Shown: positions 1-35,532 of the stretch, piece after piece
How positions within the stretch are numbered: position 1 is the first letter of the stretch
How the letters are laid out: each line of letters opens with the position of its first letter
NCBI GenBank assembly: GCA_040900025.1
Contig: JBBDZT010000022.1
Coordinates: forward strand, 1-35,532
Length of the DNA stretch: 35,532 nt
Direction: 5' to 3'
Source: Candidatus Saccharimonadales bacterium
Lineage (GTDB): Bacteria; Patescibacteriota; Saccharimonadia; Saccharimonadales; 2-12-FULL-41-12
Notes under the pieces: generated by a model
Seen by the model: only the letters and a program-made list of their open reading frames with translations
The model's database searches: none
Told to the model about the DNA's origin: nothing
Translations under genes and position numbers: made by a program

Positions 1-3000
1 ACGCTTACAAGCCGGGCTTCGAATTGTTCGGATTCGTTTTTTAGGAATTTAGGCCAGAGTTCGGCACCGGGTATAATTTCCTTTAATTGAGAAAACATCT
101 GACATCCGTTGCATACGCCTAAACTAAATGTATTTTCCCTTTCAAAAAATGTCATAAAATCGGTTTTTAATTCTTTGTTAAATAAGATGGATTTAGCCCA
201 TCCTCCCCCGCCTCCTAAGACATCGCCGTAGCTAAATCCTCCGCAGGTGACCATTCCGCTAAAATCGTTAATTCTGGTTTTCTTAGTTATCAAATCGCTC
301 ATATGTACGTCAACCGGGTTAAATCCGGCTTCCCAAAACGCGGCCGCCATTTCAACTTGCCCGTTTATACCCTGTTCCCTTAAAATGGCGATTTTAGGTC
401 TATTTTTATAAACTTTAAGCTTATTTGTATCGAACAAAATCTTCGGACTGATACCAGGGTCCTCATCGTCATTTATTAAGTTAAATTCTTCGTTCGCTAG
501 CTTCTCGTTATCGCGAATTTTCTGGATTTGGTAGCTGGTTGCCGACCACCAGCTTTCCAGTTGCTTGCGGGTGTTCGAGTAAATTTGCTTGCCATTTTGG
601 GTGATTTGTATTTTTTGATTATTTGCAGGCTTTCCGATTTTGTAAAAAGACTGTCCGGCCTTTTCAAGCACTTCAGATACTTTGCTCAACTTATTATTAT
701 CAACTTCAATGACGGCTCCCAGCTCCTCGTTAAAGAGCGTTTCGATAGAGTAGTCGCCTTTGAGCTCGGATAAATCTATGGAAAGTCCGCACCGCCCGGA
801 AAAAGCCATTTCCAGAAGAGTTGTTATCAGGCCTCCGTCAGAGCGATCGTGGTAAGCATTTATTAAATTTAATCGGTTTAGTTTCTGAATTCCGTCAAAA
901 AAGTTTTTTAATAGCGCCGGGTCTTCCAAGTCCGGGCATATGTCGCCTGTTTCGCCGTAAGATTGGGTCAGAGCGGATCCACCCAAACGTTTTTTGCCGT
1001 TTGCTAAATCAACAAATATTAACGTGGTTTGCTGTTTTGCGTGGAGCATAGGGGTTAAAGCCGCGTTTGTGTCGTCAACCGGAGCAAATGCGCTGATAAT
1101 TAACGATACCGGCGAGACTACTGATTTATTCTTGCCGGAATCTCTCCAGGCCGTCCGCATACTTAGCGAATCTTTGCCCACAGGTACGCTCAGACCTAAC
1201 TTAGGGCACAGTTCTTCGCCGACCGTTCTTACCGTATCGAATAATTTTTCGTCTTCATTTTTGTAGCCGCTTGCAGCCATCCAATTGGCAGATAACTTTA
1301 TGTCGGACAGCCTTGATACTCCGGCTGAAGCAATATTTGTTATGGCTTCACCTATGGCTATTCGCGCGGATGCAGTAGCGTTTAGTAAGGCAATAGGCGT
1401 TCTCTCGCCTATTGACAGCGCTTCGCCGGAATTTGCTCTAAACGAGTTTGCTGTTACTGCAGCGTCGCTTACCGGAACCTGCCATGGTCCCACCATTGGG
1501 TCGCGGACACTCATGCCGCCGACTGTCCTATCGCCAATAGTAATAAGAAACTTTTTGCTTCCGACAGAGGGTATGTGCAATACTCTTTGAATCGCTTCGT
1601 CCAAGTTGATCTTACTAGTGATTTTATTTCGGGTTTTTGCTTTTTTATCTCTAAAAACAGTCTTAACTATTTTTGGCGGACTGCCAAACAATACAGGCAT
1701 AGGAATATTAATCGGATTGTTTTTGAAATGATCATCATATACGACTAAATCCCGCTTGCCGGTAACTTTGCCGACTACCGCATATGGGCATCTTTCCCTC
1801 TCGCATATTTTAGAAAAAGTATCCAAATCGGATTCGTCTATTGCCAGAACGAAACGCTCCTGTGCTTCATTACACCAGATTTCCATCGGTGAAAGTCCGG
1901 CCTCGGAACTTGGTATGTCTCTAAGATTTATTTTCGCGCCCAGACTATTGTCTTGAGCTATTTCAGGTATTGCATTACTCAAGCCGCCCGCCCCTACGTC
2001 ATGGATGGATTTAACAGGACTACCCTCCGACATAGATGAGCAACGGCTAATGACTTCTTGTGTTCTTCTTTGCATTTCGGCGTTTGCTCTTTGTACTGAG
2101 GCAAAATCAAGGTCTTCTTCGCTTTGTCCGGACTGCATGCTCGACGAAGCTCCGCCCCCAAGACCTATCAGCATAGAAGGTCCCCCCAGAACGATTAAGA
2201 GATCTCCTGCTTTTAAGGGCGTTTTCTTGACCTGTTTACCGTCGATGTTGCCGAGCCCGCCGGCTATCATAAGAGGCTTATGGTAGCCCCAGACATCGTC
2301 ATTATATGATTGCTCAAAAGTCCTGAAGTATCCCCCCAGATTGGGCCTGCCGAATTCATTAGAGAATGAAGCTCCGCCTACCGGCGCCTTAACCATGATG
2401 TCCAGAGCCGAGCTAATCCGGGCTGGTTTTCCGTAATGCTTCTCCCATGGCTGCTTGAACTGTGGAATTTCAAGATTTGAAACGCTGTAGCCGGTAAATC
2501 CCATTTTTGATTTTGCACCCCGGCCGGTTGCTGCTTCATCGCGGATCTCTCCACCCACGCCGGTTGCTGCTCCCGGTCCTGGCGCTATTGCCGTCGGGTG
2601 GTTATGTGTCTCGGCTTTTATTACTAGATTCGCGTTATTTTTATGGATTTTATATTCATTGCTACTTGATTCCGGATGAAATTTTTCTACAACGGGTCCG
2701 TTTAAAATAGCCGCATTGTCAGAATATGCGCTGATAACTCCGTCGCTATTTTTCTCATGGGTGTTTTTTATCATTTTAAATAAGCTTTTCGGCTGTTTTT
2801 CACCGTCAATAACCCATTCGGCGTTGAATATCTTATGACGGCAGTGTTCGCTGTTGATCTGCCCAAACATTACTAATTCCGCATCGGTCGGGTTCCTGTT
2901 TATCTTTTTATATTCTCCAAAAAGATAGCTGATTTCTTCATCGTTTAAAGCAAGCCCAAATGCTAAATTGGCCTTTTCCAGAGCTTCTATTCCTTTTTTT

Positions 3001-3482
3001 AAAATATCAATTTCAGTAGCCCGTTTGGGCTTATCAGATTTAAAAAGGATAGATGCGTCTTCGGTGTCGCCTAAGACCATTTCTGTCATGCGGTCATAAA
3101 ACAGGTATTTTATTTTCTCTAAATCTATATCTTGTGATGATTTTAAATAATAAATTACACCTCTTTCAATCCTTGATACGCTTTTTAGGCCGCTGTTCTT
3201 TGCTATGTTCGTTGCTTTTGAAGACCATGGAGATATTGTTCCGCTTCTGGGAACAACTAAAATTTTCTGGCCCTCCCTGCTGCTAATGCATGGAGCTTCG
3301 TATGTTAGAAGTTTTTTAAGTTCAGATTCTTCTTTGTCGCTGATGTTGTCATTTTTAAGATCAACAAAATGTACATATTCCGCCGACAGGCTTTTAATAT
3401 CCAGCTGTTCTTCCTGCAGGAGTTTTAATATTCGGTTCGTTCTGAAGCTGGAAAGGGCGTTAATACCAAGGTATTTCCTCAC
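1..3482 (-). CDS. purL: Phosphoribosylformylglycinamidine (FGAM) synthase, large single-chain type, 3'-truncated by the window edge
   Basis: Absent from the supplied ORF track because it has no in-window stop. Manual minus-strand translation is open for about 1160 codons from GTG at 3482..3480. Hallmark blocks are present: NSEHCRHKIFNA, ETHNHPTAIAPGPGAATGVGGEIRDE, IHDVGAGGLSNA, EIWCNEAQERFVL, GDRTVGGM...GPWQVPV, LSANWMAA and HDRSDGGL. The C-terminal glutaminase blocks CGGFSYGDVLGGGGGWAKSILFN and GVCNGCQM are also present. The GTG start overlaps the purM TGA stop (GTGA). An in-frame TGA lies about 27 nt upstream of the GTG. Confidence 0.9.
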   Translation of the reverse strand, partial: MRKYLGINALSSFRTNRILKLLQEEQLDIKSLSAEYVHFVDLKNDNISDKEESELKKLLTYEAPCISSREGQKILVVPRSGTISPWSSKATNIAKNSGLKSVSRIERGVIYYLKSSQDIDLEKIKYLFYDRMTEMVLGDTEDASILFKSDKPKRATEIDILKKGIEALEKANLAFGLALNDEEISYLFGEYKKINRNPTDAELVMFGQINSEHCRHKIFNAEWVIDGEKQPKSLFKMIKNTHEKNSDGVISAYSDNAAILNGPVVEKFHPESSSNEYKIHKNNANLVIKAETHNHPTAIAPGPGAATGVGGEIRDEAATGRGAKSKMGFTGYSVSNLEIPQFKQPWEKHYGKPARISSALDIMVKAPVGGASFSNEFGRPNLGGYFRTFEQSYNDDVWGYHKPLMIAGGLGNIDGKQVKKTPLKAGDLLIVLGGPSMLIGLGGGASSSMQSGQSEEDLDFASVQRANAEMQRRTQEVISRCSSMSEGSPVKSIHDVGAGGLSNAIPEIAQDNSLGAKINLRDIPSSEAGLSPMEIWCNEAQERFVLAIDESDLDTFSKICERERCPYAVVGKVTGKRDLVVYDDHFKNNPINIPMPVLFGSPPKIVKTVFRDKKAKTRNKITSKINLDEAIQRVLHIPSVGSKKFLITIGDRTVGGMSVRDPMVGPWQVPVSDAAVTANSFRANSGEALSIGERTPIALLNATASARIAIGEAITNIASAGVSRLSDIKLSANWMAASGYKNEDEKLFDTVRTVGEELCPKLGLSVPVGKDSLSMRTAWRDSGKNKSVVSPVSLIISAFAPVDDTNAALTPMLHAKQQTTLIFVDLANGKKRLGGSALTQSYGETGDICPDLEDPALLKNFFDGIQKLNRLNLINAYHDRSDGGLITTLLEMAFSGRCGLSIDLSELKGDYSIETLFNEELGAVIEVDNNKLSKVSEVLEKAGQSFYKIGKPANNQKIQITQNGKQIYSNTRKQLESWWSATSYQIQKIRDNEKLANEEFNLINDDEDPGISPKILFDTNKLKVYKNRPKIAILREQGINGQVEMAAAFWEAGFNPVDVHMSDLITKKTRINDFSGMVTCGGFSYGDVLGGGGGWAKSILFNKELKTDFMTFFERENTFSLGVCNGCQMFSQLKEIIPGAELWPKFLKNESEQFEARLVS

Positions 3483-4582
3483 GAACGAACCCCTAGGCTT
3501 GAGCCTTCAAATGTAATGTTTTTAGAGTTAATTTTAACCTGTTTTTTGCCGGCTTTGATATTTCCTGCCAGCCACGCGTTAAAGCCGGATTTTTTAATAA
3601 TATCCACAGCTTTTTGAGCGTCTTCCTCGGGTAAATAAACCGCGTAACCGGCGCCCATGTTGTAGTTGCCGTACATTTCTTTTTCGTTATTACCGCTGTA
3701 TTTGGCGATAAAATCAAATTCGCTTGGCGGGGTTGGGATATTGGTTATTTCATAAGTAAATTCCCTGCCGGCTCGCATGATTTTCCGCCAACCGTGCCCT
3801 GTTATGTTAGATAAGTAATGCAGCTCGCATCCGGCCTCAAATAATTTGTTAATAGCATTGGCATATATATGCGTAGGCGTTAATAGCGCCTCGCCAAATG
3901 TTCTGCCGTCGGATAGCTTAGTTAAATATCCTTTTTCTGCTTTGTCAGCTATTTCCCTGGCCAGGCTTATTCCGTTGGCGTGTACGCCGCTGGATTCAAT
4001 GAAGATAATAGCATCGCCATCTTTTAGCTTACTTTCGCTAACGAGCCGTTTTTTATCTTTTATTATTCCAAAAGCTGATCCGGCGAGTTCCAGCGCGCCT
4101 TCTTTTACTATTCCGCTTAAAGCCTGGGTCTCGCCTCCGCCCCATACTACGTTTGCTTCGTCGCAGGCCGCCCGCCAGCCTTTTATGAAGCCATTGGTTA
4201 AGCCTTTATCTTCCAGCCATTTATAAGAGCTGGATGACCAGTAAGCATTACTGACAACCGGGGTTGCACCAACGCTTATAAGGTCGTTTATGATAGCCGC
4301 AACGGTATCTTTGGCTATTTCAGAGAAGTACGACTTCCCGGTTTCCCGGTAAAGAGCCTGCGCTATTAAGCTTTTAGTCCCCAGTCCTTCCTGTACGAGG
4401 GCACCGTAAGAATCCCCCATGTCGAATACATATGCCGACTCGCCTCTTGTGCCCTCAATTTCACTAAAGCCGAAAGGCATATTTTTCGCTGTAGCCCGCC
4501 CTTCTTTTTGGGCCAGAACTTTAGCCGGGTCGGCAACATCATAATCAACTAGCTGGTGGTAACTTATTTTTTTAGAAGCCAT
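3479..4582 (-). CDS. purM: Phosphoribosylformylglycinamidine cyclo-ligase (AIR synthase), divergent PurM-family member
   Basis: 367-aa ORF with VQEGLGTKSL (a DGVGTK-type motif) and a C-terminal NMGAGY block. It sits directly upstream of purL and is translationally coupled to it. Confidence 0.8.
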   Translation of the reverse strand: MASKKISYHQLVDYDVADPAKVLAQKEGRATAKNMPFGFSEIEGTRGESAYVFDMGDSYGALVQEGLGTKSLIAQALYRETGKSYFSEIAKDTVAAIINDLISVGATPVVSNAYWSSSSYKWLEDKGLTNGFIKGWRAACDEANVVWGGGETQALSGIVKEGALELAGSAFGIIKDKKRLVSESKLKDGDAIIFIESSGVHANGISLAREIADKAEKGYLTKLSDGRTFGEALLTPTHIYANAINKLFEAGCELHYLSNITGHGWRKIMRAGREFTYEITNIPTPPSEFDFIAKYSGNNEKEMYGNYNMGAGYAVYLPEEDAQKAVDIIKKSGFNAWLAGNIKAGKKQVKINSKNITFEGSSLGVRS

Positions 4583-4590
4583 TCACTTAT

Positions 4591-4596
4591 ATTTTA
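4591..4596 (-). promoter_or_regulatory. Candidate -10 (TAAAAT), 8 nt upstream of the purM ATG
   Basis: Minus strand reads TTTAAAAT-ATAAGTGA-ATG. A second hexamer, TATAAA, lies about 20 nt upstream. Confidence 0.3.
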
Positions 4597-4647
4597 AAGG
4601 GTATTTATAGATTGAGCAATAAATCAGTGACTCTAGCAAAATGTATA

Positions 4648-4656
4648 TGATAAACT
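4648..4656 (+). promoter_or_regulatory. Candidate extended -10 (TGATAAACT), 7 nt upstream of the prs GTG
   Basis: TGATAAACT-AAATCAA-GTG. Confidence 0.35.
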
Positions 4657-4663
4657 AAATCAA

Positions 4664-5665
4664 GTGAAGAGAATTATCGGCGGACGAAAAGTAAAAAAAA
4701 CACTCAACAATAAACAGCTTTTGATTTTTTCCGGTACCAGGCACCCTGAGCTGGCTGCCAGTGTCGCGAAAAAACTTGGCATAGATGTTAGCGATACGGG
4801 TGTAGAATATTTTGCCAACGGCGAGATGAAATGCCATCTAGAAGAATCGGTACGCGGTATGGACGTGTTTGTTTTTCAAGCGCACAATTCCCCTGTAGGC
4901 GAAGCAGTCATGGAGCAAGCCATTATTATTGACGCGGCTAAAAGAGCCTCAGCTAAGCACATAACGGCGGTTTGTCCGTTTTTAGGCTATGCTCGGCAAG
5001 ATAGAAAGTCGGCCGCTAGAGAACCTATAACCGCTAAACTGGTCGTTGATATTTTAAGTGTAGCAGGAGCGGATAGGATCGTCAGTATTGATTTGCATGC
5101 TGGCCAGATTGAAGGTTATTTCGACGGGCCTTTCGACCATCTTATAGGGCTGCCGGCGTTAGTCAAACATTTGAAAAAAAAGTACAAAAACGAAGAATTG
5201 GTGGTAGTTTCGCCTGATGCCGGAAGAGTTAAACTAGCCGAAAGATACGCCAGCCGCCTGGACTGCGACGTGGCGATAGTACACAAGCGCCGGCCAAGTA
5301 AAAACAAGGCCGAAGTCATTGATATTATCGGCGAGGTAGAAGGAAAAAGAGCGATAATTATAGATGACATGATAGATACCGCCGGAACTATGTGCGCCGC
5401 GGCAGAACTTCTAATGAAGCGCGGTGCTAAGGCTGTTGCCGCCGTCGCAACCCATGGAATTTTTTCAGACCCGGCCATTTCAAGGATTGAAAAATCTCCG
5501 ATAGACCACCTGGCCGTTACCGACACGCTGCCTTTGCCGCCCGCTAAGTTATCTTCGGAAATCATTACGGTTGTATCTGTTGTAGATCTTCTTGCCGATG
5601 CTGTACAGGCTATATTTGAAGAGAGCTCTGTATCTATCATATTTGAAGGCTTAAATCAGGTCTGA
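4664..5665 (+). CDS. prs: Ribose-phosphate pyrophosphokinase (PRPP synthetase)
   Basis: 333-aa ORF with a GTG start. Blocks present: IFSG..HPELA, FANGE, GYARQDRK, DLHAGQIEGYF, VVSPDAGRV and IIDDMIDTAGT. Confidence 0.9.
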   Translation: MKRIIGGRKVKKTLNNKQLLIFSGTRHPELAASVAKKLGIDVSDTGVEYFANGEMKCHLEESVRGMDVFVFQAHNSPVGEAVMEQAIIIDAAKRASAKHITAVCPFLGYARQDRKSAAREPITAKLVVDILSVAGADRIVSIDLHAGQIEGYFDGPFDHLIGLPALVKHLKKKYKNEELVVVSPDAGRVKLAERYASRLDCDVAIVHKRRPSKNKAEVIDIIGEVEGKRAIIIDDMIDTAGTMCAAAELLMKRGAKAVAAVATHGIFSDPAISRIEKSPIDHLAVTDTLPLPPAKLSSEIITVVSVVDLLADAVQAIFEESSVSIIFEGLNQV

Positions 5666-6930
5666 GGTCTGCGGCCGATATCGGTGCGGTATTGCATACC
5701 GTCAAATTTAATTAAATCTACGGCTTCATAGGCTTTATCTATGGCTTGGTTTAGCGTTTCGCCGATGGCGGTCACATTCAAAACTCTGCCTCCGGCCGTA
5801 ACGAAATTGTTTCCTTCTTTTTTTGTTCCGGCGTGAAAGATGACTATGTCGCTGAGTTTCTCAGCATTTTCTATCCCTGTTATAATATCGCTTTTAGAAG
5901 AGCTCTCTGGATAACCGGCCGAAGCTAACACAACGGATACCGCATAGCCGTTTATCCAGGATATATCATTCTTGTTCAGCTTGCCTTGCGCGCAGTTTTC
6001 AAGTAATTGGTAGAGATCACAGTCGACTAGCCTCATATAGACTTCCGCTTCCGGGTCGCCAAACCTGGAGTTGAATTCAATAACATTTATTTCGTCGCCG
6101 TTTATCATCAATCCGGGGTATAAGCACCCGACAAATTCAGAACCTCTGCTTTTTAAGCCCTTTATCGTCGGTGAAACTATTTTTTGGTAGACTTCTTGTA
6201 TCTGTTCGCTGCTTACCCATGGTACGGGCGTTATAGCGCCCATTCCGCCCGTATTAGGACCTTTGTCCCCGTCAAAAATTTGCTTATGGTCTTGCGAAGC
6301 CGGAAACATTACCGCCGTATTTCCGTCGGACAAGGCGTGAGTCGAAACTTCTTGTCCGGCTAAAAAATCTTCGACTACAATTCTGTTGCCCGCGTCTCCA
6401 AAAGTTTTTTGAACCATGATGCTTTTTATAGCCTCCTCGGCCTCCGTAAGGCTTTGCGCCACGACTACGCCTTTGCCTGCCGCCAGGCCGTCAGCTTTGA
6501 TGACAATAGGAGGGATTTTTGATCTTATATAATCCAGAGCCTCTTGCGGGTTATCAAAATTTCTATACTCTGCAGTAGGTATGGATTCGCTTTTCATGAA
6601 GTCTTTCGAAAAAGCTTTGGAGGACTCTACCCGGGTTGCTTCTTTAGAAGTTCCAAAAATTAAAAGGTTGTTCTTCCTGAACAAATCCGCAACCCCTGCT
6701 TCGCTAGCTGCTTCCTGGCCTATTACCGTTAAGTCAATTTCTTTCAATTTTGCGAATTGAAGAAGCTTTTGCCCGTCGGTAAAATTTATATCAACATTTT
6801 CACCTACGATTGCTGTTCCCGCATTTCCCGGAGCTATATATACTTTATCAACTTGCGGTGAATCTTTTAATTTCCAGGCGAGTGCATGTTCTCTGCCGCC
6901 TGAACCGATAACTAGTACTTTTTTATTCAT
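5656..6930 (-). CDS. purD: Phosphoribosylamine-glycine ligase
   Basis: 424 aa with N-terminus MNKKVLVIGSGGREHALAWKL, an ATP-grasp core, GGMGA and RFGDPE blocks. Its 3' end overlaps the prs 3' end by 10 nt (convergent). Confidence 0.93.
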   Translation of the reverse strand: MNKKVLVIGSGGREHALAWKLKDSPQVDKVYIAPGNAGTAIVGENVDINFTDGQKLLQFAKLKEIDLTVIGQEAASEAGVADLFRKNNLLIFGTSKEATRVESSKAFSKDFMKSESIPTAEYRNFDNPQEALDYIRSKIPPIVIKADGLAAGKGVVVAQSLTEAEEAIKSIMVQKTFGDAGNRIVVEDFLAGQEVSTHALSDGNTAVMFPASQDHKQIFDGDKGPNTGGMGAITPVPWVSSEQIQEVYQKIVSPTIKGLKSRGSEFVGCLYPGLMINGDEINVIEFNSRFGDPEAEVYMRLVDCDLYQLLENCAQGKLNKNDISWINGYAVSVVLASAGYPESSSKSDIITGIENAEKLSDIVIFHAGTKKEGNNFVTAGGRVLNVTAIGETLNQAIDKAYEAVDLIKFDGMQYRTDIGRRPQT

Positions 6931-6933
6931 AAC

Positions 6934-7605
6934 TTAATTATATTTATTTTCTAAAAAATAATTTACGTCCGCTGCTAAGTATTTTTTTTCTGACTCTTTG
7001 ACTCTCTCGAAGAGACTCCTAGGAGTATCATTATCCAGCATTTTAACTTTATGTTCAGTTATGATCGGACCGTCATCATAGTCATTATCAACGGCAAAAA
7101 TACAGTGACCGGCTATGGGCTGGTTGGTTGCAAGGGTTTTCTCCTGGACTTTAACGCCAAAAAGACCCTTGGTAACCGGCAAAAGACCCGGATGCGTATT
7201 AAACATGTTAGACTCAAATACTGATTTTAAGCTTTTATTCCAGCCATATTTTGAAACAACCCTACCACCTACTTTTTTCATGTAGCCGAGTAAAAAAACA
7301 ATGTCGACTTTATTATCGGATAAAGTGTGTAAGATTGCATTTTCTTCCGCGGAGGTCTGTTCGCCGGGACTTAAAGTCTCGCCGGGCGCGGCCGGATAAT
7401 TGGAATTCCCTATATGCAGGATACTAATGTTTTGATTCTTGGTTTTGTTAATATTTTGTACTTTATCTATTACGCCGGCGCCCGATAAGTTAGATATTAC
7501 CAGCACTACTTCGGCCGGAATTTTTCCGGCAATAGTAGATTCAATAAAACTTTCTGCGGTCGTACCTCCGCCGGATGCCAGTATGGCTATGCGAGGCTTC
7601 GCCAT
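6934..7605 (-). CDS. purN: Phosphoribosylglycinamide formyltransferase
   Basis: 223 aa with ILASGGGT at the N-terminus, NTHPGLLP (the NxHPSLLP motif) and HCIFAVDNDYDDGPII (the HxV..D.GPII block). It lies 3 nt from purD and purF. Confidence 0.85.
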   Translation of the reverse strand: MAKPRIAILASGGGTTAESFIESTIAGKIPAEVVLVISNLSGAGVIDKVQNINKTKNQNISILHIGNSNYPAAPGETLSPGEQTSAEENAILHTLSDNKVDIVFLLGYMKKVGGRVVSKYGWNKSLKSVFESNMFNTHPGLLPVTKGLFGVKVQEKTLATNQPIAGHCIFAVDNDYDDGPIITEHKVKMLDNDTPRSLFERVKESEKKYLAADVNYFLENKYN

Positions 7606-7608
7606 TGT

Positions 7609-9069
7609 TTATATTGAAGCCTCTGACCTGTGTATCGCACTATCGTGCCTTTTTGCCCTGTTGACGGGCCGGCCGCCCTCATAAGATATGGAATCCATAT
7701 TTTTGCCTATCGGTATCGGATAAATACCGGTAAAACAAGAAGTGCAGAACTGTTCTTCGCTCAGACCGGTAGCCTTAACCATTCCTTCGTATGAAAGAAA
7801 ATGCAGCGAATCAGCATCGACAAATTCGGCAATTTCTTTTTCATTCATTCTCGCGGCAATCAGATCACTCTGCCTAGGGGTATTTATGCCGTAAAAGTCA
7901 GGAAACTTAACCGGAGGTGATGTTATCATCAAATGTACCTCGGTGGCTCCGGATGACCTCAACATGCTTACTACCTGCTGTACCGTCGTGCCTCTGACTA
8001 TTGAATCGTCTACCAGGCCGACTTTCTTGCCTTTTAAGCTGTCTATCACCGGATTAAGCTTCATTTTTAAGTCTCTTTTGCGCAGCTCGGCTGTCGGGCG
8101 AATGAAAGTGCGGTTGATGTAACGGTTTTTAACCAAACCGATTTCTATAGGGATGCCGCTTTCTTTGGAAAAGCCGATCGAGGCAGGCACGGAGGAGTCC
8201 GGCACCGGTATTATTACATCTACGTCCAATTTACATTCTTTTGCCAGCTGACGACCGAAATTTTCCCGGACTGTGTTGACGCTTTTGCCCAGCAATATGC
8301 TATCCGGACGGGCAAAGTAAACAAATTCAAAAATATCCAACTTTAGCTTAGGCTCTTTGATCTGCTTTGAAGTTATCCCTCTCTCGTCTATTAAGGCGAC
8401 TTCCCCGGGTTTAACGTCTCTTACAAATTCCGCGCCGATTGTTTCAAGGGCGCAAGTTTCCGAAGCAACCACGTATCCTGACTCCAATTTGCCAATGGAA
8501 AGCGGACGTATGCCGTGCTGGTCCCTAAAGACTACAAGGCTGTCTTTGTCCATGGCCACGCTAGAAAATACCCCTTCAAATAAGGGGTATGCTTTAGATA
8601 CTGCATCGAAAAGGCTCATGCCCTTGCGAATATTGATCTCAATCGCGGCGGCCATCATTCCCGAGTCATTAAGCTCATCGATCGGTACGTTATGCTTTGA
8701 AAGAAACCTTTCCAGTTTATCGGTTTTTGGCAAATTGCCGTTATGACCAAAAGAAAAACCGTTGTGGTTTCCCATCAACGGCTGGTTATAAATCGCATCT
8801 CTGCCCCCTGACGTAGAATAGCGGTTATGGCCGATTGCCATGTGCCCCGGTAGAACTTGGAGATGCTCTTCTTTATAAACGTTTGCCACAAGTCCGAAGT
8901 CGGCGTGGCGGTAAAGTTTTTTTCCATCTGAGGTAGCAATCCCGGAACTTTCCTGCCCCCTGTGCTGCATTGACCACAATGAGTAGTAAGCTAGGCGCGC
9001 AGCTTCAGAGCTGGCACCAAAAGTACCAAATATCGCACATTTCTCTCGTAGTTTGTCGTCGTTATACAT
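7609..9069 (-). CDS. purF: Amidophosphoribosyltransferase
   Basis: 486 aa with a short propeptide followed by the Cys nucleophile (EKCAIFG). Also has RGQESSGI, the PRTase motif VGLVDDSIVRGTT and the C-terminal CTSCFTGIYP Cys cluster. Confidence 0.93.
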   Translation of the reverse strand: MYNDDKLREKCAIFGTFGASSEAARLAYYSLWSMQHRGQESSGIATSDGKKLYRHADFGLVANVYKEEHLQVLPGHMAIGHNRYSTSGGRDAIYNQPLMGNHNGFSFGHNGNLPKTDKLERFLSKHNVPIDELNDSGMMAAAIEINIRKGMSLFDAVSKAYPLFEGVFSSVAMDKDSLVVFRDQHGIRPLSIGKLESGYVVASETCALETIGAEFVRDVKPGEVALIDERGITSKQIKEPKLKLDIFEFVYFARPDSILLGKSVNTVRENFGRQLAKECKLDVDVIIPVPDSSVPASIGFSKESGIPIEIGLVKNRYINRTFIRPTAELRKRDLKMKLNPVIDSLKGKKVGLVDDSIVRGTTVQQVVSMLRSSGATEVHLMITSPPVKFPDFYGINTPRQSDLIAARMNEKEIAEFVDADSLHFLSYEGMVKATGLSEEQFCTSCFTGIYPIPIGKNMDSISYEGGRPVNRAKRHDSAIHRSEASI

Positions 9070-9119
9070 AGATAAAATACGTACTTAAATTATAAAGTAT
9101 TTAAGTTTATTTGTCTAAG

Positions 9120-9836
9120 CTAAAGTCTTTGATTTGCAATTTTCGTAAACTGGCTTAATAAAATTGAAGCTGTTATAGGCCCTACGCCGCCAGGCACCGG
9201 AGATATTGCTGAAGCAACTTTACTAACATTGTCAAAATCTACATCTCCAACCATTTTGCCTTCTGCGAAATTTGTCCCAACATCTATTACGATGGAGTTT
9301 TCACTAACCATATCTGCAGTAATCAGTCCGGACTTACCCGCCGCACTGATAATTATGTCAGCAGTTTTTGTAAACCGGCTGATGACCATAGTTTTTGAAT
9401 GGCAGATTGTAACTGTAGCATTTTCCTCCAGAAGCAAATGAGCCAAAGGTTTTCCTACCACCGTGCTTCTGCCTATCACTACTATATTTTTTCCTGACAG
9501 CTCAATACCATAATATTTCAAAAGCTGAATTACCGCTTCAGCTGTCGCTGGCTTGTATAAAGGCGTGCCCACAAATAATTTACCCAGATTCTCCGGTGTC
9601 TGACAGTCTATGTCTTTAGCAGGATCGGTAGTCTCGCCAATCACGCCGTCAGCTTCATCAGCGCTCGAAACCACTTCTATATTTAGCTTAGAAGCCTTTT
9701 TTTCAATTACCCGTCTATATGATGCGGAACTTGCCTCATCTGGTAATAATATAGCTATTTTCTTTCCGGTTGAATTCTTAAATGTTTCCTTGTCGATCTT
9801 TTCTGAAACCGGTTTGCCGTAGAGAATCTTGGCCAT
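9120..9836 (-). CDS. folD: Methylenetetrahydrofolate dehydrogenase (FolD family), shortened variant
   Basis: 238 aa with SSASYRRVIEKKASK (the SxxYxxxKxK Lys motif), KDIDCQTPENLGKL (= KDVDGFHPxNxG), the Rossmann block VVIGRSTVVGKPLA and PVPGGVGPIT. It is roughly 45-50 aa shorter than canonical FolD. Confidence 0.8.
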   Translation of the reverse strand: MAKILYGKPVSEKIDKETFKNSTGKKIAILLPDEASSASYRRVIEKKASKLNIEVVSSADEADGVIGETTDPAKDIDCQTPENLGKLFVGTPLYKPATAEAVIQLLKYYGIELSGKNIVVIGRSTVVGKPLAHLLLEENATVTICHSKTMVISRFTKTADIIISAAGKSGLITADMVSENSIVIDVGTNFAEGKMVGDVDFDNVSKVASAISPVPGGVGPITASILLSQFTKIANQRL

Positions 9837-9839
9837 GCT

Positions 9840-10400
9840 CTAGCTGCCTAGTTTCTTATAAAGTTTATCGACTCGCTCCAGCAACTCATAACAGTAATCC
9901 CTGCTTTTTTCTGCTTCTTTCGGACTGGTTTCCAGCGCTTCCAGATTTGTGTTGATCATAGCTTGGGAGGATCTAACCGACGCTTTTAAATTAGCTAAAC
10001 ATACAACGAGGTCTGCTTTTAGCTGTGAATTGAATTTAGAGTAATTTACTTCGCAAAAAGAGATTAACTCTTCGCAAACCGCAACTATTTCTATGCTTGG
10101 AGCCAGAGCGTTTATTAACGATTCGTTGATTTTTGTCTTGCTCTTGGCCTTATAAGCCTTGCTGACTTCTTCGTAGGCTTTGATATCTGCTTCAGCCAAA
10201 TCAAGAAAAGTTTTTACCCTTTGAGATAAAGTATCGATATTTTCGGTAATATCTTCATTCTTTGTGTATTCGCACACCATTTTTAGCTGAGCGCACGCGA
10301 TTGCTCCGTTTAAAGCTGCTACTGCCCCACCTCCGGGAGTAGACTGCTTAGCTCCTAGATTATTAAGAAATTCAGCTAGCGACTCATCTCTCATATCCAA
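9840..10400 (-). CDS. Cyclodeaminase/cyclohydrolase family protein (FtcD C-domain / FchA-like, probable methenyl-THF cyclohydrolase)
   Basis: 186 aa, all-helical, with the N-terminal signature LAEFLNNLGAKQSTPGGGAVAALNGA typical of this family. The track start is TTG at 10400, but the ATG at 10394 is the more likely start. Confidence 0.7.
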   Translation of the reverse strand: MDMRDESLAEFLNNLGAKQSTPGGGAVAALNGAIACAQLKMVCEYTKNEDITENIDTLSQRVKTFLDLAEADIKAYEEVSKAYKAKSKTKINESLINALAPSIEIVAVCEELISFCEVNYSKFNSQLKADLVVCLANLKASVRSSQAMINTNLEALETSPKEAEKSRDYCYELLERVDKLYKKLGS

Positions 10401-10460
10401 ATTGTACCATTACTACTTGTCTCCTTGGATCCTTCCTCTTGCGCCACCCAAAGTCGATGG

Positions 10461-10943
10461 TTATTGGATAGATTGATCGTCGGAAAGTACTTTATCGTGC
10501 TGAGTTTTTCTAAAGTCCTGATATTTTTTAAGAAGTTCGGAGTCACCCAAAGCTAAAATTTCTACAGCAAACAAACCTGTGTTTTTTCCGCCGTTTTCCG
10601 GCATCGTTGCCAATGGAATGCCGGGAGGCATCATAACGTTTGAGAATAATGCTTCATGGTCATGACCATCTCTTTTGACCGGGATTGCCAGAACCGGAAG
10701 TTCAGTGTGAGCAGAAGCCACTCCTGCTAAATGCGCCGAGCCGCCAGCACCTGCGATTATTACTTTTAGTCCGCGTTGCCTAGCAGTTTCTATATAATTT
10801 GCGGCTTCTTTTGGTGTTCTGTGGGCTGATAAAACTCGTATTTCATAGCTTATGCCAAACTCGTCTAAGACTTTCGCGGCGCCTTGCATTATGTCCAGAT
10901 CGGACTTAGACCCCATTACTATTCCAACAAGCGGTTTTGACAT
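10461..10943 (-). CDS. purE: N5-carboxyaminoimidazole ribonucleotide mutase (class I PurE type)
   Basis: 160 aa with GIVMGSKSD, LSAHRTP and AGAGGSAHLAG blocks. The SAHR and AHL motifs point to class I. Confidence 0.9.
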   Translation of the reverse strand: MSKPLVGIVMGSKSDLDIMQGAAKVLDEFGISYEIRVLSAHRTPKEAANYIETARQRGLKVIIAGAGGSAHLAGVASAHTELPVLAIPVKRDGHDHEALFSNVMMPPGIPLATMPENGGKNTGLFAVEILALGDSELLKKYQDFRKTQHDKVLSDDQSIQ

Positions 10944-10972
10944 AATAACTATTTCTCCGATTAATTTTGTAT

Positions 10973-10978
10973 TACAAT
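10973..10978 (+). promoter_or_regulatory. Candidate -10 (TACAAT), 8 nt upstream of the purC ATG
   Basis: TACAAT-AGTAGCAT-ATG, inside the 43-nt purE/purC divergent spacer. Confidence 0.35.
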
Positions 10979-10986
10979 AGTAGCAT

Positions 10987-11934
10987 ATGGATCAAACTCT
11001 TACAGGGACGGATTTCGAATTTTCCGGGCAATCGGGCGTATATAACGGAAAAGTTCGTGATGTTTATACGGTCGGTGAAAAAATCATTTTAATCGCCACG
11101 GATAGAATCAGCGCTTTTGATGTAGTCAGTAAACAAGGTATTCCTTACAAAGGTCAAGTATTGAACCAAATCGCGGCCCACCAGCTTGAGCAAACGAAAG
11201 ACATAGTACCGAATTGGGTAGAGGGTGTCCCCGACCCTAATGTAACAATCGGAAAGAAAGCCCAGGTATTTCCGATCGAGATGATTGTTCGAGGGTATCT
11301 TGTCGGTGGTGCTTGGCGGTCATATAAAGTAGGTTCGCGCGACCTTTGCGGCAATAAGCTGGAAGACGGCATGGTGGAGAACCAGAAGTTTGATACCCCT
11401 CTGATTACGCCTACTACCAAAGCCGAACAAGGACACGATGAAGACATAACTCCCGACCAAATAATTTCCCAGGGCCTCGCGACCAAAGAAGAATGGGCGC
11501 AGCTTAATGACTACGCCGCCAAGCTATTCGCAAGAGGTACCGAGCTTGCTGCTAAACATAATCTTATACTTGTAGATACGAAATATGAGTTCGGCAAACT
11601 TCCGAACGGCCAGATAATCCTCATAGACGAAGTGCATACACCGGACAGTTCCAGGTTTTTCTACGCAGACAGTTACGAAGAAAGATTTGCCACCGGCGAG
11701 TCTCAACACCAGCTAAGCAAGGAATTCATCCGGGACTGGCTGATTCAGCAGGGCTACCAAGGTGACACGCCGGACTGGCCGGAAATGCCGGATGAAATTA
11801 TCAAGGAAATCTCCGACCGGTACATAGAACTTTATGAAAAAATCACCGGCAATGCTTTTGCAAAGGCTGCCGCAAACGAAGATGTTTCCGAAAGAATAAA
11901 ACGTAACATTAATTCGGCGCTGGAGCAGCAATGA
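10987..11934 (+). CDS. purC: Phosphoribosylaminoimidazole-succinocarboxamide (SAICAR) synthase, long form
   Basis: 315 aa with GKVRDVY, ATDRISAFD, LILVDTKYEFG and DEVHTPDSSRF blocks. Confidence 0.9.
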   Translation: MDQTLTGTDFEFSGQSGVYNGKVRDVYTVGEKIILIATDRISAFDVVSKQGIPYKGQVLNQIAAHQLEQTKDIVPNWVEGVPDPNVTIGKKAQVFPIEMIVRGYLVGGAWRSYKVGSRDLCGNKLEDGMVENQKFDTPLITPTTKAEQGHDEDITPDQIISQGLATKEEWAQLNDYAAKLFARGTELAAKHNLILVDTKYEFGKLPNGQIILIDEVHTPDSSRFFYADSYEERFATGESQHQLSKEFIRDWLIQQGYQGDTPDWPEMPDEIIKEISDRYIELYEKITGNAFAKAAANEDVSERIKRNINSALEQQ

Positions 11935-13289
11935 ATTTTGACGGTATAGACCCATTTGATGGCAGATATTTCGACAAAGAAGTGAACTCGGTTTTATCCG
12001 AGCGAGAAAGACTTATATATCAGGCGGAGGTTGAGGCTGCATTAGCTATGACATTAGCCGAATCCGGAGTCTGCAGCAAGGAAATTGCTAACGAAATACA
12101 CGCCGCTTCTAAGAAAGTTACCGCGGAGGATGTATATGAAGAGGAGAAGACCACTCGCCATGACATAAAAGCTTTGGTTAACGTGATCAAAAGGCATATA
12201 TCCAGCGAAGCCAAGCCGTATGTTCATTTCGGAGCAACTAGCTACGATATCATTGCTAACGCCCAAGTTCTGCAAATGCGAACCGCTACCGATGATATAA
12301 TTCTTCCCCGCCTCAAGGAATTACTGGAAGTGCTTGTTGGCTTAACGGACAAATATGCTGAAACTCCGCAAATCGGCCGCACCCATGGCCAACACGGCGT
12401 TCCTATAACTTTTGGCTTTGCTATTGCCCAGTACGTTTCCAGGCTAGGTAATTCCATAAAAGCTATTGAAGACTTATCCGCCGGCCTACGAGGTAAATTC
12501 TCCGGCGCGACAGGCTCTTATAATGCTTTAAGTGTTTTCGTCGATGACCCTTTGAAGTTTGAAAAAGCAGTGCTAAATAAAGTCGGTCTTAAGCCGTCGG
12601 AAGCTTCCACGCAGATTGCCCCGCCGGAATACATAATCCGCTTAATAGATGAGATGACGATCGCTTCGGGAATCCTTGCAAATATCGGCCACGATATGCG
12701 GCATCTGGCCCGTACGGAAATCGCCGAAGTACGGGAAAAATTTGAAGCCGGCCAAACCGGCAGCTCAACCATGGCCCACAAGATGAACCCGTGGAACTTT
12801 GAAAACCTAATAAGCATGCACAAGCAAATGCTTTCCCAGCAGTTAAATGCCAATCTTAATCTTACCAGCGAACATCAGCGCGACTTAACCGACTCGGCTA
12901 ACTCCCGCTTTTACGTGCTGGTACCGGCAATACTTGCTAACATGGCCAAACGAGCCACACGGATAATGAGTAAAATCGAAGTCAACGAAGAGCAAATGCA
13001 AAAAAACCTTAAGCTGACCGGCGGAGCCATTGCCGCCGAACCTCTTTATTTACTGCTTGAAAAGTATGGACACACCGCAGCGCACGAGACTGCCAAGCGT
13101 ATCGCCCATAGCGCGCTTGAAAAAGGTGCTAATCTTGCCGAAGAGGTGCAAAAAGACAGCGAAGCAAAAGACTATTGGAATAAATTTGCAGACAAGGAAA
13201 AGCAAATTATCGAGAACCCCGAAAAAAACTACCTAGGCTTGGCCGCTCAAAAAGCCAAAAACATTGCTCGAAACTGGCAAACTAATTAA
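11931..13289 (+). CDS. purB: Adenylosuccinate lyase
   Basis: 452 aa with the fumarate-lyase signature GSSTMAHKMNP. Its start overlaps the purC stop (ATGA). Confidence 0.92.
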   Translation: MNFDGIDPFDGRYFDKEVNSVLSERERLIYQAEVEAALAMTLAESGVCSKEIANEIHAASKKVTAEDVYEEEKTTRHDIKALVNVIKRHISSEAKPYVHFGATSYDIIANAQVLQMRTATDDIILPRLKELLEVLVGLTDKYAETPQIGRTHGQHGVPITFGFAIAQYVSRLGNSIKAIEDLSAGLRGKFSGATGSYNALSVFVDDPLKFEKAVLNKVGLKPSEASTQIAPPEYIIRLIDEMTIASGILANIGHDMRHLARTEIAEVREKFEAGQTGSSTMAHKMNPWNFENLISMHKQMLSQQLNANLNLTSEHQRDLTDSANSRFYVLVPAILANMAKRATRIMSKIEVNEEQMQKNLKLTGGAIAAEPLYLLLEKYGHTAAHETAKRIAHSALEKGANLAEEVQKDSEAKDYWNKFADKEKQIIENPEKNYLGLAAQKAKNIARNWQTN

Positions 13290-16200
13290 TAATCAGACCA
13301 GGATTTAGGTTGATCTTTTATTAAATCTGCTATAGTGAGTGCTCTTAAAAGTAAACGGCCGGTTTCAGCGTTGGTCATCACCGGCATGTGGTGGTCTACC
13401 GCTAATCTGCGGATTGTATAGCCGTCTATATCTTCTATGTCCTCCCTTGGAACTACTACAACTAGGTCTAGTTTCTGTTTGGCTATGTAAGTTTCCAGTG
13501 AAGGTTCTTTTCTATCCTTGATTTTATATAGCTTCTTAGCTTTTATGCCGTTTTCAGTAAAGAAATCATGAGTCCCGGGGGTTGCGAAAAGCTTAAAACC
13601 GCTTTTGATGAGACTATGAGCCTCATCTATGAACTTATGTTTTTGTTCGTCAGGTACGCTAATACAAATGTTTTTACCGCTTACTTCTTGCTCTGTAGCC
13701 AACCAGGAATTATAAAAAGCCTCTTCCAAAGTATCTCCAAAACAAGCTACCTCTCCGGTTGAAGCCATCTCTACCGAAGCTACAGGGTCGGCGCCTTTCA
13801 ATCGATTGTACGAAAATTGGGGGTTCTTAACAGCTACATAGTCCAGGTCCAGAGTGTTGTACTTTTCTTTCGGATTGAGTTTGCCTAGGATAGCTTTGGT
13901 AGCCAGCTCTATAAAATTATGCTTGGTAACCTTTGAAACAAATGGGAAACTGCGGGAAGCCCGAACGTTGCATTCAATTACCTTTATGGCATTGTCTTTA
14001 GCGATGTACTGTACATTAAACGGCCCGGTTATATTAAGAGAGCTGACTATTTGCGCGGTGATTTTCTTTACTCTCCTGATTGTTTCAAGATATAAGTTCT
14101 GAGCTGGTAGAACTACTGTTGCGTCGCCGGAATGTACTCCGGCGTGTTCTATGTGCTCGCTGATGGCGTAAATTATTATTTCCCCGTTGTTCGCCACGCC
14201 ATCAATTTCGATTTCTTTCGCCGCGCTGATAAAGTCTGAAATAACCACCGGGTGGTCGGGAGATAAGTTAGTCGCCTTATCTAAGTATTGTTTTAAGTCA
14301 GCTTCGGACTCTACAACACTCATTGCCCCGCCGGATAGCACATAAGATGGTCTTACCAACACCGGATAGCTAACTTCAGAAGCAAAACTTTTTGCTCTAT
14401 CGAGAGTTGTCACCTCCTGCCAGAGCGGCTGGTCAATGTCGATCTTTTCAAGCATTGTAGAAAACAGCTTGCGATTTTCGGCATTGTTTATGTTTTTCGC
14501 GCTTGTTCCGAGTATTTTGTACCCGGCTTTGTCTAGCGGCGTCGATAGATTATTAGCGATCTGGCCGCCAACGGACACTATAATAGGGGCAGTTTTTTCA
14601 AAATCCGCTATATCGCTAACTCTTTCGTAAGTTAGTTCGTCGAAATACAGTCTGTCGGATATATCGAAATCGGTAGAAACCGTTTCCGGATTTGAGTTGA
14701 TGATAATAGTGTTCTTCTTGTTTTTTTTCAAGGTACTAACGGTATTGACCGCACACCAGTCGAATTCAACAGACGAGCCGATACAATACGGGCCGGAACC
14801 AAGCGTAATTATGCTTTTCTTCTGAGGTACTACGTCATTTTCTTTCCCGCTGTATGTCAGGTATAAATAGTTAGTTTGGGCGGAAAACTCACCAGCTAAC
14901 GTGTCAATCAACTTAACAACCGGCTTTATGCCATAAGATAGCCTAAGTTCCCTAATCTTGCCTTCTGTAGATTTAGTTAATTTCGCTAGAGCTTTATCGG
15001 AAAATCCCAGTATTTTAGCTTTATGGAGCGAGGTTTTATCTAATTCGCCGGATTTTTTAACCAGTTGCTCATGTTTTGTTATGCTGTTGATCTGGTATAA
15101 AAACCACTTGTCTATCTTGCTAAGTTTGTTAATTTCATCGACAGTTTTGCCTTTGCGCAAAGCTTCGTAAACTGCGAATATACGCCGGTAGGTCGGATTT
15201 TTTACTTCGTCAATTACATCTTCAAACTTGTAAATATGATCGCTCAAGCCATTAGAACCGGTATTTTGCATGCGTATTGCCTTTTGCAGGGCTTCAGGAA
15301 AAGACCTGGCTAGAGCCATTACTTCTCCAACACTTTTCATCTCTGAGCCGATGCGCATATTACTGTTTTTTAATTTGGTCAGATCCCAGCGGGGCATTTT
15401 TAATGCGACATAATCAAGTGCCGGCTCAAAAAATGCAGACGTTTGTCCGGTTACGGAATTTCGCAGTTCATACAGCTTTTTGCCTAAAACCAGTTTTGCC
15501 GCAACATAAGCCAGCGGGTAGCCGGTAGCTTTGGAAGCCAACGCGCTTGAACGGCTAAGCCGGGCATTAACTTCGATTACCCTATATTCGCCGGTCTTGG
15601 AATTCAGCGCATACTGGATATTACATTCACCGACTATATTCAAATGCTTTATAGTTTTGATCGCCACTTCCCGCAAGTGATGGTATTCGTGGTTTGTGAG
15701 TGTTTGACTGGGCGCTACGACTATGCTCTCACCGGTATGAATTCCCATCGGGTCCAGATTTTCCATATTGCAAACTGTTATAGTATTGCCGTCCGAATCG
15801 CGCACAACTTCATACTCGATTTCTTTCCATCCTTCCAGGTATTCTTCTATTAAAACCTGGTTTATTTTATGAAATGCTTCGCTTGTCCGAGCTATCAATT
15901 CTTTTTCGTTTTCTATCTTGCCTGAACCTAGGCCGCCTAGCGCGAATCCGGAGCGCATCATTACCGGATAGCCAATAGTTTTAGCGGCTTTTTTAGCTTC
16001 GACAATGCTATATGTAGCTATGCTTTTAGCTGTGCTGACATTAATTTTGCTCAATGCATTTTTAAATAGTTCTCTATCTTCGGTTATTTTTATGGTCTCA
16101 ATAGAAGTACCGAGTGATCTAACTTCATATCTTTCTAAAATACCTTTGTCGTGTAGTTCCAAACCTAGGTTCAGCGCCGTTTGCCCGCCGAAACTAAGTA

Positions 16201-16441
16201 GTATCCCGTCCGGACGTTCTTTTTTAATGACTTTTTCTGCCTCGGTTACGTTAAGCGGTAGGAAATAAACTTTGTCTGCCATGCCGGGATCTGTTTGTAC
16301 GGTAGCTATGTTGGGGTTAATTAAGACAGTTTTTATACTCTCTTCTTTCAATGCTTTTATAGCTTGCGAGCCGGAGTAGTCAAACTCGCCGGCTTGACCG
16401 ATTCTAAGCCCTCCTGAACCGAGTATAAGTACTTTCTTCAT
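13286..16441 (-). CDS. carB: Carbamoyl-phosphate synthase large subunit
   Basis: 1051 aa with two ATP-grasp halves: LILGSGGLRIGQAGEFDYSGSQA, and again ITLGSGPYCIGSSVEFDWC. It has an MGS-like C-terminal domain. Its stop overlaps the purB stop (convergent). Confidence 0.95.
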   Translation of the reverse strand: MKKVLILGSGGLRIGQAGEFDYSGSQAIKALKEESIKTVLINPNIATVQTDPGMADKVYFLPLNVTEAEKVIKKERPDGILLSFGGQTALNLGLELHDKGILERYEVRSLGTSIETIKITEDRELFKNALSKINVSTAKSIATYSIVEAKKAAKTIGYPVMMRSGFALGGLGSGKIENEKELIARTSEAFHKINQVLIEEYLEGWKEIEYEVVRDSDGNTITVCNMENLDPMGIHTGESIVVAPSQTLTNHEYHHLREVAIKTIKHLNIVGECNIQYALNSKTGEYRVIEVNARLSRSSALASKATGYPLAYVAAKLVLGKKLYELRNSVTGQTSAFFEPALDYVALKMPRWDLTKLKNSNMRIGSEMKSVGEVMALARSFPEALQKAIRMQNTGSNGLSDHIYKFEDVIDEVKNPTYRRIFAVYEALRKGKTVDEINKLSKIDKWFLYQINSITKHEQLVKKSGELDKTSLHKAKILGFSDKALAKLTKSTEGKIRELRLSYGIKPVVKLIDTLAGEFSAQTNYLYLTYSGKENDVVPQKKSIITLGSGPYCIGSSVEFDWCAVNTVSTLKKNKKNTIIINSNPETVSTDFDISDRLYFDELTYERVSDIADFEKTAPIIVSVGGQIANNLSTPLDKAGYKILGTSAKNINNAENRKLFSTMLEKIDIDQPLWQEVTTLDRAKSFASEVSYPVLVRPSYVLSGGAMSVVESEADLKQYLDKATNLSPDHPVVISDFISAAKEIEIDGVANNGEIIIYAISEHIEHAGVHSGDATVVLPAQNLYLETIRRVKKITAQIVSSLNITGPFNVQYIAKDNAIKVIECNVRASRSFPFVSKVTKHNFIELATKAILGKLNPKEKYNTLDLDYVAVKNPQFSYNRLKGADPVASVEMASTGEVACFGDTLEEAFYNSWLATEQEVSGKNICISVPDEQKHKFIDEAHSLIKSGFKLFATPGTHDFFTENGIKAKKLYKIKDRKEPSLETYIAKQKLDLVVVVPREDIEDIDGYTIRRLAVDHHMPVMTNAETGRLLLRALTIADLIKDQPKSWSDY

Positions 16442-17532
16442 AGAGACTCCACAAACTTATCAAACAGCCAGTTAGTATCTGTAGGCCCGGGACATGCTTC
16501 CGGATGAAACTGTACCGAAAAAAACGGTTTTGACCGATGTATGATTCCTTCTACCGAGCCATCGTTTAGGTTATAAAAATATACTTCCCAATCTTTCGGC
16601 AATGTCTTAGCATCTACGGCGTATCCGTGGTTTTGGCTTGTTATATAACACTGCCCGGTCTTCATATCCCTGCATGGTTGATTATGGCTGTGATGACCGA
16701 ACTTTAATTTATAGGTTTTAGCTCCGGCTGCAAGTGCCATCAGCTGGCTACCCAAGCATATACCAAATACGGGCCTTTCGTCTTTTATAAGTTTTTCTAT
16801 GGTTTTGATTACAGGCTTATAGTCTTTAGGATCGCCCGGTCCGTTGGATAGCATCACTCCGTCAAAACTCTCGTTTGAAAGATTATAATCAAACGGAACC
16901 CGTAAGACATTTAGCTTTCTGCCTTGGAGCGATCTGACAATATTTTCTTTAGCGCCACAGTCTATCAAAACGACCGTTTTTATTGCGCCGGCGGTTTTAT
17001 ATAATTTTGGCTTATCGATTGAAACCAATGGCTTGTTAATTTTAAAGTTGCGCATAGTGGTGTCGGAAACTATGTAGCCGTTTTCTACACCCTCTGTCCT
17101 AAGATGGCGGGTCAAAGCCCGGGTATCCACGTTTTGGATGACGGGAACATTCTGGTCCTTTAACCACTCAAGAAATGAGTAGGATGATAATGGATGGCTC
17201 CAGTCATTTATCAGGCTGCTTAAAACCACGCCTTTTGCATGAATCTTTTCTGATTCCCAGCCGGGTTTGTGCACGCCGTAATTGCCAATCAGAGGGTAAG
17301 TAAAGGTTAGTATCTGGTCAGAGTACGAAGGATCGGTCAGTGACTCAACGTAGCCGGTCATGCCGCTGTTGAATATTACTTCCGCGGCATCGGAATCCTC
17401 TTGCCAGACAGGAACTTCTCCGGAAAATGTTTTGCCATCCTCCAGGATAAGTCTGGCAGGTTTGGTCTTAAAAAAATCGCCTTTTTGGCGACTAATATTT
17501 TCTACTTTTTGTACCCTAATATTTTTATTCAC
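16438..17532 (-). CDS. carA: Carbamoyl-phosphate synthase small (glutaminase) subunit
   Basis: 364 aa with a class-I amidotransferase core (GICLGSQL, FHPE) and a CarA-specific N-domain. It has a GTG start and a 4-nt overlap with carB. Confidence 0.93.
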   Translation of the reverse strand: MNKNIRVQKVENISRQKGDFFKTKPARLILEDGKTFSGEVPVWQEDSDAAEVIFNSGMTGYVESLTDPSYSDQILTFTYPLIGNYGVHKPGWESEKIHAKGVVLSSLINDWSHPLSSYSFLEWLKDQNVPVIQNVDTRALTRHLRTEGVENGYIVSDTTMRNFKINKPLVSIDKPKLYKTAGAIKTVVLIDCGAKENIVRSLQGRKLNVLRVPFDYNLSNESFDGVMLSNGPGDPKDYKPVIKTIEKLIKDERPVFGICLGSQLMALAAGAKTYKLKFGHHSHNQPCRDMKTGQCYITSQNHGYAVDAKTLPKDWEVYFYNLNDGSVEGIIHRSKPFFSVQFHPEACPGPTDTNWLFDKFVESL

Positions 17533-17580
17533 ACTAGGACTTTACTTTAGCAACTTGTTGTCTATCTTGCAAATAAAAAA

Positions 17581-18141
17581 TCAATTATCTTTGGGGTGTA
17601 AAACAGCGGAAAGCAGTGCGGCTACAACTAAGAATAAGGCGCTATAAAAACCTACCTCGCCGTATAGCTCTACTTTATAACCTTCATTAAAGTTCCATGT
17701 AAAGTAAGCTATGCAGGTAAGAGAATAAATTGCGATTGAAGCTATAGCCGTTGCATACAAAGCGCTTTTACTTTTTACCAGCCCAGCGATTATTATCGGA
17801 ATTATAAACAGTATAACTGCACGGCTAGCCATTCCTCTGGTTGAATAGACGCTAAATGAAGCTAGGGATAAGTCGGTTATTATCATAGCTAACAGCAATG
17901 CCCTGTACGGGATAACATTTCCGGATTTCGACTTAACAAAGTACCAGATAAAACCGTTTACTAAAAGCAACATTGACACAACGAACCATCTGTCCAGCAC
18001 GACTTCCGGTTCTATAAGCTTAGATGTGTCATACAAAATTATCTGCGCAATAAAAAGTCCTGCCAGGGCAAAATGCACTTTGCATAGACTCAGCAAACCA
18101 GAGCCAAGGCTTAACGAACTCTTTTTGTTTATGCTTTTCAC
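17581..18141 (-). CDS. Hypothetical polytopic membrane protein (about 5-6 TM helices)
   Basis: 186-aa hydrophobic ORF with a GTG start. No family was recognised. It heads the carAB transcription unit. Confidence 0.6.
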   Translation of the reverse strand: MKSINKKSSLSLGSGLLSLCKVHFALAGLFIAQIILYDTSKLIEPEVVLDRWFVVSMLLLVNGFIWYFVKSKSGNVIPYRALLLAMIITDLSLASFSVYSTRGMASRAVILFIIPIIIAGLVKSKSALYATAIASIAIYSLTCIAYFTWNFNEGYKVELYGEVGFYSALFLVVAALLSAVLHPKDN

Positions 18142-18168
18142 TTACACTAATAAATACCAGAAACAGAG
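18128..18168. repeat. Direct repeat copy A (promoter plus first codons of the membrane-protein gene)
   Basis: Hand alignment to 21038..21079 gives 37 matches in 42 columns (4 mismatches, 1 indel). Weaker similarity continues to about 18185 / 21096. Confidence 0.8.
18151..18159 (-). promoter_or_regulatory. Candidate extended -10 (TGGTATTTA), 9 nt upstream of the membrane-protein GTG
   Basis: It lies inside repeat copy A. The equivalent TGATATTTA (21062..21070) is conserved in copy B, 10 nt upstream of the relic ATG. Confidence 0.4.
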
Positions 18169-18176
18169 GTATTCTG

Positions 18177-18923
18177 TCAAATCTGTAGGGATGTTTTTTT
18201 ACTGCCAAAGTAACTTTGAGCCATCTCGTAATCTTGCCTGTTGTCCATCTCTACCCACTTTAGTCCGGTGATATCTATAGCCTTAAAATCAACTCCCGCT
18301 TGGATAATTTCGTCATAAGCGACTTCATAGTAATTCTGCAGATTATCTTCGTGTATCATCATAGTTTCCAGTGCTGCGAATAATGCTAAGGACGTCTTTT
18401 TGCTAATTCTTTCAATACCGATAGATTCGCCTATAGCTTTAGTAGCAGGCAACTTATTGCCTATACGAACCACATACCCTTCATCGTTGCAGATAATTTT
18501 TATAACTTCCTCGTCAAGAGAAGTACTGTCAGAGCAAACATAACTTTGCTCGTCATTTACGCTTGTAAGCTTTTTGATAATTTTATCGTCGAAAATAACA
18601 TCGCCGTCAAGTTTAATAAAAGTTTCTCCGTTTAAATACTCTTTAGCTACAAGCAGCGAATAGCCGGTATTTGTGGTCAAATATTTCTCGTTGGTAGCAA
18701 AAATAACGTCAAGTTCAGGAAATGTTTCGGCTAAATATGTCTTGATCATTTCTTCCATATGGCCGCAGACGATCACAAAAGAGTGAATTCCGTGTTTTTG
18801 GAGCTTTGTAATCATATGCTCAAGCACGGTGCTATTGCCAATTGGAAGCAGTGATTTTGGTTTATCTAAGGTTAGCGGTCGCAACCGGTTACCTATCCCT
18901 GCTAATAAAATAACTGCTTTCAT
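18177..18923 (-). CDS. LicC/PntC-type nucleotidyl(cytidylyl)transferase
   Basis: 248 aa with N-terminal MKAVILLAGIGNRLRPLT (GxGxRL) and KPKSLLPI. The C-terminal KWVEMDNRQDY matches the WxExD motif. Length and layout resemble phosphocholine or 2-aminoethylphosphonate cytidylyltransferases and IPCT. Confidence 0.8.
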   Translation of the reverse strand: MKAVILLAGIGNRLRPLTLDKPKSLLPIGNSTVLEHMITKLQKHGIHSFVIVCGHMEEMIKTYLAETFPELDVIFATNEKYLTTNTGYSLLVAKEYLNGETFIKLDGDVIFDDKIIKKLTSVNDEQSYVCSDSTSLDEEVIKIICNDEGYVVRIGNKLPATKAIGESIGIERISKKTSLALFAALETMMIHEDNLQNYYEVAYDEIIQAGVDFKAIDITGLKWVEMDNRQDYEMAQSYFGSKKTSLQI

Positions 18924-18933
18924 AGATGATTTC

Positions 18934-19734
18934 TTATTTACGCAGTGGGTAAGTTAATGATGAAGGGTTGTTGGCTGACTGATGGCCACGTTCCACGAGT
19001 CGGATAACTGCGATTGTGATCTGGCCAACTGCGAACAACCAGCACCATAAATCTGGGCGACTAACCAATGCGGCAAGAGCACCAAAGGTTACAAATTCAG
19101 CCTCATCAAGCGCAAACACCGAACGATGCCTAAACCATAGCCACAGCAAGCGTTGTTTTCCGGTTTTTGGGGTCAATTTCTTAGCTTCTAGCGACGCATA
19201 TAATTCCTGCCTTCGTAAACGCGACTTATTTAGGTAATCTTTATCACGATTAATAGCCGCAAACATAGTTTCAAGCTTGATATAGTAGCGGAATAAAATT
19301 CCAAAACAGGCTATAAAACCAAGTAGTAAATAGTAAGTTTTGTCTGTTAGGTTGTAGGCGGCAATCGCCATGGCAAAGCAAATTATGCCCAGCTTCAAAA
19401 CGTCAAGAGTTTTATCAAGATAGTCGCCGATTGATGAGGTTTTGCCCGTATAGCGCGCCAGTTGCCCGTCCAGGCAATCAAGAACATAGGAAAAAGGCAA
19501 TAATAAAGCCGCTAGAATACTCCACCAGCCGCCAACTACTATTAGCACAGCAGCTAACGCATAGAGTAAAAGCGAGCTGATAGTCACCATATTAGGCGTG
19601 AGTGCTTTTATTTTACTAGCGGGTTTTAACAGCTTGTTTGCGAACTTAGGGTACCAAAGATCACCCCAGTTACTAAAGTAGTTCGGTTCAATAACTGACT
19701 TGAGCTTATTAGACGGCATGGACAATTTCTTCAT
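18934..19734 (-). CDS. CDP-alcohol phosphotransferase family membrane enzyme
   Basis: 266 aa and multi-TM. It has a perfect family motif, DCLDGQLAR-(8)-GDYLDKTLD (DxxDGxxARx8GxxxDxxxD). Its 5' end overlaps the aminotransferase 3' end. Confidence 0.85.
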   Translation of the reverse strand: MKKLSMPSNKLKSVIEPNYFSNWGDLWYPKFANKLLKPASKIKALTPNMVTISSLLLYALAAVLIVVGGWWSILAALLLPFSYVLDCLDGQLARYTGKTSSIGDYLDKTLDVLKLGIICFAMAIAAYNLTDKTYYLLLGFIACFGILFRYYIKLETMFAAINRDKDYLNKSRLRRQELYASLEAKKLTPKTGKQRLLWLWFRHRSVFALDEAEFVTFGALAALVSRPDLWCWLFAVGQITIAVIRLVERGHQSANNPSSLTYPLRK

Positions 19735-20884
19735 GTTGATCGAGTTTTCTTGGGATGTGCATTTTTTCCAAAACGGATTCCTGCAGGATTTTTTCTAATT
19801 GGCGAAGAGCATACGATGTGTCGTTTTTACGCAATGCGCCGATGTGTCCAATCTGAAATATCTTATCTTTCAATACTCCTTTACCGCTGTAAACAATAAT
19901 GCCTTTTTCTTTTAGTCGTTCGGCCAGGTAGCCAAAACTCAAATGCTCTGGCATAGCTACGCAGGTGATAACGCTTGAGCTGTTACCGCCATATGACGCG
20001 TAGCTCAAACCCATTCGGTTGATTTCCGTACGTGTGTAGCTGGCTCTTTGGCGTATTGTTTTTTGAAACGAACCAATACCCTGTTCGGTGATTTCTTTGA
20101 GTGACGCATGAAGCGATACAAAAACATGCACAGCTGGAGTATTTGGCGTTTGGATATGATTGCGCATATAAAGAAAATGTTTATATAAGTCCAGGTAATG
20201 ACCGGTACTTGACGGTTCCGACAGGGTGTTAACCAGATCGCTTTTAATAATTAATATTCCTGCTCCAGGCATAGCGGACAGTGCTTTTCCGGATGCTCCG
20301 ACAATAATATCAACTCCCCACTCTTTGGCTCGAATCTTTTCCGCACCGATGCTACTGATCGCATCAACAGAAACAATCGCCCCGTATTTATGCGCTAGCT
20401 TAGTAATCTCTGCAACAGGGTTTAGCATACCGCTGCTGGTTTCGTGGTGTACGACAGCTACCATATGGTATCGCTTGCTTTTTAGGGCTTTAGCAACCGT
20501 TTTCAGGTCGATTTTTTCCTGCCAATCAAACTTGAGCTCATCAATGTCTTTATTGTGAAGTTTTGCGACGGCAAGCAGTCGTTCGCCAAACTCGCCGTTA
20601 CTTATAACTAACACAGGGCCTAACTTGCCTATGCTTGAAATAATTGTTTCATTAGCTGCCGTTCCAGAGCCGGTAATAAAAGCAACTTCGTAACTACTAT
20701 CGATACCTGCAATCGGTTTCAACATTTCCGCACTCTCGCTTAAAATGCTAGAGAATTCTGACTCTCGGTGGCCGATGTTTGTGCTTACGACAGCTCGTTG
20801 AACTGCCTTTGATAGCAATACAGGGCCTGGACATAACAAAATAGCTCTTGGTGTTTTACGGCCAATTTTAAGAATCGTTGGCAT
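19709..20884 (-). CDS. Class V (AGXT-family) aminotransferase, 2-aminoethylphosphonate:pyruvate transaminase-like
   Basis: 391 aa with LLCPGPV, FITGSGTAANE, ISNGEFGERL, VHHETSSGMLNP, DAISSIGA, SGKAL (PLP Lys) and IFQIGHIG. These blocks parallel my recollection of PhnW (VHSETTTGMLNP, DAMSSFGG, IVSNGAYGARM). Confidence 0.8.
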   Translation of the reverse strand: MPTILKIGRKTPRAILLCPGPVLLSKAVQRAVVSTNIGHRESEFSSILSESAEMLKPIAGIDSSYEVAFITGSGTAANETIISSIGKLGPVLVISNGEFGERLLAVAKLHNKDIDELKFDWQEKIDLKTVAKALKSKRYHMVAVVHHETSSGMLNPVAEITKLAHKYGAIVSVDAISSIGAEKIRAKEWGVDIIVGASGKALSAMPGAGILIIKSDLVNTLSEPSSTGHYLDLYKHFLYMRNHIQTPNTPAVHVFVSLHASLKEITEQGIGSFQKTIRQRASYTRTEINRMGLSYASYGGNSSSVITCVAMPEHLSFGYLAERLKEKGIIVYSGKGVLKDKIFQIGHIGALRKNDTSYALRQLEKILQESVLEKMHIPRKLDQHEEIVHAV

Positions 20885-20980
20885 TAGTAATACTTTCTTT
20901 TTTTATATTGTGACTAAAAGGTAATCACGAAAAGGCACGTTTCTTTGGTTGTGAAATCTCGAGAAGAATCTAGTATCTAT

Positions 20981-20989
20981 ACTATATCA
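20981..20989 (-). promoter_or_regulatory. Candidate extended -10 (TGATATAGT) for the three-gene cassette
   Basis: Minus-strand TGATATAGT lies about 95 nt upstream of the aminotransferase ATG. It is overlapped by the palindrome TAGTAT-CT-ATACTA (20971..20984). Confidence 0.3.
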
Positions 20990-21006
20990 CAAAAAAATTA
21001 ATTAGA

Positions 21007-21051
21007 CTAGCTTAAGCAATATGGTTGGGGGGGGCCATTTATGCTTTTCAT
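21007..21051 (-). pseudogene. Relic 5' end of a membrane-protein gene copy (MKSIN then out-of-homology, 14 codons then TAG)
   Basis: Minus-strand ATGAAAAGCATAAAT duplicates the first five codons (MKSIN) of gene 17581..18141. The reading frame then runs through a C8 tract and stops. Confidence 0.5.
21027..21034. repeat. G8 homopolymer tract
   Basis: ttGGGGGGGGcc lies immediately beside the point where repeat-B homology ends. Confidence 0.9.
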
Positions 21052-21079
21052 TTACACTAAATAAATATCAGACAAAGAG
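21038..21079. repeat. Direct repeat copy B
   Basis: See copy A. Together the two copies bracket the 2.9-kb three-gene cassette. Confidence 0.8.
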
Positions 21080-21104
21080 ATAACGTGCCAAATCAGAGTG
21101 ATCT

Positions 21105-21827
21105 TCATAAGTTTATTCGGACAAGTTTTGTATTAATTTCACCATCTTTTTCATAATTAACAATAATGTCTATAACTTTTTCAGTTTTTCTCACGTCAGT
21201 ATATACATAACCTGTTCTTGAAATACCGGTGTTTATGTTGCCTTCTAAACTGTCTTGAAAGTAGGGGTTATAGCTCCCAAACCAAATAAAAGGATTGTCA
21301 GTAAATACAGACTCTTCTACATCTCTCCCGCTGTCGGGCAGTAATGTTATTTTTAACTTGGAAGTATCTACATTGCCAAAGGCTTGAATTACATAGTCAA
21401 TGACTATTTGCTGATGCTCTTCGGAATATTTCTTGATTTCGTTTCTTGCCTTATTCCTTAGCTCGCAATCGTAAAGTGGGGAGTTACGTAATAGGCTACC
21501 ACCTGAGTCAATAAAAGCTTGCTCAAAGTCGGTGTATGGACCAACTGTATCGGATAACATTTTGCAATTTTCCTGCTTATCCATATTTCCATATTTTTTA
21601 ACTACGTTTTCTTCAAAAGGTAAATCAACTGGTTTTAATTCAGTTTTATTAATCTTTAATTCAAAATCAGGAAGTTTAACTATTTCATTTGCAAAATAGA
21701 CTTTCTTCGCTTGAGAACGATAATCAAGATATTCTTTAATACTAAATACTGACAAAGCTATTAGTAGAATTATCGCAAAATAAATCATCATTTTATTTTT
21801 AAAAAAGTTGCTTTTGTTGAGTTTCAT
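21105..21827 (-). CDS. Hypothetical N-terminally anchored protein, predicted extracytoplasmic domain
   Basis: 240 aa with a Lys-rich N-terminus followed by one TM helix (MMIYFAIILLIALSVFSI). No family was recognised. The coding sequence is AT-rich. Confidence 0.6.
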   Translation of the reverse strand: MKLNKSNFFKNKMMIYFAIILLIALSVFSIKEYLDYRSQAKKVYFANEIVKLPDFELKINKTELKPVDLPFEENVVKKYGNMDKQENCKMLSDTVGPYTDFEQAFIDSGGSLLRNSPLYDCELRNKARNEIKKYSEEHQQIVIDYVIQAFGNVDTSKLKITLLPDSGRDVEESVFTDNPFIWFGSYNPYFQDSLEGNINTGISRTGYVYTDVRKTEKVIDIIVNYEKDGEINTKLVRINL

Positions 21828-21857
21828 ATTTATATACCTGCCTATATTATCTTAATT

Positions 21858-22517
21858 TTAATCTATCTTTAATATTCGTTTCCAGATTGGTCTATATGGA
21901 TTGACTTCGCATAAAAGACTTCCGTTATGTCTTTTATTTAAATTTACATTGAATTTCAATCTTTTTCTTCCATGATAGTCTTTAATTTCAACAGCAAGTT
22001 TTTTAGAATCACTAAATCTTGCAGTATCGATATTAATTTTTGGTGAAGAATCCGAATCTCTATTTGGCTCATAAATAAAGTAAGTAGACGGATCATTATG
22101 TTTCCAAATAAATAGTGATAGATTCATATTTTTTGCTGACTTTATTGTGACTCGCTCTTTTACATCAGACGGATTGGTCGGTATTTTCCACCATAACCGA
22201 CATATATATTCACCAGTTTCTTTGTCAATAAGCATCGCCTTACATCTGTAAGCTTCGTTACGATCAATTATTGGACCTGCTTGGAAACTTCCATGAATTG
22301 GCCAGCCGAAAAGTGTAGTTTCTCCTAGTCTTAGGCCTAGAACTCCAGGTTTATTTTGTATCGTAACGTGATTATGGTTATATTCTGCTCCCACGCCTCC
22401 ACCTGAACCACCTCCCCCAACTACTAGTTTCGGTCTTTTTATGTAATAATTTAGCCAGACCCCAAATAATAAAATGACTAGAGATACTGGTATTACATAA
22501 ATATTGAACTCACTCAT
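21858..22517 (-). CDS. Hypothetical N-terminally anchored protein with Gly-rich linker, predicted cytoplasmic domain
   Basis: 219 aa with one TM helix (IYVIPVSLVILLFGVWLNYY) followed by KRPK and then GGGGSGGGVG. No family was recognised. The sequence is AT-rich and the start lies 9 nt after the tRNA-Gln 3' end. Confidence 0.6.
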   Translation of the reverse strand: MSEFNIYVIPVSLVILLFGVWLNYYIKRPKLVVGGGGSGGGVGAEYNHNHVTIQNKPGVLGLRLGETTLFGWPIHGSFQAGPIIDRNEAYRCKAMLIDKETGEYICRLWWKIPTNPSDVKERVTIKSAKNMNLSLFIWKHNDPSTYFIYEPNRDSDSSPKINIDTARFSDSKKLAVEIKDYHGRKRLKFNVNLNKRHNGSLLCEVNPYRPIWKRILKID

Positions 22518-22526
22518 ATATAAATT

Positions 22527-22600
22527 TGGCTTCCGGGCTAGGGCTCGAACCTAGATTGCTGGGACCAAAACCCAGTGTCCTACCATTAGACGACCCGGAA
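22527..22600 (-). tRNA. tRNA-Gln (anticodon UUG), CCA encoded
   Basis: Hand-folded cloverleaf. Acceptor stem is TTCCGGG/CCCGGAA with U1-A72 and G73 (Gln identity features). D-loop is AATGGTA. Anticodon stem is CTGGG/CCCAG with loop TTTTGGT. T-arm is CTAGG-TTCGAGC-CCTAG, followed by a 3' CCA. Confidence 0.9.
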
Positions 22601-22743
22601 TTAAACTACATACCTTATTGTAAACGTTCGGTTCACAGAACCGAAGGGACCAAGCCACCTTTGGCAGCCCCGAAACTTCGCTGGTTGAAAACAAGTTTCA
22701 ACTCGGAAGGTTTCCTTGCGGATTGCTATTCACAGCAATCCTC

Positions 22744-22773
22744 ACCCAGTACCCACCAATAGACGACCCGGAA
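22744..22773 (-). pseudogene. Degenerate copy of the 5' half of tRNA-Gln (acceptor 5' strand, D arm, 5' anticodon stem)
   Basis: TTCCGGGTCGTCTATTGGTGGGTACTGGGT compared with TTCCGGGTCGTCTAATGGTAGGACACTGGGT in the intact gene (3 substitutions, 1 deletion). Similarity ends at the anticodon loop and no 3' half follows. Confidence 0.75.
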
Positions 22774-22850
22774 ATAAGTTGATAATGAATCGGAATTATA
22801 CAACAGGTCATATTGTACCAACAGCAGTAGTAACCCGCCAGTTAAAACTC

Positions 22851-22898
22851 AAAACACTAACACTTTTTGTCCGATCGGACACGAAGTGTTAGTGCTTT
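22851..22898. repeat. Long imperfect palindrome / hairpin (terminator-like on the minus strand, or an operator)
   Basis: The arms AAAACACTAACACTT and AAGTGTTAGTGCTTT are 14/15 complementary. They enclose the perfect palindrome GTCCGATCGGAC (22869..22880). On the minus strand the structure is followed by TTTTGAGTTTT. Confidence 0.6.
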
Positions 22899-22929
22899 GG
22901 TCCATAATAAAGAGTAGTAGAAAGGTTTT

Positions 22930-22938
22930 TGGTATGAT
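22930..22938 (+). promoter_or_regulatory. Candidate extended -10 (TGGTATGAT) for the envelope operon
   Basis: TGnTATGAT lies 10 nt upstream of the ATG at 22949. No Shine-Dalgarno sequence lies between them. Confidence 0.45.
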
Positions 22939-22942
22939 TTAA

Positions 22943-23746
22943 GTGGATATGTTTAAAAAGGCAATAATATGCTTGTTCGTTGCCGCAATAGTTGCGTCTG
23001 GAGTGTACTGGTTTGTGCTTAAAGAACATGAAACGGCAAACAATAGATCTGAGCTTAACTCTAATGAACCTTTAAACACTGTAGAAAAACCTGAGAAAAC
23101 CAAGTTTAAAACCTTTACAGCGCAAGAGTTCAGTGACCTATATAACGGCTTTGCCCAACCTAACACTCAGCTGATAGTCAACGATTTTTCCATAACCGGT
23201 AGCGAAAAAGCCGATAAAGTAGTATACGGCTTAGCTGAAAACGCGGGTTATAAAGTCCGCAGCGCCCCAGTAGCTGATAATTTTGTAGATATAGGCGACA
23301 ATCACAACCTGCAGAGACTGGCTGCTGAATCGTGGAAAAAGCTAGAAAAAAAAGCTGAAGCAAACAACATTGATTTAAAAGTTACCGAAGCCTTTAGGTC
23401 CGCGGAAGACCAAAACCGTATATTCGCTGGCAGACTCGGCAATATTAGCCCCAATAAGATCATAAACAGGTCATCCGATGGCACGATACGGAACTTACTT
23501 AAGACCACTGCCCCGCCCGGTTATTCGCGCCATCATAGCGGTTATACGGTAGACTTGGCCTGCAATAGCGGCCCGGGCGGACTATTTGAAAACTCCAAGT
23601 GCTTTGAATGGATTAAAAAAGACAATTACATCAACATTAAAGAATTCGGTTGGATACCCAGCTATCCAGACGGGATAAAAAACCAGGGACCGGACCCGGA
23701 ATCCTGGGAGTATGTCTGGGTCGGTACGGACGTATTAAAAGAATAA
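22943..23746 (+). CDS. VanY-type D-alanyl-D-alanine carboxypeptidase-like protein (peptidase M15B), membrane anchored
   Basis: 267 aa with an N-terminal TM helix. It has GYSRHHSGYTVDL (SxHxxGxxxD) and a C-terminal ESWEYVWVG at the place of EPWHxRYVG. The probable true start is the ATG at 22949. Confidence 0.75.
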   Translation: MDMFKKAIICLFVAAIVASGVYWFVLKEHETANNRSELNSNEPLNTVEKPEKTKFKTFTAQEFSDLYNGFAQPNTQLIVNDFSITGSEKADKVVYGLAENAGYKVRSAPVADNFVDIGDNHNLQRLAAESWKKLEKKAEANNIDLKVTEAFRSAEDQNRIFAGRLGNISPNKIINRSSDGTIRNLLKTTAPPGYSRHHSGYTVDLACNSGPGGLFENSKCFEWIKKDNYINIKEFGWIPSYPDGIKNQGPDPESWEYVWVGTDVLKE

Positions 23747-23782
23747 ATATTTGAAAAATATGCTTGAACAGTTTAAAATAAG

Positions 23783-23788
23783 TATAAA
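23783..23788 (+). promoter_or_regulatory. Candidate -10 (TATAAA), 6 nt upstream of the hydrolase ATG
   Basis: AGTATAAATATCGT-ATG. This could equally be chance in an AT-rich spacer. Confidence 0.25.
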
Positions 23789-23794
23789 TATCGT

Positions 23795-24712
23795 ATGGTC
23801 AAAAAAAGTTACTTCAGCCAGATTACCAGTATTGAGATTAATGGTCTAAAAGGCCGAATTCTTAATCTGGTTCCGCCAAAATACAACGACAGAGAGATCT
23901 TACTGCTATACGGACATCATTCCAGTATTGAAAGAATGAGTGGTATCGCGGAAAACCTGAATGATTTCGGCAGAGTTACGATCCCTGATTTACCCGGTTT
24001 TGGCGGTATGGACAGTTTTTATAATATTGGTTTGAAGCCGACCGTAGATAATTATGCGGATTATTTAGCCACGCTAATAAAATTAAAATTTAAGAACAAG
24101 AAATTTACGATTATTTCTATGTCTTATTCGTTTCTGATAGTTACAAAAATGTTACAAAAATATCCCGATATAGCCAAAAAGGTTGATTTGGTTGTAAGCT
24201 CTGTCGGTTTTGTTCATTCTGATGATTTCCGCCTGCCTAAATACCAGATTTTAGGCTTAAAAACCCTAAGCCTGACTCTTCAGTACAATCCTTTTGCTTA
24301 CCTGGCCAAACATACTATTTTTAGCGGGCCAGCGGTGAAGGCCTTTTATAGGTACATAGGCGTTAAGCATTCTAAGATGCAGGACGCGGGAAATGAAAAA
24401 GTCCGGGATAAAAGAATTAATAGCGAAGTTGTTTTGTGGGAGATAAATGATGTTCGCACACGCATGAAAACCATGTTTGACGGCTTTAGCGCCGACCTTT
24501 TAGATAAACAGGTTAATCTCCCTGTTCATCATGTATATGTAGAAAACGATAGATTTTTTAACAACCGGATAGTGGAACAGCATATGAGAATAATTTATAA
24601 AGATTTTATAGGAATAAAAACCGATATCGTTGGGCATATGCCTTCAATTGTCGCTACAAAAGAAGACGCTGATGTATTTATCCCTAAAGAACTTAAGAAA
24701 CTGCTAAAATAA
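23795..24712 (+). CDS. Alpha/beta-fold hydrolase (putative)
   Basis: 305 aa with LLLYGHHSS...PDLPGFGG. The nucleophile-elbow position reads SMSYS instead of GxSxG. Confidence 0.55.
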   Translation: MVKKSYFSQITSIEINGLKGRILNLVPPKYNDREILLLYGHHSSIERMSGIAENLNDFGRVTIPDLPGFGGMDSFYNIGLKPTVDNYADYLATLIKLKFKNKKFTIISMSYSFLIVTKMLQKYPDIAKKVDLVVSSVGFVHSDDFRLPKYQILGLKTLSLTLQYNPFAYLAKHTIFSGPAVKAFYRYIGVKHSKMQDAGNEKVRDKRINSEVVLWEINDVRTRMKTMFDGFSADLLDKQVNLPVHHVYVENDRFFNNRIVEQHMRIIYKDFIGIKTDIVGHMPSIVATKEDADVFIPKELKKLLK

Positions 24713-24723
24713 CGTTAAGCACT

Positions 24724-25851
24724 ATGAAAGTAGGACTAATTTGCCCTTACAATGTTTTCCGCGGTGGCGGAGTACAAGAGTATGTACTTGGTATTCGCGA
24801 CGGTTTAACAGCCGCAGGTCATCAGGCCTGGGTAATAACACCTCAACCCAGAGGCTATAAAGGACCAAAGATACCCGGCATTATCATGCTAGGCGGATCG
24901 GCTCCTATAAGAGCATTCCATACCTATGCCCAAGTATCAGCCAGCGTCGATATAGACAAGCTTGATGAAGCTTTAAGGACCTATAAGTTCGATATCCTGC
25001 ATTTTCATGAGCCTTGGGTGCCAATGCTATCAAGGCAGATACTAGGAAAATCCGATGCTATCAATATAGGTACGTTTCATGCCGCGATGAGCGAGAGAAG
25101 AACCAGTAGAACGCTTGAAAGAGTCATCACCCCATACACAAAGCCTCTTTTGAAGCGTCTGGATATATTAACAGCCGTATCCCCGGTAGCTACGAATTAT
25201 GTAAAATCCCTTACAACCCGAAAAATTTATATCATACCGAACGGTATAAACCTTAAAAAATACAAGCCTGAGAATCCTCACGAACCGGAAGGATCTTCAA
25301 AAACTATCTTCTATATAGGCAGGTTGGAAAAGCGAAAAGCCGTTGACCAGCTCTTGAAAGCTTTTTCGATAATTCAAAAATTCGATAACAGGTATCATTT
25401 AAAAATTGCCGGTGACGGCCCTCAAAAAACCGAATTGGAGGAATTAAGCAAGGATTTGAAATTAAAAAACATAGAATTTTTAGGCCAAATCGACGAAGCC
25501 GACAAAATAAAACTCCTGCAAACTTCCGACGTGTTTTGTTCGCCTGCCTTATACGGCGAAAGTTTCGGGATAGTGCTGCTGGAAGCGATGGCTGCCGGGT
25601 GCGTTATAGTGGCCGGTGCTAATGCCGGATATGAGTCGGTTTTAAGCGGAACGGGACAACTATCCCTGGCAAACCCGAAGGATAGCAAAGAATTTGCCCG
25701 AAAACTTATGATAATGGCTACAAACCAGGCTATTCGAAAGGTTTGGCTTGAATGGGCGGAATCTGAAGCCACCCATTACAGCTACGATAATATAGTTAAA
25801 AAATATTTAATGCTTTATAAGCTGGCCTATGACAAAAGACATAACAGCTAA
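24724..25851 (+). CDS. GT4 glycosyltransferase, PimA-like
   Basis: 375 aa with MKVGLICPYNVFRGGGVQEYVLGIRDGLTAAGH, FDILHFHEP and GESFGIVLLEAMAAG (EX7E). This layout closely parallels actinobacterial phosphatidylinositol mannosyltransferase PimA. Confidence 0.85.
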   Translation: MKVGLICPYNVFRGGGVQEYVLGIRDGLTAAGHQAWVITPQPRGYKGPKIPGIIMLGGSAPIRAFHTYAQVSASVDIDKLDEALRTYKFDILHFHEPWVPMLSRQILGKSDAINIGTFHAAMSERRTSRTLERVITPYTKPLLKRLDILTAVSPVATNYVKSLTTRKIYIIPNGINLKKYKPENPHEPEGSSKTIFYIGRLEKRKAVDQLLKAFSIIQKFDNRYHLKIAGDGPQKTELEELSKDLKLKNIEFLGQIDEADKIKLLQTSDVFCSPALYGESFGIVLLEAMAAGCVIVAGANAGYESVLSGTGQLSLANPKDSKEFARKLMIMATNQAIRKVWLEWAESEATHYSYDNIVKKYLMLYKLAYDKRHNS

Positions 25852-26980
25852 GCTAAAGATAGGTTTTCTTTTAGATGACGGCTTAGACAAACCGGACGGC
25901 GTACAGCAATATATATTAACTCTTGGCGAATGGTTTCAGCATAATGGCCACGAAGTCAGATACCTCGTAGGAGAATCAAAAAGAAACGATATTCCGGAGC
26001 TTATAGAGCTGTCTAAAAACCTGAAAGTTACATTCAACGGCAATAAATTGTCCGTACCATTTTGGTCTAAAACCAGAAAAATAAAAGAAACTATTGAAGA
26101 AGAAAAATTTGATGTGATTCATGTCCAAGTTCCCTTTTCACCCCTGATGGGCAACCGTGTGATTAATAACTTGCCTAAAAACACCGCGGTTATCGGGACA
26201 TTCCACATTTTGCCGCTAAAGGATTCGTTTTTTTACCGTTTGGGCAACAAAGCGACAGCTTTAAGTATAAAGTCCGGGCTCAGAAGAATCGATAAGCATT
26301 TTTCAGTATCCAAGCCCGCGCAAAAATTTTCTAAGGAAGTATATAAAATTGATAGTGATGTTTTACCAAACCCGGTAAGACTAGGAAAGATTTTGCTCAA
26401 AAGCAAAGATTTCAGCAGAATATCTAAATTCAAGATCGCATTTCTAGGCAGATTAGTGTCGAGGAAAGGCTGCATGACCTTACTTGAGGCCATCGACAAC
26501 TTAGACGAAGAACATAAAAAGAAAGTCCAAGTAAAAATTGGCGGTACGGGTTCTGATCGCAAGACGCTGGAGAATTTTGTAAAAACGCGAGGGCTGGGCA
26601 ATATCGTAAAATTCTACGGATTCATTGAAGAAGACGACAAGCACAGATTTTTAAATGAATCGGATATGGCAGTTTTCCCTTCAAAAGGCGGAGAAAGCTT
26701 CGGCATCGTACTAACAGAAGCAATGGCCGCTCAAGGACCTATAGTATTAGCCGGCGACAACCCGGGCTACAGAAGCGTATTAGAAAACGATAAGTTGCTT
26801 TTCAACCCAAATAGTTTTGCGGAGCTTTCATCAAAAATCACTGGATTTATGGATAATCCCTCAAGCATGAATACAGCGTTTACTTACCAGCAAAAGCTTG
26901 TTAAAAACTACGATATCAACAAAATCGGCGAGAGACTACTTGTCAACTTTCGTTTGATAGTTCAAAATAAGAACAAATGA
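25829..26980 (+). CDS. GT4 glycosyltransferase (second, PimA/PimB-like)
   Basis: 383 aa with DGVQQYILTLGEWFQHNGHEV, FDVIHVQVPF and GESFGIVLTEAMAA. It overlaps the upstream GT4 gene by 23 nt. Confidence 0.85.
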   Translation: MTKDITAKLKIGFLLDDGLDKPDGVQQYILTLGEWFQHNGHEVRYLVGESKRNDIPELIELSKNLKVTFNGNKLSVPFWSKTRKIKETIEEEKFDVIHVQVPFSPLMGNRVINNLPKNTAVIGTFHILPLKDSFFYRLGNKATALSIKSGLRRIDKHFSVSKPAQKFSKEVYKIDSDVLPNPVRLGKILLKSKDFSRISKFKIAFLGRLVSRKGCMTLLEAIDNLDEEHKKKVQVKIGGTGSDRKTLENFVKTRGLGNIVKFYGFIEEDDKHRFLNESDMAVFPSKGGESFGIVLTEAMAAQGPIVLAGDNPGYRSVLENDKLLFNPNSFAELSSKITGFMDNPSSMNTAFTYQQKLVKNYDINKIGERLLVNFRLIVQNKNK

Positions 26981-28071
26981 GTTCAAATAAACTGCCTGAA
27001 CGGACAAAAATTGAACTGGATACGGGCTCGATAATTAGAGCCATAGCTATAGTTATCGGCGCTTTGTTGGTGCTTTCTTTCGTAAAGATAATTTCGCATG
27101 CTTTGACGCTTATTTTTGTAGCCTTCTTTCTAGCTATGGCGCTGAACCCGGCAGTCAGTTTTATAGCTAGAAGTTTAAAAAGCAGTGGAAGAGTAATGGC
27201 CACGGGTATAGCCTACATACTGGTCATAACTTTCCTTATTGGCTTTTTTGCTGTCGTTGTCCCGCCGTTATTCCGGCAAACGGTAGATTACATCAAAGAC
27301 GTGCCTTCCGCCATAGCCTCTTTTCAGTCCGGCGACACTACTGTCAGCAGGCTTGTAGAAGATTACAATTTAAACGACCAGATAGATCAGTTTGCAGATG
27401 ACTTTAAAAACCAATTCAGTAATGTAGGCGAACCCGTGCTTTCGACTGCTAATAGAGTCGGTTCAATTGTTGTTTCGACGATAGTGGTTTTCGTATTGAC
27501 GTTTATGATGCTGGTAGAAGGTCCGGTCTGGTTGAAAAAGTTTTTTGACGCTCAGCCAAAAAATAAGCGTGAAAAGCGTAAAAGAATTGCTCAAAAAATA
27601 TATAAGCAAGTCACAGGATACGTTAACGGGCAAGTTCTGGTGGCTATCATAGCCGGAATATTTGCGTTCATAGCGTTGGTTATAGGAGCGAGTGTTTTCA
27701 ACGAAGATATAAACGAGGTTGCCCTTGCGGCCATAGTCGCATTATTTGCTTTATTACCGCTCATAGGAGCTACACTGGGCGCGATTATAGCTATATTCGC
27801 CTGTCTGCTGGTGTCTCTGCCCCTTGCTATAGCTATGGCCGTGTACTTTATTATTTATCAGCAGATTGAAAATGCGACGGTACAACCGTTTATACAGTCT
27901 AGAAGTAGCAGCTTGACGCCTTTAATTGTGTTTATTTCTGCGCTTATAGGCGTTAGCTTAGGTGGGCTCTTAGGCGCTTTTGTAGCTATTCCTGTTGCCG
28001 GCACCATTAAAATATTGCTGGAAGAATACTATTTGAAAAACAGCGCCAGTCCTAGCGCAAAATCAAAGTAG
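26977..28071 (+). CDS. AI-2E family (PerM/UPF0118) transporter
   Basis: 364 aa with about 8 TM helices. It has the family-typical layout, a central cytoplasmic loop and the FFLAMALNPAVSFI block. Its start overlaps the upstream stop (ATGA). Confidence 0.75.
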   Translation: MSSNKLPERTKIELDTGSIIRAIAIVIGALLVLSFVKIISHALTLIFVAFFLAMALNPAVSFIARSLKSSGRVMATGIAYILVITFLIGFFAVVVPPLFRQTVDYIKDVPSAIASFQSGDTTVSRLVEDYNLNDQIDQFADDFKNQFSNVGEPVLSTANRVGSIVVSTIVVFVLTFMMLVEGPVWLKKFFDAQPKNKREKRKRIAQKIYKQVTGYVNGQVLVAIIAGIFAFIALVIGASVFNEDINEVALAAIVALFALLPLIGATLGAIIAIFACLLVSLPLAIAMAVYFIIYQQIENATVQPFIQSRSSSLTPLIVFISALIGVSLGGLLGAFVAIPVAGTIKILLEEYYLKNSASPSAKSK

Positions 28072-28076
28072 TCAGG

Positions 28077-29441
28077 CTATATCCTGGACCATGCCGTACC
28101 ATAATCGGCATCTTTGATGTTAATTCCTTTGCGGACAAGTTCTTCGCGCAGTCTATCTGATTCTGCCCAATTTTTCTCTCTTCGGGCTTCGTCGCGTTTC
28201 CCTATAATCGTTTTTAATCCGCTGCTTATATCGGAGCTATTTGACAGGCACAGCCCAAAGTAGCTATCTATTAACTGTACGGCTTTTGCGATAGCATCGG
28301 AGTCGGGCTGGGCGCCCTCTTCGTCAATTTTTTTAATCATTTTGTATAATATCACTAAGGCTTCTGGCGTTTTGAGATCATTTCGCATGGCGTTTTCAAC
28401 AGCTTCAAGGTCGGATATATAATCTTTTGCCAGCCTGGGGGACTTAAAGTTCTGGAACTGAAGATCTGCCCATGCGGAGAGTTTTTTATAAGAATTGTGC
28501 GCAGCATCAAGTATGTCCCAGGAAAAATCAAGAGAAGATCGGTAATGAGATTGGAGCATCAAAAGCCTTACTGTCATCGGGCTATAGCCCTTCTCTAAAA
28601 CTTCCTGTATAGTTACGAAGTTGTCTTTACTTTTACCCATACGCGAGCCGTCAATATTTAAAAAACCGGAGTGAATCCAGTACCTTACAAAGGGCGATTT
28701 GCCTGACGCGGCTTCCATCTGGGTAATTTCAGCTTCATGATGAGGAAATATGAGATCTACCGCCCCTCCGTGTATATCATACTGCGGTCCGAAAACATTT
28801 TCGGATATAGCGGTGTCTTCAATGTGCCAGCCCGGCCTGCCTTCTCCGAAATCGGCACTCCACACCGGTTCTCCTTTTTTAGAAAATTTCCAAAGACAGA
28901 AATCATTCCATCCCCGTTTTTTATCACTTTGATCTATCCGGCTTTGGGCATCATTTTCTGCAATTTCGGTTCTTTTAGATAACTTTCCGTATTCTTTGAA
29001 TTTGCCGATCTCAAAATATATACCGTCTTCCTCTAAAACATAAGCAAATTTTTTATCCAGAAGCGTTTGAACCTGCTTCTTAATGGTGTCTATGTTGTCC
29101 GTAGCTTTTTCGTAGCTATCCACTGAGGTGTTGTTCAGCACTTCCATGTCTTTGTAATATTCACTCTCAAACTTTGAGCTGATCTCTTCCCAGCTTGCTT
29201 TGGTCTCGTTTGCCTTTAATATAATTTTGTCGTCTATGTCGGTAATATTTTGTAGATAAAAAACTTTGAAACCTTGCGAGCGTAGAGTTCTTGCCAAAAC
29301 ATCCATTTGGATATATGTCTTGGCATGGCCTATATGCGACAAGTCGTATACTGTCGGTCCGCAGACAAACATATTTATTTTCTTATCGATTATAGGCGTA
29401 ATCTCTTCTACTTGTTTGGTTAAAGTATTGTAAAGCTTCAT
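28077..29441 (-). CDS. cysS: Cysteine-tRNA ligase
   Basis: 454 aa with CGPTVYDLSHIGHAKTY (the HIGH motif), RMGKSKDN (KMSKS-type) and the WH.ED block GWHIEDTA. Confidence 0.93.
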   Translation of the reverse strand: MKLYNTLTKQVEEITPIIDKKINMFVCGPTVYDLSHIGHAKTYIQMDVLARTLRSQGFKVFYLQNITDIDDKIILKANETKASWEEISSKFESEYYKDMEVLNNTSVDSYEKATDNIDTIKKQVQTLLDKKFAYVLEEDGIYFEIGKFKEYGKLSKRTEIAENDAQSRIDQSDKKRGWNDFCLWKFSKKGEPVWSADFGEGRPGWHIEDTAISENVFGPQYDIHGGAVDLIFPHHEAEITQMEAASGKSPFVRYWIHSGFLNIDGSRMGKSKDNFVTIQEVLEKGYSPMTVRLLMLQSHYRSSLDFSWDILDAAHNSYKKLSAWADLQFQNFKSPRLAKDYISDLEAVENAMRNDLKTPEALVILYKMIKKIDEEGAQPDSDAIAKAVQLIDSYFGLCLSNSSDISSGLKTIIGKRDEARREKNWAESDRLREELVRKGINIKDADYGTAWSRI

Positions 29442-29445
29442 AATA

Positions 29446-30432
29446 TTATTTTAATTGATTTAGAAGTTCAGAAGCTACCTCAAATGTCTCTGCCTGCAGC
29501 TCGCTTAAACTCCTTCCGTCCGTGACCCTGAATCCGCTGGCATATTGATGGCCGCCGCCACCGAAGTCTTCTGCCAGCTTGGAGCAAATAGGAAATCCCG
29601 CATTAGATCGAAGTTTTGCCGTTATGCGCCCGTTCGGATAGCTTTTAAATGCAGCTGCCAGCTGAACATCTTTTATCTGGCGCATCTCGTCCATAACGAG
29701 CATGGGAGGGTTGTATTCCTGGCTGTATTTCTCTATTTCTTCCCATGGTATCGATACGTGCGCTACCCTTCCGTCCAGAGCGTATTTGATACGTCCTAGT
29801 AATTTTGATTTATATTCTATAAGTTCAGGGGTTTTCTTTGACAGCTCTCTTCTTTTTGCGTCAATTTCATTCAGCAGTACGCCTTTTCCTACCATTTCAG
29901 CTATGATCTGGACACTTTGCTGGCTTACTTGTTCTGTAGTAAGACCTAGACTGTCGCTCAAGATTCCAATGGTGATCAGCTCGGCAACCTCCTTATCAAT
30001 GTTCCACTTGCTACTTTTAGCCAGCTTATATATTAATTCGGTTGTTGACACGGCTTGCTCTATGAAGCTTGCTTTTATGAAATCCATGTTTGTTTCCGTT
30101 GAGTGATGGTCTATTACAACAACTGGTTTAGCTTTTATCCAGCCAAGTTGATTAGTTTTTTCCAGCGTTTCAAGTAAAAGAAGCGAGCTGTTATCGACAA
30201 TAATTGTTAAGTCGAATTTTTTTGGTAGTTCTTTGGAAGCCCTATCCCATCCTTTTATATATTTTAAATATCCGGGTATATCTACGCCGCAGTAAAGAAC
30301 AGGGTCTTTCCCCAGCTTAAATAAAATTTGTTCCAGCGCTATTGCCGAGGACAAGCTATCTGCGTCAGGGTTGTCAGCTTGAACAATTACGATTTTTTCG
30401 GCTTTATCAATACAGTCTTTTACATCTTTCAT
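29446..30432 (-). CDS. DHH/DHHA1 family phosphoesterase (NrnA-like)
   Basis: 328 aa with NPDADSLSS, VVVIDHH and GGGHQYASGF motifs. Confidence 0.85.
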   Translation of the reverse strand: MKDVKDCIDKAEKIVIVQADNPDADSLSSAIALEQILFKLGKDPVLYCGVDIPGYLKYIKGWDRASKELPKKFDLTIIVDNSSLLLLETLEKTNQLGWIKAKPVVVIDHHSTETNMDFIKASFIEQAVSTTELIYKLAKSSKWNIDKEVAELITIGILSDSLGLTTEQVSQQSVQIIAEMVGKGVLLNEIDAKRRELSKKTPELIEYKSKLLGRIKYALDGRVAHVSIPWEEIEKYSQEYNPPMLVMDEMRQIKDVQLAAAFKSYPNGRITAKLRSNAGFPICSKLAEDFGGGGHQYASGFRVTDGRSLSELQAETFEVASELLNQLK

Positions 30433-31028
30433 ATCTTACGCCGCCCCTCTAGTGCTTTGGATAATGTTATCTGGTCGGCATAGCCGATATCAAGCCCTAT
30501 AGGCAGACCCTGGGCTATGCGAGTTATTTTCACTTTGTCCCGGGAAAATATTTTTGAAATATAATGTGCGGTAGTTTCGCCTTCGACGCTGGCGTTCGTG
30601 GCAATTATCAGTTCTTTGACTTTGTCTTCTTTGACCCTTTTTACCAAACCGGTGATGTTAAGAACTTCCGGGCTAACACCGTCAATCGGAGAAATTAATC
30701 CGCCTAAAACGTGGTAGGTGCCTTTATAAGAAGATGTTTTCTCGATAGCAATTACATCAAACGGGTCGGAAACAACCACAATTGTTTTTTTATCCCTGCC
30801 ATCGTCGCTGTACAGCCTTGAAACTTTTTCATTTTTATCTATAAACGCAAATGTTTTCGGGCAAACTTTCACGTCAGTTTTTATTTTTTTAATCGCGTCC
30901 GCGAGTTTCTCACCGGCGCCAGTATCGTTCTGATACAAGAAGTATGCATATCTTTCAGAAGTCCTTGCCCCTACTCCGGGCAAACTTGATATTGCACTAA
31001 TTAGCTCTAAAAGCGCCCTTGGCAGCAT
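30429..31028 (-). CDS. recR: Recombination protein RecR (zinc-finger motif degenerate)
   Basis: 199 aa with an HhH N-terminus (LPGVGARTSERYAYFL) and a Toprim core (VVVSDPFDVIAIEKTSSYKGTYHVLGG, ATNASVEGETTAHYI). Only one of the four expected zinc-finger Cys residues is present. Confidence 0.9.
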   Translation of the reverse strand: MLPRALLELISAISSLPGVGARTSERYAYFLYQNDTGAGEKLADAIKKIKTDVKVCPKTFAFIDKNEKVSRLYSDDGRDKKTIVVVSDPFDVIAIEKTSSYKGTYHVLGGLISPIDGVSPEVLNITGLVKRVKEDKVKELIIATNASVEGETTAHYISKIFSRDKVKITRIAQGLPIGLDIGYADQITLSKALEGRRKI

Positions 31029-31039
31029 ATTATATTACT

Positions 31040-31333
31040 TTATAGCCCAAGGTTTCCAAGCATGCCCATCATTGGCTGCATTTTTTCTGCGGCATATTTT
31101 TGACTTTTATCTATAGCGCTTTTTACGGCTTCTTCAACCCATTTTTCCAATTCGGCTATATCATCAAGATCAACCTTTTCAGGGTCAATATGAATTTTTT
31201 TAATTTTTTGCTCGCCTGTTATTTCCACAATGACTGCTTCGTCGCCAGCGGAAACCTTAATAATTTCTTTTTTAAGTTCTTTCTGCATTTTCTTCACTTT
31301 TAAAAGCATCTTGGCTTGATCAAATCTATTCAT
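31040..31333 (-). CDS. ybaB: YbaB/EbfC nucleoid-associated protein
   Basis: 97 aa with the typical length, KMQKELKK, an (E)ITG(E)QKI(KK)I.IDP core and a Met/Gly-rich tail. It is preceded by AAGGAG-N5-ATG. Confidence 0.85.
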   Translation of the reverse strand: MNRFDQAKMLLKVKKMQKELKKEIIKVSAGDEAVIVEITGEQKIKKIHIDPEKVDLDDIAELEKWVEEAVKSAIDKSQKYAAEKMQPMMGMLGNLGL

Positions 31334-31367
31334 ATTTACTCCTTTTTCTCTTTAATAGTTTAGCAGA

Positions 31368-32690
31368 TTATATAGTTTTTTCTGAGTCCGAGATAGAAAT
31401 AAGATTACCGGCTTTGGGCCAGGCTATGTAATACCTTGCAATACTATAACCGGCAGATAATACAACTACGAATACGATCAAGGACAAACCTAGGTTGCGG
31501 GCTACCGGATTGTTTGGAAATATACTATACCAGTTGTCTAATAAAAATTTTATGCCATAACCAGCCGTCAGGTAGACAATCGGAACAATAAGCGATAGAG
31601 CCGGCAAACCAACAAACGTAATAGTTAGCATCGCGAAAATTAGGCTAACAACCAAGAAGTCGAAACGATGCTTTAGGCGTCTGTCTACGAAAAGTGCGAC
31701 CAGCCCAAACACAAATAGCAGCCAGGTTAAATAATTAATTATCGGTGTGCCTACCAGCCATAAATTTGAATACGGAATACCGTTTAAAAACAGGGCTTCA
31801 AGCGATACTTGCAGATTTTGTCTGAAAGCTTCAACAGTAGTCTGGCTGTCTCCTGCTAATATATGTGAAAAATTATCAGGATATAGTACAAAGCTGACAA
31901 ACAAGGGCAAAATCATTACAGCTGTTAGTATTAGTAATGTCCAAATTTTACCAAGGTTATATTTAATAAGCATTTTTTGCATGAACAGGGGCAGTAAGAC
32001 TATAAAGCCCAATACGGACCAAACAATCCCGGGACTATAAAGGGCGACCGCAAACAATAAAACTGCTACAAAAAGCTTCCATGTCTTCTTATTCTGAGTA
32101 AGTAGGTAATTCAGACAGATAGCAAGAGGAATAAAAATTAAGTAAATATTACTAAAATTTAAGCTTTGGGAAGATAGTATCATCCAGCTTGAGCTTGCAA
32201 AAAGAAAAGTGGTTAAAACGGCTGAATTTCTCCCCAGCCACCGTAAACATACGAAATAAAATAAATAAACAACAATTATGGAAAAAAGGAAGGAATAAAT
32301 CTTTAAAACTAGCGGGCTGCTAAACCCGTTAGATTCACTTAGAAACAAAAAAAGCTTTTGAGGCATATAGGAAGCCTCGCTGAAAATATTGTCGATTGAA
32401 GAAGACTGCCCAACTAGATCCTGATACTGATCGGAGCTGTCAATAAACTTCGAAGCCGGCAGATATAGTGCACAAAGAGCAATAAATACAGAAATTAAAA
32501 CTAATTTTTTTTGGAAAAACTTTTTGTGTTTTTGGCCCGTATTTCCAAAGTTCCTGTTTACCCGGCTAAGCGGCTTGTGTTTTGAATTAACAGTTATTTT
32601 ATCTTGTTTTTTAAGCTGATTTATAGCGGAAAGGTGCCGAGACTGGCCGGCGGGTCGATTTCTTCTATTTTTTACAGGTTTTATATCCAT
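31368..32690 (-). CDS. Polytopic membrane protein, possibly GT-C fold (ArnT/PMT-like) glycosyltransferase
   Basis: 440 aa with a basic cytoplasmic N-tail followed by about 11 TM helices. The family assignment rests on overall topology only. Confidence 0.45.
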   Translation of the reverse strand: MDIKPVKNRRNRPAGQSRHLSAINQLKKQDKITVNSKHKPLSRVNRNFGNTGQKHKKFFQKKLVLISVFIALCALYLPASKFIDSSDQYQDLVGQSSSIDNIFSEASYMPQKLFLFLSESNGFSSPLVLKIYSFLFSIIVVYLFYFVCLRWLGRNSAVLTTFLFASSSWMILSSQSLNFSNIYLIFIPLAICLNYLLTQNKKTWKLFVAVLLFAVALYSPGIVWSVLGFIVLLPLFMQKMLIKYNLGKIWTLLILTAVMILPLFVSFVLYPDNFSHILAGDSQTTVEAFRQNLQVSLEALFLNGIPYSNLWLVGTPIINYLTWLLFVFGLVALFVDRRLKHRFDFLVVSLIFAMLTITFVGLPALSLIVPIVYLTAGYGIKFLLDNWYSIFPNNPVARNLGLSLIVFVVVLSAGYSIARYYIAWPKAGNLISISDSEKTI

Positions 32691-32720
32691 ATTTTTAAAC
32701 TATCACTCAACTTTAACATA

Positions 32721-34076
32721 TTAGGTATCGAACGGCGTGGCCTGTTTTTTCGCCAAGCTTCTAAACCTTTGTTTGTCTCGGTCGAAAAATAGCTCGATTG
32801 AACCTACGGGCCCGTTTCTATGTTTTTTTACAAGTATATCCGTAATATTTTTTCTTTCGGTTTCAGGGTTATAGTAATCTTCGCGGTATATGAAAGCTAC
32901 GACGTCGGAGTCCTGTTCTATAGAGCCTGATTCTCGCAGATCTGCAAGCTGCGGTATTTGCGGGCTGCGGCTCTCGACAGAACGGCTCAACTGGCTTAGA
33001 GCTACCAAAGGTACATTCAGCTCCCTGGCTATCCCTTTTAAGCCCCTGGATATTTCCGAAATCTCTTGAACTCTGTTGCCGGAGTCAGAAGTAAATCGAC
33101 TCCCTCCGCTCATAAGTTGAAGATAGTCGACAATAACCAGTCCCAAAGGTCGTTTATGAGCCTCTCTACGAGCTTTGGTCCTTAAGTCGCTAACCGTAAT
33201 CCCGGGACTGTCATCTATGTATATTTCCGCTTCGCTTAAAGTGCCCATTGCTTGGCCTATTTTTTCAAAATCCGAATCACTCATATTTCCAGTTCTCAGA
33301 TTCCAGGCGTTCACACCGGACTCAGCTGCTAAAAGCCTGTCGACCAACTGTTCTTTGCTCATTTCCAAGCTAAACAATAGAACAGCCTGGTCAGATTTAA
33401 GCGCAACATTGTGGGCAATGTTTAAGGCCAGAGCTGTCTTACCCATGCTGGGACGGGCGGCTAATACTATCAAGTCGCTTTTTTGCAGGCCGGCCAATAT
33501 ATTATCAAGATCTTTGAAGCCTGTAGGTACGCCCCGTATAGTTCCTTTGTCCTTATGTAGTTCATCCAGTCTTTCAAAGCTTTCATCTAAAATATCTTCT
33601 AGGCTCACGATGTCTTGCTTGATCTGATTGTTTGAAACCTCAAATAGCTTGCTTTCTGCTATTTCTATCAGCTCCTGGACATTTTCCGTTTCCCTATGTC
33701 CCAATTCTGATATTTCCTGGCTGGCTTTGATTATTCTCCTTCTTAATGCCTTAGACTCAATAATCTTAGCGTATTCCAAAGCATGCGATGCTGTCGGAAC
33801 AAAATTTGTAAGTTCCGTAAGATAAGACGAACCGCCGACTGCATCCAGCAAACCTTTTTCCTTTAGTTTATTCGATAGAGTCAGAACATCAATAGTTGTT
33901 CTTTTGTCGTAAAGGTCTATGGCCGCCCCAAATATTTTTTTATGTTTTTCGTCGTAAAAATCATCTGCTGTCAGTATGTCGGAAACTTTCACGATAGCAT
34001 CGCTATCTATAAGAAGCGAACCAAGTAAGCTTGCTTCGGCTTCTGTACTATTCGGCGGTTCTTTTGAATTATTCAT
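32721..34076 (-). CDS. dnaB: Replicative DNA helicase
   Basis: 451 aa with the N-terminal EAEASLLGSLLID, Walker A ARPSMGKTALAL, and IVDYLQLM and SQLSR blocks. Confidence 0.95.
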   Translation of the reverse strand: MNNSKEPPNSTEAEASLLGSLLIDSDAIVKVSDILTADDFYDEKHKKIFGAAIDLYDKRTTIDVLTLSNKLKEKGLLDAVGGSSYLTELTNFVPTASHALEYAKIIESKALRRRIIKASQEISELGHRETENVQELIEIAESKLFEVSNNQIKQDIVSLEDILDESFERLDELHKDKGTIRGVPTGFKDLDNILAGLQKSDLIVLAARPSMGKTALALNIAHNVALKSDQAVLLFSLEMSKEQLVDRLLAAESGVNAWNLRTGNMSDSDFEKIGQAMGTLSEAEIYIDDSPGITVSDLRTKARREAHKRPLGLVIVDYLQLMSGGSRFTSDSGNRVQEISEISRGLKGIARELNVPLVALSQLSRSVESRSPQIPQLADLRESGSIEQDSDVVAFIYREDYYNPETERKNITDILVKKHRNGPVGSIELFFDRDKQRFRSLAKKQATPFDT

Positions 34077-34108
34077 GGTTACAAAACTTCAGTGAGGACT
34101 TTGATGCT

Positions 34109-35515
34109 TTATTCTAGCATCTCCGCAGAGCCAAAGACATTGCTTATGTTTGATATATCTTTTGAGCTATCATATTTTTTATCAGGTTCTTCAAATGTTT
34201 CTTCTTTAATTATAACCGTGTCCACAGATGTTATTTTTGAATTATGTTTATTTATGATTTCAATTATCCTCAATCGGTTGCGTTTCATATCCAACTGTTT
34301 TTTGTGAAAGTTAAATTTAAGTCTAAGCTCAAGACTGTCCTTATTAATACCCACGTCGGCCATTCTGGCGACGCCGTATAATGTACTATTTGAGGTTTTG
34401 AGCTCGTCTAATACCTTTTGCCAAAGTCCCGAATCGTTTCCTGCCTTAGGGTCTGAAGCCGGCGGTTCATGGTTAATCTGGTTATCCGTATTTTTATCCG
34501 GCCCAATTTTCTCTATTTCTATTATCGGTTCATTATCCTGTGGTTCTGGCTGAGGAGAGCTTACGGGTGACGACACATGTTTTAAAAGACAAACCTCAAA
34601 GGCGAGCCACTTGTCCGAATAATTCTCAATATTCATTATCTCTGTAAGCAGGCTTAGAAGGTGCTTGGAAGCGGAACCTGAAGCGATTTTATGCCTTATA
34701 AGTTTTGAAAATTGGATAATAGCTTTTTCAGAATTAACGCCTGCATTACGCATAGCTTCAAGCTTGCTTATTATTCCTTGAGCATCATTTGAGTCGATTA
34801 AGTTATACAAGTCGGTAATATTCTTTTTGTTCGCCAGTCCAAGTAAAAGCTCAATGTTCGACGAGCTTATTTGATCCGATAAATTCCTAGCCTGATCTAA
34901 AATTGCTATGGCGTCTCGCAGGCTTCCGGAGCTGTTTTCAGTTATAGTCCGCAGAGCCTCCTCGTCAGTTTTAATTTTTTCTTTTGAGGCAATTTTTTTA
35001 AGATGCTCTATCATATCTTCACTGCTAATTGATCTGAATGAAAAACGAATACAGCGGCTAATGATTGTTTCCGGAAGTTTATGGTAGTCTGTGGTCGCTA
35101 ATATGAAGATACAGTGTTTAGGCGGTTCCTCCAGAGTCTTCAAGAGAGCATTAAACGCTTCGCGAGTGAGCATATGTACTTCATCTATTATGTAGACTTT
35201 GTAGCTGAGGCTCGAGGGAGCGATATTAACTTTTTCTCTTAAGTCGCGTATTTCATCAATTTTGCGATTGGAAGCCGCGTCAATTTCAATAATATCCGGG
35301 TTATTTTCGGTCTGCTCATATTGTATTCCGTTCACGTAGCTCGCGAATATCCTGGCAACCGAAGTTTTACCCACGCCTCTAAGACCGGTCAGTAAGTAAG
35401 CATGAGAAAACGTATTATTATCGACTGAGTTTTGAAGCGTTTTTGTAATATGTTCCTGCCCCACCACATCTTTAAAAGACTTCGAACGATACTTTCTATA
35501 AAGGGCCAAACTCAT
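34109..35515 (-). CDS. dnaX: DNA polymerase III subunit gamma/tau
   Basis: 468 aa with LALYRKYRSKSFKDVVGQEH, Walker A GLRGVGKTS, IIDEVHML and LKTLEEPP blocks. Confidence 0.93.
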   Translation of the reverse strand: MSLALYRKYRSKSFKDVVGQEHITKTLQNSVDNNTFSHAYLLTGLRGVGKTSVARIFASYVNGIQYEQTENNPDIIEIDAASNRKIDEIRDLREKVNIAPSSLSYKVYIIDEVHMLTREAFNALLKTLEEPPKHCIFILATTDYHKLPETIISRCIRFSFRSISSEDMIEHLKKIASKEKIKTDEEALRTITENSSGSLRDAIAILDQARNLSDQISSSNIELLLGLANKKNITDLYNLIDSNDAQGIISKLEAMRNAGVNSEKAIIQFSKLIRHKIASGSASKHLLSLLTEIMNIENYSDKWLAFEVCLLKHVSSPVSSPQPEPQDNEPIIEIEKIGPDKNTDNQINHEPPASDPKAGNDSGLWQKVLDELKTSNSTLYGVARMADVGINKDSLELRLKFNFHKKQLDMKRNRLRIIEIINKHNSKITSVDTVIIKEETFEEPDKKYDSSKDISNISNVFGSAEMLE

Positions 35516-35522
35516 TACTCAT

Positions 35523-35531
35523 ATTATAACA
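35523..35531 (-). promoter_or_regulatory. Consensus extended -10 (TGTTATAAT), 7 nt upstream of the dnaX ATG (leaderless-type)
   Basis: Minus strand reads CTGTTATAAT-ATGAGTA-ATG. There is no room for a Shine-Dalgarno sequence. Confidence 0.55.
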
Positions 35532-35532
35532 G

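Follow-up and report, generated by a model that had tools for sequence, protein, structure and literature searches.

A metabolic cassette between two copies of a gene start in a Candidatus Saccharimonadales bacterium is best fitted by an old insertion scar of a described kind

Introduction

In a Candidatus Saccharimonadales bacterium, a three-gene metabolic operon lies between two copies of a short block that joins a promoter-like sequence to the first five codons of one gene, the membrane-protein gene heading carAB. How did the operon come to stand there, and what did the event leave behind? The window analysed here is the whole stretch of 35,532 nucleotides (GCA_040900025.1 JBBDZT010000022.1:1-35532). 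A first-pass annotation had read the arrangement as an insertion or recombination scar. All features concerned lie on the minus strand, so that upstream means towards higher coordinates:

22527-22600, minus strand: tRNA-Gln(UUG), upstream anchor of a variable interval
21105-22517, minus strand: AT-rich islet with two orphan genes (240 and 219 aa), between tRNA-Gln and repeat copy B
19709-20884, minus strand: PhnW/AepZ-like class-V aminotransferase, 391 aa
18934-19734, minus strand: CDP-alcohol phosphotransferase family protein, 266 aa
18177-18923, minus strand: nucleotidyltransferase, 248 aa
17581-18141, minus strand: target gene, a conserved 186-aa multi-pass membrane protein, heading carAB
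16438-17532, minus strand: carA, downstream of the target gene
13286-16441, minus strand: carB, downstream of the target gene (carA and carB together span 13286-17532)

Results

Two copies of a promoter-like and gene-start block flank the cassette

The similarity first reported between 18128-18168 and 21038-21079 (37 matches in 42 columns) was reproduced by fresh alignment and belongs to a direct repeat of 57 nt with 82.5% identity, ungapped apart from one indel (18128-18183 versus 21038-21094). Beyond the repeat, the next ~10 nt upstream (18184-18194 versus 21095-21104) match at ~6/10, a chance-like level. The two copies and the sequences joining them to the insert are as follows:

21038-21094, minus strand: repeat copy B, a relic (alignment, BLAST, consensus promoter scan), with -35 TTGGCA at 21086-21091, TGATATTTA at 21062-21070 and ATG at 21049-21051
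21007-21051, minus strand: relic ORF MKSINGPPQPYCLS*, 14 codons, five from the membrane-protein gene and then junction sequence (translation)
21014-21037, minus strand: left junction filler, including a C8 tract (G8 on the plus strand, 21027-21034)
20885-21013, minus strand: the cassette's own upstream region, with a putative extended -10 promoter and a ~100-nt leader
18184-18206, minus strand: right junction zone, where cassette homology is over (last aligned base ~18225) and the repeat has not begun
18128-18183, minus strand: repeat copy A, the promoter-like block with codons 1-5 of the membrane-protein gene (alignment, BLAST), with -35 TTGACA at 18175-18180, TGGTATTTA at 18151-18159 and the GTG start at 18139-18141

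Both copies read as first described. Copy A carries TTGACA and TATTTA at a spacing of 18, with TG before the latter (TGGTATTTA), followed by GTG AAA AGC ATA AAC, and is continuous with the intact membrane-protein gene. Copy B carries TTGGCA and TATTTA at the same spacing (TGATATTTA), followed by ATG AAA AGC ATA AAT, and then runs into GGCCCCCCCC, giving a frame of 14 codons. The three cassette genes lie wholly between the copies, again in agreement with the earlier description, and the stop codon of the last of them (TGA, 18177-18179) sits within the -35 hexamer of copy A.

A BLAST search with a 101-nt query against the window's whole assembly (654 kb, 75% complete) returned the repeat with E = 1.4e-9, and an all-against-all self-BLAST of the assembly returned it with E = 4.9e-7. 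No third copy was found in the 654 kb, the next matches being 14-17 nt long and at chance level (E at least 0.37). The whole-genome search suggested earlier as a check for a dispersed element thus yields two copies only, in contrast to a REP- or MITE-like repeat with many copies at unrelated sites. Identity between the copies is 22/23 in the nucleotides adjoining the gene versus 25/34 in the distal ones, a gradient with p ~0.05 under uniform decay by our own calculation, and the longest perfect run is 13 nt. The higher identity next to the gene would fit a crossover core; it is equally well explained by constraint on copy A.

The closest relative carries the block once and lacks the cassette

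The membrane-protein gene, whose product has a weak PilS-like 6TM match, was found in 34 of 41 genomes, and its linkage with carAB is conserved in the genus. Its GTG start is backed by N-terminal conservation (VKSINKK in the closest relative, G003, and M-K/S-K-N-K-like in others). G003 has the promoter/start block once, has no cassette and is collinear downstream; its block is 81% identical to copy A and 79-82% to copy B, and the two copies are about 82% identical to each other. Collinearity could be followed on one side only, because no orthologue of the upstream neighbour, the 240-aa gene, was found in the genus and the G003 contig stops 122 nt upstream of the membrane-protein gene; that flank is unrelated to the window flank or the cassette. 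The empty site predicted by the first-pass annotation, with the 240-aa gene directly followed by the membrane-protein gene, occurred in no genome searched. Its alternative of an ancient fixed architecture was not borne out either, as the arrangement is not common to the relatives. Five genus relatives each have one copy of the block, whose promoter sequence is conserved no further than G003. No relic of the block was found upstream of the membrane-protein gene in 13 relatives, arguing that the site is not recurrently used.

At four positions where copy A agrees with G003, copy B alone differs (-35 A>G, a T insertion, GTG>ATG and AAC>AAT); copy A alone differs once in these comparisons. The changes confined to copy B suggest relaxed constraint on that copy, in favour of the best explanation below. 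An A/G difference between the copies touches the neutral n if TGnTATTTA is taken as the element; in an alternative hexamer, GATATT, it hits the critical A, and that hexamer is lost in copy A (GGTATT). A consensus promoter scan lists copy B and not copy A. Which of the two putative promoters still fires is accordingly ambiguous, depending on the -10 assignment.

The cassette is foreign and brings its own predicted promoter

The inserted unit of ~2.85 kb, with its three metabolic genes, is shorter than 20 kb and carries no other mobile-element genes. No orthologue was found in 40 relatives, and across the order the cassette occurs in 2 of 401 genomes; in the other of these it lies 19 kb from the membrane-protein gene. 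Wherever else a locus is long enough to tell, these three genes recur in an unchanged order, within unrelated neighbourhoods. Nucleotide homology to these loci covers window positions 21013-18225, ending ~25 nt to the inside of copy B and ~40 nt short of copy A. The left junction filler (21014-21037) is without a match in the target or in other cassette loci, and at the right end homology is lost at the final few codons of the nucleotidyltransferase, whose last ~8 residues (SKKTSLQI) are absent from homologues. Flanking repeats were not found at cassette loci elsewhere, which argues against a mode of entry inherent to the cassette. Judged by these comparisons, the cassette is foreign and portable, and was horizontally acquired.

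An extended -10 promoter, TGTGATATAGT, is predicted at 20981-20991, and this promoter and the leader are common to three other low-GC cassette loci; the leader has no Rfam match and no significant fold. Copy B would therefore not be needed for cassette expression, since the cassette brings its own conserved predicted promoter; this weakens the first-pass suggestion that duplicating the promoter kept both units expressed. No terminator-like site was found between copy B and the cassette, nor between the cassette and copy A. The aminotransferase scores 266.7 bits against TIGR03301, below the cut-off of 360.8. Assignment to a 2-aminoethylphosphonate pathway calls for a PEP mutase (PF13714) in the same genome; the enzyme was found neither in the window's own assembly (75% complete) nor in a cassette-bearing single-contig genome of ~0.9 Mb (98% complete), which leaves the cargo outside that pathway as so defined.

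A variable upstream interval and no recombinase in the window

The islet at 21105-22517 has a GC content of 32.8%, and the interval from tRNA-Gln to the membrane-protein gene is different in every relative examined. At tRNA-Gln itself, 1.6 kb upstream, a second layout of relic, insert and intact gene is seen, and partial tandem gene copies often occur next to tRNA genes of this genome.

The earlier statement that no recombinase gene is nearby holds for the window, in which no transposase, integrase or recombinase domains were found, and needs qualifying for the adjacent 240-aa gene, whose homologues adjoin large serine recombinases in three other contigs. The assembly's sole tyrosine recombinase (PF00589) is on another contig (C15). 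Usual transposon target-site duplications measure 2-14 bp, and the duplication of 57 bp is far longer, as the first-pass annotation had pointed out. Like such a duplication, the blocks are direct target repeats at both ends of an insert; however, a transposon or insertion sequence was rejected, given the 57-bp length and the absence of a transposase and of terminal inverted repeats at the insert ends.

Discussion

The locus as a probable insertion with long target duplication

Collectively, a foreign and portable cassette, a repeat that is not dispersed, relatives without the arrangement and a single block in G003 bear out the scar reading. We consider it probable that the locus is a scar left by an "insertion with long target duplication", a class described by Furuta, Abe & Kobayashi 2010 (NAR 38:2428; PMC2853133) and recognized by repeats of > 30 bp that are unique in the genome and align once in a related genome, without another mobile element. 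The present locus resembles this class in its unit of < 20 kb without transposase or integrase, its unique repeats, at 57 nt longer than 30 bp, and the single copy in a relative. It differs in that the cargo is a metabolic head-group operon rather than a restriction-modification system, the repeats are 82% identical where those of the class are mostly > 90%, the duplicated piece is a promoter plus gene start, and only one flank can be aligned with a relative. Insertion with long target duplication is reportedly also attributed to Nobusato et al. in 2000. On the best fit, then, this is an old insertion scar of a described kind with a metabolic cargo, and no new mobile element or switch.

In such an event, the three-gene operon, with its own promoter and leader, would have been joined into the variable interval downstream of tRNA-Gln and have come to rest right at the beginning of the membrane-gene/carAB operon. 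Some 57 bp of target sequence, the promoter-like block and five codons, would have been copied, with one copy on each side of the insert: copy A would stay joined to the intact gene, and copy B would become a stranded promoter-like relic opening a 14-codon ORF. The most likely route would be recombinase-independent joining of naked foreign DNA, its two joints made in staggered target order through fill-in of a staggered break or a microhomology-mediated template switch. A single-crossover or one-sided homology-facilitated route by way of a related block copy is nearly as likely. Saccharibacteria are naturally transformable. Most reports of the insertion class concern naturally competent bacteria (PMC2853133).

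The putative promoters lie at most 11 nt from the start codon, so the mRNA would have little or no leader, and promoter and start would thus behave as one unit. An insertion so near the gene start may have been tolerated only if this unit was regenerated beside the gene. Cassette transcripts probably read through into the membrane-protein gene and carAB, no terminator-like site having been found on the way. As to timing, the distance between the copies is 0.21 substitutions per site, compared with a near-saturated neutral distance to G003 of ~1.1 (the window and G003 agree at only 40-44% of four-fold degenerate sites), which suggests an event that is old, yet younger than the split from the G003 lineage.

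Alternative explanations

Entry by way of a related (homeologous) block copy, one of the two copies then being native and the other donor-derived, is somewhat unlikely. Either a re-circularised fragment carrying the cassette and a related promoter/start copy would have entered by a single crossover, or a related strain's linear donor (cassette, promoter and membrane-protein gene) would have been anchored in the membrane-protein gene or carAB, with an illegitimate joint at codon 5 of the recipient gene. The blocks of A, B and G003 are about equidistant (81, 81, 79%), so that one copy could come from another lineage and not from duplication in place. The sharp boundary on the copy B side, with the 13-nt perfect run and 22/23 identity beside it and lower identity distally, fits as well, and natural competence in Saccharibacteria makes homology-guided uptake plausible. 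However, a crossover test against G003 gave no clear signal (best chimera 9 differences, unmixed 11-12), no mosaic step in identity to G003 appeared along the membrane-protein gene and carAB, no relative has the cassette beside the membrane-protein gene as a possible donor, and 57 nt at 82%, matching perfectly for no more than 13 nt in a row, make a poor RecA substrate. In transformable bacteria, Campbell-type insertion-duplication and homology-facilitated illegitimate recombination likewise set an insert between two short target copies, one joined to the intact gene, but they need a block copy on the incoming DNA, and no such donor arrangement was found.

Two-step promoter capture is very unlikely. 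The cassette would first have stood directly upstream of the promoter, a tandem duplication would have taken in cassette, promoter and five codons and so set the captured promoter before a second cassette, and the first cassette would then have been deleted; alternatively, a tandem duplication of the membrane-protein gene came first, and most of its upstream copy gave way to the cassette. Experiments show tandem duplication with capture to be frequent and microhomology-driven (Li & Bock 2019, PMC6614815), PMC3575422 cites the Cit+ case, and the partial tandem copies beside tRNA genes of this genome point the same way. With 82% identity over 57 nt upstream of unrelated genes (membrane protein and aminotransferase), the repeat also falls under putative mobile promoters as defined by Matus-Garcia, Nijveen & van Passel 2012 (PMC3575422), for whom two non-paralogous genes of one genome must be preceded by sequence at least 80% identical over 50 nt or more, although it lies nearer the start codon than that study's window of -150 to -50. 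As in promoter reuse or capture (PMC3575422, PMC6614815), a native promoter stands before a horizontally acquired gene; here, in contrast, the cassette carries a promoter of its own, coding sequence forms part of the shared block, and there is one cassette copy and no standing tandem duplication. Two or three events with precise end points would be required, neither junction holds a remnant of a second cassette or of the 3' end of the membrane-protein gene, and selection for capture would be weak because the cassette already had a conserved promoter.

Still less probable is that the blocks are attL and attR of a site-specific element whose recombinase was lost or that was mobilised in trans (cis-mobilisable-like), its attP carrying the 5' end of the target gene and restoring it. 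Target-restoring integrative elements include tRNA-3'-end islands and islands in the 5' ends of protein genes such as dusA, and they too leave a gene-end relic at one end of the insert and the intact gene at the other. The similar layout at tRNA-Gln 1.6 kb upstream, the serine-recombinase link of the adjacent 240-aa gene's family and the sharp boundary at codon 5 agree with this. Serine recombinases, however, leave only a few bp of shared core. The window has no recombinase, with the assembly's one tyrosine recombinase elsewhere; the space between the repeats has room for three metabolic genes and none for element functions; the site lacks a block relic in 13 relatives; and other cassette loci lack flanking repeats. 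An integrase-mediated island was rejected on the missing integrase and the lack of recurrent site use.

That the similarity is no scar at all, whether a dispersed intergenic repeat, an operator or leader shared for co-regulation, or chance, draws on both blocks being promoter-like and of the same TGn-extended type, and is hardly credible, being refuted by copy number and context: there are only two copies (E at most 1e-7) and one in each of five genus relatives, the similarity takes in the start codon and four further codons of one specific gene, the block is missing upstream of the conserved leader at other cassette loci, and the promoter sequence is unconserved beyond G003.

Implications

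Beyond the insertion with long target duplication proposed for this locus, a broader reading, that such recombinase-independent cassette uptake is general in CPR (and DPANN) genomes and that copy B is a working second promoter, is unlikely. If it were true, insertion at a gene end would be coupled to the copying of tens of target bases, regenerating a promoter-start unit or a tRNA end. The relic layout at tRNA-Gln, the tRNA-anchored modules and the bracketed mini-cassettes of this genome would then be products of one process, and copy B with its C8 tract, possibly tunable by slippage, would couple the cassette to the control of the pyrimidine operon.

Two copies of a promoter-and-start block bracket the cassette

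The locus lies in a MAG of 654 kb in 50 contigs (75% complete). Its features are listed below; the remainder of the window carries purine biosynthesis and housekeeping genes.

Features of the cassette locus, in order of transcription
22600-22527, minus strand: tRNA-Gln(UUG)
22517-21858 and 21827-21105, minus strand: two AT-rich orphan genes
21094-21038, minus strand: repeat copy B
20884-19709, minus strand: PhnW/AepZ-like class-V aminotransferase
19734-18934, minus strand: CDP-alcohol phosphotransferase
18923-18177, minus strand: nucleotidyltransferase
18183-18128, minus strand: repeat copy A
18141-17581, minus strand: multi-pass membrane protein, 186-aa
17532-16438, minus strand: carA
16441-13286, minus strand: carB

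In the annotated 5' end of carA (window 17475-17525) lie two tandem 21-nt repeats and, on the minus strand at 17493-17475, a terminator-like hairpin with a T-run. CarA matches its family model only from residue 26 onwards; the region may be an attenuator, or the carA start may be annotated too far upstream. Rfam searches of the region and of the whole window match tRNA-Gln only.

The aminotransferase, phosphotransferase and nucleotidyltransferase genes form a cassette bracketed by two copies of a block that comprises a promoter-like stretch and the first five codons of the membrane-protein gene. Copy A is fused to the intact gene, and copy B is a relic stranded on the far side of the cassette. 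The first-pass annotation had reported 37 matches in 42 columns; alignment reproduces this count, and alignment and self-BLAST extend the match to 57 nt at 82.5% identity, so that the repeat is confirmed. The BLAST search that the annotation had proposed finds only two copies in the whole assembly (E = 1.4e-9 against the assembly and, separately, 4.9e-7 in self-BLAST), which contradicts a dispersed repeat, and each of five same-genus genomes searched carries at most one copy of the block.

Copy A reads TTGACA-18-TATTTA with TG ahead, nine bases, then GTG AAA AGC ATA AAC, and copy B reads TTGGCA-18-TATTTA, ten bases, then ATG AAA AGC ATA AAT, downstream of which it enters GGCCCCCCCC and its ORF ends after 14 codons. 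Conservation of the N-terminus across relatives supports the GTG as the start of the membrane gene. The two copies agree at 22/23 gene-proximal positions and at 25/34 in the rest of the repeat, a difference that may reflect a crossover core and that constraint on copy A would explain equally well. A Dif/Xer-like site inside the block was ruled out by eye, its arms being 17 nt apart. Promoter and start codon are separated by at most 11 nt, there is no Shine-Dalgarno sequence, and the two probably function as a single unit, which would account for their joint duplication. A consensus scan lists the promoter of copy B but not that of copy A, and its yield of promoter-like sites in the region does not exceed that in shuffles. 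Of the two possible hexamer assignments, one makes the lone A/G difference close to the -10 neutral and the other makes it harmful to copy A.

The cassette has its own promoter and is of foreign origin

A conserved extended -10 promoter, TGTGGTATAGT, lies upstream of the cassette, in the window as TGTGATATAGT at 20981-20991. Together with a leader of ~100 nt that holds several conserved blocks, it occupies window 20885-21013 and is common to four low-GC cassette loci. The cassette leader has no Rfam match and does not fold significantly. In the leader downstream of copy B (fold z = 0.15), neither structure nor a terminator is seen. A riboswitch candidate was dropped because the conservation is confined to the four closest low-GC loci and does not reach the high-GC cassette loci. 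Since no terminator-like sites were found separating copy B, the cassette and copy A, read-through from the cassette into the membrane gene and carAB is likely.

Comparative sequence evidence indicates that the cassette is foreign. The aminotransferase has no orthologue in 40 relatives, and of 401 genomes sampled in the order only 2 carry it. The homologues nearest to it (74% amino-acid identity) are on other low-GC contigs, where the identical trio stands in identical order in unrelated neighbourhoods, in one case adjoining an IS1595 transposase; the same trio is present at all further loci long enough to show it. Searches with the aminotransferase gave no matches in genome contigs or viral contigs and 12 cassette-clade loci in metagenomes, none above 70% amino-acid identity and none adjoining the membrane gene. 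Exact-protein look-ups with the aminotransferase, the membrane protein and the 240-aa protein encoded next to copy B returned one other contig only, its arrangement 100% identical. The GC content of the cassette (42.1%) matches that of the genome (43.4%), so the transfer would be either old or from a similar genome.

Nucleotide homology to the other cassette loci spans window 21013 to 18225, including ~130 nt 5' of the first cassette gene, and thus places the cassette edges just inside the repeats. The nucleotidyltransferase homology stops at ...YF and is followed by eight unrelated codons, the TGA stop falling within the TTGACA of copy A. Junction fillers of ~24 nt on the left (holding the C8 tract) and ~20 nt on the right have no matches in the genome; a likeness of the junction to the 3' end of the membrane gene (~11/13 with an indel) was judged to be chance. 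No flanking repeats were found at three other cassette loci.

The cargo itself looks like a head-group activation and transfer module. PEP mutase was found neither in this assembly (75% complete) nor in a trio-carrying single-contig genome of ~0.9 Mb (98% complete), and the score of the aminotransferase falls short of the PhnW/AepZ cut-off, so that aminoethylphosphonate made by the cell itself is probably not the substrate of this enzyme.

The duplication postdates the split from the closest relative

Of 41 genomes, 34 conserve the membrane gene, which heads carAB within the genus. In the closest relative, SMAG_U1624, the membrane protein is 91% identical to that of the window, and the promoter and start block occurs once, preceded by sequence that is unrelated to the cassette and has no matches in the window's genome. 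Copy A, copy B and the SMAG_U1624 block are about equidistant (81, 81 and 79%). Copy B alone departs from the state shared by the other two at four positions (the -35, a one-base insertion, the start codon and codon 5), and copy A alone at one, so copy B appears to be under weaker constraint. At four-fold degenerate sites, the window and SMAG_U1624 are only 40-44% identical. Against a neutral distance to SMAG_U1624 of ~1.1, copies A and B are only 0.21 apart, which dates the duplication as old but later than the split, in agreement with the lack of the cassette in SMAG_U1624. Crossover-point and mosaic tests against this genome gave no signal.

The cassette lies in a probable plasticity zone

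In the relatives examined, tRNA-Gln and the membrane gene are separated by an interval of 2.7-9 kb, whose gene content differs in every one of them. The sole interval gene common to relatives, of ~130 aa and adjoining the membrane gene in three of them, is missing from the window. Homology among copy A, copy B and the SMAG_U1624 block stops at one common point just upstream of the -35, indicating that the promoter of the conserved operon marks the edge of the zone. The interval would thus be a plasticity zone whose downstream limit lies exactly at that -35.

The reading of the repeat as an insertion scar is supported, but the empty site that the first-pass annotation anticipated, with the 240-aa gene followed directly by the membrane gene, was not found: the genus has no orthologue of the 240-aa gene, none of the genomes examined shows a strict empty site, and the SMAG_U1624 contigs break on both sides of the interval.

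The two orphan genes form an islet (window 21105-22517, 32.8% GC) that begins 9 nt past tRNA-Gln and lacks orthologues within the genus. Three other Saccharimonadales-like contigs encode homologues of the 240-aa protein (37-43% identity), each at 1-3 kb from a large serine recombinase and in one case also adjoining tRNA-Gln(UUG). The islet is thus probably a fragment, now decayed, of an integrative element. No relic of the tRNA-Gln 3' end was found downstream of the islet or the cassette, and a classical tRNA-3' att island was rejected on this ground.

Structured modules and repeats beside tRNA genes

The tRNA-Gln gene, 1.6 kb upstream, shows the same topology of relic, insert and intact gene: within window 22601-22775, the first 30 nt of the gene recur as a relic (22746-22775), followed by a 145-nt hairpin-rich insert. 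SMAG_U1624 has neither. The insert holds one three-hairpin core of ~70-85 nt, part of a structured module widespread beside tRNA genes in the order and without an Rfam match. The core has four copies in this assembly and one to six in each of 22 of 41 relatives. Of 14 copies inspected, 10 have a co-oriented tRNA gene at a distance of 40-100 nt. Copies on the downstream side are embedded in a partial copy of the adjacent tRNA, the core occupying the T-loop, and relic 3' ends match the parent tRNA at up to 22/22 positions.

Elsewhere in the assembly, a type-IV-pilin-like gene with an N-terminal KGFSVVEIL motif (L046:525-1738, equivalent to contig C30:12595-13808) is flanked by 91-nt direct repeats (94.5%), each starting with the last 15 nt of the adjoining tRNA-Glu, and a copy of the structured module lies between tRNA-Glu and the first repeat. 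Perfect 55-nt direct repeats at 155-nt spacing occur on contigs C3 (5605-5814, by tRNA-Leu), C6, C36 and C46, and may represent either a repeat family or a duplication in the assembly.

Mechanism and significance

The features of the locus match "insertion with long target duplication", a class defined on restriction-modification units that entered genomes between unique repeats of 46-423 bp, unaccompanied by any other mobile element and chiefly in competent species (PMC2853133). Whereas the known cargo is restriction-modification, here it is metabolic. The duplication may have arisen through staggered or template-switch joining, or the incoming DNA may already have carried a related copy of the block. 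Two-step promoter capture, the route of PMC6614815, is less parsimonious, as the cassette already has its own promoter. The window lacks transposase and integrase domains, bearing out the earlier remark that no recombinase is nearby; this contradicts a transposase origin and, together with the lack of block relics in 13 relatives, an integrase att pair. A shared operator is contradicted by copy number and context.

As a single case whose mechanism we infer, the locus changes little. It would nonetheless be a case of operon gain by a very small, recombinase-poor Saccharimonadales genome that left an essential neighbouring operon unbroken, the promoter-and-start unit being copied rather than split, and would extend insertion with long target duplication from cultured, competent bacteria to the candidate phyla radiation.

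Follow-up and report, generated by a model that had tools for sequence, protein, structure and literature searches.

The window analysed here, 35,532 nucleotides of DNA from a Candidatus Saccharimonadales bacterium, carries on its minus strand three closely packed genes, encoding a class V aminotransferase (AT), a CDP-alcohol phosphotransferase (PT) and a LicC/PntC-type cytidylyltransferase (NT) (Table 1). All three open reading frames lie where the initial annotation had placed them, in the operon-like packing that it described, and Pfam agrees with the enzyme families that it named. The blocks quoted there for AT (VHHETSSGMLNP, ISNGEFGERL, DAISSIGA and SGKAL) all occur in its translation. 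The AT and PT genes share 26 nt, a 10-nt spacer separates PT from NT, and a sequence scan found no terminator-like site within the trio. The sole sizeable gap adjoining the trio, 5' of AT, is the likely, if weakly evidenced, location of the promoter: one sigma-70-like match was found at 21091-21064, and the number of matches in the scanned region was not above that in shuffled sequences.

Table 1. Genes and sequence features of the trio, with positions in the window
Feature	Position	Strand	Description
AT	19709-20884	minus	class V aminotransferase, 391 aa; Pfam Aminotran_5, E 9.9e-35
PT	18934-19734	minus	CDP-alcohol phosphotransferase, 266 aa, membrane protein; Pfam CDP-OH_P_transf, E 1.8e-15
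NT	18177-18923	minus	LicC/PntC-type cytidylyltransferase, 248 aa; Pfam NTP_transferase, E 3.7e-15, and NTP_transf_3, E 3.4e-10
Intergenic region	20885..21104	minus	220 nt, 5' of the AT gene; likely trio promoter region
AT Lys200 in SGKAL	20285..20287	minus	PLP Schiff-base lysine, by alignment; codon checked
AT residues 245-250, QTPNTP	20135..20152	minus	Q/W-x-R-F-T-P/S-P in AEPTs; codons checked
AT Gln344 in F-Q-I-G-H-I-G	19853..19855	minus	position of Arg in F-R-I-G; codon checked
PT catalytic motif	19402..19479	minus	D86-x2-D89-G90-x2-A93-R94-x8-G103-x3-D107-x3-D111; sequence DCLDGQLARYTGKTSSIGDYLDKTLD
NT nucleotide-binding signature	18855..18899	minus	G-x-G-(T/S/N)-R-x8-P-K; sequence GIGNRLRPLTLDKPK
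NT Asp106	18606..18608	minus	aligns with LicC D105 and Tde-PntC E104 (second amine-contact position); codon checked
NT Y198-Y199-E200	18324..18332	minus	alignment to Tde-PntC and LicC

Sequence features of the three enzymes

The best NCBIfam match of AT was TIGR03301 (PhnW-AepZ), at 266.7 bits against a cut-off of 360.8. AT scored 195 bits with TIGR02326 (cut-off 400.8) and was also below the cut-off of NF010006, and its Shewanella orthologue likewise fell below the cut-offs for 2-aminoethylphosphonate (AEP) transaminases (AEPTs). A profile of the AT clade matched the AEPT domain of Tde1415 (260 bits) better than the SGAT 2dr1 (232 bits) and PhnW (216-220 bits), and in a neighbour-joining tree, built without bootstrap values, the clade was monophyletic and sister to the AEPTs. 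From its sequence we assign AT to this clade, here termed 'Q-type', which JGI annotates as phnW. AT retains the PLP lysine Lys200, Asp174, an AEPT-type YxGK loop and an H39-R40 pair; such a pair binds the phosphate in phosphoserine aminotransferase (E. coli SerC). Lys200 is invariant in 27 homologues and aligns with the PhnW lysine and with the NK of Tde1415, whose PLP lysine is K441 (PMC6697681 supplement).

Two arginines conserved in AEPTs are replaced in AT. In the alignment, the position of Gln344 is taken by a substrate-anchoring arginine in every AEPT and SGAT/AGXT enzyme with a solved structure. Among the 120 closest AT homologues, 114 have F-Q, two have F-L, four lack the motif and none has F-R, whereas F-R is present in 120/120 Treponema-type (PEP-mutase-linked) AEPTs. 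A second AEPT-conserved arginine is replaced in the AT clade by proline (Pro247; RFT to PNT), and the signatures read FQIG, QTPNTP and NGEFGER in place of FRIG, QTRFTPP and NGSYGxR. Since the lost arginine usually anchors the alpha-carboxylate of the amino-acid donor, AT may not be a classical transaminase, and could be, for example, a decarboxylase. We propose that it produces a phosphorylated primary amine.

The CDP-alcohol motif reported for PT is indeed complete (D-x2-D-G-x2-A-R-x8-G-x3-D-x3-D), and its residues are all invariant in 26 homologues. When the PT clade profile was compared with PDB entries, AF2299 (67 bits), the cholinephosphotransferase CHPT1 (46.5), IPCT/DIPPS (46) and CEPT1 (41) outscored the CDP-DAG-dependent PI synthase (32), PS synthase (29) and PgsA (21), which suggests that the donor of PT is a soluble CDP-alcohol. 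The role we propose for PT is to take the phospho-X group of CDP-X and place it on a hydroxyl acceptor, with release of CMP.

In a PDB search with the single NT sequence, the PntC domain of Tde1415 was the best match (76.8 bits), followed by LicC (58). The NT clade profile scored LicC at 91.9 and PntC at 89.1 bits, against 63 for IPCT, which aligned over the N-terminal 160 residues only, and at most 58 for sugar-1-phosphate transferases. The nucleotide-binding signature contains the invariant residues G9, G11, R13, P22 and K23 and corresponds to the consensus GXG(T/S)RX8PK (PMC6697681 supplement). E200 aligns with Tde-PntC E196 and LicC D192, both of which contact the substrate amine (PMC6697681), and the invariant Y198 and Y199 align with the aromatic 'YW' of LicC. 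The best scores being those of LicC and PntC, and D106, E200 and Y198/Y199 occupying amine-contact positions, the NT substrate is suggested to carry an amine; NT would convert CTP and a phospho-amine into a CDP-amine and PPi. Two placements had been named at the outset as contrary to the initial reading, and neither was found: AT is sister to the AEPTs, outside the SGAT/AGXT group, and NT groups with LicC/PntC instead of the sugar-1-phosphate clade.

Recurrence of the cassette and absence of a linked PEP mutase

The AT-PT-NT unit also occurs in Patescibacteria, Actinomycetota, Gamma- and Alphaproteobacteria, Bacteroidota, Chlamydiae and one archaeon. The flanks differ, and the gene order is kept beside unrelated neighbours in all contexts examined. 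Where the sequence downstream of AT extends for 2.5 kb or more, 53 of 55 distinct related loci have, within 5 kb, both an ORF with the PT motif and a homologue of NT, and one of the two exceptions (L077) has a Pfam-confirmed PT. With this frequency, the arrangement is far beyond chance, and the co-occurrence upholds the early proposal that the three genes are coupled as one head-group cassette. AT is invariably the first gene and the best-conserved member. Neither a recurrent fourth gene nor homologues of the window's own flanking genes were found at the other loci. Q-type NT::AT fusions occur at L077 and L087, and variant cassettes include an embedded PssA-like second phosphotransferase in Shewanella, an added ATP-grasp ligase in Alphaproteobacteria and an added Udk-like kinase in Flavobacteria, accessory genes that fit head-group chemistry. 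Since 80 genome loci were retrieved by clade-specific peptide patterns, their uniform Q-type character is partly by construction.

The window contains no PEP mutase or phosphonopyruvate decarboxylase (Ppd), in agreement with the initial annotation. Its ORFs of at least 100 aa are purine, carAB, cell-envelope or replication genes by Pfam, or gave no match, and the six-frame ORFs yielded neither an EDKxxxxxNS motif nor a phmmer match to PEP mutase. The EDKxxxxxNS search that had been suggested was run, together with phmmer, within 10 kb of the cassette, and detected no PEP mutase at any of 90 loci including the window (83 distinct loci). At two Treponema control loci, which encode R-type PntC-AEPT fusions, a CTP_transf_like+PEP_mutase gene and a TPP-dependent decarboxylase (Ppd) gene lie immediately upstream, and the same local tests scored them at about 150 bits. 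Some hosts may have a distant PEP mutase, more than 10 kb from the cassette.

Proposed head-group pathway and its alternatives

On these sequence comparisons, the cassette resembles the AEP pathway but lacks its defining features. We favour, with moderate confidence, a joint reading in which the trio is a single operon, AT is not an AEPT, and the three enzymes constitute a self-contained route of the Kennedy/Lic/Pnt type, independent of PEP mutase, that makes a CDP-amino-alcohol and then transfers it to a membrane acceptor. The cassette probably makes a phosphorylated amino-alcohol head group, activates it with CTP and passes it on. Of the two options offered by the initial annotation, the activation of a different amino-phospho-alcohol fits best, given the lost AEPT arginines and the lack of a linked PEP mutase. 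We infer the step order and every substrate, product and acceptor as follows. The PLP enzyme AT would form a small phosphorylated primary amine, other than AEP, from a common phosphorylated metabolite; NT would condense this amine with CTP to yield the CDP-amino-alcohol; and the membrane enzyme PT would place the phospho-amino-alcohol on a hydroxyl acceptor, releasing CMP. Diacylglycerol or some other membrane lipid is the likeliest acceptor, although the acceptor could be soluble, as for DIPPS.

As a leading guess, we rank serinol phosphate first and phosphoethanolamine second as the head group. In the former case, dihydroxyacetone phosphate (DHAP) would be transaminated to serinol phosphate, and the product would be a phosphatidylserinol-like zwitterionic lipid; to our knowledge, phosphatidylserinol has not been described as a natural lipid. 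The two grounds for this proposal are an active-site analogy, in which Gln stands in for Arg at the point where the substrate would have a hydroxymethyl group instead of a carboxylate, and the universal availability of DHAP. The reaction itself has precedents, as DHAP is converted into (S)-serinol phosphate by the C. jejuni transaminase Cj1437 (PMC11800397) and into serinol phosphate by RtxA (PMC3222319).

We also considered a Kennedy-type synthesis of phosphatidylethanolamine (PE), possible though unlikely, in which the PLP enzyme would yield phosphoethanolamine, by phosphoserine decarboxylation or glycolaldehyde phosphate transamination, NT would form CDP-ethanolamine, and PT would be an ethanolaminephosphotransferase acting on diacylglycerol. 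Among natural phosphates, phosphoethanolamine is the closest analogue of AEP, and AT and NT both lie closest to the Tde1415 pair, which handles AEP; the best structural relatives of PT include CHPT1 and CEPT1, the Shewanella cassette has its embedded PssA-like enzyme, and loss of the carboxylate-anchoring arginine might be expected of an aminotransferase fold turned decarboxylase. However, the AGXT/AEPT subfamily of class V enzymes has no decarboxylase that we know of, glycolaldehyde phosphate is a non-standard metabolite, and a second route to PE would only duplicate the PssA/Psd route that Gammaproteobacteria such as Shewanella already have. An aminotransferase-fold decarboxylase converting phosphoserine into phosphoethanolamine is known (Cj1436 of C. 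jejuni; PMC11800397), and the lack of lipid synthesis in Patescibacteria (PMC11665869) is also in keeping with PE formation. The sequence features do not separate phosphoethanolamine from serinol phosphate.

A CMP-AEP phosphonolipid route, for which phosphonoacetaldehyde or AEP would be made by a PEP mutase and Ppd encoded at another site in the genome, or be obtained from the host or the surroundings, was the other option of the initial annotation and now appears distinctly unlikely. PhnW-AepZ indeed tops the NCBIfam matches of AT, the clade is annotated phnW, AT and NT match the two domains of Tde1415, a PntC-AEPT fusion that has been characterised, Q-type NT::AT fusions exist, and PEP-mutase clusters with AEPT, PntC and CDP-OH transferase, predicted to make phosphonolipids, are known (PMC8942020). 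Yet AT falls below every AEPT cut-off, Gln and Pro replace both AEPT-conserved arginines, with F-R in 0/120 closest homologues, and PEP mutase is found within 10 kb at 0/83 distinct loci from many phyla, while biosynthetic AEPTs and PntCs usually have ppm no more than a few genes away (PMC6697681); Ppm is encoded in only about 4% of complete bacterial genomes (PMC8942020). Salvaged AEP would make a transaminase needless, yet AT is the most conserved cassette member, and the loci have no recurrent PhnX-like partner. The inositol-phosphate alternative, also raised initially, seems very improbable: NT would make CDP-inositol and PT a di-inositol phosphate or an inositol lipid for the nearby PimA-like glycosyltransferases, the aminotransferase being incidental. 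Both NT and PT match PDB entries 4mnd and 2xme, and the bifunctional IPCT/DIPPS model gave sub-threshold scores (NT 69.7 and PT 41.8 bits; cut-off 580 bits), but the NT clade prefers LicC/PntC (89-92 bits) over IPCT (63), and NT retains the acidic and aromatic amine-contact residues. Two GT4 genes lie at 24724-26980, 4-6 kb from the trio, but on the opposite strand and not as conserved neighbours; inositol-1-phosphate synthase occurs within 10 kb of the trio in only 2/83 distinct loci (L009 and L034); and AT, invariably first and overlapping PT, is not incidental.

Comparison with known systems

A close parallel to the proposed amino-alcohol route is the Pnt (phosphonyl-tailoring) pathway of Treponema denticola, in which Ppm and Ppd act together with the PntC-AEPT fusion Tde1415 (Rice et al. 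2019, PMC6697681); that work draws the Kennedy analogy. Both systems combine a class V aminotransferase with a LicC-family cytidylyltransferase that activates, in our case putatively, a small primary amine with a phosphoryl-type group; the Tde1415 domains are among the best solved relatives of AT and NT, and fusions occur in both. In contrast, the trio lacks the adjacent PEP mutase and Ppd that adjoin the control fusions, AT has Gln344 and Pro247 in place of arginines and scores below the AEPT cut-offs, NT has a LicC-like Asp at the Tde E104 position in addition to the aromatic Y198/Y199, and a CDP-alcohol phosphotransferase always belongs to the unit. The 'Burkholderiales_CDP-OH' (Group 1) clusters, predicted to make phosphonolipids (Li and Horsman 2022, PMC8942020, where Yu et al. 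2013 is cited for them), likewise combine an AEPT-type transaminase, PntC-type cytidylyltransferase(s) and phospholipid-synthesis genes with a predicted lipid head group, and take their name from a CDP-OH transferase. They are, however, defined by Ppm and Ppd, both missing from the trio at the loci examined, and their product, a predicted 1-hydroxy-AEP lipid, is itself uncharacterised (PMC8942020).

The Lic pathway, the bacterial CDP-choline route, and the eukaryotic Kennedy pathway share with our proposal a logic in which CDP-X forms from a phospho-amino-alcohol and CTP, and a CDP-alcohol phosphotransferase then carries out the transfer; LicC heads the NT profile matches, and CHPT1 and CEPT1 are among the top PT matches. 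The Lic pathway, however, is completed by LicD-type transferases, not by CDP-OH family enzymes, and the first step of both pathways is a kinase acting on an imported alcohol, whereas the trio starts with a PLP enzyme, so that de novo synthesis of the amine is implied. In IPCT/DIPPS, which serves di-myo-inositol phosphate synthesis, and in AF2299, the latter being the best solved relative of PT, a nucleotidyltransferase is also paired with a CDP-alcohol phosphotransferase acting on a soluble CDP-alcohol, but these systems have no aminotransferase, NT matches IPCT less well than LicC/PntC, and the trio seldom has a linked inositol-1-phosphate synthase. C. jejuni Cj1437/Cj1436 and Bradyrhizobium RtxA are alike by described function only, as PLP enzymes that turn central metabolites into small phospho-amino-alcohols for cell-surface decoration (PMC11800397, PMC3222319); in C. 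jejuni, joining of the products is the work of an ATP-dependent amide ligase, without CDP activation (PMC11800397).

Full-text literature searches found no characterised operon of AT-PT-NT composition and no paper on its product, in line with the initial annotation, which recognised no characterised bacterial three-gene route of this kind. If the proposed pathway is correct, lipid-auxotrophic Saccharibacteria could put a new head group on scavenged diacylglycerol.

The three-gene cassette and its distribution

The initial annotation had described three packed genes encoding a class V aminotransferase (AT), a CDP-alcohol phosphotransferase (PT) and a LicC/PntC-like nucleotidyltransferase (NT), and all three open reading frames were recovered at exactly the claimed coordinates on the minus strand, with Pfam support for each. 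The peptide blocks quoted from AT were present in its translation, and the PT motif described as perfect indeed had all of its catalytic residues. The AT and PT genes share 26 nt, and 10 nt separate PT from NT. A scan detected no terminator-like site inside the trio, and the counts from the promoter/terminator scan of the window region were not above the shuffled expectation. The absence of PEP mutase (Ppm) and of a thiamine-diphosphate decarboxylase from the window was borne out by the gene inventory.

Two hypothetical proteins, one of which has an N-terminal hydrophobic segment and, behind it, a Gly-rich stretch (GGGGSGGGVG), are encoded upstream of the trio, and a multi-pass membrane protein with a weak, sub-threshold PilS-like 6TM match is encoded downstream. 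Since no homologue of these flanking genes was found beside any other copy of the cassette, we do not regard them as part of the unit. The ORF between recR and dnaB gave no Pfam match. The window also holds a near-complete de novo purine set and then carB and carA. Such a set is not usual on a Saccharimonadales contig, given that Patescibacteria are commonly portrayed as having no nucleotide biosynthesis (PMC11665869).

Coordinates of the cassette genes, their surroundings and genes of other cassette loci (L numbers, loci from other genomes)
Locus	Feature	Position	Strand	Remark
Window	AT, class V aminotransferase, 391 aa	19709-20884	minus	Aminotran_5, Pfam E 9.9e-35
Window	PT, CDP-alcohol phosphotransferase, 266 aa	18934-19734	minus	Pfam E 1.8e-15
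Window	NT, nucleotidyltransferase, 248 aa	18177-18923	minus	Pfam E 3.7e-15
Window	Hypothetical protein	21105-21827		Upstream of trio, lineage-specific
Window	Hypothetical protein	21858-22517		Upstream of trio, lineage-specific
Window	Membrane protein, 186 aa	17581-18141		Downstream of trio
Window	Partial purL-like ORF, purM, prs, purD, purN, purF, folD, FTCD_C-domain gene, purE, purC, purB; then carB, carA	3-17532		Purine synthesis and carAB
Window	ORF, 440 aa	31368-32690		Between recR and dnaB
Window	tRNA-Gln, VanY, a hydrolase, two GT4 glycosyltransferases, AI-2E-family transporter, cysS, recR, dnaB, dnaX			Rest of window
L041	Extra or fused gene	8675-9337
L060	Extra or fused gene	11905-12573
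L055	Extra or fused gene	8364-9680
L077	Extra or fused gene	2306-4207
L087	Extra or fused gene	4027-5862
L009	LysR regulator, inositol-1-phosphate synthase, small CDP-OH_P_transf fragment, CarS-like CTP transferase	13602-17462		Within 5 kb after trio

The trio forms a unit that is both conserved and mobile. The order AT-PT-NT was the same in all contexts inspected for AT homologues of 42-64% identity, while the flanks were unrelated between these loci (an ATP-synthase operon, complex I genes, copper proteins, ParAB and SecA/RecQ). When 185,579 species-representative genomes were scanned with peptide patterns, at least 541 matching stretches were obtained; the patterns were drawn from the AT clade itself, and the scan thus samples that clade rather than all AEPT-like enzymes (AEPT, transaminase of 2-aminoethylphosphonate, AEP). 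The best 80 of the 541 loci belong to Patescibacteria (Saccharibacteria, Levyi-, Curtiss- and Berkelbacteria), Actinomycetota (Gaiellales, Aquicultor and Thermoleophilia) and Gammaproteobacteria (Shewanella benthica KT99, Ca. Thioglobus, Ca. Marithrix and Methylobacter), as well as to Alphaproteobacteria, Flavobacteriaceae, Chlamydiae, Fidelibacterota, Zixibacteria and one archaeon. Downstream of AT, at least 2.5 kb of sequence was available for 55 distinct loci; in 53 of these, a PT-motif ORF and an NT homologue were both located within 5 kb, and in L077, one of the two exceptions, PT was present and confirmed by Pfam. The coupling of the three genes is real and non-trivial, and is broader than the initial annotation knew.

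All-against-all clustering of the ORFs within 4 kb detected no generally recurring fourth gene, but lineage-specific inserts only. Shewanella-type loci carry a second CDP-alcohol phosphotransferase that is PssA-like, Flavobacteria a P-loop kinase resembling uridine kinase, and some Alphaproteobacteria an ATP-grasp ligase, each located inside the cassette. In L077 and L087, NT is fused to AT, accompanied by a second, stand-alone NT. Long AT homologues of 465-566 aa were also considered as fusions and rejected, as their N-terminal extensions are low-complexity, Ala/Arg/Pro-rich stretches with no Pfam domain, and their start sites were probably over-called.

The window AT is 68-70% identical to sequences from Gaiellales and Aquicultor (Actinomycetota; L010-L013 and L026) and nests among them in a neighbour-joining tree built without bootstrap, whereas it shares only 38-44% identity with some other Saccharibacteria (L029 and L073). 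These relationships suggest that the cassette was transferred between epibionts and their hosts' phylum. Three taxon labels, those of L016 (OZ239426.1, a 1.0-Mb chromosome, Oxalobacteraceae), L027 (a Bordetella parapertussis MAG) and L032 (a 1.6-Mb chromosome, Gammaproteobacteria), look implausible because of the genome sizes and because their cassettes cluster with those of Saccharibacteria/Actinomycetota or of other Patescibacteria.

Family placement of the three enzymes

AT is a class V (fold type I) PLP enzyme of the AGXT/SGAT/AEPT branch. The PLP lysine (Lys200), the aspartate facing the pyridine nitrogen (Asp174) and the GSGT loop for the PLP phosphate (T71-G74) are invariant in a 27-member clade alignment and have counterparts in the aligned AEPT and SGAT structures; the AEPT-type Y-x-G-K loop and a His39-Arg40 pair are also kept, and such an H-R pair binds phosphate in phosphoserine aminotransferase. 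When the clade profile was compared with solved structures, the AEPT domain of Tde1415, the characterised PntC-AEPT fusion of Treponema denticola, gave the top score (260.6 bits), followed by SGAT 2dr1 (232), the PhnWs (216-221) and AGXT 3zrp (211). In a neighbour-joining tree rooted on SGAT, likewise without bootstrap, the AT clade was monophyletic and sister to PhnW plus the Treponema AEPTs, which answers in favour of the AEPT side the question of placement between AEPT and SGAT/AGXT.

The AEPT features proper were, however, missing. The best NCBIfam match of AT, TIGR03301 (PhnW-AepZ), reached 266.7 bits, under the cut-off of 360.8, and the PhnW equivalogs TIGR02326 (195 versus 400.8 bits) and NF010006 (202 versus 296 bits) were missed as well; the Shewanella orthologue also fell short (308 versus 360.8 bits). 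Every solved AEPT and SGAT/AGXT carries a C-terminal F-R-I-G motif, the arginine of which (Arg340 of the Salmonella typhimurium AEPT; Arg360 of human AGT) holds the phosphonate or alpha-carboxylate in place, whereas the AT clade has F-Q-[IVL]-[GA]-[HNS]-I-G, with Gln344 at this position in the window AT. Chen et al. in 2002 reportedly described Arg340 as a phosphonate-binding residue, and the reviews that we searched made no mention of its role. Among the 120 closest AT homologues, 114 have F-Q and two F-L, the motif is missing from four, and none has F-R; the Treponema-type AEPTs, in turn, have F-R and QTRFTPP in 120 of 120 cases. A second arginine is also lost, since the x-R-F-T-[SP]-P of AEPTs is replaced by Q-T-P-N-T-P in a loop that reaches the active site of the neighbouring subunit, and that we take, from our own alignment, to correspond to Y260-T263 of human AGT. 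Furthermore, the segment stacking on the PLP ring reads N-G-E-F-G-E-R in the AT clade versus N-G-[AS]-Y-G-x-R in AEPTs.

NT carries the signature of the LicC/PntC family (PF12804/PF00483; GXG(T/S)RX8PK) as GIGNRLRPLTLDKPK, where Asn replaces T/S in the window protein and Ser is the clade consensus. As a single sequence, NT was most similar among solved structures to the PntC domain of Tde1415 (76.8 bits), then to LicC (58.1 bits), and the clade profile gave LicC 91.9, PntC 89.1, IPCT 63 and sugar-1-phosphate transferases at most 58 bits. These scores place NT, as first annotated, with LicC/PntC and not in a sugar-1-phosphate clade. According to Rice et al., the AEP amine contacts E104 and E196 of PntC, with D105 and D192 as the LicC equivalents, and LicC adds an aromatic box (PMC6697681). 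By alignment, NT has acidic residues at both positions: D106, invariant among 26 sequences, aligns with LicC D105/PntC E104, and E200, the majority residue of its column, aligns with PntC E196/LicC D192. The invariant Y198-Y199 precedes E200, where LicC has Y-W. Given these acidic and aromatic residues, the pocket looks shaped for a small cationic amine with a phosphoryl group, which would fit an amine-forming enzyme encoded upstream.

PT is a polytopic membrane protein of the PF01066 family with a complete and invariant D-x2-D-G-x2-A-R-x8-G-x3-D-x3-D motif, and it aligns with the transmembrane core of AF2299. Its clade profile scored highest against AF2299 (67 bits), cholinephosphotransferase CHPT1 (46.5), IPCT/DIPPS (46) and CEPT1 (41), and lower against the CDP-diacylglycerol-dependent PI synthase (32), PS synthase (29) and PgsA (21). 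The nearest solved relatives of PT are thus enzymes using a soluble CDP-alcohol donor, in line with a supply of this donor from the neighbouring NT.

PEP mutase linkage and the nature of the head group

The EDKxxxxxNS motif of PEP mutase marks phosphonate biosynthetic gene clusters (PMC6697681). About 4% of complete bacterial genomes encode Ppm, and neighbourhoods with Ppm and phosphonopyruvate decarboxylase (Ppd) define the biosynthetic AEPTs (PMC8942020); two-thirds of the associated nucleotidyltransferases sit within five genes of ppm (PMC6697681). We searched for the motif with the regular expression EDK.{5}NS and for the protein by phmmer with a Mytilus PEP mutase query. As controls, relatives of the Tde1415 AEPT domain were taken and the genomic context of two was inspected; both tests detected the PEP mutases of these two Treponema loci (about 150 bits), where the PntC-AEPT fusion comes directly after a CTP_transf_like+PEP_mutase gene and the gene for Ppd (TPP_enzyme_N/C). 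Within 10 kb of the cassette, the motif was absent from every six-frame ORF of 90 loci, the window included, and phmmer gave no match at E ≤ 10 in the same loci, so that none of the 83 distinct loci has a PEP mutase within this distance. The cassette showed linkage neither to Ppm and Ppd, as in biosynthetic AEPTs, nor to the PhnX/PhnA-type C-P hydrolases of catabolic ones. AT is thus related to AEPTs but lacks the three AEPT features tested, namely the curated score, the conserved arginine and the genomic linkage, and for these reasons we do not assign it to that family.

The closest known systems are the Pnt pathway (PntC-AEPT with Ppm and Ppd) and the 'Burkholderiales_CDP-OH' phosphonolipid clusters, the latter predicted and uncharacterised (PMC8942020). 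Both have enzyme families and activation logic in common with the trio, which nevertheless lacks the C-P-forming enzymes that define them and the substrate-binding arginines of AEPTs. The CMP-AEP pathway first suggested for the trio therefore appears improbable, with AT below the AEPT cut-offs, its arginines replaced and no Ppm linked. The inositol-phosphate chemistry proposed as an alternative resembles the trio in the pairing of NT with PT only; against the IPCT/DIPPS model NF041135, NT scored 69.7 and PT 41.8 bits versus a cut-off of 580, and we rejected a link of inositol to the cassette, since just two distinct loci (L009 and L034) have inositol-1-phosphate synthase close to the trio. The L009 genes following the trio may be a second, inositol-based lipid module.

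The remaining suggestion, that the trio activates and transfers a different amino-phospho-alcohol, is the best supported reading, and we hold this general mechanism to be somewhat more probable than its negation. Lic/Kennedy chemistry runs parallel to it, with the PLP enzyme of the trio in place of the kinase. The main alternative for the amine is phosphoethanolamine, formed for instance by phosphoserine decarboxylation, for which Cj1436 is a precedent (PMC11800397), and the cassette would then be a bacterial Kennedy route to PE. A reaction other than transamination is possible for AT, because the lost arginine normally also anchors the amino-acid co-substrate.

Proposed pathway and its meaning

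The analysis establishes which genes make up the cassette, that they are coupled and conserved, to which families their products belong, that the AEPT arginines are gone and that no PEP mutase is linked to it. The pathway proposed for the amino-phospho-alcohol head group, with all of its substrates, its acceptor and the sequence of its steps, is inferred. AT would turn a central metabolite into a phosphorylated primary amine, NT with CTP would convert the latter into a CDP-amino-alcohol, and PT would move the phospho-amino-alcohol onto a membrane hydroxyl acceptor, probably diacylglycerol, with release of CMP. For the AT step, we tentatively favour the conversion of DHAP into serinol phosphate, by analogy with Cj1437 (PMC11800397) and RtxA (PMC3222319), two DHAP transaminases that yield this compound. 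DHAP is universal, even in minimal Patescibacteria, the exchange of Arg for Gln would be expected if the carboxylate of phosphoserine became a hydroxymethyl group, and the H-R pair together with Lys335 could hold the phosphate. A full-text literature search found no description of the cassette, phosphatidylserinol or CDP-serinol, nor any report of phosphonate genes in Saccharibacteria or Patescibacteria, and a Southlakia genetics paper did not mention lipids.

The JGI annotation labels the clade with Gln at the AEPT arginine position (the Q-type clade; P0004, P0009, P0015 and many others) as "2-aminoethylphosphonate-pyruvate transaminase". The proteins so labelled have neither the AEPT arginines nor a phosphonate gene context, and the phnW label on this clade is likely a systematic mis-annotation. 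Because of this labelling, surveys of phosphonate use with phnW as a marker may over-count, possibly also in marine Gammaproteobacteria and Flavobacteria, and metagenome surveys may be inflated. The motif pair FQIG/QTPNTP versus FRIG/QTRFTPP provides a simple diagnostic that separates the Q-type clade from AEPTs.

If the cassette works as proposed, it would be a widespread, so far unassigned head-group route, a bacterial Kennedy-type pathway with the amine supplied by a PLP enzyme, and its head group may be new to bacteria. Patescibacteria are said to lack lipid synthesis, with no lipid-acquisition route known (PMC11665869). It is conceivable, although we advance this with reserve, that the product is an undescribed class of membrane phospholipids, widespread in bacteria, with an amino-alcohol-phosphate head group built from central metabolism (phosphatidylserinol made from DHAP would be one example, an amino-polyol phosphate derived from a sugar phosphate another), by which lipid-auxotrophic Patescibacteria would provide host-scavenged diacylglycerol with a head group. 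The cassette is thus a concrete three-gene candidate for membrane tailoring in Patescibacteria, and may explain how these lipid auxotrophs finish their membranes.
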